From Bdellovibrio sp. ZAP7 (GTDB lineage Bacteria > Bdellovibrionota > FAC87 > UBA2466), in assembly GCA_945878405.1 (NCBI GenBank), contig CAMCTJ010000002.1, positions 3,099 to 67,098 of the forward strand: a stretch of DNA of 64,000 bases, given 5' to 3'. How positions within the stretch are numbered: position 1 is the first letter of the stretch; each line of letters opens with the position of its first letter. Positions 1 to 64,000 of the stretch are shown piece after piece. The notes below the pieces were generated by a model. That model was not told where the DNA came from, searched no databases, and saw only the letters and a list, made by a program, of their open reading frames with translations. The position numbers and the translations under genes are program-made.

Positions 1-354
1 TACAAAAGACCGGGTAAGCGAGGCCACCCCACAAGCATGTCCTAAGAAATTTAGGAGGGTTCTTTCAATGGCTAAAAGAGTTTTTCGGGGACCGGTTAAT
101 TCAACGATTTGTGTGCCGGAAGAAAGCTGGGCCCCTTCCGAAATCCCCCAATGAAACTCTACTTCACCGGCAAAAAGGGATTGAAAAGATTCCAAAACGG
201 AAACCCCAGAAAAAATCCCATTTTCCTTCGAAAATACAAATGCTTGAACTGGTTTGTTCTGGCCATTTTCGAGCAGTTTACCCGTGACGTCCTGAGTAAA
301 ATGATCGGTTTCCAGCTCATTTTGGATCAAATGTACAAGACTAAAGGAATTCAT
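1..354 (-). CDS. nadC: nicotinate-nucleotide (quinolinate) pyrophosphorylase, N-terminal part; the gene runs off the left edge
   Basis: My own reverse-strand translation from the ATG at 354-352 gives MNSFSLVHLIQNELETDHFTQDVTG...LTGPRKTLLAIERTLLNFLGHACGVASLTRSFV. The ERTxLNFL...G(I/V)A(S/T)LT block is typical of NadC. The frame is open to base 1. It is absent from the ORF track because there is no stop in the window. Confidence 0.8.
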   Translation of the reverse strand, partial: MNSFSLVHLIQNELETDHFTQDVTGKLLENGQNKPVQAFVFSKENGIFSGVSVLESFQSLFAGEVEFHWGISEGAQLSSGTQIVELTGPRKTLLAIERTLLNFLGHACGVASLTRSFV

Positions 355-369
355 TAACGCTTAGCACTA

Positions 370-1005
370 TCATAGCTGCTGGCGTTCGACAATCGTCGGG
401 GAAAAGAGCCGATTTTCAAGCGCCACGATGAGGCTCATGACCATCAGCCCCCCCAAAATATCGAGGAAGTAGTGCTGCTTGGTTGTAAGAGTCGAAGCAA
501 AGATGGCAAGCGACCAAAGACTAAAAGCCAACAAGGTCCGGCGCCCAAAGTGCCGCATTGACCAAGTGGCAACTGCGGTAAGGCCCACGTGCATGCTGGG
601 AAAACAATTTCTAGGAGAATCAGCTAAGGCCACAAACTGCATGACGGCTCCCAGTAACCAGTGGGTTTCTGCAGGATAATTTGGACGAGGGTAGGTGGTA
701 GGAAATCCATAAAAGAAAGCGCCACAGACAAAGAGCACTCCAAACATCATCCGTGTGAAGGAATTAAATTTTTCTTTTTCAGTTAAAAGAAACATAGCAA
801 CTACAAAAACAAAATAGTCCGAAGTGTAGATCAAAAAAGTCCAGGGAATGAGAGGCACAGCTCTATCAATCCAGAACAAAGGAAGTTCTTTGGGGGAAAG
901 GCTCAAAAAGAAATTAGGAATCACATAGAGAAGACCATAAGCACTCATGAACAGAGCAAAAATACCGAGGCGATAAGCAAAGCTGCAGTTCTTAGGTGAC
1001 ACCAT
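370..1005 (-). CDS. PAP2-superfamily membrane protein (PAP2_3 / inositol-phosphorylceramide-synthase-like)
   Basis: 211 aa and polytopic. The motifs FPSMHVGLTAV and KQHYFLDILGG resemble the C2/C3 (SxH ... HYxxD) motifs of the PAP2_3 branch. Confidence 0.65.
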   Translation of the reverse strand: MVSPKNCSFAYRLGIFALFMSAYGLLYVIPNFFLSLSPKELPLFWIDRAVPLIPWTFLIYTSDYFVFVVAMFLLTEKEKFNSFTRMMFGVLFVCGAFFYGFPTTYPRPNYPAETHWLLGAVMQFVALADSPRNCFPSMHVGLTAVATWSMRHFGRRTLLAFSLWSLAIFASTLTTKQHYFLDILGGLMVMSLIVALENRLFSPTIVERQQL

Positions 1006-1036
1006 GTTTCGATCTCACCAGCTTTTACTTTTTTCG

Positions 1037-1576
1037 TCAACGGGCCAAGAGCTCATCAATTTGCCGAAACATTTCTGGAGATGCCCAATCACGGGGACCT
1101 TCGAAGGTTTTTACAGGACGTCCCTCGCGATTAATAAAAATCGTATAGGGAATTCCCTCCAATTTGTATTGAGAGATCTGCGATCTCTTAACATTGAAAA
1201 TCAAATTTTGCGGGAGACGGATTCCTTCCAATTTATCTCTTAATTCAGACTCGGGACTTTCCTGTATATTAACGGCTAGGACGGTCAACCCATGGCTCCT
1301 ATAATTCTTTTCCAGAACACTTAAAGAAGGCATTTCTTCCATGCACGGCTCGCACCACGTAGCCCAAAAATTGAGAAGAACTGCATTTCCCTTGAGGTCA
1401 TGCAAGTTGACTGTTTTACCATTGGGCATGCGAAATTCGAGTTTGGGAGCCAAATTAAAGTCTTTTTCCAGAGAGCCCTCAATCTCAATGTCTCGGGAAA
1501 CTAACGTGAAAAAGATGACCAGGCCCACAATAGCAATAACAGGTATAGCGATGACGATTTTTTTGCTAAGAGCCAT
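1037..1576 (-). CDS. TlpA/ResA-family thiol:disulfide oxidoreductase, membrane anchored
   Basis: N-terminal TM helix. Thioredoxin-fold active site FWATWCEPC in a typical context (GKTVNLHDLKGNAVLLNFWATWC). Confidence 0.85.
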   Translation of the reverse strand: MALSKKIVIAIPVIAIVGLVIFFTLVSRDIEIEGSLEKDFNLAPKLEFRMPNGKTVNLHDLKGNAVLLNFWATWCEPCMEEMPSLSVLEKNYRSHGLTVLAVNIQESPESELRDKLEGIRLPQNLIFNVKRSQISQYKLEGIPYTIFINREGRPVKTFEGPRDWASPEMFRQIDELLAR

Positions 1577-1624
1577 AGAAAAAGGGGTTAAGATAAGGAT
1601 AACATTGCTTGGGGAGAAGAAACC

Positions 1625-2074
1625 ATGAATTTGTACGGGGCAGCCAAAGTCGGGGGCGATATCTTAGCTTACTGTGGGAAATGCAAGAGAGACCTTGCCC
1701 ATGTGATCATAGCGATGATGGGGACTAAGCCGGCTCGGGTGATTTGTAAAACTTGTCAGAGTCCCCATAACTATCGACTGGGAGAAAGCGGCAGTTCTTC
1801 GAGGAGAACATCTTCTCTTGCTCCCAAAGCTCCTCGGGCAACCAAGACTTTTGTGAAAAATTCTGAATATTGGGAACAGAAGATGGCTACGAAGAAACAG
1901 CTTCCCATGAAGCCCTATAAAACTCAGGAACTATTCCAATTAGGCGATGTTATTAGTCACACCAAGTTTGGTTTGGGAATCGTCGAAGAAGTAAAAGACA
2001 ACGGAAAAATCGTTGTCCTGTTTCGAGATGAAGAGCGCACCTTGATTCATGGAATGGGTGCATCCGTCCGATAA
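1625..2074 (+). CDS. hypothetical protein with an N-terminal CxxC...CxxC zinc ribbon and a C-terminal small beta-domain
   Basis: YCGKCKRD...ICKTCQSP looks like a zinc ribbon. The C-terminal GDVISHTKFGLGIVEEV...VVLF resembles the short Tudor-like tail seen on UvrD/PcrA-type proteins and DUF3553. Confidence 0.55.
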   Translation: MNLYGAAKVGGDILAYCGKCKRDLAHVIIAMMGTKPARVICKTCQSPHNYRLGESGSSSRRTSSLAPKAPRATKTFVKNSEYWEQKMATKKQLPMKPYKTQELFQLGDVISHTKFGLGIVEEVKDNGKIVVLFRDEERTLIHGMGASVR

Positions 2075-2092
2075 GTTGTTCTGAGATCACTT

Positions 2093-3967
2093 ATGAAATT
2101 CATTGTCATTTACTTGATTCTGACATCGGTCGTCTTATCTTGGGCAAAAGATGCTTCAGATTGCCAAAGGATCTTCGAACGAACCGGAACATCAGTCCTT
2201 GTGGATCGATTAGCAAAAGATCCCGTTGCTCTGTTAAAGGGAAGAGATGCAACTGTCTCTGAGGGGCTTCTGGTAAGAAAATGGGATCCCAGACTTAAAA
2301 CAACTTTTTATCATACCGCCTCGGAACCTGATCATGTTGGAGAGTCTCCGTTGGTCGACCCAAGCGCCAAAGCCGTCGCGCTCTTTTTTCATGGTTCAGG
2401 AACAGCTAAATCAAGTGGTCGAAATTTTATTCACAATATGAATTGGCTTGCCCAACAGGGAATCTCTGGAGTGGCAGTTGATCTTCCTTTCCATGCTTCT
2501 AATAAAGGCGAAGCCCGATTAAGCGATCGAGCCGAGTTCATAAAATGGCTTCGAGAAGCCGTCGGGGAAGTAAAAAAATCTAAAAAACCCATTTATTTAG
2601 TAGGCCACAGTTTCGGACCTGAGATCGCACTTCAGTTCGCTTCGGAATTTCCGAAGGACCTCAACGGCGGAGGGTTGTTTTTGATCTCAGGTGCTTGGGG
2701 AAAAAGTCCTTCTCATGAGTGGATGTATGAAAACGTTACAACTCCTGGAATGTCCTTTATTGGAGGGGATCAAAAAGTTGAAGATAATCCTGCAGGGGGC
2801 GACTGGGCGGGTAAGATGGCTCGACAAAGCGATTGGCACACTCGAGGGCTTTCTCCCGACTTGCGAGTAAAATTGGTAGTAGGAGAAAAAGATGAGTGGT
2901 GGCCTGCTCCTGGACCAGGAGAAAAACTTCCCCGAGGCGTAAACTTAGTGAAACCGTCTGCTCCCTATCCGAACCAGTTGGGAAATGCAGGCATAATGAA
3001 AAAACTGGGAGTTTCCCCCGAACATACTTTTAAAGATGCAGTGAAGTGGACTCAGGAAAAAATCCCTCAAGCGGAAATTGATGTTGTTGAGGGCTATGGG
3101 CACTTTATTTTTGATTCTCGTGATCAAAGAGGTGGGCCACTTCTCAATCGACTTCTCCTTGATTTTGCTGGAATTGAATATTCCAAAACGGCAGAGCAGA
3201 ACAAAAAAACAGCAAGACTTGAAATGGCCCTTCTTGCCGAGAACAACAAAGCTTTTTTGGATTGGGTCGGACAACAAAATCTACCAAAGCTGCTGAAAAC
3301 CGAAGTCAGTGCAGAGCGCGTTTTGGATCAATGGAAGACTATTGAGTTTTTGACTTGGAAAAAAGTTCTCACCGAAATGAAGGAAGTCGATCCGGAATAC
3401 TATGAAAGCAGAAAATATTGGCTAGCTAAAGAGATCAAGGAAATGCCTGAGGATGTCGCCGAGTTTAAGCGCCGAGGGTGGAATGCCAACGAATTGCTTT
3501 TCGATATCAGACGCTATCGTGAATCGATGGAAGGTGGGCAGAGTTCCCCAAAAGGTGAGGATCCATACAAGCCAAAATTACCCCAGGTGTCTGTGGCTCT
3601 TTTAGGGGAACAAGCTCAGACGACTTCTTACGGCGGATCCCTCCTTAATTCAGAATTTCGTAAAAGCCTGGAAGGAAAAGGAAGTATTCAGAAAGAAGAA
3701 GAACTGGCACCAGGTTTTAAAAGACTTACTTTTGAATATAAGGGTAATGAAGGAAAAACCTGGGTCGTTTTGGATTCGGAAAGCCCAGAAAAAGTAACTG
3801 AATTTCTCCAGCGTGCGTATGAGGAAGCTTATCGCGCCAATGGTTTCATTGCTCCAGGAGACAACTGGGAAGCGGTAGTGGATGGAATCAGAGTAAAAGC
3901 TGCAAATCGCTTAGATCATAAAAATAAAATCTACCGATTGGAACGAGTCACGTTTTCTAAGGATTAA
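2093..3967 (+). CDS. secreted alpha/beta-hydrolase-fold protein with a long unknown C-terminal region
   Basis: Signal peptide MKFIVIYLILTSVVLSWA. Nucleophile elbow LVGHSFGPE (GxSxG), preceded by ALFFHGSG. About 250 C-terminal aa have no motif I recognise. Confidence 0.65.
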   Translation: MKFIVIYLILTSVVLSWAKDASDCQRIFERTGTSVLVDRLAKDPVALLKGRDATVSEGLLVRKWDPRLKTTFYHTASEPDHVGESPLVDPSAKAVALFFHGSGTAKSSGRNFIHNMNWLAQQGISGVAVDLPFHASNKGEARLSDRAEFIKWLREAVGEVKKSKKPIYLVGHSFGPEIALQFASEFPKDLNGGGLFLISGAWGKSPSHEWMYENVTTPGMSFIGGDQKVEDNPAGGDWAGKMARQSDWHTRGLSPDLRVKLVVGEKDEWWPAPGPGEKLPRGVNLVKPSAPYPNQLGNAGIMKKLGVSPEHTFKDAVKWTQEKIPQAEIDVVEGYGHFIFDSRDQRGGPLLNRLLLDFAGIEYSKTAEQNKKTARLEMALLAENNKAFLDWVGQQNLPKLLKTEVSAERVLDQWKTIEFLTWKKVLTEMKEVDPEYYESRKYWLAKEIKEMPEDVAEFKRRGWNANELLFDIRRYRESMEGGQSSPKGEDPYKPKLPQVSVALLGEQAQTTSYGGSLLNSEFRKSLEGKGSIQKEEELAPGFKRLTFEYKGNEGKTWVVLDSESPEKVTEFLQRAYEEAYRANGFIAPGDNWEAVVDGIRVKAANRLDHKNKIYRLERVTFSKD

Positions 3968-5108
3968 TACTAGCTACGTAGGAAAATGTTCCCGAAGGTT
4001 CCACTTTTAAAACCACCGCCGGCTTGATCGCGTTTCGGTCCGAGTTAATAGAAATCACTCCTGTAACCCCTTGAAAATTTCGCGTAGACGCAATGGCTTC
4101 TCGGATGTTTTTAGGACTCAGATCAGAAGAACGTTGAATCGCATCCAGCGCAATCGAGGCAGCATCATAGCCTAGAGCGGAAAGTCCATTGGGCCGGTGG
4201 CCGTATTGTTCTTCAAAGCGAGAGACAAAGCCCTGTACTGCTGCGTTTTTATCATCTGCTGAAAAATGATGACTAAAATAAGCCGGCAAGAGTGGGCTCT
4301 GGTCCTGTGGGTTTAAATGGAGTCCGTCCCAGCCATCTCCTCCTAAGAGAACAGCTCGAATTCCAATTTCTTTTGCCAGAGGAATAATTTTCTCTACTTC
4401 ACGGTAATAACCAGGAATAAAAATAATATCTGCCTTTGTAGATTTAATTTTGAGGAGTTGGGCACGATAGTTCCCAGCTCGTGAAGAATAATTGAGGTCA
4501 ATGAGGATTTGGCCGCCCATTTTTTTAAAATCATCTGAGAAAAAATTGGCTAGAGCGTGGCTGTATTCACTTTCCTGATCTCTAAGAATGGCTGCTTTTT
4601 TTAAATTAAGATGGTTGATTGCAAATTTTGCCATCACTGAACCCTGGAAGGGTTCTATAAAACAGCTTCTAAAAATATAATTCCCCAATTGTGTGATTTT
4701 AGGATGAGTGCTCGCAGGGCTAATCATCGGTACTTGATAAGATTGAGCAACGGGAGCTGCTGCTAAAGAAAGAGAGCTGGCTACCTCTCCCAAAATGACG
4801 TGCACGTGATCGTGATTGATGAGCTTTGTGACTGCCGAAATCGCTTTTTCAGCTTTTCCCTCGGTATCGTAAGAGATGATCTTGATGTGTTTTTTCCGGA
4901 TTCCGCCTTTACGATTCGCTTCCTCTACGGCCATCCAGATTCCTTTATGAGTGTCTGTTCCGAAAACGCTTTCAGCACCCGTCATGGCGCCGTACTCCCC
5001 CAATCGAATTTCGTTCTCTATAATGGGCAAGGTTTTGGAGGAGGAATGCTCGAAACAGCCCGACAGTAAAAAAGCCAATAGGAAATAAAGGGATAAAAGA
5101 ACTTTCAT
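3957..5108 (-). CDS. LivK/Peripla_BP_6-type amino-acid-binding lipoprotein (ABC substrate-binding protein)
   Basis: Lipobox LLSGC. IRLGEYGAMTGAESVFG...GGIRKKHIKIISYDTEGKAEKA...VILGEVASS is typical of Leu/Ile/Val-binding proteins. No permease or ATPase genes lie adjacent. Confidence 0.8.
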   Translation of the reverse strand: MKVLLSLYFLLAFLLSGCFEHSSSKTLPIIENEIRLGEYGAMTGAESVFGTDTHKGIWMAVEEANRKGGIRKKHIKIISYDTEGKAEKAISAVTKLINHDHVHVILGEVASSLSLAAAPVAQSYQVPMISPASTHPKITQLGNYIFRSCFIEPFQGSVMAKFAINHLNLKKAAILRDQESEYSHALANFFSDDFKKMGGQILIDLNYSSRAGNYRAQLLKIKSTKADIIFIPGYYREVEKIIPLAKEIGIRAVLLGGDGWDGLHLNPQDQSPLLPAYFSHHFSADDKNAAVQGFVSRFEEQYGHRPNGLSALGYDAASIALDAIQRSSDLSPKNIREAIASTRNFQGVTGVISINSDRNAIKPAVVLKVEPSGTFSYVASINP

Positions 5109-5204
5109 TGCGTCTTATCTGTTTCGAGCTATCTATCCGTAATGTCAATTTAAACAGCGCTCGGATTGACAGTCTCAGCCCGGGTCACCTATTCTTTGGG
5201 GCCT

Positions 5205-5444
5205 ATGAGCAACCCAAACGAAAACAACACATTTGAAACCTCTTTGAAGGAACTTGAAAAAATCGTCGGCCAGCTTGAGGGCGGAGAAATTCCCCTAGAA
5301 GCTCAACTAAAGGCCTTCGAAAAAGGGGTGGCTTTATCCCGCGAATGCTTAAAGCAATTAGAAGAGGTTGAGCGAAAAGTTGAACTGCTGATGCAGACTC
5401 CAGAAGGGGATCTTAAAACAACTCCTTTTGATGTTTCTCAATGA
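5205..5444 (+). CDS. xseB: exodeoxyribonuclease VII small subunit
   Basis: MSNPNENNTFETSLKELEKIVGQLEGGEIPLEAQLKAFEKGVALSRECLKQL is the XseB consensus. I prefer the internal ATG at 5205 over the ORF-track start at 5166. It lies upstream of ispA-dxs, as in many bacteria. Confidence 0.85.
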   Translation: MSNPNENNTFETSLKELEKIVGQLEGGEIPLEAQLKAFEKGVALSRECLKQLEEVERKVELLMQTPEGDLKTTPFDVSQ

Positions 5445-6331
5445 ATTTCAAGACTTATTCTTCAGAGTGGGTAGCCTTAGTGGATGCTGGGATTGAGCAG
5501 AGTCTCAATCATTATCGAAAAACAGCCTCTCAACGGTTTGCTCCTCTCATTGAAGCAATGGAGTACAGTCTCTCCGGCGGCGGAAAAAGATTTCGGCCAA
5601 TGCTTACTCTTGCCACTGCACAGTGCTTAGGAATCGATCCTCAGGAGGTTTTGCCGGCTGCACTGGCTGTGGAGTACATCCATACCTATTCCCTAATCCA
5701 CGACGACTTACCCGCTCTAGACGATGACGATACACGCAGAGGAAAGCCTTCCAGCCATAAAAAATTTGGAGAAGCGGTCGCTATTTTGGCAGGGGATGCT
5801 CTTCTCACTGAAGCCTTTGGACTTCTCGGGCGACTTCAGGAGCAAAAGAAGTTTAGTCCCGCTCATGTTTTGTCAGCTTTAGACCTTTTAGTATCGGCGG
5901 CAGGGGTACGGGGACTAGTTGGCGGGCAATTTATCGATATTACGTTAGAACAGACCCAGTTCAATTTGCCCGAAGTCGAATTTATCCATATCCATAAAAC
6001 CGGAGCGATGATTGTGGCTTCGGTGCTCTTGCCAGCCCGATTAAGTGGGTTGGACGAAAAAAACTCTTTATTATTAAAGCGTTATGGAAGTGCACTGGGG
6101 TTAGCTTTCCAGATTTCAGACGATATTTTGGATGCTCAATCCAGCGGCCGATATGCCAGAGGCCCCCGAAAAAAAGCCCGTCCCGCGTATAGCGAGCTCA
6201 TGAACCGGGCTGAAATGCAGGATCTTTTAGACCAATTAATTCAAACGGCTATTGAATCTGTGGAACCTTGGGGTGACAAATCCCAAGCACTCAGAGATAT
6301 TGCTGAGTTCATCCGACATAGGAAATACTAG
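5441..6331 (+). CDS. ispA: farnesyl/geranyl diphosphate synthase
   Basis: First Asp-rich motif LIHDDLPALDDDDTRRG and second Asp-rich motif FQISDDILD. ATGA overlap with xseB. Confidence 0.9.
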   Translation: MNFKTYSSEWVALVDAGIEQSLNHYRKTASQRFAPLIEAMEYSLSGGGKRFRPMLTLATAQCLGIDPQEVLPAALAVEYIHTYSLIHDDLPALDDDDTRRGKPSSHKKFGEAVAILAGDALLTEAFGLLGRLQEQKKFSPAHVLSALDLLVSAAGVRGLVGGQFIDITLEQTQFNLPEVEFIHIHKTGAMIVASVLLPARLSGLDEKNSLLLKRYGSALGLAFQISDDILDAQSSGRYARGPRKKARPAYSELMNRAEMQDLLDQLIQTAIESVEPWGDKSQALRDIAEFIRHRKY

Positions 6332-8289
6332 TGGGAAAGCTACTCGATCAAATTAATTTACCGCAGGACTTGCGCCGCCTGAAAGGGAAGGAGCTCGGTC
6401 CGGTTTGTGATGAGGTCAGAGATCTGATTTTGGAAGTCATTTCCCAAAAAGGCGGCCATTTTTCATCTAATTTAGGAACGGTAGAACTAACCGTTGCTCT
6501 CCACTATGTGTTTGATACCCCCAAAGATAAATTAGTCTGGGATGTCGGTCATCAAGCTTACCCACACAAGATCCTCACCGGGAGAAAAGATCGTTTTCAC
6601 ACCATTCGGCAACATGGCGGAATTAGTGGTTTCACAAGTCGAGCAGAGAGCGAGTATGACCATTTTGGAGCTGGCCACGCGAGTACTTCTATTTCGGCTG
6701 CTTTAGGAATTGCGGAAGGGTTAAGACTCAGCGGTTCTGATCATATGGCTATTGCCATTATTGGCGATGGCTCGATGACTGGTGGACTTGCTTTTGAAGC
6801 TTTGAATAATGCCGGTCATATTCCTGCCAAGAACTTAGTTGTGATTTTAAATGATAACGATATGGCCATCGACTCCAATGTGGGGGCGCTGAACCGTTTC
6901 GTGAATCATGCTTTGATTCACCCTGGTTACAATCGTTTAAGAAATGAAATCAAATCAGCTGTAGATTCTATGGCGAGCCATGGAGTAGACCTTTCCAAGT
7001 TAGCTTCTCGCGCTCGTAAGAGCATGAAAAATTTCTTTACGCCGGGAATTCTCTTTGAATGTTTTGGATTTCGATACATGGGGCCTATCGACGGCCATGA
7101 CATCGATGCCGTAGTGGAAGCCCTTTCCTTTGTGAAGGAGACCGGCTCCGAGGGCGGACCTTATTTGGTTCATGTGGTCACCAAAAAAGGAAAAGGTTAT
7201 AAACTCGCTGAAGAAAATTCGCTGAAGTACCACGGAGTATCTCCTTTTTCGATTAAAGACGGTATTCAACCCGGAGCTCCTAAAAAACCAAATTACCAAG
7301 ATGTTTTTTCCGATACTTTGATCCAGTTAGCAAAAGAAGATCCCAGAATCGTCGCGATTACTGCAGCAATGCCTAGCGGAACAGGAATCAATAAGTTTCA
7401 AAAAGAATTTCCAAAAAGAACTTACGACGTGGGAATTGCAGAAAGCCATGCCGTTCTCTTTGCTGCTGGCCTGGCGACTGAAGGGTATCGACCAGTAGCT
7501 GCTATCTATTCTACATTTTTGCAAAGAGCTTACGATCAGTGCATCCACGATGTGGGTATTCAAAACCTTCCGGTGATTTTTGCGATGGATCGAGCTGGGT
7601 TGGTGGGTGCGGATGGAGTGACCCATCAGGGAGCTTTTGATCTGACTTACTTAAGAGCCATCCCGAACTTTGTAATCATGGCTCCCAAAGATGAAAACGA
7701 ATTGCAACACATGGTAAAAACGTCAGTGGAATATCAAAAGGGTCCGATTGCGTTCCGTTATCCTCGAGGAGAGGTCGTGGGCGTTCCCATGGATAAAAAA
7801 CTCAAGACCTTACCGATCGGAAAAGGAGAGCTTCTAAAAGCTGATAAAGAACAAGTGGATGTCCTTTTGATTGGAATTGGTTTTGCCGTTCAGACCGTTC
7901 TTGAGGCCCAAGAAAAAGTACGTTCGGAAGGGTTTAGCACCGCTAGTATTAATGCACGCTTTGTAAAACCCTTGGATGAAAAACTCTTAGTTGAATGGAT
8001 CAGCCGTTCCAAATTGGTCGTCACGCTTGAGGAAAATACTGTCTGCGGGGGATTTGGAAGCGCGGTACTCGAGCTGATGCAGAAAAAGAGTTTGAAGCAG
8101 TCCGCTCTTTGTTTGGGACTTCCTGATCTTTTTATTGATCATGCAAGTCCTGCAGTTCAAAGGAAACAGACTGGTTTGGATGCGGATAGTGTCGTTGCAA
8201 AAATCCTCGAAAAAATAAACGAATCGAAACCTTCTTCTGTTCCAGGAAGTCGACGGACCACAGCAGAAAGTTCTATCGTCCTCAATTAA
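6331..8289 (+). CDS. dxs: 1-deoxy-D-xylulose-5-phosphate synthase
   Basis: GGHFSSNLGTVELTVALHYVF, the TPP motif IGDGSMTGGLAFEALNNAG, and a transketolase-like C-terminal half. GTG start overlapping the ispA stop. Confidence 0.95.
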   Translation: MGKLLDQINLPQDLRRLKGKELGPVCDEVRDLILEVISQKGGHFSSNLGTVELTVALHYVFDTPKDKLVWDVGHQAYPHKILTGRKDRFHTIRQHGGISGFTSRAESEYDHFGAGHASTSISAALGIAEGLRLSGSDHMAIAIIGDGSMTGGLAFEALNNAGHIPAKNLVVILNDNDMAIDSNVGALNRFVNHALIHPGYNRLRNEIKSAVDSMASHGVDLSKLASRARKSMKNFFTPGILFECFGFRYMGPIDGHDIDAVVEALSFVKETGSEGGPYLVHVVTKKGKGYKLAEENSLKYHGVSPFSIKDGIQPGAPKKPNYQDVFSDTLIQLAKEDPRIVAITAAMPSGTGINKFQKEFPKRTYDVGIAESHAVLFAAGLATEGYRPVAAIYSTFLQRAYDQCIHDVGIQNLPVIFAMDRAGLVGADGVTHQGAFDLTYLRAIPNFVIMAPKDENELQHMVKTSVEYQKGPIAFRYPRGEVVGVPMDKKLKTLPIGKGELLKADKEQVDVLLIGIGFAVQTVLEAQEKVRSEGFSTASINARFVKPLDEKLLVEWISRSKLVVTLEENTVCGGFGSAVLELMQKKSLKQSALCLGLPDLFIDHASPAVQRKQTGLDADSVVAKILEKINESKPSSVPGSRRTTAESSIVLN

Positions 8290-8291
8290 AC

Positions 8292-9041
8292 ATGGGAAAA
8301 AAACGACTCGACGTTTTATTAGTCGAACGTGGACTCTGTGAGAGCCGCGAGAAAGCCCAGGCTTTGATATTGGCTGGAGAGGTTTTTGGTCCGCAAGGGC
8401 AGAGACTAGAAAAGCCGGGAACTGCTTATCCTGTGGACTTTGAAATCGAGGTCAAATCTCGTTCGCTTCTGTTTAAAAGTCGGGCGGGGCATAAGCTGCA
8501 ATTTGCCATCGACAAGTTCCAAGTTTCAGTAACTGGAAAAGTATGTATGGATATCGGAGCCTCGACCGGGGGATTTACTCACTGTCTTTTGAAAAGCGGA
8601 GCTTCCCATGTAGTCGCAATCGACGTTGGCTACGGACAATTGGATGCTGAGCTTCGCAATCATCCCCAAGTCAGTAATCTAGAGAAAACCAATGCACGCT
8701 ACCTCACAAAAGAAACGCTGGGGGACTGGGGTGAGAAAGTGGAGCTGGCCGTGGTCGACGTTTCTTTTATTTCTATTGAAAAAGTAATTGAGCCCCTATC
8801 GAAAGAGTTTCTGTCTCTGAAACAGTGGCTTTTGCTTTTTAAGCCACAATTTGAAGTGGGTCCTGAAAACTTAGGAAAAAAAGGGAAGGTAAGAAGCGAT
8901 GAAGCGGTTCAAAAAAGTCTTCATAAATTTGAGGAATGGATGAGCATTCGCGGCTTTCAGAAAAAAGGTGGTCCTGAAACTTCTCCTCTTCCAGGTAAAA
9001 AAAGTGGTAATCTAGAGTACTTATTTTTTTATGAACGCTAG
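8292..9041 (+). CDS. tlyA: TlyA-family 16S/23S rRNA 2'-O-methyltransferase (hemolysin A-like)
   Basis: N-terminal S4 domain (RLDVLLVERGLCESREKAQALILAGEV). FtsJ-type SAM motif DIGASTGGFTHCLL. Confidence 0.85.
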   Translation: MGKKRLDVLLVERGLCESREKAQALILAGEVFGPQGQRLEKPGTAYPVDFEIEVKSRSLLFKSRAGHKLQFAIDKFQVSVTGKVCMDIGASTGGFTHCLLKSGASHVVAIDVGYGQLDAELRNHPQVSNLEKTNARYLTKETLGDWGEKVELAVVDVSFISIEKVIEPLSKEFLSLKQWLLLFKPQFEVGPENLGKKGKVRSDEAVQKSLHKFEEWMSIRGFQKKGGPETSPLPGKKSGNLEYLFFYER

Positions 9042-10008
9042 AAAACATCCCTTTCTTCTTTCACTTCTATTGATTTTGAACCTCTCTGCTTGCGCTATCA
9101 AACGTCCCGGTTCGGATTTGAAAACCTTTCAGGATTTGGAGAATGTTGATTCAAGTCCCGTTCAAGTGGACTCCGATACCCGAATGGAGTTTCCAGTGAC
9201 ACCTGGGGCGGCAGCTGGCAGCTCTGAGGGATCTTTTGCAAAAAAACCGGGAATTACGCTTGTTTTAGGAGGGGCCGGAGTCGCAAGTTTTGCAACGGTA
9301 GGTCTTCTCAAGCGACTGAAGATGGAAGGCGTGAAAATCGATTTGATCGTAGCGAGTGGGTGGCCAGCACTCTTTGCTCTTGGTTATGGATTTTTTAAAT
9401 CGGTTCATGATCTCGAGTGGTTTGCCATGAGACTTCAAAACGAGGATTTTGAGAAGGCCTGTAATTTGAAAAAGGGCGAAGAGGAAGGTGCCCTTTCAAA
9501 GCTCATCGAGAGTTTTTTAAAGAAAAAAGATTTACGTGATTCTCAAACTCCGATCATTATCGTGGCTGGGAATACCGAAAAAGAAAAACAGGGGGTTTTT
9601 GATTCTGGAGAATGGGTTGATCCGGTTTTAAAGACGCTCGCCGTTCCAGGCCTTTATCGAAATTTTCCAGAGCAAGACATCTCTGTTCCGAAATCATTTG
9701 ATCTTCAAAGCCTCGGGGTATCTGAAGCCAAAAAAAGAGGAGCTTATCCGATATTGGCGGTTCAAATGTACTCGGACTATATAAATTTTTCTAAAGGCTC
9801 CAAGGAAAACCCTAAAAAGCCAACCATTAGAAATATCTTTTTAGCTTCTTTGCGGAAAAATATTCGAGAAGAGTTAGCTCAGGCTGAGGGAGCTTTTCAG
9901 GTAGAGTTAAAAGCTGCCCCTCTCGATTTTTCCCAAAAACGGGCAGCTATTCTGGCAGGCTCGGTTCAAGCGGCTCAGATGCTCAAGCGAATAGGTCAGA
10001 AAAAATAA
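9031..10008 (+). CDS. patatin-like phospholipase family lipoprotein with a non-canonical nucleophile motif
   Basis: Lipobox LSAC. Glycine-rich oxyanion loop LVLGGAGVASFATVGLLKRL. The expected GxSxG position reads IVASGWPA. A DGG-like FDSGEWVDP lies downstream. Confidence 0.55.
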   Translation: MNARKHPFLLSLLLILNLSACAIKRPGSDLKTFQDLENVDSSPVQVDSDTRMEFPVTPGAAAGSSEGSFAKKPGITLVLGGAGVASFATVGLLKRLKMEGVKIDLIVASGWPALFALGYGFFKSVHDLEWFAMRLQNEDFEKACNLKKGEEEGALSKLIESFLKKKDLRDSQTPIIIVAGNTEKEKQGVFDSGEWVDPVLKTLAVPGLYRNFPEQDISVPKSFDLQSLGVSEAKKRGAYPILAVQMYSDYINFSKGSKENPKKPTIRNIFLASLRKNIREELAQAEGAFQVELKAAPLDFSQKRAAILAGSVQAAQMLKRIGQKK

Positions 10009-10021
10009 TAAATACATATAG

Positions 10022-12502
10022 TTGATTATAAGATCCCAGTTATTGACTCGGCGCATTAAAAAGGGTAAAGTGCCCGCCGTGTTCCGGTTGAAATCTATTC
10101 CAATTTTAGGGGGACTGCTTTTGATCAGCAGCCTTTTGGGGTGCGGGAAACCGCTACAAAGACCCGTTCTTTCAGGGCCACCTTCGGCTCCAGTCGACCA
10201 ACTCATTTTAGGAAGAGAACTCAGTGCAAAGGACCTACGAGAACTTTTTAAAATTCTAAACCAAAAAGGTGAGTTTAATTCCCTTGCTCAGTGGATCGGG
10301 ACACTCTCTGATGCCGAATTATCCGCTTGGGGCCAGTTCTTAAACGAATGGGTGTATCAAGACGCTCTTTCTTCAAAGGGTTTGATTCAATTAGTGAAGG
10401 CCCGTGTTCAAGGACAAGGGTTTTCGCTTTGGAAGAAAAATCTTCAGAAACTGGGTCCGGCTTTACCCCAAATGTTCGAGGATGAGGAGCTTTGGTCTCT
10501 TCTTCCCAGAGTCGCCGGAACGTTGGATCCCCATTTTGTAAACGGTGTTTTGAAGCCTCTAGGGGCTGCCGCCGATAAAACCTTATTAGTGCCCGAGAAG
10601 CCGGAAGTGAACACAGGGAAAATCTGGGAGGAATTCTTTCAGCTTCTAGGAAATGAGCCAACCCGATTAAAGCTCCAAGACCTGATTCAATCTGTCGGAG
10701 ATCTCCAGTGGGTAGCTCCATTGGCGGAAGCCAGCCGTGAAAATTTAAACGCCTCAGGAGAAACTTGGTTTAGTCAGTTAGCAAAAGATTTTTCCGAGAA
10801 ACGAAGTTTCGTGAATCAGGCTTTGCGACTCGCAGAACTTCTCAATCGGCCGGCCGAACGGGCAGTGACCGTACTTCAGGAGGGGCTGCGCTCTAATCCC
10901 GACATCATTCACGCTTTGACGATGAGGTGGGATCCGATTTTTGTAAAATCGCTTTCAGAACTTGTCAGACAGGTACTCTTAAAGCCCGAAGATGGTAGCC
11001 GCTTGGACCGGGAATTTTGGCTAGCACTTCCTAGGGGAGACGTAGGTGCCCCTCCCACTCAAGAATTTATTCGACTTTACTCGGTTCTGTATTCCGGGAT
11101 TCAAAAGATTTCAGATCCCCGAAGGCTTGAGCCCCAAGTAGACAGTGGTTCTTATCGTTTGCCGCTGCAATTAAATGCGCTTTTTTTAACTCGTCTTCTT
11201 GAAGAAGCCGTTCGTCAGTTAGCACCCAAAATAAAAGAAATGAATCCAGAATCCTTTGAAGAGACTCTCTGGAAAAGCCCAGTTCTCATAAAAGAGTTTC
11301 GCTTAAACCTCATCAAAGACGAATCGCAAAATGAAGTCTCCGAATCCGTTCAACGAGATCTTCGAAGCTTGGGACTTCTGACAACGCTTTCTCGTTTGGA
11401 AAGTCTGGTTCGAGAACAGGATAGTGGAAAAAATAATTACTCAGTTACTTTTTCTTCCGAAACTCTCTCCCTCACCGAAGGGTTCTCTGAAGCAGTAGCT
11501 TCAGCACATGCGGTAAGACCCTTCGCGGACATTACTCCTTTTCTCGTAACTCTCGTGCAAAGCCTGATCGGAACCCATTCAGAAAGTGGTTTGGGCCTGG
11601 AGTTTTTAAAAAGCTCACCTAACCTACTCGCTCAAGGACAAGGTTTTCTGGCCCAGATTGATAGCAAGCAGTGGCAGCAGCTGAGAAAGCTTCTGTTTGA
11701 AGATCTGAAAATTGGTGCGCTTGAGATGGAAGATCGTGCGTTGTTGGTCAGTCTTTTTCAATCTGATCTCGAAGTGGCCGAGTGGGTGAATGAAATCTTA
11801 ATGAACGTTCAGAGCATTTATGCCTTAGATGGACTTTTCAGCTTTTATCACTCCTTTATTAGAAAACTCGGGGCACCTGAACTTTCCAATTTAGGAACCA
11901 CCTTAAGCATCTTATCTGAACTATCTCTTTTTAAAGAATCCGAAGAGGGGGTTCCAGTAAACCCAGGATTTCAATCTCTTCTTCTCAATGGGAATAGACT
12001 TTCTAAAGGAGTGAGAGGCTTCGCAGGCCTTTCAGCGGTTCAGGCAAGGCTTCTTCAGGGGAAATTAAACGAAGTACTTGGGGAGGATCTTGAGGGTCAA
12101 AAAGGTTCCGATTTGATTTTTGGAGTTCTTGCGAGGCTAACTGAGAGAGTAAGCCCGGAGACTGTTTCTGGATTTACCCAAAGACTTTTCGAAACCGAAT
12201 GGAGAATCACAGATTCAGAAAGTCAGTGGATCAGCGATTTTTCAAAGAAAAAAGGATTTTCTGAGCTCCACGAGCTTCTTAAAAGCCGAAAAAATCAGGT
12301 TTCCGTCTTGGATTTAATGAATGAAGTAAGAGTTTTATCTGAAAAGAAAGTCGTCGACGAGGGAATGCGTCTTTTGGCCAAAATTCAAAATGAACGAATG
12401 AAAGAAATCGCTTTAGTCATTTTGGAAATGGATCGCTCAGGTGAATTGTTTTCGCTTCTCGATTCTGTACCACTTATTTTTAAAAAAGGAGAAACCCCAT
12501 GA
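10022..12502 (+). CDS. large hypothetical lipoprotein (about 800 aa, apparently helical)
   Basis: Long uninterrupted ORF with the signal/lipobox LLLISSLLGCG. The TTG start at 10022 is uncertain; an in-frame GTG just before FRLKSIPILGG is also possible. No motif recognised. Confidence 0.6.
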   Translation: MIIRSQLLTRRIKKGKVPAVFRLKSIPILGGLLLISSLLGCGKPLQRPVLSGPPSAPVDQLILGRELSAKDLRELFKILNQKGEFNSLAQWIGTLSDAELSAWGQFLNEWVYQDALSSKGLIQLVKARVQGQGFSLWKKNLQKLGPALPQMFEDEELWSLLPRVAGTLDPHFVNGVLKPLGAAADKTLLVPEKPEVNTGKIWEEFFQLLGNEPTRLKLQDLIQSVGDLQWVAPLAEASRENLNASGETWFSQLAKDFSEKRSFVNQALRLAELLNRPAERAVTVLQEGLRSNPDIIHALTMRWDPIFVKSLSELVRQVLLKPEDGSRLDREFWLALPRGDVGAPPTQEFIRLYSVLYSGIQKISDPRRLEPQVDSGSYRLPLQLNALFLTRLLEEAVRQLAPKIKEMNPESFEETLWKSPVLIKEFRLNLIKDESQNEVSESVQRDLRSLGLLTTLSRLESLVREQDSGKNNYSVTFSSETLSLTEGFSEAVASAHAVRPFADITPFLVTLVQSLIGTHSESGLGLEFLKSSPNLLAQGQGFLAQIDSKQWQQLRKLLFEDLKIGALEMEDRALLVSLFQSDLEVAEWVNEILMNVQSIYALDGLFSFYHSFIRKLGAPELSNLGTTLSILSELSLFKESEEGVPVNPGFQSLLLNGNRLSKGVRGFAGLSAVQARLLQGKLNEVLGEDLEGQKGSDLIFGVLARLTERVSPETVSGFTQRLFETEWRITDSESQWISDFSKKKGFSELHELLKSRKNQVSVLDLMNEVRVLSEKKVVDEGMRLLAKIQNERMKEIALVILEMDRSGELFSLLDSVPLIFKKGETP

Positions 12503-13467
12503 AAAAACAAATGCTCTTAGTACTAACGGTGGCCTTACAGCTGTTTGCTGCGGATCGTCCGGTAATTCCTGAGGCCCAGATGGATTTAGGGCTCACTCAA
12601 GGGAAAACGGTAGCTGAATTTTTTCAAGCACGGCTTGGAAACCAAAAGTGCGCAAGTGAACTACAAGATTTACGAGCAAAACACCGTGAAGAAAAAAACA
12701 AACTTCTTGGACTAATGAAATCTGGCGCTGCCGCAAGTGCCTTAGATGCTCAAGAAAAAAACATGAGTCGTGTGAGAGATTTATTAATGGGAAAAATGGA
12801 AGAATGCGGAGAGTGTGCTACTCGGCCTATTGATCATCGCACTGTCTACGCTCCCAGCGGAACCCAGCGCTGGTATATTGCTGATGGCTCTTGCTATCTC
12901 CCAGCGCTCGGATTGTCGCCTAGTCAGATGCGTGCGGCTTTTGACAAAGCTACTGCTCGTATGTTGGACAATGGACGATACACCAAACAGAATCAAGGTA
13001 TTCCATCGATTCTTCTCTTTGACCGAGTGGATGAAAAAACAGGAAAGGTAATGCCTCCAGGGCCTGTTGAGAGTTCACCTTTTTTGATCTCTTTAAGTGT
13101 GAAAGGACCTTCTTTTGTTGGGATCGTCTCCGCTTTCAATTACTTCATTAAGAACGAGTTTGAGAAGAAGAGCCAAAACGGAGTTGAAGAAACGGTGATC
13201 CGATTTAACCAAGAAAAAATGCCAAGCGGCTATGAAGCTCCTTCTAAGATCTACGACACGACTGCTGGTGGAAAGAGGACAGCAGCGTTTGTTCGCAATA
13301 TTTCAGAAGTCCAAGGACTTTGGTACTTCAATAGCGAGGGCTACTTCAGGTATTATACGGCCGCAGACTTCGGGATTTCGCTCAATCTCGCGGACGACTT
13401 TGCGAGAAAGACGCTCTTAGAAGCTCTGTTTTCCGTAACCGATGACAGCATTGAGGAGGCCAAGTGA
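12499..13467 (+). CDS. hypothetical secreted protein
   Basis: Signal peptide MKKQMLLVLTVALQLFA. ATGA overlap with the upstream ORF and GTGA overlap with purB indicate translational coupling. Confidence 0.6.
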   Translation: MKKQMLLVLTVALQLFAADRPVIPEAQMDLGLTQGKTVAEFFQARLGNQKCASELQDLRAKHREEKNKLLGLMKSGAAASALDAQEKNMSRVRDLLMGKMEECGECATRPIDHRTVYAPSGTQRWYIADGSCYLPALGLSPSQMRAAFDKATARMLDNGRYTKQNQGIPSILLFDRVDEKTGKVMPPGPVESSPFLISLSVKGPSFVGIVSAFNYFIKNEFEKKSQNGVEETVIRFNQEKMPSGYEAPSKIYDTTAGGKRTAAFVRNISEVQGLWYFNSEGYFRYYTAADFGISLNLADDFARKTLLEALFSVTDDSIEEAK

Positions 13468-14765
13468 TCGAAAGGTATAGCCGACCAGAGATGTCGCACC
13501 TCTGGTCTGAAGAAACCCAGTACCGAACTTGGTTGGATATCGAAGTTCTTGCCTGCGAGGGTTGGGCAAAACTAGGAAAGATTCCAGCCGGGGATATGAA
13601 GAACATTCGGGAGCGTGCTGGGTTTGAAATCGATCGCATTCGAGAAACAGAAAAGAAGACCAAACACGATGTGGCCGCTTTTGTTTCTGAGGTTCAAAGG
13701 ACCATCGGAGATTCGGGGCGTTTTGTTCATTTAGGTCTTACTTCCAGTGATATTGTCGATACGGCCTTTGCCTATCGTTTGACTAAGTCAGCTGAGCTTA
13801 TTCTCTCGGGTCTTCGAGAGTGTTTAGAAACAACCAAAAAGCGAGCGCTTCAAGATAAAAACACCCTCATGATGGGTCGCACGCACGGAATCCATGCAGA
13901 GCCCATGACCATGGGAATGAAGTGGCTTTTGTGGCACGACAGCCTAAAGAGAGCCTATGGACGGATAGAGGTTGCGAAGAAGGAAATCGCGGTCGGTAAA
14001 TTATCGGGAGCTGTAGGAAACTACGCCCATGTTCCTCCTGAAATCGAGAAGTTTGTTTGCGAGAGCCTGAAGCTTCAGCCCGATACTCTTTCTACTCAAG
14101 TGATTTCCCGTGATCGGTTTGCTGCCTATTTTTCCTCTTTGGCGCTCTTGGGGTCTTCAGTGGAAGCCATAGCCGTTGAGTTAAGACACTTGCAGCGCAC
14201 AGAAGTGGGAGAAGTTAGGGAAGGATTTAGTTCGGGACAAAAAGGGTCCTCAGCTATGCCTCATAAGCGAAATCCCATCAGTGCTGAAAATCTGACCGGT
14301 CTTGCTCGCCTTTTGCGAAGTATGGTGATCCCTGCAATGGAGAATTGTGCTTTGTGGCACGAGCGAGATATCAGCCATTCTTCTGTGGAGCGAGTGATTG
14401 GGCCCGACGCCAATATCTTAGGAGATTACCTTCTTTGGAGATTAAACTCGCTGCTAGTTAACTTGGAGGTTTATCCCGGTAAGATGACCGAAAATCTTCA
14501 GTTGCTCTCCGGGGTTACTTATTCGCAAACGGTTCTTTTGAAGCTGATTGAAAAAGGCCTCTCCCGTGACGATGCCTACGCGATTGTGCAGGGCAATGCG
14601 TTACGAGCCCTTGATGAGAAAGTTTCGTTTCATGAGCTATTGAAAGCTGATCCTAAAGTCGCTAAAGTTCTCCCACAAGTAGAACTCAACACGCTCTTTG
14701 ACACCCAAAGTGCATTGAAAAACTTAGACTACTTGTACGGGAAAGTTCTAGGGAATGATAATTGA
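13464..14765 (+). CDS. purB: adenylosuccinate lyase
   Basis: Fumarate-lyase signature GSSAMPHKRNP. N-terminus MIERYSRPEMSHLWSEE is typical of PurB. Confidence 0.95.
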   Translation: MIERYSRPEMSHLWSEETQYRTWLDIEVLACEGWAKLGKIPAGDMKNIRERAGFEIDRIRETEKKTKHDVAAFVSEVQRTIGDSGRFVHLGLTSSDIVDTAFAYRLTKSAELILSGLRECLETTKKRALQDKNTLMMGRTHGIHAEPMTMGMKWLLWHDSLKRAYGRIEVAKKEIAVGKLSGAVGNYAHVPPEIEKFVCESLKLQPDTLSTQVISRDRFAAYFSSLALLGSSVEAIAVELRHLQRTEVGEVREGFSSGQKGSSAMPHKRNPISAENLTGLARLLRSMVIPAMENCALWHERDISHSSVERVIGPDANILGDYLLWRLNSLLVNLEVYPGKMTENLQLLSGVTYSQTVLLKLIEKGLSRDDAYAIVQGNALRALDEKVSFHELLKADPKVAKVLPQVELNTLFDTQSALKNLDYLYGKVLGNDN

Positions 14766-15486
14766 ACGAAAATCCCCGCTGTACGATGGCAAATCAAAAA
14801 CGATCTTTGAGACGAATCAGTCTGAACTAGTCATTCAGTATTTTAAAGACGATGCGACTGCTTTTAATGCTCAGAAAAAAGGCACGATTGTAAATAAGGG
14901 CCTTTTAAATAATTTAACCAGTTCTCAAATCTTCGAGTTTCTCGCTAAAAACCAAATCCCTTCTCATTTTGTTAAAAAATTATCGGAACGAGAAATGCTG
15001 GTGAAAAAACTCACCATCATCCCAGTCGAGATAGTAGTGAGAAATCGAGCTGCCGGTAGTATTTGCAAACGCTTGGGCCTTGAGAAAGGAAAGGCATTTT
15101 CTCATCCCATCGTAGAAACTTTTTTTAAGAATGATTCGTTGGGGGATCCGCTCATCTCCGAAGAACATATTTTTCATTTTGGATGGGCAACACCAGCTGA
15201 ACTTAAGGAAATGAAGGCTTCGGCTTTGAAAGTAAATCACATTTTAAAACCAGTCTTTGAATCAATTGGTCTTGAGCTTATCGATTTCAAATTAGAATTT
15301 GGAAAAACAAAAGACGGTTTCGTTCTTCTTGCAGATGAAATCACTCTGGATGGTTGCAGACTTTGGGACAAAGCCACTGGAGAGTCGATGGATAAAGATA
15401 GGTTTCGTCACGATTTAGGCCGAGTAGATGAAGCTTACCAAGAGGTAACTCACCGTTTGACTCAGTTCTTTTCGAGGTCACTATGA
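14755..15486 (+). CDS. purC: phosphoribosylaminoimidazole-succinocarboxamide (SAICAR) synthase
   Basis: LYDGKSKTIF...VIQYFKDDATAFNAQKKG...IPVEIVVRN...LADEITLDGCRLWD are typical PurC blocks. Confidence 0.95.
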   Translation: MIIERKSPLYDGKSKTIFETNQSELVIQYFKDDATAFNAQKKGTIVNKGLLNNLTSSQIFEFLAKNQIPSHFVKKLSEREMLVKKLTIIPVEIVVRNRAAGSICKRLGLEKGKAFSHPIVETFFKNDSLGDPLISEEHIFHFGWATPAELKEMKASALKVNHILKPVFESIGLELIDFKLEFGKTKDGFVLLADEITLDGCRLWDKATGESMDKDRFRHDLGRVDEAYQEVTHRLTQFFSRSL

Positions 15487-15728
15487 AAGCAAGAATTCAT
15501 ATTTTCTATAAAGACTCTGTCTTTGATCCCCAGGGCAACACAGTTGCGGCATCGTTACAGCGTCTGGGATTTAATACGGTAAAAGATGTTCGGATAGGAA
15601 AAGTAATCGACGTCACGCTCGAAGCAAAAAGAATCGAAGACGCTCGAATCGAAATCGGAAAAATGTGTGAGAAGCTTTTAGTGAATCCGGTTATTGAATC
15701 TTATCGATTGGAGTCTATTGAGGCATGA
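15483..15728 (+). CDS. purS: FGAM synthase subunit PurS
   Basis: 81 aa. KDSVFDPQGNTVAASLQRLGF matches the PurS consensus. It sits between purC and purQ. Confidence 0.9.
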   Translation: MKARIHIFYKDSVFDPQGNTVAASLQRLGFNTVKDVRIGKVIDVTLEAKRIEDARIEIGKMCEKLLVNPVIESYRLESIEA

Positions 15729-16390
15729 GAGTAGGGGTCATTACTTTTCCAGGGTCCAATTGCGATGAGGATTGTTCCTTCTCGCTGGGGCAATTAGAGG
15801 GAGTCGAAGTTTCTCGGCTCTGGCACAAGGATACTGCTTCGCTTGGAGAACTCGATCTTATCGTGTTACCTGGCGGTTTTTCCTATGGAGACTATCTTCG
15901 CACGGGCGCGATGGCCGCTATTTCTCCTATCATGTCTGCCGTGAAAGAGTACGCCAGCCGTGGGGGAAGAGTTTTTGGTATTTGTAACGGATTTCAAATT
16001 TTGTGTGAATCTGGCCTTTTGCCGGGGGCTCTGGTGAAAAATCAGAAACTCGGGTTTATCTGCAAAGAAGTTACCATAGAAGTAGGCGACCCAAGTCCGT
16101 GGACTGCACCTCTAAGCACGGGAACTCAGTTAAAGCTTCCTATTGCCCATGGCGAGGGAAGGTTTGTTGTTGATCCCACGACCTACTCAGAAATGAAAAA
16201 GCACGGGCAAATCGCTTTTCGTTATTTGGAAGACTTAAACGGCAGTTTTGAAAAAATTGCAGGTATTACCAACCGAGAAAAAAATGTGTGCGGAATGATG
16301 CCTCATCCGGAACGAGCAGCGGATCTTAAGAGCCGCGATGGAATGAAAATTTGGAACGCACTTCTTCGTCAGGTGAGAGAAAAAGCATGA
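15725..16390 (+). CDS. purQ: FGAM synthase glutaminase subunit PurQ
   Basis: [14 protein letters not shown], catalytic Cys in GICNGFQIL, and MPHPER. Confidence 0.95.
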
Positions 16391-18624
16391 AATGGATTTC
16401 GGATACAGTGATTTCAACTCTTGAGCTGGCCAAAGAACTGAGTTTGAGCCGCGAAGAGTACGAGTACATTTGCGGGAAGCTTGCGAGAAAGCCAAATGTT
16501 GCGGAGCTTGGCATTTTCTCAAGTATGTACAGTGAGCACTGTAGTTACAAGTCGAGCCGAAAGTACCTGAAGAGATTTCCCACCAGCGGGAAACGCGTTT
16601 TGCAAGGACCGGGGGAAAATGCTGGTATCGTTGATATTGGCCATGGGTATGCAGTAGCTTTTAAAATGGAAAGCCATAACCACCCCTCCTTCATCGAGCC
16701 CTATCAAGGGGCTGCGACGGGAGTGGGGGGAATCTTAAGAGATATATTCACTATGGGGGCCCGGCCCATTGCTCTCATGGACAGTCTGTGTTTCGGAGAT
16801 CCCAGAAATTCTAAAACACCGTCGCTCGTAAGGGGAGTCGTCAAAGGCATTGGGGATTATGGAAATGCAGTCGGCGTCCCCACGGTGGCTGGCCAGACTT
16901 TTTTTCATAGTTGTTACAACCAAAATCCCCTCGTGAATGCTTTCGCCTTAGGGCTCGTAAAAACAACGGATATCTATCGAGGGAATGCCACTGGTATCGG
17001 AAATGTGGTGGTTTACGTGGGGGCAAAAACGGGGAGAGATGGCGTTCATGGGGCGACCATGTCTTCCAAAGAGTTTTCCAGTGAAGAAGAGCTGGCTCGA
17101 CCTACAGTTCAAGTAGGAGATCCCTTCACGGAAAAACTCCTTCTCGAAGCAACCCTCGAAGCAATGAGCGAAAAGCTCATGGTTGGAATTCAAGACATGG
17201 GAGCCGCCGGCCTTACTTCGTCGAGTTTCGAAATGGCTCATCGAGCCGGGACTGGGTTATCACTGGATTTAGATAAAGTTCCTACTCGAGAAACGGAAAT
17301 GTCAGCCTATGAACTTTTGCTTTCCGAATCTCAGGAACGAATGCTCTTAGTCTGTGAGCCGAAAAACTTAGATCGATTAAGGCAGGTTTATGAAAAGTGG
17401 GATCTCCATGCAGAAGTGATTGGTGAAGTGATTGGGGGAGGTCGGGTTCTGATGCAAAAAAATGGCATGACCGTTGTCGATTTGCCAGTGGAGCTGGTGA
17501 CGGATCCCCCGAAAGTCGAAAGACCCCTTATGGCCCCCAGTGATTTAAAACAGAGATGGTTTGTCGACAGAAACAAACTGCTCCTCGGTTCATTAGAAAA
17601 AAAGTTTGAAAGCGTATTTGAAGCCACCAGTTTTGCGAATCCTGAACCTATCATCCAGCAGTATGACTCAATGGTGGGAAACCGAACCGAAGGCGATTCG
17701 TTTGAAGATGCTGCAGTGTTAAGAGTTCGAGAAATTCCCGGAAAAAACGTACGCTTGGCTCTGACCGTAGATGGAAATCCCAGAGTCTCCTGGCTTTGGC
17801 CCCTAGAAGGGGGAAGGCGAGCCATCGCGGAAGCCGCTATTAATTTGGCTCTCAAAGGGACTCAAAGTATCGGGGTTACCGATTGCCTAAACTTTGCGAG
17901 TCCCGAAAACCCGGAAACGGTTTGGCAGTTTTCTGAAACTGTTGAGGGCATATCGATAGCTTGTGAAGCTTTGGGGATTCCCGTTATCTCTGGAAATGTC
18001 AGTCTTTATAATGAAACGGATGGTAAGCCCATTTATCCGACACCGATGATTGGAATGGTCGGCCTTTCAGAAGGTAAAGAAAAAGTCAGGCCTTCCGCTT
18101 TTCACAGTTCGTCGCTGGACCTGGCCTTAGTCGGTTTGCCTGAGGGTGGGATAGGGGGAAGCCTCTTGGCTAGTCAATGGTTCCAACGAGACTGTGGCCA
18201 GCCGGAAGAAACGGATCTGAAATCCTTGGTGAGAACTCTCAATTTTCTATCGAAAATAAAAACCAAGAAATTTGATTATGCGATTCATGACATTTCAGAC
18301 GGCGGGCTGTTATTAGCTGCGCTTGAAATGGCCTTTTACTCACGCCTAAATGGCTTGGGAATCGAGATATCAATTCCCAGAGAAGTAGATGTCGATGCAT
18401 TTCTTTTCGGTGAAACGGTTCCTCGAATTTTGGTTGCCTACGATACGACCGAGAGCACAGAAGTTGAAATGCTCGCCAATCAAGCCGGAATAAAGTTTAC
18501 AGCTATTGGAAGTGTGAATGAGCAAGGACAGTTGGTGGTAAAGCAAGGCGGAGCAAAAGTATTGCAACGAGATCTGGCCCAATTGAAAACAAAATGGGAT
18601 CAGCGTTTAAGAGGGTTTTTCTAA
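16387..18624 (+). CDS. purL: FGAM synthase subunit PurL (small/split type)
   Basis: [34 protein letters not shown] prefer the ATG at 16387 (MKWISDT), which forms an ATGA overlap with the purQ stop, over the ORF-track start at 16351. Confidence 0.95.
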
Positions 18625-19973
18625 TGTGTGCTATTTTTGGCATTGCTGGACATCCCGAAGCTTCTAATGTGACCTATCTGGGTCTCCACGCGCTTCAACA
18701 TCGCGGGCAGGAAGGCGCTGGAATCGTCTCAAGCCGAGACGAAAAACCCTACGCTTTAAAGAAAAGAGGTTTAGTCGGTGACATTTTTTCTAATGATGAA
18801 TTAGAGCGTCTTCCTGGAAAACAAGCCATCGGTCACACCCGATACTCCACTTCTGGCGGAGACAAAGAGGAAAACCTCCAGCCTTTTCTCGTGCGAACAG
18901 CTTCCGGTTGGGTCACCGTTGCCCATAACGGAAATTTAGTGAATGCGGCTTCGCTCACTGCGCGCCTTGAGAAAATGGGTTCTATTTTTCAAAGCACCTC
19001 AGATACCGAAGTGCTTGTGCATTTAATTGCCAGAACGGGAGAACCTGACTTGATCAAGGCCCTGACCACGGCTCTTGCGCAAGTAGAAGGAGCTTATTCG
19101 CTTCTCGTGATGAACCAAAACACATTAATCGCGGTCAGAGATCCACATGGGTTTCGGCCTTTGGTGCTGGGACGATTTCAAGAGAGCATCGTCTTTGCGA
19201 GTGAGACAACGGCTTTTGATTTAATTGGGGCGACCTACGAAAGAGAAGTAGCGCCCGGTGAAATGGTTATTGTGGATCTCACTGGGAAAGAAGCACCACG
19301 ATCTTTTTATCCTTTCCATGAAATTGCTCATAAGAAATGTGTTTTTGAGCAAATTTATTTTGCAAGGCCTGACAGTGTCGTTTACGGGGCCGGAGTCTAT
19401 GAAACTCGAAAAGCGCTGGGAAAACGATTGGCGGTCGAGCATCCAGTTCCTCAAGCCGATATGGTCATTCCGGTTCCTGACTCGGGAGTTTACGCAGCCA
19501 TCGGCTATAGTGAGGAATCTAAAATTCCCTTTGAGATGGGGATTATCCGCAGTCACTACATGGGGAGGACGTTTATTGAGCCAAGCCAATCTATTCGTGA
19601 TTTTGGAGTGAAGTTAAAGCTCAATCCTTTAAGTGGATTTCTGAAAGGGAAAAAAACCGTAGTTGTTGATGATAGTTTGGTGCGAGGAACTACTTCTAGG
19701 AAATTGATTCAACATCTTCGCGATGCTGGAGCCACCGAAGTACATTTACGAATTTCTGCTCCCCCGACGATGCATCCCTGTTTTTATGGAATCGATACAC
19801 CCACCCAGAAAGAACTTCTTGCCTCGAGGAACAGTGTTGAGCAAATCCGAAATTTTATCGGAGCTGATTCTTTAGGATACTTAAGCTTAGACGGTTTATT
19901 GCAAGTATGTACGACGAAATCCCAACCAGGATTTTGCCACGCCTGTTTTTCAGGCGAGTACCCAACTCATTAA
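18624..19973 (+). CDS. purF: amidophosphoribosyltransferase
   Basis: N-terminal nucleophile MCAIFGI, PRPP loop VVVDDSLVRGTTS, C-terminal Cys residues. The start at 18624 overlaps the purL stop (TAATG). Confidence 0.95.
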   Translation: MCAIFGIAGHPEASNVTYLGLHALQHRGQEGAGIVSSRDEKPYALKKRGLVGDIFSNDELERLPGKQAIGHTRYSTSGGDKEENLQPFLVRTASGWVTVAHNGNLVNAASLTARLEKMGSIFQSTSDTEVLVHLIARTGEPDLIKALTTALAQVEGAYSLLVMNQNTLIAVRDPHGFRPLVLGRFQESIVFASETTAFDLIGATYEREVAPGEMVIVDLTGKEAPRSFYPFHEIAHKKCVFEQIYFARPDSVVYGAGVYETRKALGKRLAVEHPVPQADMVIPVPDSGVYAAIGYSEESKIPFEMGIIRSHYMGRTFIEPSQSIRDFGVKLKLNPLSGFLKGKKTVVVDDSLVRGTTSRKLIQHLRDAGATEVHLRISAPPTMHPCFYGIDTPTQKELLASRNSVEQIRNFIGADSLGYLSLDGLLQVCTTKSQPGFCHACFSGEYPTH

Positions 19974-20492
19974 TTAGAGTTTTATAAAGACACTGCATTC
20001 CGGAGTAGCGTTTGGCTTAAGCTGGTCTTGCTTACAAGTGATTACGACTTCTTCATTATCAATTTCCAGATTCTTTATCAGCTTACTTTTATAAACCGCC
20101 ACAGGAACCAAAAGGGCATTGTAAAGTGTTTGGGCCGTTTGGGGATTGGTGAGGACTAAGCGAACTCCCTTAGCTTCTGATTTCTGAATGATCTGATTTG
20201 AGAGTCCTCTGAAATCAAAAATGAAGTGGCAAGCGTAAGGTTCGACCGCATTGTAGTGGCGGTTGAAGCAAGAGAGTTCAATACTGCCATCGTTGGTTCT
20301 AAAATTCTTTCCTTTGCCTTCACTGAGTTGTCCCACGGGGAGATCCAATGAATCATAAACAGTCACAGCCTCTTTTCCTTCAAACGTCACATGAAGAAAT
20401 TCTTCCACCGAGTACTTGTGAGTTTCTGCTTGGGAAAAAGAAGAGACCAAAACGAAACAAGCTAAGGATAAGAGAAAGCGCATAGTGAACAC
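19974..20492 (-). CDS. hypothetical secreted protein
   Basis: Signal peptide MRFLLSLACFVLVSSFSQA. 172 aa with no recognisable motif. Confidence 0.5.
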   Translation of the reverse strand: MFTMRFLLSLACFVLVSSFSQAETHKYSVEEFLHVTFEGKEAVTVYDSLDLPVGQLSEGKGKNFRTNDGSIELSCFNRHYNAVEPYACHFIFDFRGLSNQIIQKSEAKGVRLVLTNPQTAQTLYNALLVPVAVYKSKLIKNLEIDNEEVVITCKQDQLKPNATPECSVFIKL

Positions 20493-20584
20493 CTCAAATT
20501 TGATGCGCTGTGTCTACCATAAGTAAGTGAAAAAGGGAAGAGGGGAGAAAACTAGCCAAATAAAATCAAACATTTAGGCTAGTA

Positions 20585-23146
20585 TCAATGTTTCCCAAAA
20601 ACCTCAAATTGCTCGGTGTGGAAGGCATTGTCGGGCTTGATCAGAATGGTTTTTCCAAACCTTTTTTCTAATAGTCCCACATGTCTGCTTTCTTCTTTTG
20701 CTAAAAGGCTTACGACACCGGGTGAAGCAAAGACCACAATGTTTTGCGTTTGAGATAGAGCTTCTTTTTCGATTTCTCGGAAAATTTCAAAAGCCACTGT
20801 TCGCCTGCTTTTTGTGTACCCTCGGCCATCACAGTGTGGGCAACTTTCCGTGAGGTATCGAATCAAGTCTTCATGGGTTCTCTTGCGAGTCATTTCCACA
20901 AGACCCAATTCGGAAATTTTTAAGATATTCGTTTTCGACTTGTCTCCGGAAAGAGCATCTTGGAGCGCATTGAAGACTTTCTCCCGATTTGAAGAAGACT
21001 CCATATCAATCAAATCGATAATGATGATCCCGCCGACGTTTCTGATTCTCAGCTGATACGCAATTTCTTTTACGGCTTCTAAGTTGGTACGAAGAATCGT
21101 TTCTTCAAGACTCTTGGATCCCACATATCTTCCGGTATTGACGTCGATAGCAGTGAGAGCTTCTGATTGGTCAATCAGAAGGTATCCGCCCGATTTCAAC
21201 CAAACCTTTTTGCTGAGAGCTCTAGAAATTTCAGCTTCAATTCCATAGTGCTCGAACAGTTGAGACGGCCCTTTGAACAGCTTCACCCTGTTTTTGAGTT
21301 GGGGCATGAACTGTCCAATAAAATCTTGAATGCCGTCATGATCAGAGGGATTGTCGATTACTAAAGAATCTACATCCTCAGTAAAGTAATCTCGAACCGT
21401 TCTATAAGTGAGCGAAAGATCTTCATGGATCAAAGCGGGGGCTCTTTTTTGAGAAGAGTCACGTTTGATTTGCTGCCAGGTGCGGATGAGATAATCGGCA
21501 TCGGCCTTGAGTTCGCGGAAAGTTTTTCCTTCTGCTACCGTTCGAATAATGAATCCAACGCCTTTTACTCGTAAGCGCTTCGTGAAAATATCTCGTAAGC
21601 GACGTCGTTCACGGTCGCTTTCGATTCTTCGTGAAATACCGAGGTGTTTTACCGTTGGCATTAAAACGAGATTTCTTCCAGGCAAAGAAATATGAGTCGT
21701 TAACCGAGCTCCTTTTGTTCCGATAGGAGCTTTAGCCACTTGGACTAATATTTCCTGACCTTCCTTTAAAAGATCCTGAATGTTGGCAGTGCTTCTTCTT
21801 CGCCGGCTAAAACCCCGTCTTTTGTTATTGCGATTTCCGTAGCGCGGTCGTTGGCGGGCAGACCGACCTTCTCGGCTTTCATAGCGGCGACCATCTCTTC
21901 GGGGACCTCGTCCTCCCTCGCGGTTATCGCGAGTGTCTCGGTTGTCGCGGGAGCGATTATCGCGGTTATCGCGAGTGTCTCGGTTGTCTCGATCTCGGTT
22001 ATCTCTGTCGCGATTGTCACGTGATCGGTAATCACGGTTATTGCGAGTATCTCGGTTGTCTCTGTCGCGAGTGTCTCGGTTGTCTCTGTCGCGAGTATCT
22101 CGGTTGTCTCTGTCGCGAGTATCTCGGTTGTCTCTGTCGCGAGTGTCTCGGTTGTCTCTGTCGCGAGTGTCTCGGTTGTCGCGGGAGCGATTATCGCGGT
22201 TATCGCGAGTGTCTCGGTTGTCTCTGTCGCGAGTGTCTCGGTTGTCTCGGTCGCGAGTGTCTCGGTTGTCTCTGTCGCGAGTGTCTCGGTTGTCTCTGTC
22301 GCGAGTGTCTCGGTTATCTCGGCTGTCTCGATTGTCTCGTCCTTCTCTGGAGCCCCGGTAGTTTCCGCGGCCACGTCGTGGTTCGCGAGAATCTTGTCTT
22401 CGGCCTTGGTGGTAACGATCTCGCTGAAAACCCGAGCGTTCAGTTGCTGGTTTTTCATTTCCAGGTTGGGGACCTTCATCTTCTTCAGTAACCTGATCGG
22501 TGAGCAGTTCTTTTTGTCGAATCTCCTCGGGCATCGGTTCAAAAGCAGGCGCTGGTTCAGCAGATGCTTCCGCGGGAGCTTCTGGTTCTTTAGCAGAAAC
22601 CGGAGCAGGCTCTGTGGTTTCCGTTTCTGCGTCGGTTAATTCAAAGTCAGGTTCATTGTCGGGAATAGAAAGAGGTTCTTCAAATTCTTCGTCGTCCTCT
22701 TCCTCTTCGCGACCTTCAGGAGGGGTGAGAGAAGGGGCTACAAAAATCGGAGCTACTGTGGTGTCTTCTTCGATGACCAAAGCTTCCGACTCTTCACCAG
22801 CAGATTCTGTCTCGGTCGTTGTACCTTCAGAGGGTTCTGTCGAATCTGATTCAGAATATCTCTCATCTGAATCGTCAGATTCCTCTTCATCTAAAACATC
22901 GACATCGCTTCCAAAAGGTTCATCGATGATGTCATCCACATAAAGAAAGGCAGTACGCTCAAGCCCTAATTCCAAAAAGGCAGCCTGCATCCCCGGGAGG
23001 ACTCTTTTGACGACCCCTAAATAGACATTTCCAACGACGTTTTTATCTTCTTCTCGTTCGATATGAAGTTGTTTGATTTCCCCGTCTTCTAGTAAGGCAA
23101 CGCGGGTTTCATAGTGGTTTGAATTAACTAAGATTTGTTTGCTCAT
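20585..23146 (-). CDS. rne: ribonuclease E/G family endoribonuclease with a large low-complexity insertion in the S1 domain
   Basis: S1 N-terminal half VGNVYLGVVKRVLPGMQAAFLELGLERTAFL. S1 C-terminal half EILVQVAKAPIGTKGARLTTHISLPGRNLVLMP. Catalytic core LIDQSEALTAIDVNTGRYVG and VGGIIIIDLIDM. Zn-link CPHCDGRG. Confidence 0.9.
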   Translation of the reverse strand: MSKQILVNSNHYETRVALLEDGEIKQLHIEREEDKNVVGNVYLGVVKRVLPGMQAAFLELGLERTAFLYVDDIIDEPFGSDVDVLDEEESDDSDERYSESDSTEPSEGTTTETESAGEESEALVIEEDTTVAPIFVAPSLTPPEGREEEEDDEEFEEPLSIPDNEPDFELTDAETETTEPAPVSAKEPEAPAEASAEPAPAFEPMPEEIRQKELLTDQVTEEDEGPQPGNEKPATERSGFQRDRYHQGRRQDSREPRRGRGNYRGSREGRDNRDSRDNRDTRDRDNRDTRDRDNRDTRDRDNRDTRDRDNRDTRDNRDNRSRDNRDTRDRDNRDTRDRDNRDTRDRDNRDTRDRDNRDTRDRDNRDTRNNRDYRSRDNRDRDNRDRDNRDTRDNRDNRSRDNRDTRDNREGGRGPRRDGRRYESREGRSARQRPRYGNRNNKRRGFSRRRRSTANIQDLLKEGQEILVQVAKAPIGTKGARLTTHISLPGRNLVLMPTVKHLGISRRIESDRERRRLRDIFTKRLRVKGVGFIIRTVAEGKTFRELKADADYLIRTWQQIKRDSSQKRAPALIHEDLSLTYRTVRDYFTEDVDSLVIDNPSDHDGIQDFIGQFMPQLKNRVKLFKGPSQLFEHYGIEAEISRALSKKVWLKSGGYLLIDQSEALTAIDVNTGRYVGSKSLEETILRTNLEAVKEIAYQLRIRNVGGIIIIDLIDMESSSNREKVFNALQDALSGDKSKTNILKISELGLVEMTRKRTHEDLIRYLTESCPHCDGRGYTKSRRTVAFEIFREIEKEALSQTQNIVVFASPGVVSLLAKEESRHVGLLEKRFGKTILIKPDNAFHTEQFEVFGKH
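21922..22342 (-). repeat. in-frame tandem repeat array, 24-bp unit (about 17 units, some 18/21-bp variants), encoding (RDNRDTRD)n
   Basis: The plus strand shows repeated gtctcggttgtctctgtcgcgagt units. The translated tract, about 140 aa, is almost only R/D/N/T. Confidence 0.9.
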
Positions 23147-23389
23147 GAATCAGATTTCTTTAATAAATTTAATCAGCTAGAAGGGGTTCAGTCATCCTCA
23201 TCATCTACTGCCGAGACCCTTTTTGCTAACCTGCTCCACGCCTATCCAGAGATTTGGAAACCTTTGGTGACTCACAGGTAAGGGGTAAGAATTATCATCG
23301 CTTTTGAAGAGAGTAAATATCCGATTCAAGAGGCCCGATAAGGTAGGAACAACTGCGGCTTTTATAAAACGCTATGCGTTAGGAGATCT

Positions 23390-23842
23390 ATGAAATCTGC
23401 CATCCTTCTCTTGTTTCAATTAGCACTGGCAGTGGGGATCTTTGTAGTAAACCCAAACTTTTTTGGAATCCTTCAAGAAAACCCCCAAAGTTGGTTGAGG
23501 TTTTATCAACACACGGCAGAGCTCTTTGCAGTCCCCTTTTGTCTCCTGCTCTTTAGCTTCAGCAAAAAGCCTTTGTTCCTGGGGCTTCGTTTAAGTTGGG
23601 GGATCTGGACTGCGATCATCAGTACTGGGTTACTCTGGCAAGCTCCAGTTCAGTTCACTGATATTACCGAATTTGGCCGCATCTTAATTGCTTTCAATTC
23701 CATCTTTGGATTTTCTCTTTCACTTTTTGCTGTCATTGAAATCAGTAAGATGTGGCCTTCACGAGATCCCTCTCTTACTCCGATCTCTGCTACTGCCCCC
23801 AAAGCTAATGGGGCGGCAATGGATATGGTCGAGGGTGCTTAG
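23390..23842 (+). CDS. hypothetical integral membrane protein
   Basis: 150 aa with about 4 hydrophobic helices. Its 3' end overlaps the convergent PPTase gene by 38 bp. Confidence 0.45.
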   Translation: MKSAILLLFQLALAVGIFVVNPNFFGILQENPQSWLRFYQHTAELFAVPFCLLLFSFSKKPLFLGLRLSWGIWTAIISTGLLWQAPVQFTDITEFGRILIAFNSIFGFSLSLFAVIEISKMWPSRDPSLTPISATAPKANGAAMDMVEGA

Positions 23843-24458
23843 CGACTGATCCTAAGGTGCCTTCAAAGCAAATACTGACTAAGTAATTTCTCACGAGATG
23901 AAACGATAGAGTGGGGGTTGTTAGTTTAAAAGGAGTGTGAAGACTACTTTCTCCTCTGTAAGGATCTGTTCCCGTTAAGTGTACTTTCAAATCTTGGATG
24001 CCTTCTCGGAGTCCAATCCCCGAGGCTTTTGAAAAGGCTTCTTTTGCAGTCCAAAGAAAAAGCCCCTTATCTTCTATTTGGGTCTGGATCTCATTTTGAA
24101 AAGAATCAATCCGGTTAATTTCTTCCTGAGAGGCAATTTTGGGAAGAACATGTCCTACTTTTCGCTGGCAGTTTTCGATATCAATTCCAACTGGAAAAGA
24201 TGAAATCACAGCAACAGAGATTTCTTCCGTGTGGGCAATCGAACCAAAACAGTTTTTAAGTTCCAAAAACCCTAACTTTTTATTGGGGACTATCTCCAAA
24301 CTTAAATTCTGAGTTTGCAGAAGGTCTTTTAAAGCGGTTCTTCCTGCGAGAAATGTTCTTTGAGCTTGGGGGTGAGAAGCTGCAGCTTTCTGACCCGATG
24401 CAGCTTCTAGTTTTTCAAGTGACCACTTCGAAAAATCAAAAAAATTCCAAATCAGCAT
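23805..24458 (-). CDS. 4'-phosphopantetheinyl transferase (Sfp-type)
   Basis: FPVGIDIE (Mg-binding motif) and LWTAKEAFSKASGIGL (WxxKEAxxK motif). Confidence 0.75.
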   Translation of the reverse strand: MLIWNFFDFSKWSLEKLEAASGQKAAASHPQAQRTFLAGRTALKDLLQTQNLSLEIVPNKKLGFLELKNCFGSIAHTEEISVAVISSFPVGIDIENCQRKVGHVLPKIASQEEINRIDSFQNEIQTQIEDKGLFLWTAKEAFSKASGIGLREGIQDLKVHLTGTDPYRGESSLHTPFKLTTPTLSFHLVRNYLVSICFEGTLGSVAKHPRPYPLPPH

Positions 24459-24557
24459 TGAGAATTACCTAATCAGGAAGCGTAGCACAAAACTTGTAAG
24501 CTTGAGAAGCAACACGTTATTAAGAGAAAAAGAAGGTAGTCCGATGAGTTATTACAG

Positions 24558-25643
24558 ATGCAAACTAAAAAAAACATAAGCTTCTTTTCTCTGTTCGTGC
24601 CCTTCTTTCTGGCTCTCGTGGCTTTTCAAAGTTGGGTGAGTCATGCGGAGGAGTCCCAGAGAGAGAAAGTCTATGCCCTTCAACAAAGAGCAAAAGCGAC
24701 TTTATTAACCAAGCTGAGAAAGGGTGAGGACGATTGGGTAGATATTCAGGTGGTTACTCCTGTGGATTACACCAATCTCATTTCAAAAGACTTCGTAAAA
24801 AATATTGTTGAGGAAGTTTTTCAAGCTTATGACCCTGATATTTCTGTCAGGAGAAATGCATATAAATTGAAGGGTGTCTCCTTGGATATGTTGAGGCTTG
24901 CAGTCGCGAATACCAAAGCCGATGTTCTCGTTTCGACTGTTTTTCTCCCCACCAACGTAGATGTTTATATTTACGACAAGAGAAACCCCTTTCAGATCTA
25001 TGCTCAGAGCGAGGCTTATGTAGAGGGGAATCAAGAAGATCTCGATGTAAAAATGGCAGAGCACTATACGAGAATCGCTTTTCGTCGGGCTCTCTTTAAG
25101 TACATTAGCGATCAGACGTACGATCTCCCGCGAGATGGGAGTCCACCGGTTTTACAATCCCCCATCCCTCGATTGATAGCGAGTTATCAAACGGTTGAGA
25201 TGATCAACCGAGACGCCAATTCAAATTTCTACGCCTCCTTTAACTGGGGAGCAGCTTTAAGTAATGGAACTAGTGGCAAGTTTTGGAATTCCAGTTTGAT
25301 ATCCCTAGAACTGGGTGCCAATGTGCTGGGGAAACTTTACGTTGAAGGAGCTGCCGAAATTTCTGCCTATAACTTAGCTGTAGGTTCATTGAAATATTTA
25401 TTCACCGACCGAGATGAAGCTTTCCGATTTATGTTTGGTATTGGCGGGGCCGTACTTTCAAATCGGCATACTTTTGATTGGGATCAGTCGAACGATATTC
25501 AGGGAAGAAAATTTTACGTCGTGCCTAGTTTTTCTGTGATGTTTCCCATTTCAGATGTTTACCTAAAGCTTGAAAGCCGGGCTTTTATCAATTCCAACTC
25601 ACAGATCTATACGTTTATGCCAGGCCTGCACATCTGGTTCTAA
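24558..25643 (+). CDS. hypothetical secreted protein, possibly with a C-terminal outer-membrane beta-barrel
   Basis: Signal peptide. The C-terminal third has alternating hydrophobic residues and ends ...PGLHIWF (terminal Phe, as in OMPs). Confidence 0.5.
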   Translation: MQTKKNISFFSLFVPFFLALVAFQSWVSHAEESQREKVYALQQRAKATLLTKLRKGEDDWVDIQVVTPVDYTNLISKDFVKNIVEEVFQAYDPDISVRRNAYKLKGVSLDMLRLAVANTKADVLVSTVFLPTNVDVYIYDKRNPFQIYAQSEAYVEGNQEDLDVKMAEHYTRIAFRRALFKYISDQTYDLPRDGSPPVLQSPIPRLIASYQTVEMINRDANSNFYASFNWGAALSNGTSGKFWNSSLISLELGANVLGKLYVEGAAEISAYNLAVGSLKYLFTDRDEAFRFMFGIGGAVLSNRHTFDWDQSNDIQGRKFYVVPSFSVMFPISDVYLKLESRAFINSNSQIYTFMPGLHIWF

Positions 25644-26278
25644 AGGAAGAAAATAACTCCGACTCCAGTAGAGAGTACTAACCGATCGGTTCCGTAGAAG
25701 TTGAATCTTGCTTCAGCTTTAATTCCAATATCTACCAAGGGTACCAAAAATCCTAGGGTTCCAAAGGCCATTTGACGCATGCCATTGTATTGGGGGGCTT
25801 GAGGGGGGCCGTCGGCGAAACGCAACCCCGTCACTTCAGTCCCTAATCCTGCCCCCAAAAAGGGCCATAAACTAAAAGTTTCGGGTCTAAAAATGTGGCG
25901 GTAACCCGCAAAGACATTGCTCACCGAGGCAAACTCAAACCCACCTTCAAACCCATGTCCACCTTCCGTGATGTACCCGAAGCTCAGTGCTTGAACGCCA
26001 GTGACATATTTAGTGAAGAGAGTTCGTTGAAATACTGCACTAAACCCCATCAGGTGATTGATATAAGGTCTTTCAAACTCAAAACGACTCGTATTCTTGG
26101 CCATAGACGAAAGAATGGCCCGTCGGACAAAGTGCTTATTTTTGATCCCCTCAATAGGGTCGATTAACGTCTCGGGATTTTCAAAATCAAGATTCGGTTT
26201 CTTATATTCTTCTGGCTCAGCAGCCAGACAAGTTAAGGCAAAACTTAGAATGAGGGGGAAGAGAAATAGAGAGCGCAT
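25640..26278 (-). CDS. hypothetical outer-membrane beta-barrel-like protein
   Basis: Signal peptide MRSLFLFPLILSFALTCLA. Gly/aromatic-rich alternating strands. Confidence 0.5.
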   Translation of the reverse strand: MRSLFLFPLILSFALTCLAAEPEEYKKPNLDFENPETLIDPIEGIKNKHFVRRAILSSMAKNTSRFEFERPYINHLMGFSAVFQRTLFTKYVTGVQALSFGYITEGGHGFEGGFEFASVSNVFAGYRHIFRPETFSLWPFLGAGLGTEVTGLRFADGPPQAPQYNGMRQMAFGTLGFLVPLVDIGIKAEARFNFYGTDRLVLSTGVGVIFFL

Positions 26279-26323
26279 CCTCTAAGGATACCAGTGCTCT
26301 AGAAACTTAGTGAGCCGGGTGCG

Positions 26324-27751
26324 TCAGTAATTTTTTGCGAAAATAACTCGCCCTTTGGACTCGGAGCCGCACGAAATGCACTTACCGGCTTCTCGAATTT
26401 GGGCAAAGGGGACACACCGAATAGTGGCTTTTGTGTCGTCCTTGATCTTATCCTCGCACTTTCGGCTTTCGCACCAGTGAAGCTGATAGAATCCACCCAG
26501 TGTTTCAACTTTTTCTTTGAAAGTGGCGTACTCATTTTCAATATGAGTATTTTGCGTTAGGCGATCCGAAGCTTTTGAGTAAAGTGCTTTTTGAAAGTCA
26601 GCTAATTGCTTCGTCACTTCTTCTCCCACCTGATCTAATGGAACTTGAGTTTTAGTCCCGTCTCTTCGAGCCAAAACGCAGAACCCATTAGCGAGATCTC
26701 GGGGACCGACTTCTACTCGCATGGGGATACCCGTGAGTTCATATTCATTGAATTTATATCCGGGGCTGTGCTCCAGACGGTCATCTAAATGTACCGAGTG
26801 ATTTTTCTGAATTGCTTGTTTTACTTTTTCGCTAGCTTCCAAAACTGTCGAATTATCTTTATTCTTTTGCAAAATGGGAACAATCACAACCTGAATGGGA
26901 GCCGCTTTCGGAGGAAGTACCAAGCCCTGATCATCGGAATGAGTCATGATCAAAGCGCCCAAAATTCTCCAACTAATACCCCAGCTCGTCTGGTAAACGT
27001 ATTGAACTTGGCTGTTTCTATCTTGAAATTTAATATCAAAAACTTTCGCAAAGCGCTGGCCAAAATAATGTGAGGTCGCTGCTTGAAGCGCTTTTTTATC
27101 TTGCATCATAGCTTCTAAACAGTAGGTTTCCTCAGCTCCTGCAAACTTTTCACTCTCTGTTTTCTTGCCGGGGATTACAGGAATTGCAAAAACATCTCTC
27201 ACAAAACTCAAATAGATATCGAGCATTCTCAGCGTTTCTTTGCGAGCGTCATCTTCGGTTTCATGGCAGGTGTGCCCTTCTTGCCATAAAAACTCCATAG
27301 TTCGCAAGAAAGGACGAGTTCTCATTTCCCAACGACAGACGTTAGCCCATTGGTTAATGAGAAGGGGAAGGTCGCGATAGCTCTTAATCCACTTCGAGTA
27401 CATGCTGTTGATGATCGTTTCAGAAGTGGGTCGAACAATCAGAGCTTCCTCTAGCTTCTTGCCTCCTCCGTGAGTAACAACTGCACATTGCGGGGCAAAC
27501 CCTTCCACATGATCTTTTTCCAAGTTTAAAAAACTTTCAGGGATGAACATCGGGAAATAAGCGTTTTGGTGCCCTGTTTCCTTAAACTTTCTATTGAGTT
27601 CAGCTTGAACCACTTCCCAAAGTGCATAACCATTTGGCCGCAAAACTAAGCATCCTCTTACGGGAGCCTGGTCAGCGAGTTTAGCGTGTTGGATGACATC
27701 CAGATACCATTGTGAAAAGTCTTCTTCTCTGGGAGTAATTCTATCTGCCAT
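26324..27751 (-). CDS. proS: prolyl-tRNA synthetase, archaeal/eukaryotic-like type (no insertion editing domain)
   Basis: 475 aa. N-terminus ITPREEDFSQWYLDVIQHAKLAD...VRGCLVLRPNGYALWE. C-terminal Cys-rich domain ending in ...FAKNY. Confidence 0.95.
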   Translation of the reverse strand: MADRITPREEDFSQWYLDVIQHAKLADQAPVRGCLVLRPNGYALWEVVQAELNRKFKETGHQNAYFPMFIPESFLNLEKDHVEGFAPQCAVVTHGGGKKLEEALIVRPTSETIINSMYSKWIKSYRDLPLLINQWANVCRWEMRTRPFLRTMEFLWQEGHTCHETEDDARKETLRMLDIYLSFVRDVFAIPVIPGKKTESEKFAGAEETYCLEAMMQDKKALQAATSHYFGQRFAKVFDIKFQDRNSQVQYVYQTSWGISWRILGALIMTHSDDQGLVLPPKAAPIQVVIVPILQKNKDNSTVLEASEKVKQAIQKNHSVHLDDRLEHSPGYKFNEYELTGIPMRVEVGPRDLANGFCVLARRDGTKTQVPLDQVGEEVTKQLADFQKALYSKASDRLTQNTHIENEYATFKEKVETLGGFYQLHWCESRKCEDKIKDDTKATIRCVPFAQIREAGKCISCGSESKGRVIFAKNY

Positions 27752-27757
27752 GACCTT

Positions 27758-28831
27758 TTACATCCTCTCAATTTCGCTCATTAAAAAATCCAACATTTGT
27801 GCTTCGGGAACTTTTCCAATCGGTTTTCCCTTTTTGTAAACTAGACCTTCGCCTTTTCCGCCGGCGATTCCAATGTCGGCCTCCATCGATTCTCCCGGGC
27901 CGTTCACTACGCAACCCATGACTGCGATCTTAATATTTTTTCCAAGACCTAAGGCTCGTCGCTCTACCTCTTCGGCTAGGCTATAGACATCGATGTCAGC
28001 TCGTCCACAACTGGGGCAAGCGATAATCTCTGGCATATCATTTTTAAGGCCGAGGCTCTTTAAAATGTATACTCCGGCTTTGACTTCATCCACCGGGTCG
28101 CAACTCAAAGAAACGCGAATCGTATCTCCGATTCCAGCCAATAAAAGGGAACCGATACCGACTGCAGATTTAATAGAACCATAGGTCTTAGTACCAGATT
28201 CGGTTACACCCAAGTGGAGAGGAGCTTCAGTCCTTTCTGATAATAAGGAATAAGCTCGGTAGTTATTAACGACATCTGAAGACTTAATGGAGACTTTGAA
28301 GTTGTAGAAATTTTGCTTTTCTACCAGTTCGATAGCATTCATGGCGCTTTCGACTAGGGCCTCTGATGTTGGGTGCCCATACTTTTTTAAGAGTGGCTTT
28401 TCTAACGAGCCTGCATTTACCCCAATTCGAACAGCTTTCCCCAAATCTCTAGCCGCTTTAATGACCTCTAGGGTCTTCCACTCGGCGCCGATATTTCCGG
28501 GGTTGATTCGTATACAGTCCACTCCGTGTTTAAGGGACTCTAAGGCCATTTTGTAATCAAAGTGAATGTCAGCAACAACCGGGATAGTCACTTTTTGAAG
28601 AATGGCGGGGAGGGCATTAGCCGCATCTTGATCATTTACTGTGACACGCACAATTTCACAGCCCGCAGTAGTCAGGTCTTGAATCTGTTTCAGCACTGCT
28701 TCTACGTCTTCAGTTTTAGGCGTAGTCATCGACTGAACGCGGATTGGGTTATTACCCCCAAGTTTTAAGTTCCCGACTGTAATTTCTCTAGTCGGTCTGC
28801 GATAAATCCCTTGAGATAAGTTAAGACTCAT
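27758..28831 (-). CDS. ispG: 4-hydroxy-3-methylbut-2-enyl diphosphate synthase
   Basis: RRPTREITVGNLKLGGNNPIRVQSMT, RINPGNIG, CPSCGR, and MGCVVNGPGE. Confidence 0.95.
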   Translation of the reverse strand: MSLNLSQGIYRRPTREITVGNLKLGGNNPIRVQSMTTPKTEDVEAVLKQIQDLTTAGCEIVRVTVNDQDAANALPAILQKVTIPVVADIHFDYKMALESLKHGVDCIRINPGNIGAEWKTLEVIKAARDLGKAVRIGVNAGSLEKPLLKKYGHPTSEALVESAMNAIELVEKQNFYNFKVSIKSSDVVNNYRAYSLLSERTEAPLHLGVTESGTKTYGSIKSAVGIGSLLLAGIGDTIRVSLSCDPVDEVKAGVYILKSLGLKNDMPEIIACPSCGRADIDVYSLAEEVERRALGLGKNIKIAVMGCVVNGPGESMEADIGIAGGKGEGLVYKKGKPIGKVPEAQMLDFLMSEIERM

Positions 28832-30192
28832 TAGTTTCCTCCTTGATCAGAAACATCAATTCCATAAGCTTTTATCTTCTTGTGAAGATGGCTTCTTTCA
28901 ATTCCAATATGCTGAGCGGTCTTAGAAATGTTGCCACCATTCTCCGATAGCACTTTCAAAATAAACTGCTTCTCAAAACCGGCTTTAGCCTCTCGCAAAT
29001 TTTTATCCTCTGGGCCCGTTGCCTCTTCAGCTGTGGGTTCGGGATCGAAGTTTGCGATTTCGGACCAATTTAACACATCTCCTCCCGAAAGGATGCAAGC
29101 TCTCTCAACCCAATTTTTCAATTCTCTGATGTTCCCGGGCCAAGGGTAGGATTGCAGCACCGATAGCGCGTTCTTGGCCATTGGGAAGGGTTTTCCGGGA
29201 GAAAATCGTTTAATAAAATGTTCCACTAGAAGGGGGATGTCTTCTCTTCGTTCCCTCAAAGTAGGGACGGTGATCGGTATCACGTTGAGCCGATAGAAAA
29301 GGTCTTCTCGGAAGTGTCCCAGTTTAATTTCTCGTTTGAGGTCCTTATTAGTTGCGGCAACCACACGCAGATCTAGTTCGATTAAGTCCTGCCCCCCCAC
29401 TCGCTGAATCACACACTCTTCGAGGGCTCTGAGGATCTTAGACTGCATCTTAGACCCCATATCCCCGACTTCATCCAAGAACAAGGTACCGCCATTTGCG
29501 AGTTCGAATTTTCCGATCTTTCTTTCGTGAGCTCCCGTAAAACTTCCCTTTTCGTGGCCAAAAAGTTCGCTCTCAATCAATTCATCAGGAATGGCAGCAC
29601 AATTTACAGCAACGAACCTTTCCTTGGCCCTCGGGCTCTCTCGATGGAGAGTTTTTGCAATGAGCTCTTTTCCAGTCCCGTTCTCTCCCTGAATCACCAC
29701 CCACCCATTTGAAGGAGCCGTGATCTGAACTAACTGCTTAAGTCTGACCATGGGAAGACTGGTTCCGATGAGCTGTTCGTCCTCTTCTATCGCATCTCTT
29801 AAAATTTTATTTTCGCTCTTAAGCGCTTTCATTTCGAAAGCGTGCTCCAACATCACTAAAAGCTTATCAAAGTGGATTGGCTTTTCGATAAAATCAAAAG
29901 CGCCTAGTTTAATCGCTTTGACTGCAGTTTCCACAGTTCCATGGCCTGACATCATGATCACAATCTGTTCTGGCAGGGTTCGTTTTATCTTTTCTAAAAC
30001 TTGAAGGCCGTCATCTTCGGGCATCCAAATGTCCAAAAGCACAATATCAGGTTGAAACTTTTTAATTTTTAATAGTCCCTGGGAACCTGATTTCGTAGTT
30101 TCGACTACAAACTGCTCGTCTTCCAGAACGCCCTTCAGGGATTCGAGAATGTTTTCCTCATCGTCTATGACCAAGATCTTTTTTAGGACCAT
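28831..30192 (-). CDS. ntrX: sigma-54-interacting response regulator (NtrC/NtrX family)
   Basis: REC domain (ILVIDDEENI...DIVLLDIWMP). AAA+ Walker A GENGTGKE. GSFTGA (GAFTGA variant). C-terminal Fis-type HTH. It overlaps the upstream kinase gene. Confidence 0.8.
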   Translation of the reverse strand: MVLKKILVIDDEENILESLKGVLEDEQFVVETTKSGSQGLLKIKKFQPDIVLLDIWMPEDDGLQVLEKIKRTLPEQIVIMMSGHGTVETAVKAIKLGAFDFIEKPIHFDKLLVMLEHAFEMKALKSENKILRDAIEEDEQLIGTSLPMVRLKQLVQITAPSNGWVVIQGENGTGKELIAKTLHRESPRAKERFVAVNCAAIPDELIESELFGHEKGSFTGAHERKIGKFELANGGTLFLDEVGDMGSKMQSKILRALEECVIQRVGGQDLIELDLRVVAATNKDLKREIKLGHFREDLFYRLNVIPITVPTLRERREDIPLLVEHFIKRFSPGKPFPMAKNALSVLQSYPWPGNIRELKNWVERACILSGGDVLNWSEIANFDPEPTAEEATGPEDKNLREAKAGFEKQFILKVLSENGGNISKTAQHIGIERSHLHKKIKAYGIDVSDQGGN

Positions 30193-32396
30193 GCGGGCAA
30201 CTCCTCGGAAATGGAAAGCTTTAAACTTCTGGGGAACTCCAAGACCACTTTCGTTCCCTTGGGTTGATTAGCTAACATTCGAATCGTCCCACCATGATCA
30301 GTCACAATTCTTTGGACGATCACTAGGCCTAAACCCGTGCCTCCAGGTTTGGTCGAAAAATAAGGTTCAAAAAGTTGACCATGTACTTCAGCGATACCAC
30401 AGCCGCTATCGCAGACGGCAAGACTAATCACGTCGTGAGTGGCATTCTCTGTCGTGGAGAGGGTGATGGTTCCATGCCCCGACATGGCCGCAACCGCATT
30501 ATCAAACAGATTAATGAGCGCTCTTTTTACTTGGCTCTTATCTAGGCGAAGCTCCGGAAGGGAATCATCTAACTGAAGATCAAACTGAACGCCCTCATGA
30601 GCAGCTCGATAGAGATTGACTGTTTCAAGGACTATCGAGTTCAGATTTTCGGGACTTTGTCGGATTTCTGGCATTCTCGCGAAATCCGAAAATTCTCCTA
30701 CCAGGTTTTTCAAAGACTCCACTTCAGTCAGAACAATTTGAGTGCTTTTATCGAACGTTCCGTCGTCTTGGATTTTATCAAGATATCTTCTTCGGAGTCT
30801 TTGAACCGAAAGTTGGATGGGGGTAAGAGGGTTTTTGATCTCGTGTGCGATTCTCTTGGCTACTTCGCGCCAAGCCATCATGCGCTCCATTTTTTGAATC
30901 TCACTGACATTAGCAAAGACCGCAACCACTCCTAGGGGCTTTTTTAATTCGTCTCTTAAAACTGATAGGGTGACTAAAACGGCGATTCTTTCTTTGTTTC
31001 TATTTTGGATTTGAACTTCTCGTTTGACCGGCTTTGAGCTCTGATAAACGGATAATAACAATTCCCGATAATCAGTTTGTTGACTTCCGGGTATTAACTC
31101 CCAAAAAGGCTTTCCTAAAATCTCCTGAGAACCAATTCCCAAAAGCTCAGAAGCCGCTGGGTTGATCATGGTGATTTTTCCCGCTTCATCAATCGAGACA
31201 ACTCCGGAATCTACGCTTTCCAGAAGCACTTCGATGTATCTGCGTCTGTGGTTTGATTCCTCAGTCATTTGTCTCAGAGAGCGCTGAGACAACTCAATTT
31301 GTTGTTTGTTGTTTTTTAACTGAGTGACCATCTCGTTAAAAGAATTCACGAGCTGGGAAAGTTCATCCGATCCAGAGGCGCTCATCGCATAGTCCAAGTC
31401 ACCTTTGGCAACTGCGGTGGTTCCACGCGCCAAGCTTTCAATCGGACCGGTTAGTCGTCGAGCAACATAAAAGCCGGTCCATGAAGCAGTGAAAAGAATC
31501 AATAAAGTCACTACAGACAAAATAGTAAAGTAAGTCGATTTGATCGGATAATTCAGCGGATTATCTGTTTTGAAGTCTTGGTAAGTTACATTGATTTCAG
31601 AAAGCTGTGAAGCCAAACTCAGAGGAATAAAGTGGTTTGCAAAAATCACTCCCCGATTGGGCCCCAGGAAGGCGCTACACCGTACCAGCTCTCCCGTTCC
31701 GAGTCCTAAGACGCGGCACTGATTAGTACCCTTAAAACTTTCCATCAGAGTATCTTTAGCCACTGGTGGAATGAACTGTCGCTTTTCTTTTGAAGCAGAA
31801 ATAACCGGAGAGGAAATCGGGTCTGAGTAAAACTCCACAGCATCCAATCCATACTCAAGGCGGAAAGTTTCGAGTTTCTTCAAAACATTTTGGGGTTCTA
31901 GAGAATTATTTTGGATTTGAAGTGCAATTTTTTTTGCAAAGTGAGAAGCCGAGCTTTCGGTATTTTCGTAATAATTTTTTACGACATCGATACTTCTTTG
32001 AAGGGTTTCCCCGATTCTTAAATTGAACCATTTATCGAAACTACTTTTGATATAGAAAGCAGAAATCGAGAACAAAAGAACTGTTGGAATAATTGCAAAA
32101 AGAGTAAAGCAAAACACCAAGCGAGTTTTTAATCTAGAGCCGATTCGGCCTCGGCGTTCATCTAAAATAAGTTTTATTACGTTTCTGAAAACCAGGAAAA
32201 GCAACACCATGATGAGGACGATGTTGAGGTTCATGAGGCCAAAGAAGAAAATACTGTTCACAAACGGAAGTTTGGCGGAAAGACGAAAAAGATGGACCTC
32301 CACCGCAGTGAACGCCAAAACGAGGCAAAAAATAACAGCGCTGATAATACGCTCTCTTTGTCTGCGTTTAGATTCGGCTTTTTGCAGCTTGGACAT
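30183..32396 (-). CDS. ntrY: NtrY-like sensor histidine kinase (multi-TM, HAMP, PAS, HisKA, HATPase)
   Basis: N-terminal TM segments. HAMP after the second TM block. H-box AHEIKNPLTPIQLSVQRL, typical of NtrY. G-boxes DSGCGI and GGTGLGL. Confidence 0.8.
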   Translation of the reverse strand: MSKLQKAESKRRQRERIISAVIFCLVLAFTAVEVHLFRLSAKLPFVNSIFFFGLMNLNIVLIMVLLFLVFRNVIKLILDERRGRIGSRLKTRLVFCFTLFAIIPTVLLFSISAFYIKSSFDKWFNLRIGETLQRSIDVVKNYYENTESSASHFAKKIALQIQNNSLEPQNVLKKLETFRLEYGLDAVEFYSDPISSPVISASKEKRQFIPPVAKDTLMESFKGTNQCRVLGLGTGELVRCSAFLGPNRGVIFANHFIPLSLASQLSEINVTYQDFKTDNPLNYPIKSTYFTILSVVTLLILFTASWTGFYVARRLTGPIESLARGTTAVAKGDLDYAMSASGSDELSQLVNSFNEMVTQLKNNKQQIELSQRSLRQMTEESNHRRRYIEVLLESVDSGVVSIDEAGKITMINPAASELLGIGSQEILGKPFWELIPGSQQTDYRELLLSVYQSSKPVKREVQIQNRNKERIAVLVTLSVLRDELKKPLGVVAVFANVSEIQKMERMMAWREVAKRIAHEIKNPLTPIQLSVQRLRRRYLDKIQDDGTFDKSTQIVLTEVESLKNLVGEFSDFARMPEIRQSPENLNSIVLETVNLYRAAHEGVQFDLQLDDSLPELRLDKSQVKRALINLFDNAVAAMSGHGTITLSTTENATHDVISLAVCDSGCGIAEVHGQLFEPYFSTKPGGTGLGLVIVQRIVTDHGGTIRMLANQPKGTKVVLEFPRSLKLSISEELPAWS

Positions 32397-32499
32397 AGGG
32401 GCCCCACACTAGCCCGAAAGCCGCTCGGGGTCTAGATTTCCAAGGGAAATCTGCCCAAGACTAGCGCTTGGAAAACTTTTCAGTTAGATTAGCTGCGTC

Positions 32500-33642
32500 A
32501 TGAACCGAATTTATGCGGATTTTAATGCAACGACCCCCCTCAGTACGGTCGCCCAGAGCTGGATGGCCAGGGCATTTGAGTTTTGGGGAAATCCCTCTTC
32601 GAGTCATGCCCACGGAAGGCAAGCCAATGAAATCATTGAGGAAAGCAGGGATCTTATTGCTCGATCCTTGGGCGTTTCCTCATTTGAAGTCGTGTTCACT
32701 TCCGGGGGAAGCGAAGCCAACACCCTAGCGCTATTGGGCTCTTTTTTCCTTAAAAAGCCTCAGATGCGCCTTTTAACCACGACCGTTGAGCATTCGTCGA
32801 TTAGAGATACCGCAGGTTTTCTGCAGGATCAGGGTGTTCCAGTGGATTATTTGCAGGTTAAGCGCTCTGGTCTTTTCGATTTAGAGGTTTTTGAGCGGCA
32901 ATTAAATGAATTTCGTCCCACTCTGGTTTCGGTCATGGCTGCCAATAACGAAACAGGGGTCTTGTTCCCGTTAAAAGAAATGTTTGGGATTTGCCAGCAA
33001 CGGGGAATCATCCTCCATACGGACGCCGTTCAAGTTTTTGGTAAAGTTTCTCCTGAAGAATGGAATTTTTGCGATTTGATTTCAATTACCGCCCACAAAA
33101 TTTCGGGTCCCAAGGGTGCGGGAGCGCTTATTGTTCGAAGAGGAACACCACTCGTAGCGACTCACTATGGGGGAGCTCAAGAAATCAAACGACGGGGTGG
33201 AACCGAAAACGTGGTGGGAATTTTAGGGTTTGGGGGGGCTGCCTCAGATCTTCCCACCCCTGAGGAAATTAACAATGTCAGAATCCTAAGGGATACTTTC
33301 GAAAAAACACTGTTGGAAACCCTTTCCGGGGTCAGTCTTAATGGCGCCGATGTTACAAGAATCTCCAATACTTCCAGCATTCGATTTGAGGGAATTTCTT
33401 CTGAGGTCCTATTAGGGGCTTTGGATTTAGATAGCATCAGTGTTTCTGCTGGGTCCGCCTGTTCCTCGGGCTCTATCAGCCCGAGCCATGTTCTTTTGGC
33501 GATGGGGTTAAACAAACAGGAAGCTAAAGAGTCTCTGCGATTTTCCTGGGGAAAAACAACGACTCGCGAGGATGTCGACACTGTTCTTCGGGCTGTGATA
33601 AAGCACGTGACACGTATTCGAGATAGGAAGCGGAAAGTATGA
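32500..33642 (+). CDS. class V aminotransferase-fold cysteine desulfurase (NifS/IscS family)
   Basis: PLP-lysine context SITAHKISGPKGAGAL. Catalytic Cys loop SAGSACSSG. Confidence 0.9.
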   Translation: MNRIYADFNATTPLSTVAQSWMARAFEFWGNPSSSHAHGRQANEIIEESRDLIARSLGVSSFEVVFTSGGSEANTLALLGSFFLKKPQMRLLTTTVEHSSIRDTAGFLQDQGVPVDYLQVKRSGLFDLEVFERQLNEFRPTLVSVMAANNETGVLFPLKEMFGICQQRGIILHTDAVQVFGKVSPEEWNFCDLISITAHKISGPKGAGALIVRRGTPLVATHYGGAQEIKRRGGTENVVGILGFGGAASDLPTPEEINNVRILRDTFEKTLLETLSGVSLNGADVTRISNTSSIRFEGISSEVLLGALDLDSISVSAGSACSSGSISPSHVLLAMGLNKQEAKESLRFSWGKTTTREDVDTVLRAVIKHVTRIRDRKRKV

Positions 33643-34760
33643 CGAATTTAATTCCCAATTTTGTTCCTGAAAAACCTTCCCGCATCGTAGTAGCGATGAG
33701 TGGGGGAGTGGACAGTTCCGTCACAGCTGGTTGGTTGAAGGAACAGGGGCATGAAGTGATTGGAATTTCACTCCAGCTTCATGACATGGCTGAAAAAATT
33801 GAAAACGAATTTGGAACCTGTTGTTCGTTAAGTGACATCATGGATGCCCGCAGGGTGGCTGAGAAACTACAGATTCCTTTTTATGTAAACAACATGGAAG
33901 AAGAGTTTCGACAAGCCGTCGTAGATGACTTCATTCAGGAGTATCTGAACGGCCGAACGCCCAACCCCTGCATTCGATGTAACGAGAAAGTTAAATTCCG
34001 ACAATTGATGGATTGGGCCCTTGATTTGGGAGCGGATTATTTAGCGACTGGACATTACGCAACTGTGCTCCCTAATCAGGAAAACCATCAGATGGAGCTC
34101 TTTAAAGGAGGAGATGCTGATAAAGATCAGTCCTACTTTTTGTTTGCTATGAAGCAAGAAGATCTTGCTCGAACTTTGTTTCCGATTGGTAACTTTGAGA
34201 AAAAAGTAGTTCGCGATTTGGCCGTGAAGTATGGGCTTCTCGTTGCGAATAAACCCGATAGCCAGGAAATTTGTTTTGTGCAGGCCAAAAGTTACAAAGA
34301 GTTTATTGAAGAAGAAGTGCCTAAAGAACTTCTGAAGCCGGGCAATATTGTCGATCCGGAAGGTCGAGTTTTGGGAGAACACACAGGCCTTCATCAATTC
34401 ACTATTGGCCAGCGAAAGGGGCTTGGAGTTTTTGGCAAAGAGCCTCTCTTTGTTTTGGCCCTGAGAGGAAAAACCAATGAAGTCGTGGTGGGTCCTGAAC
34501 AGAATCTATTTCGAAAATCAGCGACGGTTTCTACCCTCAATTGGATTAACGAGCCCCTGACACAGACCCGAAAGGTTTGTGCAAAGATTCGGTATCGAGC
34601 TAAAGAAAGCCCAGTGGAAGTAGTGCCCCGCGCGGATGGAAAACTAGATGTTCGTTTTGAAATTCCTCAACGAGCAATTACTCCTGGACAAGCGATGGTT
34701 TTTTACGAAGGTGAAAAGGTTTTAGGGGGAGGCTGGATCGAAGATTTGTCCATCCAGTAA
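33639..34760 (+). CDS. mnmA: tRNA-specific 2-thiouridylase
   Basis: PP-loop VAMSGGVDSSV, NPCIRCN, and DQSYFL. Confidence 0.95.
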   Translation: MTNLIPNFVPEKPSRIVVAMSGGVDSSVTAGWLKEQGHEVIGISLQLHDMAEKIENEFGTCCSLSDIMDARRVAEKLQIPFYVNNMEEEFRQAVVDDFIQEYLNGRTPNPCIRCNEKVKFRQLMDWALDLGADYLATGHYATVLPNQENHQMELFKGGDADKDQSYFLFAMKQEDLARTLFPIGNFEKKVVRDLAVKYGLLVANKPDSQEICFVQAKSYKEFIEEEVPKELLKPGNIVDPEGRVLGEHTGLHQFTIGQRKGLGVFGKEPLFVLALRGKTNEVVVGPEQNLFRKSATVSTLNWINEPLTQTRKVCAKIRYRAKESPVEVVPRADGKLDVRFEIPQRAITPGQAMVFYEGEKVLGGGWIEDLSIQ

Positions 34761-34762
34761 CT

Positions 34763-36070
34763 ATGCGAATCGCGTTTAAGACATTTGGTTGTAGAGCAAA
34801 TAGTAACGATACGGATGCTCTTTATTTGGAGGCGATTCGCCGAGGATTTATCCCGGTATCGGAAACCGATCCTGCTGATGCCTACGTGATCAACACGTGC
34901 ACTGTAACTGAAAACGCTGATCGAGATGCGCGCCATCAGGCGAATCGATTTAAGAGACAAAATCAAGGGGGGCTGGTAGCTCTCGTCGGATGCTACGCCC
35001 AAGTAGGCAGGGAAGAGTTGTTAAAACTTCCTGAGGTCGATTTCTTAGTGGGGACTGCCAATAAATTTAAGACCCTCGATTACTTTGAAGAGGCTTTCCG
35101 AACGGGAAAAATAGAAAAAGACCAAGTGGAGTTGGCAAAGGGCTTTTTGCCAGAACATTTTCCAGGTTCTCGCAATGCCAGAGCTACGATAAAGATTCAG
35201 GATGGATGTAATTACAAGTGCAGTTTTTGTATTATTCCCGAAGCAAGAGGAAGAAGCCGAAGCTTGCCTCTGGAAACTGTTTTGAGACAAGTCGAATCAG
35301 CCCATGCGCAAGGGTTTCAGGAGATCGTTTTAACAGGGATTCACTTGGCCCATTACGGGTGGGATCAAAACACAGATCTCGCAAAGCTTTTGCAGTCGAT
35401 TTTCCAGATTAAGAATGGTCCTCGGGTAAGAGTCAGTACACTCGATCCCTTTGAGATCCCTGACAACCTGATAGCCCTACTAAAAGATGAACCACGATTG
35501 TGTCCCCATTTCCATATTGCACTTCAGAGTGGAAATGATGAGGTGCTTCGAAAAATGCGGCGACTCTACAAGGCGCACGAATTCTCCGATGTTACTGCGA
35601 AGCTGAAAGAGGCTCACCCTGACACTTTTATTGGTGTCGATGTCATTGTTGGTTTTCCGGGAGAAGGTGAAAAAGAATTTGAGGATACGGTAAAGCTTCT
35701 CGAGAAGTCATATTGGACAAAGCTCCATGTATTTTCTTTTTCTGCTCGTCGCGGGACTGTAGCGGCAGATTTAAAGCCAGAGGTTCCAGAACCAGTCATT
35801 GCTGAGCGATCGAAGACCCTCAGAGCTTTGAGTGATCGGCGCTATGAGGAGTTCTTAAAATCCCAAATAGGAAAAGAAAAATCAGTGATTTTTGAAAAAC
35901 TCAGCAAAGGCAGTGAAGATGTGTGGCAGGGACACACCGAAAATTACATTCCCACCCTCACTGTGTCGACTGAGGCGAAATCCAAAATGGTTAAGAAATT
36001 GAAACTAGTAAAGGTGGAGGGGGAAAAGATGTGGACGGCTCCCTCACTTGGAGGAAACACCGTCCACTAA
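34763..36070 (+). CDS. mtaB: radical-SAM methylthiotransferase, MiaB/MtaB family
   Basis: N-terminal UPF0004 domain (FKTFGCRANSNDT...INTCTVT). Radical-SAM motif CNYKCSFCIIP. 435 aa. Confidence 0.8.
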   Translation: MRIAFKTFGCRANSNDTDALYLEAIRRGFIPVSETDPADAYVINTCTVTENADRDARHQANRFKRQNQGGLVALVGCYAQVGREELLKLPEVDFLVGTANKFKTLDYFEEAFRTGKIEKDQVELAKGFLPEHFPGSRNARATIKIQDGCNYKCSFCIIPEARGRSRSLPLETVLRQVESAHAQGFQEIVLTGIHLAHYGWDQNTDLAKLLQSIFQIKNGPRVRVSTLDPFEIPDNLIALLKDEPRLCPHFHIALQSGNDEVLRKMRRLYKAHEFSDVTAKLKEAHPDTFIGVDVIVGFPGEGEKEFEDTVKLLEKSYWTKLHVFSFSARRGTVAADLKPEVPEPVIAERSKTLRALSDRRYEEFLKSQIGKEKSVIFEKLSKGSEDVWQGHTENYIPTLTVSTEAKSKMVKKLKLVKVEGEKMWTAPSLGGNTVH

Positions 36071-36077
36071 GAGTCTT

Positions 36078-36674
36078 TTAGTTTTTTGCAGCAGCTGGTT
36101 TTTCTTTAAGTTCTGCCGCCACTTCGATTTCTACCGTATCTCCGACAACCATTCCGCCGCCATCGAGTTGTTTATTCCAAGTAAGGCCGTACTCTTTTCG
36201 GTTCAGGGTCGTGGTTCCAGAAAACCCTCTACGAATGCCGCCCCAGGGATCTTTTACAGTGGGAGTAATTTCTACATCGTTAAGACTGACTGACTTAGTA
36301 ACCCCCTTCATGGTGAGCTCGCCATCCATTTTATATTTGCCCGCTTTGCCCTTTGTTACCTTCTTAATGGTGTAGGTGATAGAGGGGTTTTTAGCGACAT
36401 CAAAGAAATCCTCTCCCTTTAAATGGGCATCTCGCTTTTCATTGGCCGTGTTAACGGTACTGACATCTAAAGTAACTGTTCCAGTGGTTTTAGTGGGATC
36501 CTTTTCATCCATTTCAAGAGAGCCTTTAGCCCCAGTGATTTGTCCGTAGACATTGGAGACCATCAAGTGGCGAATTTTGAATTTAGCCGTTGTGTGGGCA
36601 TCATCAATATCCCAAGTGGCCGATACTGCGGGGAGCGTAGCCACAAGCAGCATGGCTAAAAAAATAGATTTCAT
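36078..36674 (-). CDS. YceI-family periplasmic protein
   Basis: Signal peptide, then WDIDDAHTTAKFKIRHLMVSNVYGQ, typical of YceI. I prefer the ATG at 36674, which has AGGAGA 7 nt upstream, over the ORF-track start at 36710. Confidence 0.8.
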   Translation of the reverse strand: MKSIFLAMLLVATLPAVSATWDIDDAHTTAKFKIRHLMVSNVYGQITGAKGSLEMDEKDPTKTTGTVTLDVSTVNTANEKRDAHLKGEDFFDVAKNPSITYTIKKVTKGKAGKYKMDGELTMKGVTKSVSLNDVEITPTVKDPWGGIRRGFSGTTTLNRKEYGLTWNKQLDGGGMVVGDTVEIEVAAELKEKPAAAKN

Positions 36675-36803
36675 TTGGATTCTCCTAGTTTTTAAAAAAT
36701 GATTAATCAAACAACAGGAAGTTGATTTTAGGGGGTTGCTTTGGTTTTTTCACCCCGCTGAGCGTCAGTGGTGTATGCTTTACTCGATTTTTGTTAACTT
36801 CTT

Positions 36804-38693
36804 ATGATTCGTCACCTGATTATTGCTTTATGTCTGTTAGGGAACCTGCTCTTCGCATTTTCAGAAGAGCAATTAACGAGCGTCTCACAGTCCAGGCAAT
36901 GGCACCGGCTTCTGCATTACAAAAGAGCACTTCCTTCCTTAAACATGAGGAGCGAAGTAGATGGGCCTGGTTTCTTCTTTTCTCCAAATGGAAAAACCGA
37001 TCCCTTAGCTGAGTTAAAGGCAAGTTTAGAGGCCTACGATCAAAATATCGAGGTCGGAAAACTAAAGCTTCACCCGCAATGTGCTTTCCCCGCGCGTTTT
37101 CAATTTCTTCAAAAGGCCTTTAAATTAAAAGCCTCGAAGATAAAGTGCGAAAAATTTGAAGAGGTTTTAGAAGCTGCCAAACCCAACTCGGTCACGCTTG
37201 TTTTTTCAAGTGCCTATCCCAATAATCCAGCTTCCATGTTTGGCCATACTTTTTTGAGGCTGAACCGCAAACACACCTCCGGTGAAAAGAAATACGACAT
37301 GTTAGATTACGGAGTGAGTTTTGCTGCTGCCGTCGCACAGGACGAAAACCCGCTTGCCTTTATCGCTTTTGGACTGACCGGCGGCTACAAGGGCCAGTTC
37401 TCCTATGTTCCCTATTATGTGAAGGTGAATGAATATAACAATTCTGAAAGTCGCGATGTTTGGGAATATGATTTATCCCTAACCCCCGAAGAAACCCGGT
37501 TTCTTTTGGCCCACGTTTGGGAAGTGGAGACCAACAGTCACTTCGATTATTACTTTTTTGATGAAAATTGTTCTTATCAGATGCTGACGGCTATTGAAGC
37601 CGCCAAACCAGATTGGGATCTTTCAAACTTTTCTGTTTCAGTTATCCCGAGTGAAACCATTAAAAAAATCGTCTCTATTCCTGGAGCGGTAACGGGAATT
37701 CGTTATCGACCCTCGTTGCGGCAGAAAATGGTCGAGAAAATTGAGGGCCTCTCAGGAACTCAAAAAACTAAACTGAAAGCGGTTCTAGAAAAACAAACTA
37801 CGGCAAAAGAAATTCAGGATCCTTTTGTTCTGGATGCCGCGATAGCTTCTCTTTTTTATGAGAAAAACGAGCAAGAGGCGGTTTGGGAAGCTTCAAAAAA
37901 AGAGCTTCAAACGGGTCTTCTCTTACAAAGAAGTAAGCTGGGGAAAACAGCTGGGCCGGAAACCGAATTGAAACACGAAGAGAGTCGGCCAGATCTTGGC
38001 CACTATGCCTTCCGAATGAGTTTTTCCCCGGGATACCTAACTTCTGATGCTCTTCGGGGCGGGTTTCAAGAATTCGGAATTAAATCGGCTTATCATGATC
38101 TGTTGAATAAGGATCTCGGTTTTCTTCGGTTTTCTCAAATCGATTTTCCTCAAGTTTATTTCCGCTATTTTCCTCGCCAAAAAAACTTCCAACTTGAGAA
38201 TCTTGAATTGCTTCATATTACGTCCTTGTTTCCATTAAGTGTTTTTGAGAAGAGGCCGTCTTGGAAATTGCAGATAGCCTACGGGAACGCCCGAGTATCG
38301 GACTGTTTATTTTGTAAAAGTTTTCAGCTTCGAGGAGGACTGGGCGCCAGTGCGAATCTCCTTAACGAGCAAAGTATTTTATATGCTCTGATACTGGCCC
38401 GATTAGAATTGGGAACAGCTTTCTCGAGCGGTTATCGTGTGGGACCAGAAGCTCAGATTGCTGCGATTTTTAATCCGATGGATGACTATAAAACCCGATT
38501 GGCTTTGGGTTTAATCTGGGACCTTGCACCCAAGCGCTCAAACCCCTGGCTATATCAAATAGACTGGGAGCACGCGTTAAGCCTCAATCAGTCTTGGGAG
38601 ATCCGTGCTGCTCTTGGTTTTTCTGGAGCTGCCTCGCAGCAATGGAAAAGTACGATGCAAGAGGGAAAACTAAGTCTGAATTATTACTTCTGA
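36804..38693 (+). CDS. DUF4105 (Lnb N-terminal-like) domain protein with a large C-terminal extension
   Basis: Signal peptide. TLVFSSAYPNNPASMFGHTFLRL is the hallmark GHTxLR block of DUF4105. The C-terminal part ends ...LSLNYYF (OMP-like). Confidence 0.7.
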   Translation: MIRHLIIALCLLGNLLFAFSEEQLTSVSQSRQWHRLLHYKRALPSLNMRSEVDGPGFFFSPNGKTDPLAELKASLEAYDQNIEVGKLKLHPQCAFPARFQFLQKAFKLKASKIKCEKFEEVLEAAKPNSVTLVFSSAYPNNPASMFGHTFLRLNRKHTSGEKKYDMLDYGVSFAAAVAQDENPLAFIAFGLTGGYKGQFSYVPYYVKVNEYNNSESRDVWEYDLSLTPEETRFLLAHVWEVETNSHFDYYFFDENCSYQMLTAIEAAKPDWDLSNFSVSVIPSETIKKIVSIPGAVTGIRYRPSLRQKMVEKIEGLSGTQKTKLKAVLEKQTTAKEIQDPFVLDAAIASLFYEKNEQEAVWEASKKELQTGLLLQRSKLGKTAGPETELKHEESRPDLGHYAFRMSFSPGYLTSDALRGGFQEFGIKSAYHDLLNKDLGFLRFSQIDFPQVYFRYFPRQKNFQLENLELLHITSLFPLSVFEKRPSWKLQIAYGNARVSDCLFCKSFQLRGGLGASANLLNEQSILYALILARLELGTAFSSGYRVGPEAQIAAIFNPMDDYKTRLALGLIWDLAPKRSNPWLYQIDWEHALSLNQSWEIRAALGFSGAASQQWKSTMQEGKLSLNYYF

Positions 38694-38760
38694 TGCTTTG
38701 TTAAAACCATTACAATAAGGGTCTACCGTTCATTTAAACCCTCAATCAATCGGAGAAATC

Positions 38761-39306
38761 ATGAGAAAGCTATTTAGCTCATTAGTAGTACTAGTGCTTG
38801 TTCCCGGCCTTTCCTTTGCTGGAACTGGCAAAGGCCAAATGAACAATTCAAGTTCACGAGAAATGAATGCTCTCAGCAATCAAGCAAACCCAAGCGGAAC
38901 TGATGGTTGCGGTTTGGGATGGCAAGTAACTCAGAAAAAAACAATGCTGGGAACCACTATCCGTGGCACCACGAACGCAGTTGTTCCCCCTACCTTTGGA
39001 ATGACATCCGGAACCATGGGGTGCGATAAACATGAGATCGCGAAAAATGACATGGATGCTGCCAAATTTGCTTTTAACAATCAAGAGCCCCTTTCGATTG
39101 AAATGGCTCAAGGTGAAGGCGAATACTTAGCAGGTTTTGCAAAAACTTTAGGTTGTGAAGATTCCGCACAAGGAACCTTTGCAAAAATGACCCAGGAAAA
39201 TTACGAATCCATCGTCAAGGAAGACCAATCAGCATTGAGTCTTCTTAAAAACGTGAAAGCTCAGATCAGACAGCACCCCGTGCTTTCTGAAAGCTGCCGA
39301 GCTTAA
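38761..39306 (+). CDS. DUF3015-like secreted protein
   Basis: Signal peptide. GCGLGW...TTNAVV..TFGMTSGTMGC is the pattern I associate with DUF3015. Confidence 0.55.
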   Translation: MRKLFSSLVVLVLVPGLSFAGTGKGQMNNSSSREMNALSNQANPSGTDGCGLGWQVTQKKTMLGTTIRGTTNAVVPPTFGMTSGTMGCDKHEIAKNDMDAAKFAFNNQEPLSIEMAQGEGEYLAGFAKTLGCEDSAQGTFAKMTQENYESIVKEDQSALSLLKNVKAQIRQHPVLSESCRA

Positions 39307-39326
39307 TTAGTATCTGCTATCGAGGG

Positions 39327-39363
39327 GTGGGAAAAAGACCGTTCTTTTTCCCACTCTTTTTTT
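39327..39363 (+). terminator. rho-independent terminator
   Basis: Perfect 12-bp stem GTGGGAAAAAGA / TCTTTTTCCCAC with loop CCGT, followed by TCTTTTTTT, about 20 nt after the stop at 39306. Confidence 0.85.
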
Positions 39364-39448
39364 GCCCAGATTTTGAAAAAATCTCCTCATTTGGCTCAAA
39401 TTAGCCCCGTACTCTTTCGTTAGTATCAGGGTTCACGGGGAGAAAAAA

Positions 39449-39745
39449 ATGAAGAAAATATTCTGGGTAATTACCTTGTTATCTGTAGGGGTTTTATTTT
39501 CCAAACAGGCATCCGCGGACAGTAAATGCACCGATTATCAACAATCCATGTGTATTCAAATGGTCGCACCAGTTTGGTGTGTTTCTTTGTCAGTGGGAGG
39601 AGAGACTTTAAAAAAGCCTCTTTATGCTAAGGCCTCGAATTCCTGCATTGCGATTAATCAGCTTCGTAAAAAAGCCTGCGATAAAGGTCTTGAGTGGAAA
39701 GATCTTGCCGATGAAGAAGTTCACTGCGTGATGGTGAAACACTAA
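39449..39745 (+). CDS. small secreted cysteine-rich protein (6 Cys in the mature part)
   Basis: Signal peptide MKKIFWVITLLSVGVLFSKQASA. GGAGA precedes the ATG. No confident family assignment. Confidence 0.55.
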   Translation: MKKIFWVITLLSVGVLFSKQASADSKCTDYQQSMCIQMVAPVWCVSLSVGGETLKKPLYAKASNSCIAINQLRKKACDKGLEWKDLADEEVHCVMVKH

Positions 39746-39761
39746 ATATCAGTCGAATCAC

Positions 39762-39799
39762 CCGCATCGAGAGTTCCTTTTCAAGGAGCTCTCGTGCGG
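39762..39799 (+). terminator. long imperfect hairpin downstream of the small Cys-rich gene (possible terminator)
   Basis: CCGCA(T)CGAGAGTTCCTT ... AAGGAGCTCTCGTGCGG forms a stem of about 17 bp with one bulge and one G-U pair. The following T tract (AATCTTT) is weak. Confidence 0.4.
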
Positions 39800-39913
39800 A
39801 ATCTTTAAGAGGGAACCTAAGTCTCTGATTTCTGCGTGATGCGACTTCTTTAGTTCGTCATCTGTTCGTTCGTGTATTCTGAGAGACTATCGCCCAACCC
39901 TTCGAATTTCCTG

Positions 39914-39994
39914 ACCCAAGCCCATGGGGGAAAAATTGAAGTAAAGAGCAAAGAAGGCGAAGGCTCCGAATTCATCGTTTATCTGCCGCTCTAG
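39914..39994 (+). pseudogene. relic of the C-terminal end of a histidine-kinase HATPase_c domain
   Basis: My own translation gives ...TQAHGGKIEVKSKEGEGSEFIVYLPL*, the canonical last strand of HATPase_c. The frame is closed by TAG at 39851, and no H-box or N/G1/G2 boxes lie upstream. Confidence 0.55.
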
Positions 39995-40056
39995 AACTCC
40001 AAAGTTAAGTCGTACCTTTTGGAACGCCAAAGCGTCATGGTCGGTCTTATACGGTT

Positions 40057-40953
40057 TTAAAGATGAATCCTTTTCACAAAGCTTACGAGACCGGGCAAAG
40101 CCTGCTGAATCTTTCGTTTAAGAAGCCCCAATTTAATCAACTTGGGGGCTCTATAACTCTCGATAATTTTGGGGTGAAGACAGTTCATGAATTCTATGTT
40201 CTGCAAAGGAAAAACCTGTTTTTTTAGCAGGGCTTGATACGATTCGCTGCCTTTGCGAACATAGAGGAAGACATTTTGCTGATAATAGTAGGGCACTTCA
40301 GGATCTCCCCAGATTTGCGATCGAAAAATATCGAAGGGAACGTATCCATCTGCCACAAACATTTTGGCCCAATAGGAATGAGGCTGCTCATTAATATGGC
40401 CAACCCCACCCTGACCCGTGTATGCCGCACTAAACAAAACGACGTCTGCCAACTTGATGAGCGATTGAACCAGGATCCGCGCTGAAGCTGGTTTAAGATG
40501 CTCCCCTAGTTCAGTAGATATTGCCAGATCAAAACGCCGATTAAAAAAAAGGGGAAAGTTTAAATCTGTTTGGTGAAATCTAATGGAGCTATCCAACATC
40601 TGTTTTTGTGACAGCCACTGTCCATCAAACCCAACGAGATCACGAGCCCCAGCCTCTCTAAAGGCCTTCAGCCAAGCTCCTCTTCCGCAGCCTAGATCTA
40701 CAACACTCTTGGGCTTAAAAATATGCCTAAGTAAGCGGACGTATTTTGTTGCACCAGCATAGGATCTTGCCGTCTGACGGTCGAAATAATGCTGATCATA
40801 AACCGATGCTATTCCCTCAGGGAGTGTAATCCTAGCGTCCACGTATCCAACAAAAAATAAAGTCCCAAAAGCTAGGAAGGGGGGTAGCAACAGCCAAAAG
40901 CTAAGCTTGCAAATGTTTGACCGAGGCATCACCTTGAGAATTAGACTTCGCAT
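40057..40953 (-). CDS. membrane-anchored class I SAM-dependent methyltransferase
   Basis: N-terminal TM helix (LSFWLLLPPFLAFGTLFFVGYV). SAM motif I VVDLGCGRGAWL. Post-I acidic residue LVGFD. The ATG at 40953 is preferred; the ORF track begins at a TTG at 40968. Confidence 0.75.
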   Translation of the reverse strand: MRSLILKVMPRSNICKLSFWLLLPPFLAFGTLFFVGYVDARITLPEGIASVYDQHYFDRQTARSYAGATKYVRLLRHIFKPKSVVDLGCGRGAWLKAFREAGARDLVGFDGQWLSQKQMLDSSIRFHQTDLNFPLFFNRRFDLAISTELGEHLKPASARILVQSLIKLADVVLFSAAYTGQGGVGHINEQPHSYWAKMFVADGYVPFDIFRSQIWGDPEVPYYYQQNVFLYVRKGSESYQALLKKQVFPLQNIEFMNCLHPKIIESYRAPKLIKLGLLKRKIQQALPGLVSFVKRIHL

Positions 40954-41073
40954 AGGCTTGCCCGGCAAGCCTCAGGGCGTTGGCGCGCTCCGCCAAATGT
41001 CGGAGAATGAAGGGCGAGTGTTAAATTCTTGTACCCTGTTTACCTTTTGGTTCTGATTGGAGAGCGGGGATTT

Positions 41074-41102
41074 TTCTTGCTGCAGATATCTTGTAGTATA
41101 AT
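41074..41102 (+). promoter_or_regulatory. candidate sigma-70 promoter for the ABC exporter gene
   Basis: TTCTTG, a 17-nt spacer, then TATAAT. The -10 element ends about 30 nt upstream of the ATG at 41133. Confidence 0.4.
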
Positions 41103-41132
41103 TCCCAGACAGATTGTCTTAATTGTTAACCG

Positions 41133-42920
41133 ATGAGAAAAAACCCATCATCCAATATTTCAGTTGTTCTTAGTATTGTTCGAAAATTTAAAAAAGAATG
41201 TTTCTTCTTGATTTTATTTGTCACCGTTGATGTTGCTCTTGAAACCCTCAGTGTGGGTTCGGTGATTCCCATGTTGACAATCACGTTAAACAATTCAGTG
41301 GTCAGAGACAACCCAAAGAAATGGCTTTCATTCATCAGTTCCCATTTAAGTGAGTCACAACAAATAATTGTGATAAGTCTAGGGATACTCATTCTTTTTC
41401 TCATCCGAACTGCAAACAATTTAGCAACCAAATTCTATTCGTCATGGTTCACTAACCATCTCCGTGAATATTGGAGCACACAAATGTTTCAGAACCTTTC
41501 AGTTAATAATTCGGCACTCTTAAAAAACACTAAAAAAGGAGTCTTGAATAATTCTATTAATCAAGAGCCACTTTTTGCAGCTAAAGGAGTGAGCCTCCTA
41601 ATAGACGTCATCGTTTCTCTGCTTTTAATGATTTCGTTGACAGTCTTACTCTTATTAATCAATTGGAAGGCTACTCTTACCTGTGTGGGACTTTTACTTT
41701 TGTTTGTTGGTTTTGTCTGGAACACTATGATGCGTTTTTCGTGCGAGTTTGGAAAAAACAGAGTCAAATTAAATGAGGAAATCAATCAGTTGTTGTGCGA
41801 TTCTTCAGATGGCTGGCGCCAAATAAAAGTGTTGTCACTCGAGAGGGAGTTGTTTTCTGAGTTTCGGTTCAAGCTACGAAAACTGGTAACTGGGCTTGTA
41901 AAGTTCGAACTGATTAACAGTATTCCGAAGGAAGTAGGCGAGCTTTCGATTGTTTTCTCACTGGTTACCGGATTGTTTTTTGCCAAGTTTTATCGACATG
42001 TCGAGCTGTCACTTTTTTTACCTCAGATTGTATTTTTTTCTGTTTCGTTCATGAAACTGTTTTCGGCAGCGACCTCAGTTCTAAAAAAGGGGATGGAGAT
42101 GGCTACCTGTCTGCCGTCTATCCTTAAAGTTCATTCTCTTTCAGGGGCTTCAATTTCCGGTGAGGTTTTGTCCTCGAATCCCCCAACTATCTTTCAGAGA
42201 AACCTCGCGGTCAAAAACCTAAGTTTTCATGTTGCTAAAAATCATTTGGTTCTAAATGATTTATCATTTCAAATACAGAAAGGTGAATTCATTGCGCTCA
42301 TTGGGAAGGTGGGGGTTGGCAAATCAACTTTGTGCGACCTGTTAGCAGGTTTATATGAACCTTCTTCAGGAGCAATATTTCTGGACGGGGTTTCGCTTAA
42401 ACAGCTGGATTTAGTTCAATGGAAAAAAAAGATCTCCTATGTAACACAAGAAGTCTTTCTCTTTAATGACACCATCATAAACAATATTCTTTTGGGCAAT
42501 AAGTCCGCTCGCAGAGAAGACGCAATTAAGGCGGCTGAAATTGCACAGGCCAAAGAATTGGTTGAGGCCTTACCCCAGAGTTTCGATACTGTTCTGGGAC
42601 CTGGAGGAATCACTCTTTCGGGGGGGCAGAAACAAAAAATAGCTTTAGCTCAAGCTCTCGTTAGAGAGCCAGACTTTCTAATACTAGATGAGGCCACAAA
42701 TGCTTTAGATTATGAGTCCGAGGAAAAACTTTTCACTTCGTTGCGTAACAACAACAGAAAACAGACCATACTTTTGGTAACACACAGAACTCACGTTTTA
42801 AAGCATGTTGACAGGACATTACAGCTGCAAACGAGCTCAATGAGAGAATATCATTCCTCCATGGAGTATGACTGTTTTCAAAGGCCAGAACTTCAATGTT
42901 TACCCACCCCTAGAAAATGA
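41133..42920 (+). CDS. fused TMD-NBD ABC exporter (MsbA/type I exporter-like)
   Basis: About 6 N-terminal TM helices. Walker A GKVGVGKST, signature LSGGQKQK, Walker B FLILDEAT, H-loop VTHR. Confidence 0.9.
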   Translation: MRKNPSSNISVVLSIVRKFKKECFFLILFVTVDVALETLSVGSVIPMLTITLNNSVVRDNPKKWLSFISSHLSESQQIIVISLGILILFLIRTANNLATKFYSSWFTNHLREYWSTQMFQNLSVNNSALLKNTKKGVLNNSINQEPLFAAKGVSLLIDVIVSLLLMISLTVLLLLINWKATLTCVGLLLLFVGFVWNTMMRFSCEFGKNRVKLNEEINQLLCDSSDGWRQIKVLSLERELFSEFRFKLRKLVTGLVKFELINSIPKEVGELSIVFSLVTGLFFAKFYRHVELSLFLPQIVFFSVSFMKLFSAATSVLKKGMEMATCLPSILKVHSLSGASISGEVLSSNPPTIFQRNLAVKNLSFHVAKNHLVLNDLSFQIQKGEFIALIGKVGVGKSTLCDLLAGLYEPSSGAIFLDGVSLKQLDLVQWKKKISYVTQEVFLFNDTIINNILLGNKSARREDAIKAAEIAQAKELVEALPQSFDTVLGPGGITLSGGQKQKIALAQALVREPDFLILDEATNALDYESEEKLFTSLRNNNRKQTILLVTHRTHVLKHVDRTLQLQTSSMREYHSSMEYDCFQRPELQCLPTPRK

Positions 42921-44678
42921 GGGAAGAAAAACACATTCATTGTAATTTTCATTTGGCTCATCGGTAATATACTGAACTCGCTTACCTGATTTTATTGCCA
43001 TCCAGGCCAACGGGTAATCATACTGATTTCGTCGTGATTTTATATATACAATTTTACATTCTCCTATCAGCCTCTTTAAGTTTTCAAAATCAAACTTTAT
43101 AAGTGACCTTCTTAGATAGTAGGCTTTAAATCTCTTCGGCTCATCCGTAGGAATCGTAAGATCGCTCTGAAACAGACGTTGTCCCGTGACACTACCTTGG
43201 ATGTAAAAGGTCATCGCTAGACTTGTAAATACAACGGCACATCCGATTCGCTTTACCAAGGTTCTTTGAAATAAAATGAGACTTTGACTTATGGTGGCTC
43301 CCCATACAATCGAGGTTGCTACAAACCAGGGTGTTTGCAATCGAGAGGTCCATGTTTGGTTTTTGACAATTGCGTGAAATAAAAGCCAGGAGCTCAGGAG
43401 TGAAAGCCCGATAATGTACAGGCGTTTGTCGCGCAATCTAACTATTAAAGGTCCTAAAAAAATAATCGTGACAAAAAGCTGCAAGGGATTTCCTACATAG
43501 TCTTCAGTTGATCTTATAGAAAAGACTAAATCCAATCTTGTCAGAATATTCAAATCTACTTCAAAGATTTTCCCAACAAAAGAGACAACGGGTAAACTGA
43601 CCGCTGCTGGGAGATGGTCGACAATGTGTCGAATTGAGTTAAACAATTGTTCCATGGGACTACTAAGCCGTAGGGTCACTAGGTTTTCTGCATTAATATG
43701 ACCGTATTTAAGCCACTTGTGTGTGATTTCAGAAATCGTAGCCAAAACGCCAAAGAAAACACTCCCTAGAGAAGAAATAAACGAGCGAAAATCCCGAACT
43801 ATCGTTAAAAAGTAAGCTGGGGCTATGGCTAATAGGAAAGGCGTGCAAATCAGAATTGACGTGGGCTTAATTAAATAGCCAGTACCCATGGCGATGGGAA
43901 CGGCACAAACTAGATAACGAGTGCAGTTTGCCCTGTAAGGAAAAATATTTCTTAAAAAGTGGTCCACCACAGCTACCACAATCACTACCGTAGGAACTGA
44001 GGCTACAAGATCATTTTGAGTTGTTTGAGCTTGTAAGACCACCATAGGGGCCGCCAAGAAAACCGAAATGATCGCAAGGCTGTTTAATCTAGAAACTCCC
44101 CAATTTATGAACCATCCCCACAACCCAAACCCGATGATTAAAAATGCATTCAGCTGAATGGAGTTTGCCCATCGATCGGACTCCCAAAAGAGTTGCTCGA
44201 TTAAAATGAGGTACTCAGCTCCGGGAGTCATTTGATTTTGTCGTTGATCATTCGTGACGTATGGAAAGACGGACCGATTTTGAAACCAATTTGCTACCCT
44301 CGACATGTGGTAGGCCATACTGTCCCAATTACTGGGCGGGAAACACAGAGCATTAAAAGCTACGACCGACATGACTATGCCTAATAAGGCTATGATTTTT
44401 TTTTCAATAGATGAGCAAGCGGGCGAGTTTTGCCAGGGATTAGTAAACGCAATGGAGTGACCATTGCGGATGTAAATTGCACCCCACAAAATCAGGCATA
44501 ACACCAGGACTCGAATAATCAAAGGAGTCACTAGATCAAATGAACTGAAAAAGGCCAGCAAAACAGAAAAGAAACTCGTAACAACACAAAAAGCTAATGG
44601 CAAACTTTTCAGGAAGGTTATCCTCAGCCATTTATCGATAGGCAAGCTTGCAACAAAAATGAGAGTTAATATAATCAA
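42900..44678 (-). CDS. large polytopic membrane protein, GT-C-like (ArnT/PMT_2-like) putative glycosyltransferase
   Basis: 592 aa with at least 11 hydrophobic helices. An acidic/aromatic loop after the first helices (PPSNWDSMAYHMSRVANW) is reminiscent of GT-C enzymes. The apparent start is TTG. Confidence 0.5.
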   Translation of the reverse strand: MIILTLIFVASLPIDKWLRITFLKSLPLAFCVVTSFFSVLLAFFSSFDLVTPLIIRVLVLCLILWGAIYIRNGHSIAFTNPWQNSPACSSIEKKIIALLGIVMSVVAFNALCFPPSNWDSMAYHMSRVANWFQNRSVFPYVTNDQRQNQMTPGAEYLILIEQLFWESDRWANSIQLNAFLIIGFGLWGWFINWGVSRLNSLAIISVFLAAPMVVLQAQTTQNDLVASVPTVVIVVAVVDHFLRNIFPYRANCTRYLVCAVPIAMGTGYLIKPTSILICTPFLLAIAPAYFLTIVRDFRSFISSLGSVFFGVLATISEITHKWLKYGHINAENLVTLRLSSPMEQLFNSIRHIVDHLPAAVSLPVVSFVGKIFEVDLNILTRLDLVFSIRSTEDYVGNPLQLFVTIIFLGPLIVRLRDKRLYIIGLSLLSSWLLFHAIVKNQTWTSRLQTPWFVATSIVWGATISQSLILFQRTLVKRIGCAVVFTSLAMTFYIQGSVTGQRLFQSDLTIPTDEPKRFKAYYLRRSLIKFDFENLKRLIGECKIVYIKSRRNQYDYPLAWMAIKSGKRVQYITDEPNENYNECVFLPSFSRGG

Positions 44679-44723
44679 GCTGTCACTTTCATCAATGGAG
44701 CTAGATTACCGGTAAAAAAGAGA

Positions 44724-46007
44724 ATGCTAAATAGTAAACCTGAAGAGAACCCATTTTCTGTGCCCGTGCCTTTACGAGTAGGCGTTTTCTACGTTTGTCG
44801 TCTGGAGCCCATGAAGACTCTGGCCCAGATGATGTATCGTTTCGCAGCTCGCGCTATAGGAAACTCACTGACTAGGTTCTCCAGCACTAGAGCGGTTTAT
44901 TTGATGGGGGGCTCAGCTCATCGGATTATCCCCGCATTGTCCGACCTCGACTTCCTGCTATTTACTGAAATTAATCCCGATGTAATTTTAAAGCTTCGGC
45001 GTGTGTTTTTATTACATAAAAAACGGTATTGGATTCCAGGAGAAATCATTCCCTTAGATGAAAAAGCTCTCAAATTTTTGGAGACATCGGGCTGCTCTCT
45101 TTCAATTCATATTTTTGGCAGAACTAAAAAGATTGCAGGCGATACGATTAATATTACCCCTACAATTCCTCCAGATCCCGCAAGTCTTTTTATGCTTTTG
45201 ATACGTTTTTTTGTGAAAGCGACAAGTTCACTTAGTGGTGGTCTGAGAAATGCTTCTTTGTATAATATTTTTGACTGCCAAAGACATTTATCAAAGATAA
45301 TCGCATTAAACTCAGGAACAAAAGTAACAAGCTATCTTTCCGAAAAAGACCCCACATCATTAGTTCAGCTGTTTTGTGAAGCCTATTTGTTGTTAGACAA
45401 ACGCGCAAAAAATCTTATTAGGGAAATATTTCCCAACGGCGTTCCGTTTGAGATTGCCTCGTATTTGGGTGACCCCACAAACATGCCAGAGCAGCGAATA
45501 TTCAGAGTTGAATCCACAAAAGATGTCATCTCCGATTTGTTTCAGCAAACCTTGAACACGCAAGCCCGCACAACTTCTTTCCCACTTTGCCTTTCAGAAA
45601 GCACGGCAATCTGTCGATTAATTGGCCTAACACTAGAATCGTGGTCACAGGTTTTGAGTCGCCTTTCCTCTTTACCCGCAGAGATTACAATTCCTATTCT
45701 AACTGTTGTTGCTCGGGAACGAGCCATGAGACGTTATTTTCAACTCCCGGGTGATATTATGCTGAACTCTCAAGAAGCTATTAGAAGTAAACTGAACCAG
45801 TTTTGCAGATTGGGATGCTATCTCGCTACCCAGGGATATTTTTTAGAAAGAGAGTCGCTTGCCGAATGTGCGGAACCGATTTTGCCCAACACCACAAGAA
45901 CTCTGAGAAGGACCCATCAAGGCTCGTCACAGCTATCAATCCAAGACATGGTGGAAAATACTATTCTGGTTCGAAATGAACTAGAGAAATTTATTTTTAA
46001 TCTTTAA
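44724..46007 (+). CDS. Pol-beta-superfamily nucleotidyltransferase-fold protein with a long C-terminal helical region
   Basis: YLMGGSAHRIIPALSDLDFLLF fits the minimal NTase signature hG[GS]-x(9-13)-Dh[DE]h. The remaining 330 aa or so are unassigned. Confidence 0.55.
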   Translation: MLNSKPEENPFSVPVPLRVGVFYVCRLEPMKTLAQMMYRFAARAIGNSLTRFSSTRAVYLMGGSAHRIIPALSDLDFLLFTEINPDVILKLRRVFLLHKKRYWIPGEIIPLDEKALKFLETSGCSLSIHIFGRTKKIAGDTINITPTIPPDPASLFMLLIRFFVKATSSLSGGLRNASLYNIFDCQRHLSKIIALNSGTKVTSYLSEKDPTSLVQLFCEAYLLLDKRAKNLIREIFPNGVPFEIASYLGDPTNMPEQRIFRVESTKDVISDLFQQTLNTQARTTSFPLCLSESTAICRLIGLTLESWSQVLSRLSSLPAEITIPILTVVARERAMRRYFQLPGDIMLNSQEAIRSKLNQFCRLGCYLATQGYFLERESLAECAEPILPNTTRTLRRTHQGSSQLSIQDMVENTILVRNELEKFIFNL

Positions 46008-46012
46008 AAGCG

Positions 46013-46717
46013 CTACATTTTAAGTTCCGATTTTATTTTTCGAATTCTCTCAACGATACTAAGCCCAGTCGATCTTAAACACTGCCTTATAAACGGCCCA
46101 GAATAATTAAACCGCTGCCATTGATCACCATCGTAAACCCTTAGCCAAGTGTGTACATCTTCTCCACTCTCTAAAAGTTTTTTTATGATGTTCTGCAGAA
46201 TTCGCTGATCCCCCGGAGCTCCTAACTCGCCTGCTGACCAGTCTGTCCAAAGAGCTAGTTTCTCTTTATTCCAAATTTGTTCAAAATCATCTTTCCAAGT
46301 CGTTAATACGGTCTTTGCTTTGGGGTGCTTTAGATTTATAAAAAAAGCCCCATTATTAAAGTCATATATTCTTCCGTCGAGTTTTCCCCTACAAAAAATA
46401 AAAGCTTTATCCATGTTCTCAAAAATAATCTCTTCAAGGCGAGGTCTGAAATTGTAAATATAACAATCCACATCTAGATAGAGTGCCCAATCGTGAGTTT
46501 CACTCAGAACCTCATCTAGCAGAAGATAGATACGATTGAAGGCTGCGTGCCGAGGCGTAAACCCTCGTTTTATTCCAATGAATGAATGGTAGTCATATTT
46601 GTGTTGCAAACAATACTTTCGAATCCCAGGGCCGGTCACTTCAAGGAGGGGGAGATACAATACGGGATCACAACTCTGAATCACTGCAATTGAAAGTGGA
46701 GAATTTACTGGGTTCAT
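46013..46717 (-). CDS. GT-A-like nucleotide-diphospho-sugar transferase (GT34/DUF273-like)
   Basis: IRKYCLQHKYDYHSF ... THDWALYLDVDCYIYN contains a DxD motif in the context typical of Mnn10/Gma12-like and related transferases. There is no signal peptide. Confidence 0.5.
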   Translation of the reverse strand: MNPVNSPLSIAVIQSCDPVLYLPLLEVTGPGIRKYCLQHKYDYHSFIGIKRGFTPRHAAFNRIYLLLDEVLSETHDWALYLDVDCYIYNFRPRLEEIIFENMDKAFIFCRGKLDGRIYDFNNGAFFINLKHPKAKTVLTTWKDDFEQIWNKEKLALWTDWSAGELGAPGDQRILQNIIKKLLESGEDVHTWLRVYDGDQWQRFNYSGPFIRQCLRSTGLSIVERIRKIKSELKM

Positions 46718-46775
46718 TTTTACTGGTGCTACTTAAGCAGTTGCACAACAGATCTTACTTAATTAATGTAGGAAA

Positions 46776-47498
46776 ATGCTAACCGCGATCGTCTTAAATT
46801 GGAAGCGGCCCGAGAATCTGCCACGCATTATCGCTGCTCTGCAGCGATGCGAGATCGTAAATGAAATTATAGTTTGGAATAACAACCCAGGGATTAATCT
46901 TAAACTGAATAGGGGTGTCTGTGTTATCAACTCGAACCGAGATTTGGGACTATTCACAAGATTTGCAGCCGCTTTGTTAGCAAAAAACGATGGAATTTTT
47001 TTTCAAGATGATGATGTTGTTCTCGACGAGAACAGGATAATGCAGCTTCACAAGCAATGGGAAATTGCTCCTGAAGTTTGTCACGCAGCCTTCGGCCGAA
47101 GATGTGCTGTCGGTCCTTATAACAAAATAAATGCATGGGGAGATGTGGATGTTGTTCTCACTAAGGCAGTGGTTGTTCATAAAAAAGTGTGTCTGCAAGC
47201 GGCTCTCAACACCCAGTATTTTAAAGATCTCCCTGGAAGACCCCTTGGAAACGGAGAGGACATTCTGTTGTCTTATACTGCAATGTCCATGAGCGGAAAA
47301 TATAACCGCGCGCACAATTTATTTTTAAAAGAAGAAAGACAAGACCCAAACATTGCTATAAGTCAACGAGAGCCAACTCATATGGAACATCGGGATCGAG
47401 TTCTAAAGCGGTGTCAAAAATTATTTAGTTCTCCCAGGTTGCCTTACTCAGATGCTTTTAATTTAGACCAAATCCCAGTCAGCCAACCGAGTCCGTAA
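46776..47498 (+). CDS. GT-A glycosyltransferase, GT2/GT64-like
   Basis: LTAIVLNWKRPENLPRIIAALQRCEIVNEIIVWNNNP ... IFFQDDDVVL. The (I/V)VWNN plus DDD arrangement resembles the exostosin-type GT64 domain. Confidence 0.6.
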   Translation: MLTAIVLNWKRPENLPRIIAALQRCEIVNEIIVWNNNPGINLKLNRGVCVINSNRDLGLFTRFAAALLAKNDGIFFQDDDVVLDENRIMQLHKQWEIAPEVCHAAFGRRCAVGPYNKINAWGDVDVVLTKAVVVHKKVCLQAALNTQYFKDLPGRPLGNGEDILLSYTAMSMSGKYNRAHNLFLKEERQDPNIAISQREPTHMEHRDRVLKRCQKLFSSPRLPYSDAFNLDQIPVSQPSP

Positions 47499-48430
47499 GC
47501 AAAATGTACCATCGCTGTTAAAGGAACTGCGGAGATTATTCCGACAGCACCTAATTGCCGAATGGGTCTTGAGCAAAATGCCGCTATTAGGGACATAAAT
47601 AGGTAACTCACCACCAAAAAGAAAATCGCTTGATACTTACCCCCAATAAACAGGGCCACTAAACAAATCAGCGCTACTGGAGGCGCCAGATAGAGGGGAT
47701 GACAACTTTGCCAAGACCTCCAGGTTTGCTGAAACCGACCGAAACCGTAGGAAAAAGTCTGTTTGGCAAAGCTATGAATATTTCTTCTTCGGTGATGAAA
47801 AACATAAAGTTCGGAACATAAAATCGCCTTAAGTTTTAATCGGCCTATAAAATACAAGAAAAAAGTTTCCTGATTGCTTGATAGCTCATCCAAAAAATAT
47901 AGCTCGCTAGGGACCATGTCTCGGCGGCATGCGAGATTACAAAAAATGATATTATGTTGAGTGGCTATCTGGAGCTTTCTCTTAGGCAAGCAATATCTTT
48001 GTCTAACCATCGGAGCCGCAAAACAGCTAGTCATTACAGCCCCAAAACACTTCTCGATTAGAGCGCTGTTCGGAGGGGTCAGATTAGCACCACCGGCTAC
48101 AATAACATCGGGCTGCTCATCAAATAAGGCGAGTGTGGAATGAAAAAGATGTTGAGGAACAATGACGTCATCATCTAGAAAGTGAATTATTTTCCCGTGG
48201 CACAAATCAAAGGCCGTATTTCTTGCTTTAGACAGAGAAACGCGAGCAATTTGCACCCATCTAAACTGAGGATGCATAAAGCCTTTCAAAAAATGAACAA
48301 TGCTAGGATGATCGCCATTGATAACGATGAGAACCTCCGAGTTTGGAGGCAACGCATGAGATACGCTTTCGCAACACGCCTTTAAAAGTTCCAACCTTCC
48401 ACAGCTTACAATATGAACTGAAAGATTCAT
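47444..48430 (-). CDS. family 2 glycosyltransferase with a C-terminal multi-TM tail
   Basis: VHIVSCGRLELLKACCESV...EVLIVINGD and HFLDDDVIV (DxD). The last 110 aa or so are hydrophobic. ATGA overlap with the upstream kinase-like gene. Confidence 0.8.
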   Translation of the reverse strand: MNLSVHIVSCGRLELLKACCESVSHALPPNSEVLIVINGDHPSIVHFLKGFMHPQFRWVQIARVSLSKARNTAFDLCHGKIIHFLDDDVIVPQHLFHSTLALFDEQPDVIVAGGANLTPPNSALIEKCFGAVMTSCFAAPMVRQRYCLPKRKLQIATQHNIIFCNLACRRDMVPSELYFLDELSSNQETFFLYFIGRLKLKAILCSELYVFHHRRRNIHSFAKQTFSYGFGRFQQTWRSWQSCHPLYLAPPVALICLVALFIGGKYQAIFFLVVSYLFMSLIAAFCSRPIRQLGAVGIISAVPLTAMVHFAYGLGWLTGIWSKLKASE

Positions 48431-49443
48431 TTCATTTCACTCACACAATTTTTAATCTGAAAAAATGTTTCAAACACGTTAGCACTTTCGGATGGATTAT
48501 GGGAAAAAGTGAAGTGGGCCACTTTAACTTCTGAAAAAACTCGAAATGCAGTTCCCGTCCGGCTGACTAATATTTTCAACTTAGCGAGGATATCATGCAA
48601 AGAGGCCCGGATAAAAAACTCCCAGATTTGGGGAGTTTCGTAGCCGACAACTAGCCATTTAAACAGGGGCCATAGAATATAGATTCGGTTAATCTGTACA
48701 ATTTGGGCCTTCTTTTTCCGCTTTTTGCTGCTCAGAATTAACCATTTAATCTCGCCATCGGCAGCAATAGAGTCGCTAAAAAAATCAGCGCCAACGACGA
48801 ATTTACTGCCAAAATGAAATCGTTTAAACTGTCGACAGTATTTACTGTTTATATTAGGCCGTTCTTTTAAGGCAATACGCTGAGGAAAAGCCAGCATTTT
48901 CCCCTCTTTTGTGATCACTGGGGTGTCATCAGAGATAATTTTGGTGCTTTGATTCTTAAGCAATTCCATCGCGAGTGTACTTTTTCCTCCTCCAGAGGGT
49001 GCCACCAAAACACCTCCCACATTGTGAGTAATGAAGCCAAACCCATGAATCCGATGGCAACCTCGCTTATCCATAGACTCACCTAGGTATGAGAGCGTTG
49101 CTAAATAAACAACTTCGTATGACACATCCGGATCTGAGCTATAAATATGGCAATATCTGGCAACAAAATCATACTCCACTTGAGCAGTTCCAAACATGCA
49201 AACTCGAATACAATTTCCAAAGGACCAAGCGCGCTTTGAACGAAATTGGTTACTCGCAACCAAAGGCGTCCAAGGACAAGGTTCCTTGGAAAAATGTCGA
49301 ATGACAAACTGATCCTTTTCCAAAAAGGCTGTTTCAGGATTTAAAAAATAAGCAAAATCATGTTGAAAATTTGAGGACACTTCATGCATGTCTGTTTCTA
49401 AAAGGAGTCGAGTTCCATGAACCCAGAGTTCATGCGTAAACAT
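48427..49443 (-). CDS. HPr kinase/phosphorylase C-terminal-domain-like P-loop protein
   Basis: IHGFGFITHNVGGVLVAPSGGGKSTLAMELLKNQSTKIISDDTPVI matches the HprK-C pattern HG..v...G.GvLi.G.SG.GKS..a..L...G..L.sDD. GTGAGGG lies 5 nt upstream of the ATG. Confidence 0.7.
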   Translation of the reverse strand: MFTHELWVHGTRLLLETDMHEVSSNFQHDFAYFLNPETAFLEKDQFVIRHFSKEPCPWTPLVASNQFRSKRAWSFGNCIRVCMFGTAQVEYDFVARYCHIYSSDPDVSYEVVYLATLSYLGESMDKRGCHRIHGFGFITHNVGGVLVAPSGGGKSTLAMELLKNQSTKIISDDTPVITKEGKMLAFPQRIALKERPNINSKYCRQFKRFHFGSKFVVGADFFSDSIAADGEIKWLILSSKKRKKKAQIVQINRIYILWPLFKWLVVGYETPQIWEFFIRASLHDILAKLKILVSRTGTAFRVFSEVKVAHFTFSHNPSESANVFETFFQIKNCVSEMK

Positions 49444-49768
49444 TTTACCCTCACCATTTCTGGAAAATTACGAAGCTATTGCCGAAAGAAGGCAAAAATT
49501 AAAGCTCAATTTAATGTCTCGTAAATAAGATAGCGGTTCAAGGGAAATAATCCCGCAGTAGCCCTCACGAGGGCCCTTTAACGCATCGTTTATTAGCTGT
49601 AACTTTTATTACTATGATCGCAGGATAAATTCCCATTCATAAATTTCATTGCCGCGACATAATACCTGGGAAAAGTGCCGACCTTGGCTTTGGAAATTCA
49701 GGCGGTACCTTTTGGTAAACAATATGCAGTAAGAAATCATGTGGCTTGCCGAGCAAAAAGAGACACTC

Positions 49769-50623
49769 ATGATTCTAAAACTACTTTTTGTCTTGAGTTT
49801 GGGATTTTTTGGTAGAGATGCACAGGCCGGGTTGGGACCCGTTCGCAGGATACTTCCTGATTTTGTTAATGGAGTTACTTTAGACTCTACTGCCGCTCTT
49901 GCAGATTCTCTAGATTCCATTGCAAGTTTAAAGGCCCCAATTGTGACTCGAATTGTCTTTGATGAATGGGTACCCGCTAGTTTCTATGTGGATCCCGTGA
50001 GTAGTCTCTATGAGAAAAGCTTCGTTATGGGAGAAATACTCGATTCCTCCGCGGTAAAGCAGTACACGGTTAAGCAATATAAGGCCCGAACAGTGGAATA
50101 CATCAAAGCTCTCGGGGCCAACGTCGATCTCTGGGAGGTGGGAAATGAGATTAACGGGGAATGGCTTGGGAAAACTTCAGTCGTCGTATCAAAAATGACC
50201 AGTGCTTTTGACGCAGTAAAAAATGCAGGATTAAAAACGGCACTGACCCTCTATTACAACCCCGGCTGCTGGGCGAAACCCGACCATGAAATGTTTTTGT
50301 GGGCCCAGCAAAACATTCCGGATCGGATGAAGCAGGGGTTAGATTACGTTTGGGTCAGTTATTACGAAGATGATTGCAATGGAACCCAACCGGATTGGTT
50401 TAAAGTGATGAGTCGAGTGGCAACCCTATTTCCCAATTCTAAAGTTGGGATTGGAGAGTGTGGAACTACCGACCCACTCAAGAAAGAGGCTTTTGTAAAA
50501 AAGTATTATACTCTTCGTCCGGCAGTGCCTCGTTTTGTAGGTGGTTTCTTCTGGTGGTACTTTAAAACTGATATGGTCCCTAAAACTCAGCCACTGTGGG
50601 CCGTTTTGAGTGATACCATCTAA
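49769..50623 (+). CDS. secreted clan GH-A (TIM-barrel) glycoside hydrolase-like protein
   Basis: Signal peptide MILKLLFVLSLGFFGRDAQA. WEVGNEINGEW is an NE acid/base motif. A later VGIGECG is a candidate nucleophile Glu. The ORF-track start at 49739 is less likely. Confidence 0.6.
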   Translation: MILKLLFVLSLGFFGRDAQAGLGPVRRILPDFVNGVTLDSTAALADSLDSIASLKAPIVTRIVFDEWVPASFYVDPVSSLYEKSFVMGEILDSSAVKQYTVKQYKARTVEYIKALGANVDLWEVGNEINGEWLGKTSVVVSKMTSAFDAVKNAGLKTALTLYYNPGCWAKPDHEMFLWAQQNIPDRMKQGLDYVWVSYYEDDCNGTQPDWFKVMSRVATLFPNSKVGIGECGTTDPLKKEAFVKKYYTLRPAVPRFVGGFFWWYFKTDMVPKTQPLWAVLSDTI

Positions 50624-51219
50624 ATCGAATATTTTTCACGGGCGGGGCATTTGTCCCCGAGCCGTTCTCTTAAAAGCACGAAGGCTTTTGCCGTGAGTTC
50701 GACGTCGGTCATAGACCGGTGTCGGGTCTTGGGATCAAAAGCGAGAGATAAGCGCTGGCAGAGTATATCCAAGTTATGGCGCTGTTCTCCGGGGAATGCT
50801 CGTCGTGAAAAAATCACAGTGTCGTAAACTTCAATTTGTCGTTTTACTTTCATCTGCATCAAATGCTTCATGATAAAAGACATATCGAATCGAGCGTTGT
50901 GAGCTACCCAATAGGCATCTCCCACAAAGTCTAAAAACTTTGGCAAGACCTCATCAATGGGTGGAGCATCTTTGACCATATCGTTTGTAATTCCGCTGAT
51001 GGCAGTGGCTTCGGGTGGAATCAACCGCTTGGGATTTACCAGGGAATGAAACGTGTTTTTTTCATCAATCTCATTGCCTAATATCTTAATTGCCCCAATT
51101 TCGATGATTTCATCGCCCCAAGCTGAAAGACCTGTTGTTTCAAGGTCAAAAACGACGTGTTCATCGAGGCCTAAAGATAGCTGCATGAAATTCCCCCAAA
51201 ACTTTCTCTTACCCAACAT
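50620..51219 (-). CDS. DnaQ/DEDDh-family 3'-5' exonuclease (Pol III epsilon-like, stand-alone)
   Basis: Exo I VVFDLETTGL, Exo II AHNARFDMSF, Exo III HRSMTDVE. The start may be the internal ATG at 51186 (MQLSLG). Confidence 0.8.
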   Translation of the reverse strand: MLGKRKFWGNFMQLSLGLDEHVVFDLETTGLSAWGDEIIEIGAIKILGNEIDEKNTFHSLVNPKRLIPPEATAISGITNDMVKDAPPIDEVLPKFLDFVGDAYWVAHNARFDMSFIMKHLMQMKVKRQIEVYDTVIFSRRAFPGEQRHNLDILCQRLSLAFDPKTRHRSMTDVELTAKAFVLLRERLGDKCPAREKYSI

Positions 51220-51317
51220 TGAAAAGAGTGGTCAAGATTGTCGCAAAACCCAAGCCCAGCAACTATTTTCGCCAATTACTTGACATTAGTCGTCGAAAAG
51301 AGTGTTTTGCCGGTAAT

Positions 51318-52130
51318 ATGCTTCAAGATAATCAATACTTAAAACAAAAGTACCAAATTTCTCAAATCGAGCATCGGTACGGGCAAAACATCCATATTTT
51401 AAGTGATCCCTATCTCTTTACCACTTTGGCTAAGCTGGGTCGCCCTGATTGCAAGCAGCCTCTCATTAACTCGCTTTTAAACACGCTTTACCGGGAACTG
51501 GTGAAAGTAGTTGTGAATCAGGAATTTCCCCTGGTGGAGACTACAGTCGAAACCCGCATGAAAGCACAACACCCTGAAGGCGCTTTTAAAGCAAGAATCA
51601 TTGATCCCGATACTAAAGTCACTTGCGTGAGCCTTGCTCGGGCTGGAACGGTTCCTTCTCAAATCTGTTTTGATGCCTTCAATTATTTTTTAAATCCCGA
51701 TGGTGTTCGGCAAGATCACATTAGCATCAACCGAAAAACCGATTCTCAAGAACAAGTGATCGGGACTCAGTTGGGCGGACTCAAGATCGGCGGCGATGTT
51801 CAAGATAGAATCGTCATCGTGCCTGATCCCATGGGGGCCACGGGCTCTACCATTCTTTCAGCCATTGAGATCTATCAAAAGCTAGGAAAGCCAAAAAAGT
51901 TTATTGCCATTCATTTAGTGATTACCCCTGAGTACTTGAAGCTCTTGAAGCAAGCTGACCCCAGTGTCATCGTCTATGCTTTACGGCTTGATAGGGGATT
52001 AAGTTCTTCCGATATTTTAGATAGCGTTCCAGGCACACATTGGGATCAGGAAAAAGGATTAAACCCCAAGCAATACATTGTTCCTGGTGCAGGTGGCTTA
52101 GGCGAGGTAATTAATAACTCTTATGTTTAG
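51318..52130 (+). CDS. uracil phosphoribosyltransferase-family protein (divergent, with an insertion)
   Basis: PRPP loop IVIVPDPMGATGSTI, SLARAGTVP, and C-terminal YIVPGAGGLGE. I chose the start at 51318 (MLQDNQ); the ORF track begins at a TTG at 51219. Confidence 0.75.
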   Translation: MLQDNQYLKQKYQISQIEHRYGQNIHILSDPYLFTTLAKLGRPDCKQPLINSLLNTLYRELVKVVVNQEFPLVETTVETRMKAQHPEGAFKARIIDPDTKVTCVSLARAGTVPSQICFDAFNYFLNPDGVRQDHISINRKTDSQEQVIGTQLGGLKIGGDVQDRIVIVPDPMGATGSTILSAIEIYQKLGKPKKFIAIHLVITPEYLKLLKQADPSVIVYALRLDRGLSSSDILDSVPGTHWDQEKGLNPKQYIVPGAGGLGEVINNSYV

Positions 52131-52635
52131 CATTTTAGCAATTGCATTTGGAGCCATATTTCTTGGAATGATCCTATCTGTTTTTATCACTAAAAACAGT
52201 CCGCCACAGCCGATCCAGTTTGCGCCTCCAGAAGACGATGAGGCCCATGACCCTAAAGATATTCGTCCGCTCACTTTGAACGATCTCTATCGACTCGGGG
52301 AAAAAATCTGCGAGAAAAATGATTTGGTTTTGAAAACAACCATTCCAGTGAGCGAAACCGAAGTGTATTGGGTTGCGGAAAGTAAGAATGAAATTTTTTG
52401 GGGCAGCTACGTTCTTGGATTTCATCAAGCGACTTCTCAGGACCCCTATATTTCCATGGCTACCATTTTGGAATTTAAGGATTTCATAAAAAGTGTTACC
52501 AGCGCAAAGGGACTCTATTTGACTACTGGGTATTACACAAAAGATGTGTACCAGCCTCTCGAGGGTCCTAAAGTGAATCTCTACAATCGATTGAAAATCA
52601 TTGAGGAGATGAAAACGCTGGGCGTAAGTTTGTAG
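52123..52635 (+). CDS. membrane-anchored protein with an Mrr_cat-like (restriction-endonuclease fold) C-terminal domain; function unknown
   Basis: N-terminal TM helix. ...ILEFKDFIKSVTSAKGLYLTTGYYTKDV...VNLYNRLKIIEEM parallels the Mrr_cat pattern v..f.g.l....a.kG.fiTTs.Ft..a...i.LidG..L. The catalytic D/E-x-K positions are not canonical. 8-bp overlap with the UPRT-like gene. Confidence 0.4.
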   Translation: MFSILAIAFGAIFLGMILSVFITKNSPPQPIQFAPPEDDEAHDPKDIRPLTLNDLYRLGEKICEKNDLVLKTTIPVSETEVYWVAESKNEIFWGSYVLGFHQATSQDPYISMATILEFKDFIKSVTSAKGLYLTTGYYTKDVYQPLEGPKVNLYNRLKIIEEMKTLGVSL

Positions 52636-52644
52636 GAGATTATT

Positions 52645-53190
52645 ATGGCGATTCGAAAAGTAGCAGCGATGGGGCACCCCATCTTAAGACAAGTAGCTCA
52701 ACCGGTTCCCGAAAATGAGATTGCTTCTGAAGCCATCCAAACCCTCATCCAAGACATGGTAGAAACCATGGTCGAATATGATGGTCGGGGACTTGCGGCT
52801 CCGCAAATTTACGTGAGCCTGCAAGTTGTCGTCATGATTTGGGACTTTGATCCAGGTGTTGAACCCTATTTAAAAGTGCTGATCAATCCCGAGATTGAAT
52901 CCCTTACAAAAGAGACGTCGACTTTTCCGGAAGGGTGTTTAAGTGTTCCCGGCCTCCAGGGCGATGTTCCCAGACCTAATTGGATTAAAGTAAGAGCTTT
53001 AGATCAGAAAGGTGAAAGAATTGGGTTTGAAGCAAAGGGATTTGCCGCAACCGTTATCCAACACGAGTGTGACCACCTTCTGGGCAAGCTCTACATCGAT
53101 AGAATGACTGATCTTACCCGCCTCGCTTTCACTAAGGAATATGGCCGATACTTAAGCCCGGGAAGTGAACCTGAGGAAGGGGAAGCGTAA
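52645..53190 (+). CDS. def: peptide deformylase
   Basis: The three motifs GRGLAAPQ, EGCLSVPG and QHECDHL. Confidence 0.95.
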   Translation: MAIRKVAAMGHPILRQVAQPVPENEIASEAIQTLIQDMVETMVEYDGRGLAAPQIYVSLQVVVMIWDFDPGVEPYLKVLINPEIESLTKETSTFPEGCLSVPGLQGDVPRPNWIKVRALDQKGERIGFEAKGFAATVIQHECDHLLGKLYIDRMTDLTRLAFTKEYGRYLSPGSEPEEGEA

Positions 53191-53250
53191 GCATTTACCA
53201 AAAGGAAACCCTTTTCGAGAGCCCAAGAAGCTTATAGACTGCTAGCCCTC

Positions 53251-55929
53251 ATGAGGACAGAAAGCAAAAAAACAACCAAAGAAAAACCGACCTCTGCGCA
53301 AGGCCTTAATTTAGGGGTGCTGCACCGCATTACTGACCGAGCCTATTGGTTAGCGCTCGAAATGATCCACTTGGCCAATCACCGGCCTCAAAAAGAAAAA
53401 GGCGAACCCAAAGTCGGGGGACATCCCACTGCCTGTGCGTCTTCCAAGCATATTTTGGCTGCTATTCATCTCGTGATGCGAAAACCAGAGGATTACCTCG
53501 CTTGTAAGCCACACATTTCGCCCATGGACCATGCTTTCAATTTTTTGCTCCATAACTTTCGAGATAAAGAAGGCAACCGAATGGAGCTTTCTGATCGCCA
53601 AGTAGCGATGAGAAACCTACGGCATTTTTCAAAAACGGGAGAACCTGTTTTTCAGTCTTATCATGCTGAGAGCGATCCGGATTCTTTTCGCTACTATCCC
53701 TCCGGCTCTGTAGGAATTCCGCCCGTAAATGCACTTTATACAAGCTTGGGATACGCCTTTGCCAAAGATCATGGTTATGATCTCCCAGAAGATCCGACTT
53801 TTTACTGCATTATGGGGGACTCTGAATTTCGAGAAGGCTCCTTAATGGAAGCGATGCCCGATGCGGGAGAACGACAGTTAGGAAATCTAGTTTGGATCGT
53901 CGATTACAACCGACAAAACTTAGATGGGACTCGAATTCTCAATGAAGAAGCTCTGGGCGGGAGTGACGCCGACAGAATCTGTCGTTTAGGTGAAGCTAAT
54001 GGATGGCGAAGCGTTAAATTAAAACATGGAAAGATTCGCGAAAAAGCTTTCAAGAAACCCGGTGGGGAAGAGCTGAAGCGAGTTTTAGATGAAGAAATCA
54101 CAGATTTCGAGCTCCAAGCATTAGTTTCTTCTCAAAACCTTAAATTGATTCGGGAAGTACTGGGTAAAAAATCGGCAAAGCTTCAAAAGTTTTTAAAAGA
54201 ACTTAGTGATGATGAGCTCAGGAAAATATTTTACAACTTTGGCGGTCATGACATTGAGAGCTTGGTAGAAGTATTTCAAGAGGCGAAAAAACATCCCAAG
54301 CGCCCCACGCTTCTCGTGGCTTATACCATCAAGGGACACAGCTTGCGTTGTGAGGGACATTCCGGAAACCACTCTGCAATGCCAGAAGAGGATGAGCTTG
54401 TCGAAATGGGTAAGCGTCTGGGAACTTCACACGAAGATCCCTTCCAGGACTTTGACAGCGGTTCTGCTGAAGAAAAATTTCTGGTCACCCGAAGAAAAGA
54501 ACTGACCGATGGAATCGAAAACTTAATCAAGCAGATTGATCAGAGAAAAGAAAACTGGCTGGAAGAAATTCGGTCAGTTGATTTCCCGACCGATTTTGAC
54601 ATTACCGCCCTAAAATTTAGTCCGATTGCCCATACCCAATGGATGTGGGGCCAAATTGCAGCAAAGCTTGATCGCTTAGCGCACGGAAATGCTAAAGTTG
54701 AAACTGAGAATGATAAACAATGGGCGAAAGTAGCTAAGTACTTCATGACTATGGCCCCGGATGTGGGAAGCTCTACGAATACAAGTCCCAATATGAACGG
54801 GAAGCTTTACGGAGACATTGGGCAAGAGGACTTTGAAGCAGAATATGGAGTTAAAGATACGAAAGCTCCAGATGTTGTTCCTCACTTAGATAAAAGAACG
54901 GGCCATATTCGATTTGAAATCGCTGAAGGCAACTGTATGTCGGCGGCCGGATCTTTTGGGAAGTTTTTTTACTTCACGGGGATCCCCTTTTTCCCCTCGA
55001 TGACGATTTACGACTTTTTTATTAAGCGGGCGCACGATCAGCTTTATTACAATCTGTATTGGCACTCTGCTTTTGCCACCATTGGAACTCCGAGTGGTAT
55101 TACCTTAGCGGCTGAAGGAGCCCAGCACTCTTGGAAGTCAGATTTCCAAATTCCTAACTGTGTTGCTTGGGAACCCTGTTTTGCGAAGGAGCTGGAGTGG
55201 ATTCTGGCTGATCACTTGAGAAGACATTTTACTCTTGAGAATCAAAATCGAGAGTCTGTTCTCATCCGAGGGGTGACCAAAGGAATCGTTCAGAAAGAAC
55301 TCTTAGAAAGATTAAAAAAGCAAAGGCGATTTGAGGGGCAAACGGATGGAGAAATTCTTGAAACTATCCGACTTCACACTCTTCGAGGAGCTTATGCGCT
55401 AGTCGACTATCAAGGATTTGAAGATTATCGCCCAGGGGACAACGTCGTGCACCTCTTTGCGATGGGCGCCCTGGTCCCAGAGGCTCTTAAGGCTTCAGAT
55501 AAGTTGCTTGAGAAAGGCATTTACGCAAATGTTTTTGTGGTTACAAGTTCCGATCTTCTCTTAGGAAACTTTGCCTACCACGAAAACTATGAACATCTCA
55601 AAATGGGATTGGGAATTTCGGGAAATCTGTATCTCCATTCAGTGAATCCGAAAGAAGTTTCAAATCGAGGAGACTGGTTGTCACTTAAGAGCGGAAGAGT
55701 TCCCATTGTTTCTGTCCATGATGGGGAGCCCGGACTACTAGATAATATCGGGTCGATTGTGGGAGTAAAACACCACAGTCTTTCTGTGAGAAAAACTTCT
55801 AAATCCGGCACGACTTGGGATATTTTCGAACTCCATCATTTAGATTCGCAGAGTATCGCTGAAACAGCAGAAAGAATGCTGGAAGAGACAGCCGATGAAG
55901 ACTTTGTGGTTAACCCTTCTGTTCTTTAG
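53251..55929 (+). CDS. homodimeric-type 2-oxoacid (pyruvate) dehydrogenase E1 component-like, TPP-dependent
   Basis: 892 aa, AceE-sized. VGGHPTACASS parallels GGHxxSxxSS. TPP motif MGDSEFREGSLMEAM...NLVWIVDYNRQNLDG. No E2 or E3 gene in the window. Confidence 0.8.
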   Translation: MRTESKKTTKEKPTSAQGLNLGVLHRITDRAYWLALEMIHLANHRPQKEKGEPKVGGHPTACASSKHILAAIHLVMRKPEDYLACKPHISPMDHAFNFLLHNFRDKEGNRMELSDRQVAMRNLRHFSKTGEPVFQSYHAESDPDSFRYYPSGSVGIPPVNALYTSLGYAFAKDHGYDLPEDPTFYCIMGDSEFREGSLMEAMPDAGERQLGNLVWIVDYNRQNLDGTRILNEEALGGSDADRICRLGEANGWRSVKLKHGKIREKAFKKPGGEELKRVLDEEITDFELQALVSSQNLKLIREVLGKKSAKLQKFLKELSDDELRKIFYNFGGHDIESLVEVFQEAKKHPKRPTLLVAYTIKGHSLRCEGHSGNHSAMPEEDELVEMGKRLGTSHEDPFQDFDSGSAEEKFLVTRRKELTDGIENLIKQIDQRKENWLEEIRSVDFPTDFDITALKFSPIAHTQWMWGQIAAKLDRLAHGNAKVETENDKQWAKVAKYFMTMAPDVGSSTNTSPNMNGKLYGDIGQEDFEAEYGVKDTKAPDVVPHLDKRTGHIRFEIAEGNCMSAAGSFGKFFYFTGIPFFPSMTIYDFFIKRAHDQLYYNLYWHSAFATIGTPSGITLAAEGAQHSWKSDFQIPNCVAWEPCFAKELEWILADHLRRHFTLENQNRESVLIRGVTKGIVQKELLERLKKQRRFEGQTDGEILETIRLHTLRGAYALVDYQGFEDYRPGDNVVHLFAMGALVPEALKASDKLLEKGIYANVFVVTSSDLLLGNFAYHENYEHLKMGLGISGNLYLHSVNPKEVSNRGDWLSLKSGRVPIVSVHDGEPGLLDNIGSIVGVKHHSLSVRKTSKSGTTWDIFELHHLDSQSIAETAERMLEETADEDFVVNPSVL

Positions 55930-57067
55930 TTCCGGAAGAAAGATAAGCAAGTGGATCAACTGCTTTGCCATTTGATCGAACTTCAAAATAGAGGCTTGGC
56001 TTTTCTCGATTTCCTGTGTCGCCGACAAAACCGATAACTTCTCCCGCTTCCACGGTGTCTCCGACTTCTTTATTGAACTTAAATAGGTGTGCGTTCAAAG
56101 TATAAAGTCCCTGTCCGTGGTGCAGAATAATCACGTTACCTAAGCCTCGAAGCCAACCCGCAAACTCCACTCCTCCGGAAAGAACCGCCGAAACGGGGGA
56201 GTTAAACTCTGCTTCGATTTCGATTCCCTTGTGATAAGTAACTGTCCCAAATTTTTCATGAACACTCTTACCAAACCCTTGAACAATAACTCCTTCTGTC
56301 GGCATGGGTAGGTTCCCTTTGGGTTCAAAAATCCCTTTATCACTTCCTTTTTTTGCCGAGGGTAGTTCCTTAAAGAGTTGGCTCAGTTGATTCGAAACTC
56401 GCTGATACTCTTTAGAGGCTAACCGATAAGAACTTTGCTTTTCATTAATCTGTGAAACTAAGCGGTTTTTGTTTTTAAGCAAATTAACCAGGAGAAGCTG
56501 TTGGTCTTTCAGTTCGTCGCTTAAGCCGGTCAATTTAAGTTTGGTGGCCTTCAGTTTCAGCTCAGCTTCAGCTAATTTCTGGGTTCTTTCCTGAAATTGC
56601 TTGGTCAGCTGGGCGTGGGAGCGAAGTGTGTAGAGAAGGACTCGAATCCTTCCAGCCAATTGAGAAAGGTTTTGTCCGTAAAAAACAAAACGGGTCATGC
56701 CTTCTTTTTGAATCTTATAAACTACCTTTAAAAGAAGATAGAGACGTTGTCTCTGGGCTTGTTCCAGCTTTTTTTGATTCTGATATTCCAGACCTAGGTT
56801 TTCCAAGCTCATCTCAAGCTCTTGTTGATGGCTGGTAAGCGTGTGGAGTTTTTGACGAACTTGATTTTGTTTCGCATTCAACTCATCGAGCGATTCTAAA
56901 AGAGTTTTTCTTTGGGTTTCTCTCGATTCGTAATCCGCTTTTTCCGACTGAAGGAACTTTTTTAAGGTGTTCGCACGTTTTTGAACTTCCTTGGTATCCG
57001 ATAACTCAACGGCAGAACCAATGCAGGAAAGGGAAATGAAAAGAACCAAAAAAGAGTGAAAACTCAT
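55910..57067 (-). CDS. envC: EnvC-like murein hydrolase activator (coiled coil plus degenerate LytM/M23 domain)
   Basis: Signal peptide, then a coiled coil of about 250 aa. The C-terminal M23 fold has HKGIEIEA in place of HxxxD. It lies directly downstream of ftsEX. The start at 57067 (MSFHSF) is preferred. Confidence 0.8.
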   Translation of the reverse strand: MSFHSFLVLFISLSCIGSAVELSDTKEVQKRANTLKKFLQSEKADYESRETQRKTLLESLDELNAKQNQVRQKLHTLTSHQQELEMSLENLGLEYQNQKKLEQAQRQRLYLLLKVVYKIQKEGMTRFVFYGQNLSQLAGRIRVLLYTLRSHAQLTKQFQERTQKLAEAELKLKATKLKLTGLSDELKDQQLLLVNLLKNKNRLVSQINEKQSSYRLASKEYQRVSNQLSQLFKELPSAKKGSDKGIFEPKGNLPMPTEGVIVQGFGKSVHEKFGTVTYHKGIEIEAEFNSPVSAVLSGGVEFAGWLRGLGNVIILHHGQGLYTLNAHLFKFNKEVGDTVEAGEVIGFVGDTGNREKPSLYFEVRSNGKAVDPLAYLSSGTKEQKG

Positions 57068-57069
57068 TC

Positions 57070-57960
57070 CTAAACTTGCTCCGAAGTTCTCAAAAAGACC
57101 GCAATGCTGCCTACAAGAGCCATGGTGATTCCCACAAATAAAAGAAGTAAGCATTGTCCGACGGAAAGAAACAACCAGGAAGAAACGCCAAGAACGGATC
57201 CCCAGTTACTGGCTAAAACATCTCCCATCAACCATTTGGCTAGAAATAGCAGGGTCATGGAAAAACCTGCTCCCAAAATGCCTTCAATGATTCCTTCCCA
57301 CAGAAACGGCGCTAAAACAAAAGAAGTTTCTGCACCAATCAACTGAACAATCTCCATTTCTTCTCTTCGCGCTTGGTGACGCATCCCCATGAAATTCGCA
57401 ATGATAAAGCCGCAGCCAATCACCAGAGCTGAGATTAAAACCCAACCAATCGTGGTCAGAATGCTTCTGACCTTCTTATATTGACTCAGCCAATCTTCTG
57501 AAAAATCTACTTCAGAAATTTGAGAGTCTTTCATCAGAACTGACTTTATTGCCGCGATTTGCTGCGAAGACGTGTCTGGGTGGAGTTCAAGCTCGATAAG
57601 ATCAGGAAACAATTCGCTCCCAGGAAGAATTTCAGAACCCGTGGTTCCCAAGAACACCTGAAGTTCATCTGCTACTTTTCTTTTAGATTTAAAAGTCGCC
57701 TTCAGGACGTTTTCTTGGCTCAGTATGTTTTCTTTCAAAAGAGCTATCTGATTATCATTAAGCCCTTCTTTCAGATAAACCGTTCCAGTCATGTGGGGGT
57801 TCGTCTTTTCAGCAATGCTTTCGAAGTTACGATAGCCTAAGAAGAAAGACCCCATGATGAGGCAGGAAACGCTAATGGTAGCAATGCTCGCTAAATGGAG
57901 AAGAGGTTGTCGTTTGAAACTCTTCAAAGTCTTTTTGAGGGGTCTTAGTTGGTGGTTCAT
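57070..57960 (-). CDS. ftsX: cell division ABC transporter permease FtsX
   Basis: 296 aa with a TM1, periplasmic loop, TM2-4 layout. It immediately follows ftsE. Confidence 0.9.
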   Translation of the reverse strand: MNHQLRPLKKTLKSFKRQPLLHLASIATISVSCLIMGSFFLGYRNFESIAEKTNPHMTGTVYLKEGLNDNQIALLKENILSQENVLKATFKSKRKVADELQVFLGTTGSEILPGSELFPDLIELELHPDTSSQQIAAIKSVLMKDSQISEVDFSEDWLSQYKKVRSILTTIGWVLISALVIGCGFIIANFMGMRHQARREEMEIVQLIGAETSFVLAPFLWEGIIEGILGAGFSMTLLFLAKWLMGDVLASNWGSVLGVSSWLFLSVGQCLLLLFVGITMALVGSIAVFLRTSEQV

Positions 57961-57964
57961 GGAT

Positions 57965-58645
57965 TTAAGCGAGACCTCGTTCAGTTACGAGGCGTCCACC
58001 TTGAAGCCGAATCGTTCGAGCAGGGAATTCAGTCATTAAGCCTTCATCATGAGTTGCAATAAGAACTGTGGTTCCCATGTCATTAATTTCTAAAAAGAGC
58101 GACATGATATCTCGTGCTGTGTTGCTGTCGAGGTTCCCAGTGGGTTCATCCGCTAATAAAAGGGAAGGGCGACCAATAATTGAGCGGGCAATAGAAACTC
58201 GTTGTTGTTCTCCTCCAGAAAGCATCTGGGGATAATCATGGGCTCTATCTCCCAAACCAACCAGGGAGAGAACCCCCCGAACTCGGTGATCGACCTCTCC
58301 CGGGGTCATTTTCCTAATTTCCAGGGGAAGAGCGACGTTATCGTAAATCGTTAAATCGGGCAGAAGCTTGAAATCTTGAAAAACAAACCCAACTTCACGG
58401 CGGTACTGATAAATCTGATTTTTGGGCAGCGTCGAGACTTCACGATTATTAACATAGATATTCCCTGCACTTGGCCGTTCCATGGCAAAGAGAATCTTTA
58501 AGAGAGTCGTTTTGCCGGCACCATTTGCCCCAGTAATGTAGGCAAATTCACCGCGGCCTAAGTCAAACGAAACGTCTCTAAGAGCATAACGACTGGGCGA
58601 GTATTGAACCCCTACCCCACGAAGATGGACCATCTTTTGAGCCAT
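57965..58645 (-). CDS. ftsE: cell division ATP-binding protein FtsE
   Basis: Walker A GANGAGKTT, signature LSGGEQQRVSIARS, Walker B LLLADEPTGNLD. The start is either the ATG at 58645 or at 58633. The ORF-track N-terminal extension is unlikely. Confidence 0.95.
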   Translation of the reverse strand: MAQKMVHLRGVGVQYSPSRYALRDVSFDLGRGEFAYITGANGAGKTTLLKILFAMERPSAGNIYVNNREVSTLPKNQIYQYRREVGFVFQDFKLLPDLTIYDNVALPLEIRKMTPGEVDHRVRGVLSLVGLGDRAHDYPQMLSGGEQQRVSIARSIIGRPSLLLADEPTGNLDSNTARDIMSLFLEINDMGTTVLIATHDEGLMTEFPARTIRLQGGRLVTERGLA

Positions 58646-58739
58646 GTGCGAGTTACCCTTATTTATAGTCGTGGAAAACGCCTTTATTTTAACATTTCTT
58701 TTGCCAAATCGACTCAAAAAGAAATATTAAGTTGAGCAT

Positions 58740-58811
<72 letters not shown>

Positions 58812-58820
58812 TTTTTTCTT

Positions 58821-59117
58821 ATGAAAGTTATCGTCGATTTTTGTCTAGTTCCCCTAGGCGTTGGGGTTTCCGTTTCAAAATATGTTGCGGCTTGCCAAGA
58901 AATATTCCAGCAAGCAGGCCTAAAGACCCATCTTCATGCTTATGGCACCAACATCGAGGGTGAGTGGGAACAGGTATTTGCCAGCATTAAAAAGTGCCAT
59001 CAAGTGATTCACGAGATGGGGGCTCCCCGAATCTCATCGACTTTAAAGTTTGGTACTCGAACCGATCGCGCACAGTCGATGGAAGAAAAAGTAAAGAGTG
59101 TCCAGGAGAAGCTTTGA
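58821..59117 (+). CDS. MTH1187/YkoF-family (UPF0045) thiamine-binding-like protein
   Basis: MKVIVDFCLVPLGVGVSVSKYVAACQEIFQQAGLKTHLHAYGTNIEGEW is the family consensus. Confidence 0.8.
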   Translation: MKVIVDFCLVPLGVGVSVSKYVAACQEIFQQAGLKTHLHAYGTNIEGEWEQVFASIKKCHQVIHEMGAPRISSTLKFGTRTDRAQSMEEKVKSVQEKL

Positions 59118-59875
59118 TGATTCTGATAACTGGAGCTACGAGTGGTATTGGAAAAGCCTGTGCTGAGCTTTTGGCCAGCCAGAGAAAAGACCTTTTCTTA
59201 GTGGGACGACGTTTGGATCGACTCCAAGGCCTTCAAAAAGACCTAACAACAACCCACAAAATCAAAGTGGAAATCGCTCCTCTGGATATTTCTCTTTCCT
59301 CAGCCGTACTAGAGTTCGGCAAGAAGTTTTCTTCTGAACTCAATCAAGTTGAAGCTTTGATAAATAACGCTGGTCTTGCGGTTGGACGAGATACCATCCA
59401 AGAGGGAAATCTCAAGGATTGGGACACCATGTGGGACGTGAATGTAAAAGGTCTTCTGTATATGACCCATCAGGTGCTGCCTTACTTTGTTCAGAAAAAG
59501 AGCGGCCATATCGTGAATTTGGGATCTGTCGCTGGAAGATGGATTTACCCCAGGGGAAATATTTATTGCGCTACTAAAAGAGCGGTCAGCGCCTTAACGG
59601 AAGCTCTTCGACAAGATCTCTTGGGAACTGGGGTTCGAGTTACTGAAATTTCCCCAGGAATGGTTGAGACCGAGTTTAGTCTGGTCCGATTTGGGGGCGA
59701 TCAGGAAAGAGCCAAAGCGATTTACGAGGGCATGACCCCGTTATCTGCAAAAGATATTGCGGAAGCTGTGGTTTGGGCCCTGATGCGGCCCAAGCATGTC
59801 AATATTCAGGAAATGATTATTTATCCGACTGAGCAAGCTTCAACTACCTTAGTGCATCGAAGGACTCAAAAATGA
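59117..59875 (+). CDS. short-chain dehydrogenase/reductase (YdfG-like)
   Basis: TGATSGIGKA cofactor motif, NNAG, and catalytic YCATKRA. The ATG at 59117 overlaps the upstream stop (TGATG). Confidence 0.9.
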   Translation: MILITGATSGIGKACAELLASQRKDLFLVGRRLDRLQGLQKDLTTTHKIKVEIAPLDISLSSAVLEFGKKFSSELNQVEALINNAGLAVGRDTIQEGNLKDWDTMWDVNVKGLLYMTHQVLPYFVQKKSGHIVNLGSVAGRWIYPRGNIYCATKRAVSALTEALRQDLLGTGVRVTEISPGMVETEFSLVRFGGDQERAKAIYEGMTPLSAKDIAEAVVWALMRPKHVNIQEMIIYPTEQASTTLVHRRTQK

Positions 59876-60225
59876 CAGAAAAAAAGAATGTTTTAAATCC
59901 CAAGCTGAACAACGGCGTTGCTGAGATAACACCCGATCAACTTTTTCCAGTCCTTGGAAAAGTAACCTTAATCGATGTTCGAAGGCCCGATGAGTTTACG
60001 GGAGAATTAAGACATATCCCAGGTTCTAAACTGGTTACGTTAGGCCCAGAATTAGTTGAGTTTCTGGACGCACAAGACAGAGATCAGGAAATCGTTTTTA
60101 TTTGTAGAAGTGGCGTTCGTTCGAGAGAAGCCTGTCTTTTTAGTCAGAAAATTGGATTTAAATCCCCGATCAATCTTCAAGGGGGAATGATCAGCTGGAA
60201 CGATTATAAATTTCCTACGGAATGA
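59872..60225 (+). CDS. single-domain rhodanese-like sulfurtransferase
   Basis: LIDVRRPDEF...IPGS... plus the active-site loop FICRSGVRS. Confidence 0.85.
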   Translation: MTEKKNVLNPKLNNGVAEITPDQLFPVLGKVTLIDVRRPDEFTGELRHIPGSKLVTLGPELVEFLDAQDRDQEIVFICRSGVRSREACLFSQKIGFKSPINLQGGMISWNDYKFPTE

Positions 60226-60613
60226 CTGGCTGTAATTTGAACGGAAGAGCATCCCGCTTGGGGGCAAACTCACTGGCGAGGCCTCTTTGCAATCGTCTAT
60301 CTTTGGGTTTCAAGCAGTAGCCTTTAAAACTCGTATCTCCCGGGCAGTACCAGGTATCGACTAGTTTTATATCCATCCGTCCGTAACCGGAGTAGTAGTT
60401 TTGGTACTGATTAGGATCGAGGGTTGTTAGGACGGCGGTCTGAGTAGAAGGGCGGTTTCTTTCATTGTAAGAAACCACCCTTAATTTATAGACTCGGTAA
60501 GCCCCGTATCCGAGTTGAGAGAAACCCAGAACAAAAAGGGCCAAGAACCAAAAACTAGTTCGCTTTTGGAGCGGGCATGGGCGGTTTTTGAGCATTCGAA
60601 TTAGGTTCCTCAA
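60215..60613 (-). CDS. hypothetical membrane-anchored protein
   Basis: One TM helix (FWFLALFVLGFSQLGYG). It overlaps the 3' end of the upstream gene by at least 40 bp. No motif recognised. Confidence 0.4.
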   Translation of the reverse strand: MRNLIRMLKNRPCPLQKRTSFWFLALFVLGFSQLGYGAYRVYKLRVVSYNERNRPSTQTAVLTTLDPNQYQNYYSGYGRMDIKLVDTWYCPGDTSFKGYCLKPKDRRLQRGLASEFAPKRDALPFKLQPVIP

Positions 60614-61430
60614 GTCGGTTTACCTTAATAGACTGGCTGTTTTGATTAAACCAATCTCCAAAGTTTTTTCGGGCGACCATAGCAACCGTAAACTTTGATG
60701 AGTCTTTCGATGGGCTATCATTTCGAACCACTGCCATGATTTGCCCAATCGATTCAACTTTGTCGCTGACTTTACCCGTGGGAGTTTTTTCTAAGAGCAT
60801 CTTTTTAAAGAACTGACCAAACCCGACTCCACTGGGGAGAGCTGGCATGTGAGCTACGTCTCGATCTGAAGAATCCCAAGTCAACCCGTCTTTTTCTTTG
60901 ATGGAACCCTTTTTAAAAGCAACTCCCATTTGTTTTGCCATCTCTTCCAACTTTGAGGGGTTGTTTTTGACTGCAGCCAAAAGTTTTTCCATCTTTTCAT
61001 TTTCATCTTTATGGAAAGTCGCATCTTTTTGGAAAGCTTCTCTGAACGCTAGACCTTCAACTAAGGCGGGAACGACATAGAGGTCTTTGAATTTTCTCTT
61101 GGACCCATAATCTTTCACCAGAGCTTCTAATTTGGGATTGTTTTTAGAACTTCCCGTTAATCGGCTCATTTCCGTTTCAACCATTTGATCCTTCACTTCA
61201 ACGCCTTTACTTTTCAAGACTTGAAGCAAAGTTTCTGATCGAATCAATTGCTCCATAGCAACTTTTTCGTTCATTTGAGGGTTAAAAACTTTCATCATGC
61301 TCAATCGAAGTGCCACATCATCTTTGGTAATTTTTTTCTCTCCAACCATGGCCACTGGTTTGGAACCAGTGCAGCTGACAATAAAAGCGAGAGCAAGCGG
61401 GACTAAAAGTAACTTTGGGATTTGTTTCAT
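60555..61430 (-). CDS. SurA-N-like periplasmic chaperone lipoprotein
   Basis: Lipobox FIVSC. VGEKKITKDDVALRL...EKVAMEQLIRSETLLQVLKSKGVEV resembles SurA_N-type domains. No clear PPIase signature. Confidence 0.5.
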   Translation of the reverse strand: MKQIPKLLLVPLALAFIVSCTGSKPVAMVGEKKITKDDVALRLSMMKVFNPQMNEKVAMEQLIRSETLLQVLKSKGVEVKDQMVETEMSRLTGSSKNNPKLEALVKDYGSKRKFKDLYVVPALVEGLAFREAFQKDATFHKDENEKMEKLLAAVKNNPSKLEEMAKQMGVAFKKGSIKEKDGLTWDSSDRDVAHMPALPSGVGFGQFFKKMLLEKTPTGKVSDKVESIGQIMAVVRNDSPSKDSSKFTVAMVARKNFGDWFNQNSQSIKVNRLEEPNSNAQKPPMPAPKAN

Positions 61431-61566
61431 GTGGTTTCTCCTCAAATAATCTTAGCTCCTTATCGGTAGAGAAGAGAAAGTTTGTTACGGCTCAACGCGC
61501 CAGATATTTGGGTTTTTCACGACGGATTTTCTCAAGCTATTTATTAAAAGAGTCGAGACCTAATAT

Positions 61567-62130
61567 ATGAGCCGTTTCAAATTAATTATCACCCCACTGA
61601 TATTAAGCGCTGCGATGTGTCTTTTTGCAGACGAGGTTAAAAGCGAGAAACCCCAGCAAAGAAATGCTGCGAGCACTTCTATTTATCGAAATCAAAGAGG
61701 GTTCGACTTGGCCGTTTTTCAATTCGGCGGGGGACTCATGCTTGATCTTCAAGATCATGTTCGAGGTTTGGGCGCCATGGCTTGGGCTCCCAGCTACCAT
61801 TTTAATTCAACGATTTCTGCTCGATGGAACGTAGGCTTTATTTTTCGAAATGCCTTTGTAAAAGATGAACTAAGAGTGGCAGATTTTTCCCTAACTTTTG
61901 TCGAAAAACCAAAATTTAATTCTCCTCTTTTTGGTGAAATCGGGGGCGGAGTCCAATACTGGACTGGTGAACCTTCTCGAAAGTTTTACCCAGAGGCCAA
62001 AGCCGGTTTTGGTTATCAGTTTGGTGATGGTCAAGGTTTCTTCAAGAGTGTCCAGTTAAACTATGTCTATGTGATTCACACGCCTCTCAAAACCCAGCAG
62101 CTTTTCGCTGTGTTTACAATTGGGTTCTAA
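61567..62130 (+). CDS. small outer-membrane beta-barrel-like protein
   Basis: Signal peptide, alternating Gly/aromatic strands, and a terminal ...FTIGF. Confidence 0.5.
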   Translation: MSRFKLIITPLILSAAMCLFADEVKSEKPQQRNAASTSIYRNQRGFDLAVFQFGGGLMLDLQDHVRGLGAMAWAPSYHFNSTISARWNVGFIFRNAFVKDELRVADFSLTFVEKPKFNSPLFGEIGGGVQYWTGEPSRKFYPEAKAGFGYQFGDGQGFFKSVQLNYVYVIHTPLKTQQLFAVFTIGF

Positions 62131-62148
62131 GTAAATACTCTTACCCCC

Positions 62149-64000
62149 ATGGAAAAATTCATTCAGTTGGTCATGTCGGCAAACGACATTCTTTATCATG
62201 ATTATGTCCTTTATATTGTATTGGGGACGGGCATTCTCTTCACTTTTTGGACTAAGTTTTGTCAGTACCGAGCACTAACTCATGGGGTGGCGGTCATTCG
62301 AGGAAAATACGACAGAGAAGATGATCCCGGAGCGATTAACCACTTTCAAGCTCTCTCGGCGGCGCTCTCAGCCACTGTTGGGCTGGGTAATATCGGTGGA
62401 GTAGCTCTTGCCATTGCTCTCGGGGGGCCTGGAGCTGTTTTTTGGATGTGGATGGTTGGTATTTTCGGAATGGCTTTAAAAGCAACCGAAGTCATGCAGT
62501 CCATGATGTATAGAAATACAAAGGATCCCAAAAATCCTCATGGGGGACCCATGTGGGTTGCCAAAGAAGGATTGAAAAAAATGAATCCAAAGCTTGCAAA
62601 GCTGGGTTCATTCATTGGGGGCGTGTTCTGTGTAACTCTTTTGATTTCGACGATCACAGGCGGAAACATGTTTCAGGCCTGGAACGTAGCCGAAATTACC
62701 CATTCTTACTTTCCGACTGTTCCAAAAATATTTTCAGGAATCGTAATGACCTTGATTACCGGAATGGTCATCATCGGAGGCATTCATCGCATTGGCTCAG
62801 TAACGGGCAGACTGGTGCCATTCATGTGCGGTCTCTATTTGGTTGCTGCAATTTATGTGTTGTTTGCAAAAGTGGGACAAATTCCCGAGATGCTTCAGCT
62901 CATTTTCACTTGTGCTTTTAATCCAGCAGAATCGAAAGGGGCTTTCTTAGGAGGAACTGCGGGATATTCCTTCTTATGGGGAATGAAGCGAGCACTCTTT
63001 TCTTCTGAATCAGGTCAGGGATCTGCACCCATTGCCCACTCGGCTGCGAAAACGGATGAACCGATTCGAGAAGGAGTCGTGGCTGGTCTGGAACCTTTTG
63101 TAGATACTTTGGTGGTTTGTACGTTAACCACCCTCGTAATTTTGCTCACCGGAGCTTGGAATCGTGGGCCTGAAGCGTTTTTTGAGAAAACACCAACGTT
63201 GGTAAACGCCACTCAATTGGTTGTGACTGAGGGAGACAAAGACAGAACTCTCATAGGGAAAATCGCAGAAAAAACAGATCAACACATCGACTTTTTAAAT
63301 GGAAATCCTGGAGTGGGAGAAGCTTTCCTCAGACGTTGGCCCTTGTCTTCAGTTAAGAGCGAACAAAAAAGTGGGACGTACTGGATTCCTGAAACAGGAG
63401 AGATTCCCACAAAAGACCGTGAATCAGTTCGGATTACAGGTCCCTGGGCGGAAAATAATACGATCTTCATGGTGGCTAGAAAGCAAACTCTTGATTCTGA
63501 TACTGGAAAAAATCTCTATCGAGTCTATGGCACTATCACCCCGGTGGGAGAGCGTCTTCTCGTGGCTTGGAAGCCCTTTGAGTCACTAGAAACCGCCGCA
63601 CCGGAAATGGCTGGCCCCGAAGTATTTAATGATTTTGTGGGAGCCGCCCTTACGGGACATGCTTTTGACAGAGTGACACCGGGTCTTGGCATGTGGCTTG
63701 TGACGATTTGCTGTTGGCTCTTTGCTGTCTCGACTTTGATCTCCTGGAGCTACTATGGCGAGCAGGGAATGATTTATCTCTTTGGGCCAAAATCGGTTTT
63801 GCCTTACAAAGTCATTTATTGTGCTTTGATTTTGATTTCTACTTGCGGGTTTATTAAAACCGACATCGAACTAGATGCCATTACTGCCATGGGGACTGGA
63901 GTGATGCTTTGGGCGAACATTCCCATTATGCTGATTTTTGCTCGAGTGACGATGAAAGCCTATGCGGATTACATGCACCGATTGGACACTGGCAAAATGA
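62149..64000 (+). CDS. alanine/glycine:cation symporter (AGCS) family transporter; the 3' end is beyond the window
   Basis: My own translation gives MEKFIQLV...INHFQALSAALSATVGLGNIGGVALAIALGGPGAVFWMW...FSSESGQGSAPIAHSAAKTDEPIREG...FAVSTLISWSYYGEQG. The frame stays open to base 64000. It is absent from the ORF track because there is no stop in the window. Confidence 0.9.
   Translation, partial: MEKFIQLVMSANDILYHDYVLYIVLGTGILFTFWTKFCQYRALTHGVAVIRGKYDREDDPGAINHFQALSAALSATVGLGNIGGVALAIALGGPGAVFWMWMVGIFGMALKATEVMQSMMYRNTKDPKNPHGGPMWVAKEGLKKMNPKLAKLGSFIGGVFCVTLLISTITGGNMFQAWNVAEITHSYFPTVPKIFSGIVMTLITGMVIIGGIHRIGSVTGRLVPFMCGLYLVAAIYVLFAKVGQIPEMLQLIFTCAFNPAESKGAFLGGTAGYSFLWGMKRALFSSESGQGSAPIAHSAAKTDEPIREGVVAGLEPFVDTLVVCTLTTLVILLTGAWNRGPEAFFEKTPTLVNATQLVVTEGDKDRTLIGKIAEKTDQHIDFLNGNPGVGEAFLRRWPLSSVKSEQKSGTYWIPETGEIPTKDRESVRITGPWAENNTIFMVARKQTLDSDTGKNLYRVYGTITPVGERLLVAWKPFESLETAAPEMAGPEVFNDFVGAALTGHAFDRVTPGLGMWLVTICCWLFAVSTLISWSYYGEQGMIYLFGPKSVLPYKVIYCALILISTCGFIKTDIELDAITAMGTGVMLWANIPIMLIFARVTMKAYADYMHRLDTGKM

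Follow-up and report, generated by a model that had tools for sequence, protein, structure and literature searches.

What does a strain-variable block of genes do that joins a putative kinase and a nucleotidyltransferase (NTase) to glycosyltransferases, a methyltransferase and an ABC exporter, and do these genes belong to one system? The block in question is an accessory island of 9,693 bp with eight ORFs, located in a 64-kb stretch of DNA from an uncultured Bdellovibrio-like bacterium that was analysed as a whole (the window). The original prediction of a single module that phosphorylates, glycosylates or methylates a product and exports it is upheld in its general form. The best reading is that the island is a divergent, RRE-less variant of a phosphorylate-glycosylate-export module, with a glycan or lipid substrate as a serious rival.

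Boundaries, gene order and strain variability

All eight predicted ORFs are present where they had been placed. The island carries a perfect 11-bp direct repeat, GTACCTTTTGG, at both ends, with the left copy at positions 40012 to 40022 and the right copy at 49705 to 49715 (both + strand). The motif occurs nowhere else in the 64-kb window, in which 0.02 copies would be expected by chance. Four contigs without the island (L024, L025, L030 and L031) have flanks that are 97.7-98.8% identical to the window, and in all four a 98-aa gene is joined directly to the GH-like gene. Their empty site contains the GTACCTTTTGG motif either singly or in tandem, and on the right side they align again from positions 49694-49705. 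The island has a G+C content of 0.41-0.42, against 0.44-0.45 for the flanks. Just left of the left repeat copy lies a relic of the 3'-end of a histidine kinase gene (39929 to 39997, + strand), whose translation ends in GGKIEVKSKEGEGSEFIVYLPL before the stop codon; it is identified by motif only, is preceded by in-frame stop codons and is more decayed at the empty sites of the island-less contigs. The existence of island-less strains with approximately 98% identical flanks, together with the bounding repeats, proves the accessory status that had been claimed for the block. The island is dispensable and is gained or lost between the two 11-bp direct repeats.

Within the island, the methyltransferase gene lies on the - strand, followed by the genes for the ABC exporter (+), the GT-C protein (-), the NTase (+), a 234-aa orphan (-), the GT64-like protein (+), the GT2 protein (-) and the kinase (-). 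The kinase and GT2 genes form the only co-directional pair; they overlap by 4 nt and are translationally coupled. This alternating-strand order is kept in the related locus L016, to which the window proteins are 63-79% identical, and largely kept in L004 (41-64% identity). As predicted, Pfam and NCBIfam domain searches of the island reveal no Wzx/Wzy, Wzm/Wzt, initiating phosphoglycosyl transferase or sugar-nucleotide genes.

Encoded proteins and related loci

The anchor family of the island is a P-loop kinase of the PEPCK/HprK superfamily (48427 to 49443, - strand), assigned by profile and AF2 model. It scores below every curated cut-off, including those of Pfam Hpr_kinase_C (E = 0.003) and NCBIfam HprK_rel_B (E = 5e-5), but structure and profile searches retrieve the PEPCK/HprK fold, in agreement with the predicted HprK-C-like nature of the protein. 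The top 50 Foldseek matches of the AF2 model (pLDDT 93) are all PEPCK (E = 7e-9), and the top four PDB matches of the family profile are HprK/P, with the HG..GxGKS..DD motifs aligned. The family alignment shows no variation at H133, K154 and D173 and over 90% conservation at D172; this His-Lys-Asp-Asp set is essential in lasso-peptide kinases (PMC9266682). Because the set is conserved and the modelled fold matches PEPCK/HprK, the kinase is probably catalytically competent. The family comprises 43 homologue clusters and is found only in Bdellovibrionota-type MAGs.

The 427-aa protein encoded at 44724 to 46007 (+ strand) has no match to PF14907 or any other Pfam family in profile searches, yet its AF2 model (pLDDT 89) identifies it, as had been proposed, as a nucleotidyltransferase of the Pol-beta fold, here an orphan whose C-terminal region is large and helical. 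The top Foldseek matches are AAD(9), AadA, LinB and MNT (E from 3.6e-3, probability 0.9-1.0). With 29 representatives among 1.84 billion proteins, the family is rare; it has a G[GS]..DxD motif in which G62, D74 and D76 are invariant (G-G-x9-S-D-L-D-F), and it does not detectably belong to NTP_transf_5, the family used by lasso and linear polyphosphorylated peptide (LPP) clusters.

The SAM-dependent methyltransferase (40057 to 40968, - strand; Methyltransf_23 E = 4.7e-11, Methyltransf_25 E = 3e-6) has one N-terminal TM helix (residues 19-37). The fused ABC exporter, a half-transporter of the MsbA/HepA/PglK type (41133 to 42920, + strand; ABC_tran E = 1e-33, ABC_membrane E = 3e-9), has six TM segments and no peptidase domain. 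Its best NCBIfam matches are HepA (E = 5e-75), MsbA (E = 5.5e-74) and PglK (E = 1e-63), all below the equivalog cut-offs, and its L004 orthologue shares 41% identity.

The polytopic 592-aa protein (42900 to 44678, - strand) contains approximately 13 TM segments and a C-terminal soluble domain. It has no direct Pfam match and is classified as a GT-C-type glycosyltransferase by its TM count and its homologues: PMT_2 is matched by four and PMT by one of the 21 alignment members, and distant homologues bear PMT_2, PMT or GT87 domains. Residue D119 is invariant and lies inside a 'PPxNWDSMxYH' motif. A PMT_2-like GT-C of a second subfamily occupies the equivalent place in six loci (L004, L006, L008, L015, L019 and L021). 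The GT64-like GT-A glycosyltransferase (46776 to 47498, + strand; Glyco_transf_64 E = 8.3e-10) is 79% identical to its counterpart in L016 and 64% to that in L004, the latter also matching Glycos_transf_2; the 3' end of its gene has a convergent 55-nt overlap with the GT2 gene. The membrane-anchored GT2 (47444 to 48430, - strand; Glycos_transf_2 E = 1.2e-13) has C-terminal TM helices (residues 246-308) and is most similar to MftF. All 11 members of its family match the NCBIfam models MftF (best E = 2.7e-29), EpsD and HpsN, although the window GT2 reaches 30.5 bits against MftF, far below the equivalog cut-off of 280. In the PDB, it matches chondroitin synthase with E = 4.5e-11 and DPMS with only E = 0.06.

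The membrane anchor of the methyltransferase, the MsbA-like exporter, the GT-C-like and GT64-like proteins and the GT2 with its TM tail are thus as predicted. The claim of four glycosyltransferases stands for these last three, whereas the supposed 'GT-A DxD' transferase, a soluble 234-aa protein (46013 to 46717, - strand), is an orphan with a conserved 'YLDVDC' (DxD-like) motif and no family match. Its best Pfam match is DUF273 (E = 0.085), a PDB profile search was empty and a comparison with the GT2 family by hhalign reveals no relationship (probability 0.4%). The orphan forms only five clusters in 5.8 billion proteins and always adjoins the GT64-like gene (window, L004 and L016).

A census of related loci yielded 14 distinct kinase loci. 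The MftF-like GT2 is present in 11 of them, adjoining the kinase in ten and lying approximately 8 kb away in L009, and a GT-C of the PMT/ArnT type is present in at least eight. The co-occurrence check across genomes that had been proposed shows that the two rarest families, kinase and NTase, are found together in eight loci; the NTase is missing from the other six. A gene for a PqqD-like RRE is present in L006, L008, L015 and L021, and its product has the lasso RRE TbiB1 as top PDB match (full-length, but weak at E = 0.08). SpI-like proteins in related loci match TIGR02228 (E = 2e-12 to 2.5e-8), with SEC11A as top PDB match (E = 1.2e-4). The RRE-like and SpI-like genes have the kinase-GT2 pair on one side and the NTase gene on the other. 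Since the four RRE-bearing loci share flanking genes too (in L015, pairs within its 9-kb contig), they may represent one lineage and not independent evidence. The same four loci encode SAM methyltransferases that are non-orthologous to that of the window. In the island and the whole 64-kb window, no RRE, SpI, LPP-type leader motif or conserved small ORF was found, and the island contains no leader peptidase or recognisable precursor.

Candidate pathway and rival readings

The explanation that we tentatively prefer, with a probability a little short of even, is that the island represents a Bdellovibrionota variant of the kinase, nucleotidyltransferase and ABC-exporter tailoring set of lasso and LPP clusters, to which its own glycosylation enzymes have been joined. 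In the cytoplasm, the kinase would transfer one or more phosphates onto a substrate hydroxyl, most likely that of a Ser in a peptide or in a small secreted protein, and the Pol-beta NTase would act on that phosphate, e.g. by a nucleotidylation that enables sugar joining. The MftF-like membrane GT2 would add sugars, which the GT64-like enzyme would extend, perhaps with the 234-aa orphan. The product would be methylated by the membrane-anchored methyltransferase and exported by the MsbA-like half-transporter, while the GT-C could attach a further sugar on the periplasmic side, drawing on a polyprenyl-phosphate sugar supplied by genes elsewhere in the genome. The RRE and leader peptidase of related loci would have been lost from the window version or would never have been part of it; as neither is present in the island, substrate recognition would be direct.

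The PqqD-like RRE and SpI-like genes of related loci support a peptide substrate. So does the similarity of the GT2 to MftF, its nearest curated family, since the substrate of MftF is derived from a RiPP (mycofactocin) and carries sugars that can be methylated. The TM-anchored GT2 IgtG glycosylates a lasso peptide (PMC11912497). Against a peptide stand the sub-cut-off scores of the kinase, the position of the NTase outside NTP_transf_5 and the absence of an RRE, SpI or precursor from the window, the last of which also favours a considerable, if minority, possibility: a pathway that decorates a glycan or glycolipid without any peptide, encoded by an Arn/Flm/Gtr-like, strain-variable surface-modification island. 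Here, the GT2 and GT64-like enzymes would build a short lipid-linked sugar unit, a sugar hydroxyl of which would be phosphorylated by the kinase; the methyltransferase and/or the NTase would cap or activate the phosphate (as a WbdD-like methyl-phosphate or a phosphodiester), the PglK/MsbA-like ABC protein would flip the lipid-linked product and the GT-C would pass it on to an acceptor in the envelope, such as LPS or lipid A. GT-C proteins, a near-constant partner of the kinase loci, require lipid-linked, polyprenyl-type donors and are typical of glycan, LPS and protein O-glycosylation pathways; to our knowledge, they are not typical of known RiPPs. Strain-variable surface-glycan islands are common, the exporter scores as well against the glycan/lipid exporters PglK and HepA as against any other, and PEPCK, the best structural match of the kinase, has a small-molecule substrate. 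Some relatives have polysaccharide-type neighbours, with Wzm/Wzt-like pairs, GT4 and GT2 genes around L006, L008 and L009, and a sugar substrate is suggested by L020, whose kinase is coupled to a GH57 alpha-glucan operon. ABC-2 pairs, however, are not diagnostic because they also occur in RiPP clusters. Furthermore, all characterised HprK-family kinases target Ser of proteins or peptides, and the sequence of the GT2 is not GtrB/ArnC/DPMS-like. The glycan reading also has to accommodate the RRE and leader-type peptidase of related loci and the lack of an initiating phosphoglycosyl transferase, a GtrA/ArnEF-type flippase and a sugar-nucleotide gene.

It is improbable that the kinase and the NTase constitute a non-canonical sugar-activation pair, in which the kinase would make a sugar phosphate and the NTase would turn it into an NDP-sugar as an unusual donor for the island glycosyltransferases. 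Such a pair would explain the missing conventional sugar-nucleotide genes, as the island contains no other donor-synthesis gene; it would also suit the coupling of the kinase to the GT2, and salvage routes such as AmgK/MurU work by the same combination of a kinase with a nucleotidyltransferase. Known sugar-1-phosphate nucleotidyltransferases, however, differ in fold from Pol-beta NTases, and the closest structures, AadA and LinB, nucleotidylate hydroxyls instead of sugar phosphates. The absence of the NTase from six kinase loci also argues against this role, and the RRE and SpI genes of relatives would be left unexplained. An accidental mosaic of unrelated accessory genes is very improbable: seven of the eight genes have a transcription unit to themselves, with strands alternating, and promoter and terminator scans of the island were uninformative, but since the order and strand pattern is kept in L016 and largely in L004, rare families co-occur across loci and the block is present, absent and moved as a unit, the eight genes are one functional module and not a chance neighbourhood.

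Comparison with known systems

WbdD of E. coli O9a terminates chains in ABC-transporter-dependent O-polysaccharide synthesis and has a eukaryotic-like kinase fold. The likeness that had been suggested is partial: a kinase and a methyltransferase adjoin glycosyltransferases and an ABC exporter, and some relatives lie beside Wzm/Wzt-like pairs. WbdD-type capping may still apply, but none of its defining features is present. The island kinase has the PEPCK/HprK fold and is not joined to the methyltransferase in one protein, the exporter is of the fused MsbA type instead of Wzm/Wzt, there is no initiating transferase, and an NTase and a GT-C are added. The best curated match of the kinase-coupled GT2 family is MftF (NCBIfam TIGR03965), yet mycofactocin genes are absent. 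Arn/Flm/Gtr systems, e.g. Francisella FlmF/FlmK (PMC2233673), combine a polyprenyl-phosphate GT2 with a flippase and a GT-C. Similarly, a membrane-anchored GT2 adjoins a PMT/ArnT-type GT-C in most kinase loci, but the island GT2 is MftF-like and not ArnC/GtrB/DPMS-like, a GtrA/ArnEF flippase is absent, and the Arn/Flm/Gtr systems have no counterpart of the kinase or NTase.

The lasso-peptide clusters of paeninodin and pseudomycoidin (PadeK/ThcoK/PsmK and PsmN) share with the island the kinase-NTase pair and the catalytic His-Lys-Asp-Asp set. They serve as precedent in that a Ser is phosphorylated and the phosphate then receives a hexose in an NTase-dependent step; in pseudomycoidin, the NTase needed to place the hexose on phospho-Ser is PsmN. 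The island has no lasso cyclase, B2 protease or RRE, and it has dedicated glycosyltransferases, which the psm cluster lacks. This precedent had been recognised correctly as a pair without lasso parts, but LPP clusters are its closer published form.

LPP RiPP clusters, reported only in Bacillota (Popov et al., Nat Commun 2026; PMC13381572), have a core of HprK-like kinase, NTP transferase, MsbA-like exporter, RRE and SpI in glycosyltransferase-rich loci, and TIGR02228, the model that marks them, also matches the SpI-like proteins of related Bdellovibrionota loci. Unlike these clusters, the island belongs to a Gram-negative host of the Bdellovibrionota, it lacks an RRE, SpI and YxxP-leader precursor, its NTase falls outside NTP_transf_5 and its kinase is too divergent for curated models; it adds a GT-C, a kinase-coupled MftF-like GT2, a GT64-like enzyme and a methyltransferase. 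Common to both are an HprK-fold kinase, a partner of nucleotidyltransferase fold and a fused ABC exporter of the MsbA type, with no lasso cyclase, placed among glycosyltransferases and with a patchy accessory distribution, and the related Bdellovibrionota loci share with LPP clusters the archaeal-type signal peptidase (TIGR02228) and the PqqD-like RRE. The claim of a route that has not been described thus gives way in part to this closer published form, while the general inference of one module holds.

A strain-variable segment of eight genes

The island consists of eight genes, and every ORF claimed by the original prediction was found where it had been placed. They encode a methyltransferase with one N-terminal TM helix (40057-40968, minus strand), an MsbA-like ABC exporter with fused permease and ATPase (41133-42920, plus), a 592-aa membrane protein of ~13 TM segments, assigned to GT-C by transitive homology (42900-44678, minus), a 427-aa putative nucleotidyltransferase (NTase) recognised by its motif and by AF2/Foldseek (44724-46007, plus), a 234-aa protein without family match (46013-46717, minus), a GT64-like protein (46776-47498, plus), a GT2 protein (47444-48430, minus) and a kinase-like protein with a PEPCK/HprK fold (48427-49443, minus). 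The genes alternate between strands; only the last two, GT2 and kinase, are co-directional, with an overlap of 4 nt. Two pairs of convergent genes run into each other, with 3' overlaps of 21 nt (ABC exporter and GT-C, 42900-42920) and 55 nt (GT64 and GT2, 47444-47498), and a convergent overlap is also present in two related kinase loci, L004 (11996-12045) and L016 (4080-4134). Gene order and strict strand alternation, the latter unusual in a biosynthetic cluster, are the same in L016, at 63-79% protein identity, and for the most part in L004, at 41-64%. A promoter and terminator scan gave no signal above shuffled controls.

An exact-protein look-up with the peptide deformylase of the window retrieved contigs of two kinds, with the island (L026-L029) and without it (L024, L025, L030 and L031). 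Both kinds of contig come from the samples ERZ27280281 and the KRAE22-1 series. In the island-less contigs, the gene of a 98-aa secreted protein is directly joined to a GH-like gene. These contigs match the window flanks on both sides with 97.7-98.8% identity; the alignment stops at ~39805-39880 on the left and restarts at 49694-49705 on the right. The 64-kb window contains exactly two copies of the 11-mer GTACCTTTTGG (40012-40022 and 49705-49715), against 0.02 expected. At the empty site it is single in L024 and L030 and forms a tandem pair in L025 (7046-7071) and L031 (510-535); thus, the motif itself is unstable. The repeat pair and the empty-site contigs together delimit an island of 9,693 bp, with a direct repeat on either side and exactly the eight genes inside. 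The island is a strain-level presence/absence polymorphism, and the term "accessory island" used in the original prediction is borne out by the ~98%-identical island-less contigs and the 11-bp direct repeats.

The G+C content is 0.41-0.42 within the island versus 0.44-0.45 outside. The boundary repeat is part of a small palindrome, GTACC-TTTT-GGTAC, and no recombinase is found near it. A mobile-element reading was rejected, because no integrase, transposase or tRNA is found in or adjoining the island and the 11-bp direct repeat is the sole terminal feature. The predicted histidine-kinase relic is present immediately left of the left repeat (its translation ends in GGKIEVKSKEGEGSEFIVYLPL followed by the stop), and a more decayed copy occurs at the empty sites. 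The 294-aa secreted neighbour on the right (49739-50623), which has a sub-threshold Glyco_hydro_53 match (E = 1.2e-4), lies outside the island, since island-less strains keep it.

Assignment of the island proteins

The kinase-like protein does not reach the curated cut-offs for HPr kinase/phosphorylase: it scores 17.5 bits against 33.3 with Pfam Hpr_kinase_C (PF07475, E = 0.003) and 16.3 bits against 240 with TIGR00679, and its match to NCBIfam HprK_rel_B (E = 5e-5) is far below the cut-off. The top four PDB matches of the 34-member family profile are HprK/P proteins with HG…GxGKS…DD aligned, and the AF2 model (pLDDT 93) matches PEPCK in Foldseek with coverage of both domains (E = 7e-9, TM 0.56). 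Residues H133, G151, K154, S155 and D173 are invariant in the family and D172 is >90% conserved. H133, K154, D172 and D173 correspond to the His-Lys-Asp-Asp set that mutagenesis identified as essential in lasso-peptide kinases (PMC9266682). The predicted fold, the P-loop and the His..GxGKS/T..DD pattern place the protein in the PEPCK/HprK P-loop kinase superfamily, in line with the HprK-C-like P-loop protein originally proposed. The family is small, with 43 clusters only; a pattern scan with a narrower kinase alignment found it at six loci in GTDB species genomes and at three on metagenome contigs. The six genomes are labelled Bdellovibrionota, Bdellovibrionales, Pseudobdellovibrionaceae or, for two older records among them, Deltaproteobacteria. 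Four database homologues (P0006, P0023, P0028 and P0034) carry the precomputed Pfam domain PF27840, which is newer than the local Pfam copy.

The 427-aa protein has no Pfam or NCBIfam match, and 1.84 billion proteins yielded 29 representatives only. Sequence searches against the PDB, with the single sequence and with a profile, returned spurious coiled-coil matches only, and PF14907 (NTP_transf_5) was not detected in the window protein at E <= 10 or in 27 family members at E <= 0.01. G62, D74 and D76 are invariant within GGx9SDLDF. The top Foldseek matches of its AF2 model (pLDDT 89) are all Pol-beta nucleotidyltransferases, namely AAD(9), AadA, LinB and MNT antitoxins, with probabilities of 0.9-1.0, though with E-values of only 4e-3 to 4e-2. 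The hG[GS]x9-13Dh[DE]h motif and the modelled fold thus place the protein in the Pol-beta nucleotidyltransferase superfamily, which sustains the predicted NTase fold, and its modelled architecture (NTase plus helical domain) is that of hydroxyl-nucleotidylating enzymes. In L011, a related kinase locus, an NTase-like domain is embedded in a 977-aa ORF (2220-5153) whose extra region has no Pfam match, and the 750-aa database representative P0053 also has an N-terminal extension.

The 592-aa protein has no direct Pfam or PDB match, nor does its family profile match PDB sequences. Distant homologues carry PMT_2, PMT or GT87 domains, and an invariant aspartate, D119, lies in the "PPxNWDSMxYH" loop of the family. 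By transitive homology only, the protein is a GT-C enzyme of the PMT_2/ArnT type, as the GT-C-like label of the original prediction had suggested. A view of the GT-C family as tied to the island was rejected: the homologues in L022 and L023 stand alone among unrelated genes, and the family is therefore not bound to the island.

The two remaining transferases agree with their predicted classes, GT64-like through Glyco_transf_64 (E = 8e-10) and GT2 with a TM tail through Glycos_transf_2 (E = 1e-13) and C-terminal TM helices. These helices resemble the ArnC/GtrB/DPMS type, while the GT2 sequence is nearer to MftF, EpsD, chondroitin synthase and PglI. In the GT2 family alignment, all 11 members match the NCBIfam models MftF (best E = 2.7e-29), EpsD and HpsN, and in the PDB the family profile scores best with chondroitin synthase, TarS-like enzymes and PglI, DPMS reaching only E = 0.06. 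By sequence, the GT2 is therefore probably not an ArnC/GtrB-type polyprenyl-phosphate transferase. For the 234-aa protein, the predicted class found no support. It is an orphan with five clusters in 5.8 billion proteins and has a conserved YLDVDC motif, but its label as a GT-A DxD transferase was dropped, since Pfam (E <= 10), the PDB and hhalign against the GT2 family all gave no support for a GT-A fold.

The predicted membrane-anchored SAM methyltransferase is confirmed by a Methyltransf_23 match (E = 4.7e-11) and the N-terminal TM helix. Likewise, the fused permease-ATPase of 595 aa fits the MsbA-like exporter of the original prediction: its best NCBIfam models are HepA, MsbA and PglK (E = 1e-63 to 5e-75; TIGR02203 MsbA_lipidA, E = 5.5e-74), all under the equivalog cut-offs. 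The exporter contains no peptidase domain.

Related kinase loci and peptide-system markers

Co-occurrence across genomes, which the original prediction had proposed as a check, was counted in 14 distinct kinase loci. The MftF-like GT2 is present in 11 of them, almost always as the next gene on the same strand as the kinase; the orphan NTase is found in 8/14, and polytopic PMT_2-like GT-C proteins of two subfamilies in at least eight. SAM methyltransferases of two non-orthologous kinds occur in five loci and GT64 together with the 234-aa orphan in three (window, L016 and L004). The fused MsbA-like exporter is present in two (window and L004) and an ABC-2/ATPase pair in three (L006, L008 and L009). 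The co-travel of two very rare families and the gain or loss of the block as a unit argue strongly that the eight genes form one functional module.

The surroundings of these loci vary. A DUF3015 gene adjoins the kinase end of the island in the 64%-identical relative L016 (1392-3151). In the window (38761-49443), it is the methyltransferase end that faces this gene, and the 98-aa gene separates the two. Thus, the island occupies another position or orientation near the same landmark. L007 (7948-13508) provides a third kind of context: around the kinase-GT2 pair it encodes an FkbH_N-domain protein, a HAD hydrolase and an EamA transporter, and neither NTase nor GT-C. In L020 (7584-10993), a kinase homologue of 37-40% identity begins at the stop codon of the GH57/DUF3536 gene that ends an alpha-glucan operon (GH77, branching-enzyme-like protein, alpha-amylase), with no GT2 or NTase nearby.

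Genes directly beside several kinase loci encode small lipoproteins, which have lipoboxes and linkers rich in Ser, Thr and Gly, or large secreted repeat proteins of one family (L006 9275-9661; L008 6985-9759; L013 361-2658; L019 6843-9925; L004 4512-8057 and 16391-16804; L011 5315-5746), and these neighbours are possible substrates. The small secreted proteins and lipoproteins beside the loci have no common family, save one repeat-protein family in L006, L008, L013 and L019. The window encodes others instead, a Cys-rich secreted protein of 98 aa (39449-39745) and a DUF3015 protein (38761-39306), both kept in island-less strains.

Clusters for linear polyphosphorylated peptides (LPP), a class of RiPPs, were defined in a 2026 paper; they lie within glycosyltransferase-rich capsule loci and are, according to that paper, restricted to Bacillota (PMC13381572). 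They combine a TIGR02228 signal peptidase I of the archaeal type (SpI) as leader peptidase, a discrete PqqD-like RRE, NTP_transf_5 (PF14907), an MsbA-like exporter and an HprK-like kinase that (poly)phosphorylates serine of the precursor, LppK polyphosphorylating a single serine (PMC13381572). The precursor, from one or more ORFs, has 35-200 aa and carries YxxPxVLxHQxIxFETxxS as its N-terminal leader (PMC13381572). Among window ORFs of >= 25 aa across the 64 kb, neither the HMM for SpI-like proteins, with L006, L008 and L015 as sources, nor that for RRE-like proteins found a match, and none of the window ORFs of <= 200 aa matched a regular expression for the LPP-type leader. No family match in the island or in the ORFs flanking it points to an asparagine-synthetase-like lasso cyclase or a transglutaminase-like B2 protease. 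Family searches and the RRE HMM agree with the original prediction of a kinase-NTase pair that occurs without cyclase, protease or RRE. A literature search on TIGR04352, TIGR04355 and NTP_transf_5 returned nothing.

In L006 (14957-16626), L008 (14925-16595) and L015 (3884-5557), the kinase/GT2/GT-C block is separated from the NTase gene by two small genes. The first product, an SpI-like protein of ~155 aa, matches TIGR02228 (E = 2e-12 to 2.5e-8), and the top three PDB matches of its profile are SEC11A/C (E = 1.2e-4), with the Ser, His-Arg-Val and Lys-Gly-Asp motifs aligned. The other, an RRE-like protein of ~110 aa that is also encoded in L021 (14977-15366), has as top PDB match the lasso RRE TbiB1, over its full length at a weak E = 0.08, with the typical DE-VV-L-L-TG-YF pattern in the alignment. 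The RRE-like proteins have a common C-terminal tail, …LREGEKxLDEITFLCP. With both genes, L006, L008 and L015 have the complete set of LPP-like markers, here outside Bacillota and in a Gram-negative phylum. An all-against-all comparison of small ORFs in the RRE-bearing relatives recovered no precursor, only the RRE-like gene and antisense shadows of larger genes. The four RRE-bearing loci may represent a single lineage, because their flanking genes are common (for L015, those within its 9-kb contig).

Candidate product and comparison with known systems

The best reading, held tentatively, is a RiPP-like phosphorylate-glycosylate-export module that acts most likely on a peptide or small secreted protein. 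The kinase would phosphorylate a hydroxyl group, most likely a serine of such a substrate, and the NTase would act on the phosphate; a reasonable role is nucleotidylation, which would activate the phosphate for a phosphodiester with a sugar. Sugars may then be added by the coupled GT2 and subsequently by GT64, possibly with the 234-aa orphan. The methyltransferase would methylate the product, the MsbA-like protein would export it, and GT-C would add sugar on the periplasmic side. A peptide or small-molecule acceptor is in keeping with two facts: MftF, the curated family closest to the GT2, acts on a cofactor derived from a RiPP, to which it adds sugar, and IgtG, a TM-anchored GT2, glycosylates a lasso peptide (PMC11912497).

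For the same enzymology, a glycan or a lipid as substrate is somewhat less probable, with several lines of evidence behind it. GT-C enzymes take polyprenyl-linked donors, and their usual targets are LPS, glycans and secreted proteins. L006, L008 and L009 encode ABC-2 pairs together with GT4 and GT2 genes as in polysaccharide loci, the kinase gene is coupled to the GH57 alpha-glucan operon in L020 and lies among FkbH_N, HAD and EamA genes in L007, and PEPCK, the top structural match of the kinase, is a small-molecule kinase. On these grounds, a glycan or glycolipid substrate counts as a serious rival to the RiPP-like module. It is improbable that the kinase-NTase pair serves in sugar activation, and that the co-travelling genes form no system at all is very improbable.

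A bolder proposal, which we regard as unlikely, is a leader- and RRE-independent phosphoglycosylation machine, in which kinase and NTase would equip their target (secreted protein, lipoprotein or envelope glycan) with an activated phosphate, and the MftF-like GT2, GT64 and GT-C would build a methylated, phosphodiester-linked glycan. If true, this would be a surface modification not yet described in bacteria and strain-variable in a lineage of predatory bacteria, and the "RiPP" kinase-NTase pair would serve phosphoglycosylation in general and not that of peptides alone. A glycan or protein substrate instead of a RiPP would likewise widen the known scope of the kinase family.

The pair of HprK-like kinase and NTase has so far been linked to lasso and LPP peptides of Bacillota. 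A divergent pair is now found in the Gram-negative phylum Bdellovibrionota, beside its own glycosyltransferases and with GT-C added. In the pseudomycoidin system, attachment of hexose to phospho-Ser depends on PsmN, which has no activity in vitro, and LppN is inactive in the published LPP system; the translational coupling of the kinase gene to GT2 offers candidate partner enzymes for this missing post-phosphorylation step. For finding the product, a ready comparison is offered by natural strains with and without the island, which are ~98% identical.

Among glycan systems, a WbdD-type ABC-dependent O-polysaccharide locus differs from the island in its kinase fold. As originally noted for the first two, a Wzm/Wzt split transporter, an initiating WecA/WbaP-type transferase and a WbdD-like kinase-methyltransferase were not found in the island. 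WbdD-type capping and Arn/Gtr-type glycosylation share parts of the logic, with none of their defining proteins recognised in the island. In the comparison with LPP clusters, the MsbA-like ABC exporter is common to both. The window kinase has the HprK/PEPCK fold and the H-K-D-D set. SpI, RRE, NTP_transf_5 and precursor were not found in the window. With four of the six LPP features failing, the island is not filed as an LPP cluster. Its mode of action is probably that of an LPP cluster, and some members of its locus family look like LPP clusters. Among known systems, the LPP cluster comes nearest, followed by paeninodin/pseudomycoidin tailoring.

Follow-up and report, generated by a model that had tools for sequence, protein, structure and literature searches.

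HprK-superfamily kinases are known as regulators of the PTS and of carbon catabolite control; a part in the tailoring of RiPPs has been recognized more recently. HPr kinase/phosphorylase (HprK/P) acts on a protein Ser, and its His, Lys, and Asp constellation serves to phosphorylate a hydroxyl, with the gamma-phosphate coming from ATP (or with PPi as donor). HprK and phosphoenolpyruvate carboxykinase (PEPCK) belong to the same PEPCK-like P-loop fold class. The BY-kinases (Wzc, CapB) are P-loop protein kinases of polysaccharide loci that work with membrane export machinery; they are of the MinD/Mrp-like P-loop lineage, autophosphorylate on Tyr, and belong to a Wzy/Wza context. As an earlier note on the DNA analyzed here had correctly stated, stand-alone HprK-like kinases act on peptide Ser residues in RiPP pathways, and in the case of pseudomycoidin the HPr-kinase homolog PsmK and the nucleotidyltransferase PsmN give rise to a phospho-glycosyl modification of a lasso peptide (PMC8498205). 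WbdD (E. coli O9a/K. pneumoniae O3) and ORF6-O7 are glycan-terminating kinase-methyltransferases, their kinases being of two unrelated folds, from ABC-transporter-dependent O-antigen pathways, in which a cytoplasmic kinase gene lies beside wzm-wzt and glycosyltransferase genes (PMC3482155, PMC11231755).

Here we describe HprKL, a predicted P-loop phosphotransferase encoded in a 64,000-nucleotide stretch of Bdellovibrio sp. ZAP7 DNA (the window). HprKL belongs to a family of ~650 clusters at 50% identity from MAGs of Bdellovibrionota, Binataceae, Elusimicrobiota, Aminicenantes, Acidobacteriota, and Omnitrophota, every member found being named “hypothetical protein” at present. Its members are dedicated to loci in which glycan assembly is linked to an ABC transporter. 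Because its neighbors are glycan transferases and exporters instead of sugar-uptake genes, HprKL probably phosphorylates a surface sugar chain or controls its production. In the leading reading, which is plausible and to which we assign a probability of roughly 0.4, HprKL would be a cytoplasmic kinase whose presumed acceptor is a lipid-linked glycan intermediate, phosphorylated before ABC export.

The HprKL gene and the surrounding island

HprKL lies in a low-GC island (GC 0.415 versus 0.445 in the flanks) with the following features.

40057..40968, minus strand: SAM-dependent methyltransferase with an N-terminal TM segment (window at residue 19)
41133..42920, plus strand: fused TMD-NBD ABC exporter, MsbA/PglK/HepA-like
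42900..44678, minus strand: TM592, an orphan polytopic membrane protein of 592 aa with about 10 to 13 TM segments
44724..46007, plus strand: NT427, a soluble protein of 427 aa with a pol-beta-type nucleotidyltransferase motif, YLMGGSAHRIIPALSDLDF, at residues 59 to 77
46013..46717, minus strand: soluble protein of 234 aa
46776..47498, plus strand: second GT-A glycosyltransferase, GT64-like
47444..48430, minus strand: GT2m, a membrane GT2 with an N-terminal GT-A domain and three C-terminal TM segments (~residues 242 to 310)
48427..48430, minus strand: ATGA stop/start overlap of the HprKL and GT2m genes, read in the sequence
48427..49443, minus strand: HprKL, 338 aa, soluble, predicted HprK/PEPCK-superfamily phosphotransferase, first gene of the operon
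48919..49056, minus strand: catalytic core of HprKL, residues 130 to 175, with H130-R-x-H133-G, Walker A, and S171-D172-D173-T-P

The HprKL gene starts with ATG downstream of the Shine-Dalgarno-like motif GGTGAGG, and a sequence scan detected no TM-like window in its product. Where it ends, the minus strand reads ...GAA ATG AAA TGA, and the ATG AAT CTT... of GT2m begins within this stretch. The ATGA overlap with a membrane GT2 gene, reported in the earlier note, is therefore real, and it may entail the 1:1 co-expression that was proposed there for the two genes.

GT2m matched Pfam Glycos_transf_2 (1.2e-13) and, weakly, the NCBIfam models HpsN, EpsD, and MftF, with TM-like windows at residues 242, 264, and 290. 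The GT64-like gene (Pfam Glyco_transf_64, 8.3e-10) is convergent with GT2m, whose 3′ end it overlaps by 55 nt, and has a 64% identical ortholog in an equivalent position in a related locus, L001. The 234-aa protein, also with a 64% identical ortholog in L001, had a weak DUF273 match only (E = 0.085); judging from its DxD-like motif LDVDCY, it is possibly a third GT-A enzyme. The fused exporter (Pfam ABC_tran, 1e-33; ABC_membrane, 3.4e-9) matched the NCBIfam models HepA_fam_ABC (4.7e-75), MsbA (5.5e-74), and PglK (1.3e-63), all under the equivalog cut-offs, and a 41% identical ortholog adjoins HprKL in L001. The methyltransferase (Pfam Methyltransf_23, 4.7e-11) forms the left edge of the island.

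NT427 had no match in Pfam, NCBIfam, or single-sequence PDB searches. Its assignment as a nucleotidyltransferase (NTase) follows from an 11-sequence profile that retrieved the minimal NTase 1ylq (E = 0.0033) over GS..SDxD, together with the invariance of S73, D74, and D76. Relatives were found in L001, L007, L009, L010, L026, L028, L030, L032, and L035, the last homolog search returning only five. The AlphaFold2 model of NT427 was poor (pLDDT 62.6), and Foldseek with this model gave nothing significant, the NTases MntA and LinB appearing only at E ~0.46.

TM592 had no match in Pfam, NCBIfam, or PDB, nor by phmmer to the large membrane proteins of other HprKL loci. It stands where these loci have GT-C-like (PMT_2-like) membrane proteins of 480 to 600 aa, two of which match PMT_2 weakly (L010, E = 7e-3; L034, E = 1.4e-3); TM592 is a candidate GT-C by position only.

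Likeness to HprK and PEPCK

The earlier note had taken the segment IHGFGF...SDDTPVI (HprKL residues 132 to 177) for the nucleotide-binding core of HprK. As in HprK/P, an HG strand is followed by two strands, a Walker A motif GxxGxGKS, a helix, and a strand ending in DD; Walker A, the catalytic His, and Asp-Asp are thus all present in HprK order. The Walker A sequence is APSGGGKS (residues 148 to 155, nucleotides 48979 to 49002), with Lys154 as the P-loop Lys. In an alignment of 125 diverse family representatives H133 and K154 are invariant, and H130, G153, S171, D173, and P175 are kept in at least 90%.

Compared with curated models, HprKL alone scored below threshold for Pfam Hpr_kinase_C (PF07475; E = 3.1e-3, 17.5 bits versus a cut-off of 33.3), HprK_rel_B (TIGR04355; E = 5e-5, 22.6 bits versus 200), HprK_rel_A (TIGR04352; 17.3 bits versus 200), TIGR00679 (16.3 bits versus 240), and the NCBIfam PEPCK model NF006821 (13.8 bits versus 369). 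The picture changed with its relatives: among the 40 aligned, 38 matched HprK_rel_A (best, 1e-7), 34 HprK_rel_B (best, 6e-7), 24 hpr-ser, and 22 Hpr_kinase_C (best E = 7e-7, still subthreshold), and a few family members matched ScmC. In the HprK_rel_B alignment the P-loop takes a similar place, HprKL residues 124 to 185 corresponding to profile positions 139 to 199 of 351.

A single-sequence PDB search with HprKL gave only noise (RPL28, guanylate kinase, HprK at E ~1), and a family profile was therefore needed. This profile reached the HprK/P structures 1jb1, 1knx, and 1ko7 at E ~0.02 with HG..GxxGxGKS..DD aligned. The HG, GKS, and DD motifs of the L. casei enzyme (1jb1), where the residues are numbered His140, Lys161, and Asp178/179 in publications, align with His133, Lys154, and Asp172/173 of HprKL. 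In hhalign, a 125-sequence HprKL profile matched B. subtilis HprK (sequence entered by hand) with a probability of 86% and E = 5e-6 over 61 columns, in a motif register identical to that with 1jb1. The sequence similarity to HprK spans ~60 residues only. The profile alignments stop at the DD motif, beyond which HprKL has a conserved FPQRIAL (P187, R189) where HprK carries its LEIRGLGI-type signature, the two being matched by place only.

The AlphaFold2 model of HprKL was of high confidence (pLDDT 93.8, pTM 0.92), including the N- and C-terminal regions. Foldseek found 125 PDB matches at E ≤ 1e-3, of which the best 50 were all PEPCK (E, 3e-9 to 9e-8; probability, 1.00; TMq, 0.50 to 0.58, a likeness at fold level), with 2qzy, 1oen, and 2pc9 as examples of the closest structures. 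HprKL is, however, much shorter than PEPCK (338 versus 510 to 620 aa), shares 10 to 14% identity with it, and lies outside any gluconeogenic context. No sequence or fold match to BY-kinases was seen in the Pfam and Foldseek searches.

The likeness of HprKL to HprK is beyond chance, but only at the level of the family or the fold. At this level the reading of the P-loop segment as an HprK core was borne out by the HMM matches of the relatives, the family profile, hhalign, and Foldseek, all four placing the core in the HprK/PEPCK superfamily and not in an unrelated ABC or AAA P-loop family. On the predicted model, HprKL is a member of the PEPCK-like P-loop fold class that comprises PEPCK and HprK. 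It is assigned to no curated family: it falls short of the HPr kinase/phosphorylase thresholds (PF07475, TIGR00679) and fails PEPCK on family score and on size (>500 aa, both domains).

The earlier note also stated that an hprK N-terminal domain is absent, which holds. Instead of the MurE/F-like N-terminal domain of HprK/P, HprKL has a family-specific domain of ~125 aa, and its C-terminal region is helical. That note found nothing recognizable in these terminal regions; on the alignments and the AlphaFold2 model they turn out to be conserved and well folded, and to belong to the PEPCK/HprK-like protein proper, with family-wide motifs DFxYF (29 to 33), LSxxGExLD (117 to 125), GYETPQIWE (267 to 275), and R295.

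Beyond these regions, four HprKL relatives carry the precomputed annotation PF27840, and one, P0195, is a fusion with a B12-binding radical SAM domain, a single case. Other candidate fusions were discarded: the extra 340 aa of P0192 look like a miscalled high-GC ORF, and the extensions of P0153 and P0224 belong to no family. A literature search for HprK-like kinases in glycan, O-antigen, or glycosyltransferase contexts returned nothing relevant.

Gene neighborhoods across the HprKL family

The window offers no PTS partner, in agreement with the earlier note: tblastn with HPr and EI (sequences entered by hand) found nothing in it below E = 0.12, and no PTS family was present among the flanking genes scanned. 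HprKL differs from HprK/P in this respect, with no HPr, Crh, or EI nearby and a glycan assembly context. Neither the window nor the annotated HprKL loci contain RiPP machinery (lasso cyclase, B1/B2, PqqD/RRE, or leader peptidase), and no ATP-grasp/GAK-system genes were found in the annotated loci. No small ORF is conserved near HprKL across 58 loci; clusters of small ORFs considered as precursor peptides were shadow ORFs within closely related contigs.

The pairing with a GT2 gene is conserved, a full-length GT2m ortholog with the same C-terminal TM domain being present in 23 of 32 nonredundant loci of the first set. GT2m is nevertheless one of two main partners. Its ortholog lies directly downstream of HprKL in 14 of 58 loci, whereas in 17 the same place is taken by a Wzm-like ABC-2 permease, with its ATPase next in line, and in 6 by c12 (an unknown protein of ~500 aa) followed by ABC-2. 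Among the ~49 loci whose sequence reaches far enough downstream, about 12 lack all three. Both main partners can be tightly coupled to HprKL, by a 4-nt overlap or direct abutment with GT2m (L001, L004, L008, L014, L016, L035, L038, and L042) or by a 4-nt overlap with the permease (L006, L021, L027, L028, L030, and L053). Since ABC-2 permease and c12-ABC-2 genes also follow HprKL directly, its association is with a whole locus for assembling and exporting a glycan rather than with the GT2 by itself.

Other genes recurrently found near HprKL encode GT4s, GT-C-like membrane proteins, methyltransferases, and a nucleotidyltransferase-like protein; in Pfam searches ABC2_membrane, GT4, and GT2 were confirmed and PMT_2-like GT-C matches were weak. 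L006, which in addition has a Bac_transf phosphoglycosyl transferase, a UDP-glucose dehydrogenase, and an epimerase, is accordingly a classical polysaccharide locus. In L004 the neighbors of HprKL include a HAD phosphatase and FkbH, an enzyme that handles phosphoglycerate. Amino_oxidase genes were observed in L004 and L032. These genes and the radical SAM fusion prompted the idea that GT2m might be a carotenoid or hopanoid glycosyltransferase, which was rejected, no CrtQ or HpnI being among its NCBIfam matches. Unrelated methyltransferases recur in L007, L009, and L010, and methyltransferase and NTase-like partners are overall common but not universal. NT427-like or c12 proteins occur in ~16 loci; with an hhalign probability of only 53% between c12 and NT427, the link between them is tentative.

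The island and some other HprKL loci resemble those of WbdD and ORF6-O7 in also having a methyltransferase gene. The kinase fold of HprKL is unrelated, however, and it has no fused methyltransferase. Its modeled secondary structure lacks the coiled-coil extension of WbdD, and the linked Wzt-like ATPases are only 218 to 272 aa long and therefore without a cap-reading CBM. The resemblance to WbdD would be a functional analogy only.

Possible roles of HprKL

In the leading reading, HprKL would phosphorylate, at the inner membrane face, a sugar hydroxyl of a lipid-linked glycosyl or glycan intermediate that GT2m makes and neighboring GT-A and GT4 enzymes extend, before the product is taken across the membrane by the ABC exporter. 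It may be that the phosphate stays as a decoration or cap or, where NT427/c12 or a methyltransferase is present, becomes part of a phosphodiester. By analogy with the precedents, such a role is suggested by the fold, the conserved His, Lys, and Asp, a soluble protein beside membrane partners, the glycan loci, and the absence of a PTS or peptide substrate. Against it count the lack of the known terminator hallmarks in the HprKL family, that is, a coiled-coil ruler and a CBM on the linked Wzt (PMC11231755), the non-universal methyltransferase and NTase partners, the loci without the usual downstream genes, and the short stretch of HprK similarity. A more specific version is tentative and somewhat unlikely: the family would be a third, independently evolved class of glycan kinases, derived from the HprK/PEPCK fold in ABC-transporter-dependent pathways, that with NT427/c12 or a methyltransferase installs a phosphate or phosphodiester-linked group on the lipid-linked glycan at the cytoplasmic face.

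As far as is known, the characterized hydroxyl-phosphorylating kinases of the HprK superfamily all act on protein or peptide Ser, not on sugars (PMC8498205), which also speaks against a glycan acceptor and for the main rival, a regulatory kinase/phosphorylase. It would phosphorylate, and perhaps phosphorolyze, a Ser of GT2m, of the ABC-2 transporter, or of some other protein in the pathway, so that glycan synthesis or export would follow ATP/Pi/PPi or metabolite levels, in a role comparable to that of the P-loop BY-kinases in Wzy-dependent capsule pathways. The retained catalytic residues fit this role, the tight stop/start overlap hints that GT2m, or the permease, is a physical partner, and a partner alternating between two membrane proteins suits a docking regulator better than an enzyme of a single glycan chemistry. 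We nevertheless hold it to be rather unlikely: the 58 loci have no conserved small protein substrate, the N-terminal domain is a different fold from the regulatory domain of HprK, and the recurrent NTase-like and methyltransferase partners are better suited to a chemical modification pathway.

The exclusively PEPCK hits at the top of the Foldseek search would also agree with a small-molecule kinase that holds a precursor (sugar, polyol, or hydroxy-acid) between its N-terminal and P-loop domains, where a pocket for a small ligand could be built from conserved acidic and aromatic motifs (DFxYF, E110, and E122/D125). After activation of the product by the NTase-like protein, it would be placed on the glycan by a transferase, as in LicA/LicC/LicD logic. 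The NT427-like and c12 proteins, and FkbH and the HAD phosphatase in L004, are in line with this. We consider such a precursor kinase improbable, as many complete loci lack an NTase-like partner, the NCBIfam PEPCK match is negligible, and precursor-supply genes are not usually translationally coupled to an ABC-2 permease.

A noncatalytic role, in which HprKL is an NTPase or scaffold that assembles or energizes the GT2/transporter complex without phosphotransfer, would account for the tight coupling to membrane partners and for a sequence alignment to known kinases limited to the nucleotide-binding part. It is very unlikely: His133 and Asp173, which lie outside the P-loop, are invariant or nearly so in ~125 diverged representatives, and a pure NTPase is hard to square with the conservation of residues used for phosphotransfer in HprK/P.

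Least probable, and largely refuted by the gene context, is a PadeK-, ThcoK-, PsmK-, or HprK-related A/B-type RiPP kinase whose peptide would be glycosylated and ABC exported: HprKL is stand-alone and outside the PTS like these enzymes, its best NCBIfam matches are HprK_rel_A and HprK_rel_B (and, for a few members, ScmC), one relative is fused to a radical SAM domain, and the pseudomycoidin and paeninodin clusters (PMC8498205) likewise combine a kinase with an NTase-like protein and an ABC exporter, but it scores 17 to 23 bits against HprK_rel cut-offs of 200, lacks a conserved small ORF, precursor peptide, or RiPP maturation genes nearby, and lies in loci that, like those of polysaccharide pathways, are rich in genes for GT2, GT4, GT-C, and Wzm/Wzt.

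The family provides an annotation handle for proteins now named “hypothetical protein,” and its HprKL-GT2m or HprKL-Wzm-Wzt module is conserved and small enough for heterologous expression. To our knowledge, the envelopes of Bdellovibrionota, Binatia, Elusimicrobiota, Aminicenantes, Omnitrophota, and others are essentially unstudied. If HprKL instead acts as a regulator, glycan export of the ABC-transporter-dependent kind would gain its first described Ser-kinase/phosphorylase switch. If its acceptor is a glycan, it would represent a new enzyme class phosphorylating cell-surface polysaccharides; and if the family is indeed a third class of glycan kinases, the kinase-plus-NTase “phosphoglycosylation” logic, which we know so far only from a lasso peptide, would extend to surface glycans in several uncultured phyla. 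With a family of ~650 clusters tied to loci where glycans are assembled and exported, the HprK superfamily would gain a third functional niche.

HprKL and the glycan island

The 338-aa ORF proposed in the earlier note as an HprK-like kinase gene (HprKL; 48427..49443, minus strand) is present in the window sequence, and the peptide quoted there corresponds to residues 132 to 177. GGTGAGG lies upstream of the ATG start, a choice of start codon supported by relatives that align from residue 1. The 4-nt stop/start overlap with GT2m, the membrane GT2 gene (47444..48430), was likewise found at 48427-48430, where the minus strand reads GAA ATG AAA TGA and GT2m begins at the ATG of ATGA within the end of HprKL. 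In GT2m, a GT-A domain (Pfam Glycos_transf_2, 1.2e-13) precedes three hydrophobic segments (about residues 242 to 310); HprKL itself has no TM-like segment.

HprKL is the rightmost gene of a low-GC island (40057-49443; GC 0.415 versus 0.445 to 0.447 in the flanks) of about eight to nine genes, in this order:

First in the island: TM-anchored SAM methyltransferase
41133..42920 (+): ABC595, fused MsbA/PglK/HepA-like ABC exporter
42900-44678 (-): TM592, polytopic orphan membrane protein, 592 aa
44724-46007 (+): NT427, nucleotidyltransferase-motif protein, 427 aa
After NT427: 234-aa protein, possible GT-A
Before GT2m (+): GT64-like GT-A enzyme
47444..48430 (-): GT2m, membrane GT2 (Pfam Glycos_transf_2)
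48427..49443 (-): HprKL, kinase-like gene, last in the island

The left flank carries IscS/MnmA/MiaB-like, YceI, Lnb_N, and DUF3015 genes, and the right flank an RNase T-like exonuclease gene and upp. The lower GC content of the island and its housekeeping flanks suggest that the island was acquired horizontally or is a variable locus for surface glycans. As the earlier note had it, the PTS context is missing, no HPr or EI homologue being detectable in the 64-kb window.

Two gene pairs in the island overlap tail to tail, ABC595 and TM592 by 21 nt (42900-42920) and the GT64-like gene (+) and GT2m (-) by 55 nt (window 47444-47498); the latter arrangement has a matching 50-nt overlap (11996-12045) in L001, a locus at 50% identity. 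For TM592 (~10 to 13 TM segments), searches of Pfam, NCBIfam, PDB, and the other loci revealed no relatives; it occupies the position taken in those loci by weakly PMT_2-like (GT-C) membrane proteins. Divergent from HprKL, across a 295-nt spacer, is a gene for a 294-aa secreted protein (49739-50623, +) with a hydrophobic, signal-like N-terminal segment and a weak, below-cut-off GH53-like match (E=1.2e-4); the other loci lack a conserved counterpart.

An HprK/PEPCK-type fold in a widespread family

HprKL is soluble, has an HprK/PEPCK fold, and carries the complete set of HprK phosphotransfer residues. As a single sequence it exceeded the curated threshold of none of the family models, with matches confined to residues 124 to 195: Hpr_kinase_C (E=3.1e-3, 17.5 bits; cut-off, 33.3), HprK_rel_B (22.6 bits; cut-off, 200), HprK_rel_A (17.3 bits), hpr-ser (16.3 bits), and a PEPCK model (13.8 bits). 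The similarity to HprK is convincing once relatives are included. Among the 40 aligned of the 43 homologues found, 22 matched Hpr_kinase_C (best, 7e-7), 38 HprK_rel_A, 34 HprK_rel_B, and 24 hpr-ser. The profile of this alignment retrieved the HprK/P structures 1jb1, 1knx, and 1ko7 from PDB at an E value of about 0.02, aligning His133 with the HG motif of L. casei HprK/P (1jb1), Lys154/Ser155 with GKS, and Asp172/Asp173 with DD; the published numbers of these L. casei residues are His140, Lys161/Ser162, and Asp178/Asp179. A 125-sequence profile aligned with B. subtilis HprK over 61 columns (86% probability, E=5e-6).

The PEP-carboxykinase-like P-loop fold is common to HprK and PEPCK. An AlphaFold2 model of HprKL built on the 40-sequence alignment (pLDDT 93.8, pTM 0.92) gave 125 Foldseek hits against PDB at E<=1e-3, the best 50 of which were PEP carboxykinases only, with E values from 3e-9 to 9e-8, a probability of 1.00, and TMq from 0.50 to 0.58, in a superposition that may or may not take in the N-terminal domain. 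Together, the HprK-profile and PEPCK-fold matches establish the HprK-C/PEPCK-like similarity on which the earlier note's proposal depended.

The family is large. Among 1.84 billion representatives, 656 clusters (50% identity) matched the HprKL profile at E<=1e-30, a number rising to 991 at E<=1e-10, and nearly all of the matches listed were 320 to 360 aa long and matched end to end; a word-indexed profile search returned at least 360 family proteins. Wherever a database name is given it is "hypothetical protein," and the hosts are MAGs of Bdellovibrionota, Binataceae, Elusimicrobiota/Endomicrobiaceae, Aminicenantes, Terracidiphilus, Omnitrophota, and Planctomycetia. Pfam PF27840.1 appears in the precomputed domain tables of four relatives (P0006, P0023, P0028, and P0034), so that part of the family may already have been delineated by curators. 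In one relative from the representative library (P0195, 880 aa), a B12-binding radical SAM region (residues about 90 to 400) precedes a full HprK-like domain (546 to 874), a natural-looking fusion seen in this one case only.

Over 125 diverged representatives, H133 and K154 are invariant, and core residues H130, G153, S171, D173, P175, P187, R189, R208, and K214 are at least 90% conserved. The N- and C-terminal parts, which the earlier note could not relate to anything, are instead well-folded, conserved family regions, the former with D29-F30-x-x-F33, E110, S118, G121, and D125 and the latter with G267, E275, and R295. The possibility that HprKL is an NTPase without kinase activity draws on the sequence alignment being limited to the nucleotide-binding part; retention of the non-P-loop His and Asp across the family argues for true phosphotransfer rather than nucleotide binding alone, and we consider this reading improbable.

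HprKL differs from HprK/P in its subthreshold score and its lack of both an N-terminal regulatory domain and HPr; from HprK_rel_A and HprK_rel_B in scoring ~20 bits where 200 are required and in the absence of their cassette partners; and from lasso-peptide kinases in having loci without RiPP genes. Its likeness to PEPCK is at the fold level only. HprKL appears to work like an HprK-type P-loop phosphotransferase lying outside all of these families.

Gene neighborhoods across phyla

HprKL is the first gene of operons in which either a membrane GT2 or a Wzm/Wzt exporter follows, within glycan-assembly loci of many phyla. We examined 58 loci that each carry a family member, drawn from contigs encoding known relatives, GTDB genomes, and JGI metagenomes, with our own ORF calls, clustering, and HMMs. 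The genes directly downstream were as follows:

14 loci: GT2 ortholog, mostly overlapping or abutting
17 loci: ABC-2 (Wzm-like) permease, then a 218- to 272-aa ATPase, often with a 4-nt overlap
6 loci: c12 (an uncharacterized protein of ~500 to 510 aa), then an ABC-2 permease
About 12 of ~49 loci with sufficient downstream sequence: none of the three

A full-length ortholog of GT2m, aligned over about residues 2 to 320 with the C-terminal TM region included, occurred in 23 of the 32 nonredundant loci of a first set, and HMMs detected one in 28 of the 32 loci longer than ~15 kb. Also recurrent were GT4 and GtrB/DPM1-type GT2 enzymes, methyltransferases, and 480- to 600-aa membrane proteins with weak PMT_2 (GT-C) matches; a Bac_transf phosphoglycosyl transferase, UDP-glucose dehydrogenase, and epimerase were confined to L006. 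The HprKL loci showed no PqqD/RRE, lasso, ATP-grasp, or PTS genes, and no small ORF was conserved near HprKL in the 58. In L004 (7948-13508), HprKL and the GT2 gene are flanked by genes for an FkbH_N protein, an 88-aa ORF product (possible carrier protein), an HAD hydrolase, and an EamA transporter; Amino_oxidase-family genes adjoin HprKL in L004 and L032 (6540-7952).

NT427 has relatives in at least nine other loci (L001, L007, L009, L010, L026, L028, L030, L032, and L035). Its profile matched the minimal nucleotidyltransferase 1ylq (E=0.0033) on the GS..SDxD motif, with S73, D74, and D76 invariant, pointing to an unannotated family with a putative N-terminal pol-beta-type nucleotidyltransferase motif that recurs with HprKL; its AlphaFold2 model was too poor for fold classification. 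In six loci of high GC content (L005 10996-12531, L015, L020, L022, L023, and L048 4093-5706), the gene for c12, a soluble protein without a Pfam hit, separates HprKL from the ABC-2 permease gene. The c12 motif, CFGSSD(L/F)DL, resembles that of NT427, the hhalign link between the two reaching 53% probability only.

Proposed role

In the reading we prefer, with a probability of roughly 0.4, HprKL would meet the lipid-linked glycosyltransferase product at the cytoplasmic face and phosphorylate a sugar hydroxyl of the glycan before export; a methyltransferase or nucleotidyltransferase-like partner, where present, could elaborate the phosphate. WbdD first phosphorylates, then methylates, the O9a terminus (PMC3482155). 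In K. pneumoniae O7, a kinase of different fold gives the same cap (PMC11231755), so that glycan kinases arose more than once in ABC-transporter-dependent pathways. Unlike WbdD-type terminators, HprKL lacks a coiled-coil ruler, and its linked Wzt-like ATPases are too short for a cap-reading CBM (PMC11231755); the phosphate is therefore more probably a decoration or an intermediate than a cap that gates export in the classical way. The HPr-kinase homologue of the pseudomycoidin pathway phosphorylates a Ser, and a nucleotidyltransferase puts hexoses on the phosphate (PMC8498205).

The strongest alternative, though an unlikely one, is that HprKL regulates the GT2 or the transporter as a Ser kinase/phosphorylase: known HprK-type enzymes act on Ser, and the HprKL partner switches between two membrane proteins. 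Less probable still is a PEPCK-like small-molecule kinase supplying the nucleotidyltransferase-like enzyme, to which the best fold match and the presence of such a partner in about 16 loci would point. A RiPP kinase is very improbable, being strongly opposed by the genomic context.

We found no paper on an HprK-like kinase in glycan pathways. The chemistry of HprKL is likely to be ordinary phosphotransfer; overall, the finding is genuine, can be reproduced across phyla, and lends itself to direct testing, and it puts a fold and chemistry that are already known into a functional context that is new and strongly conserved.
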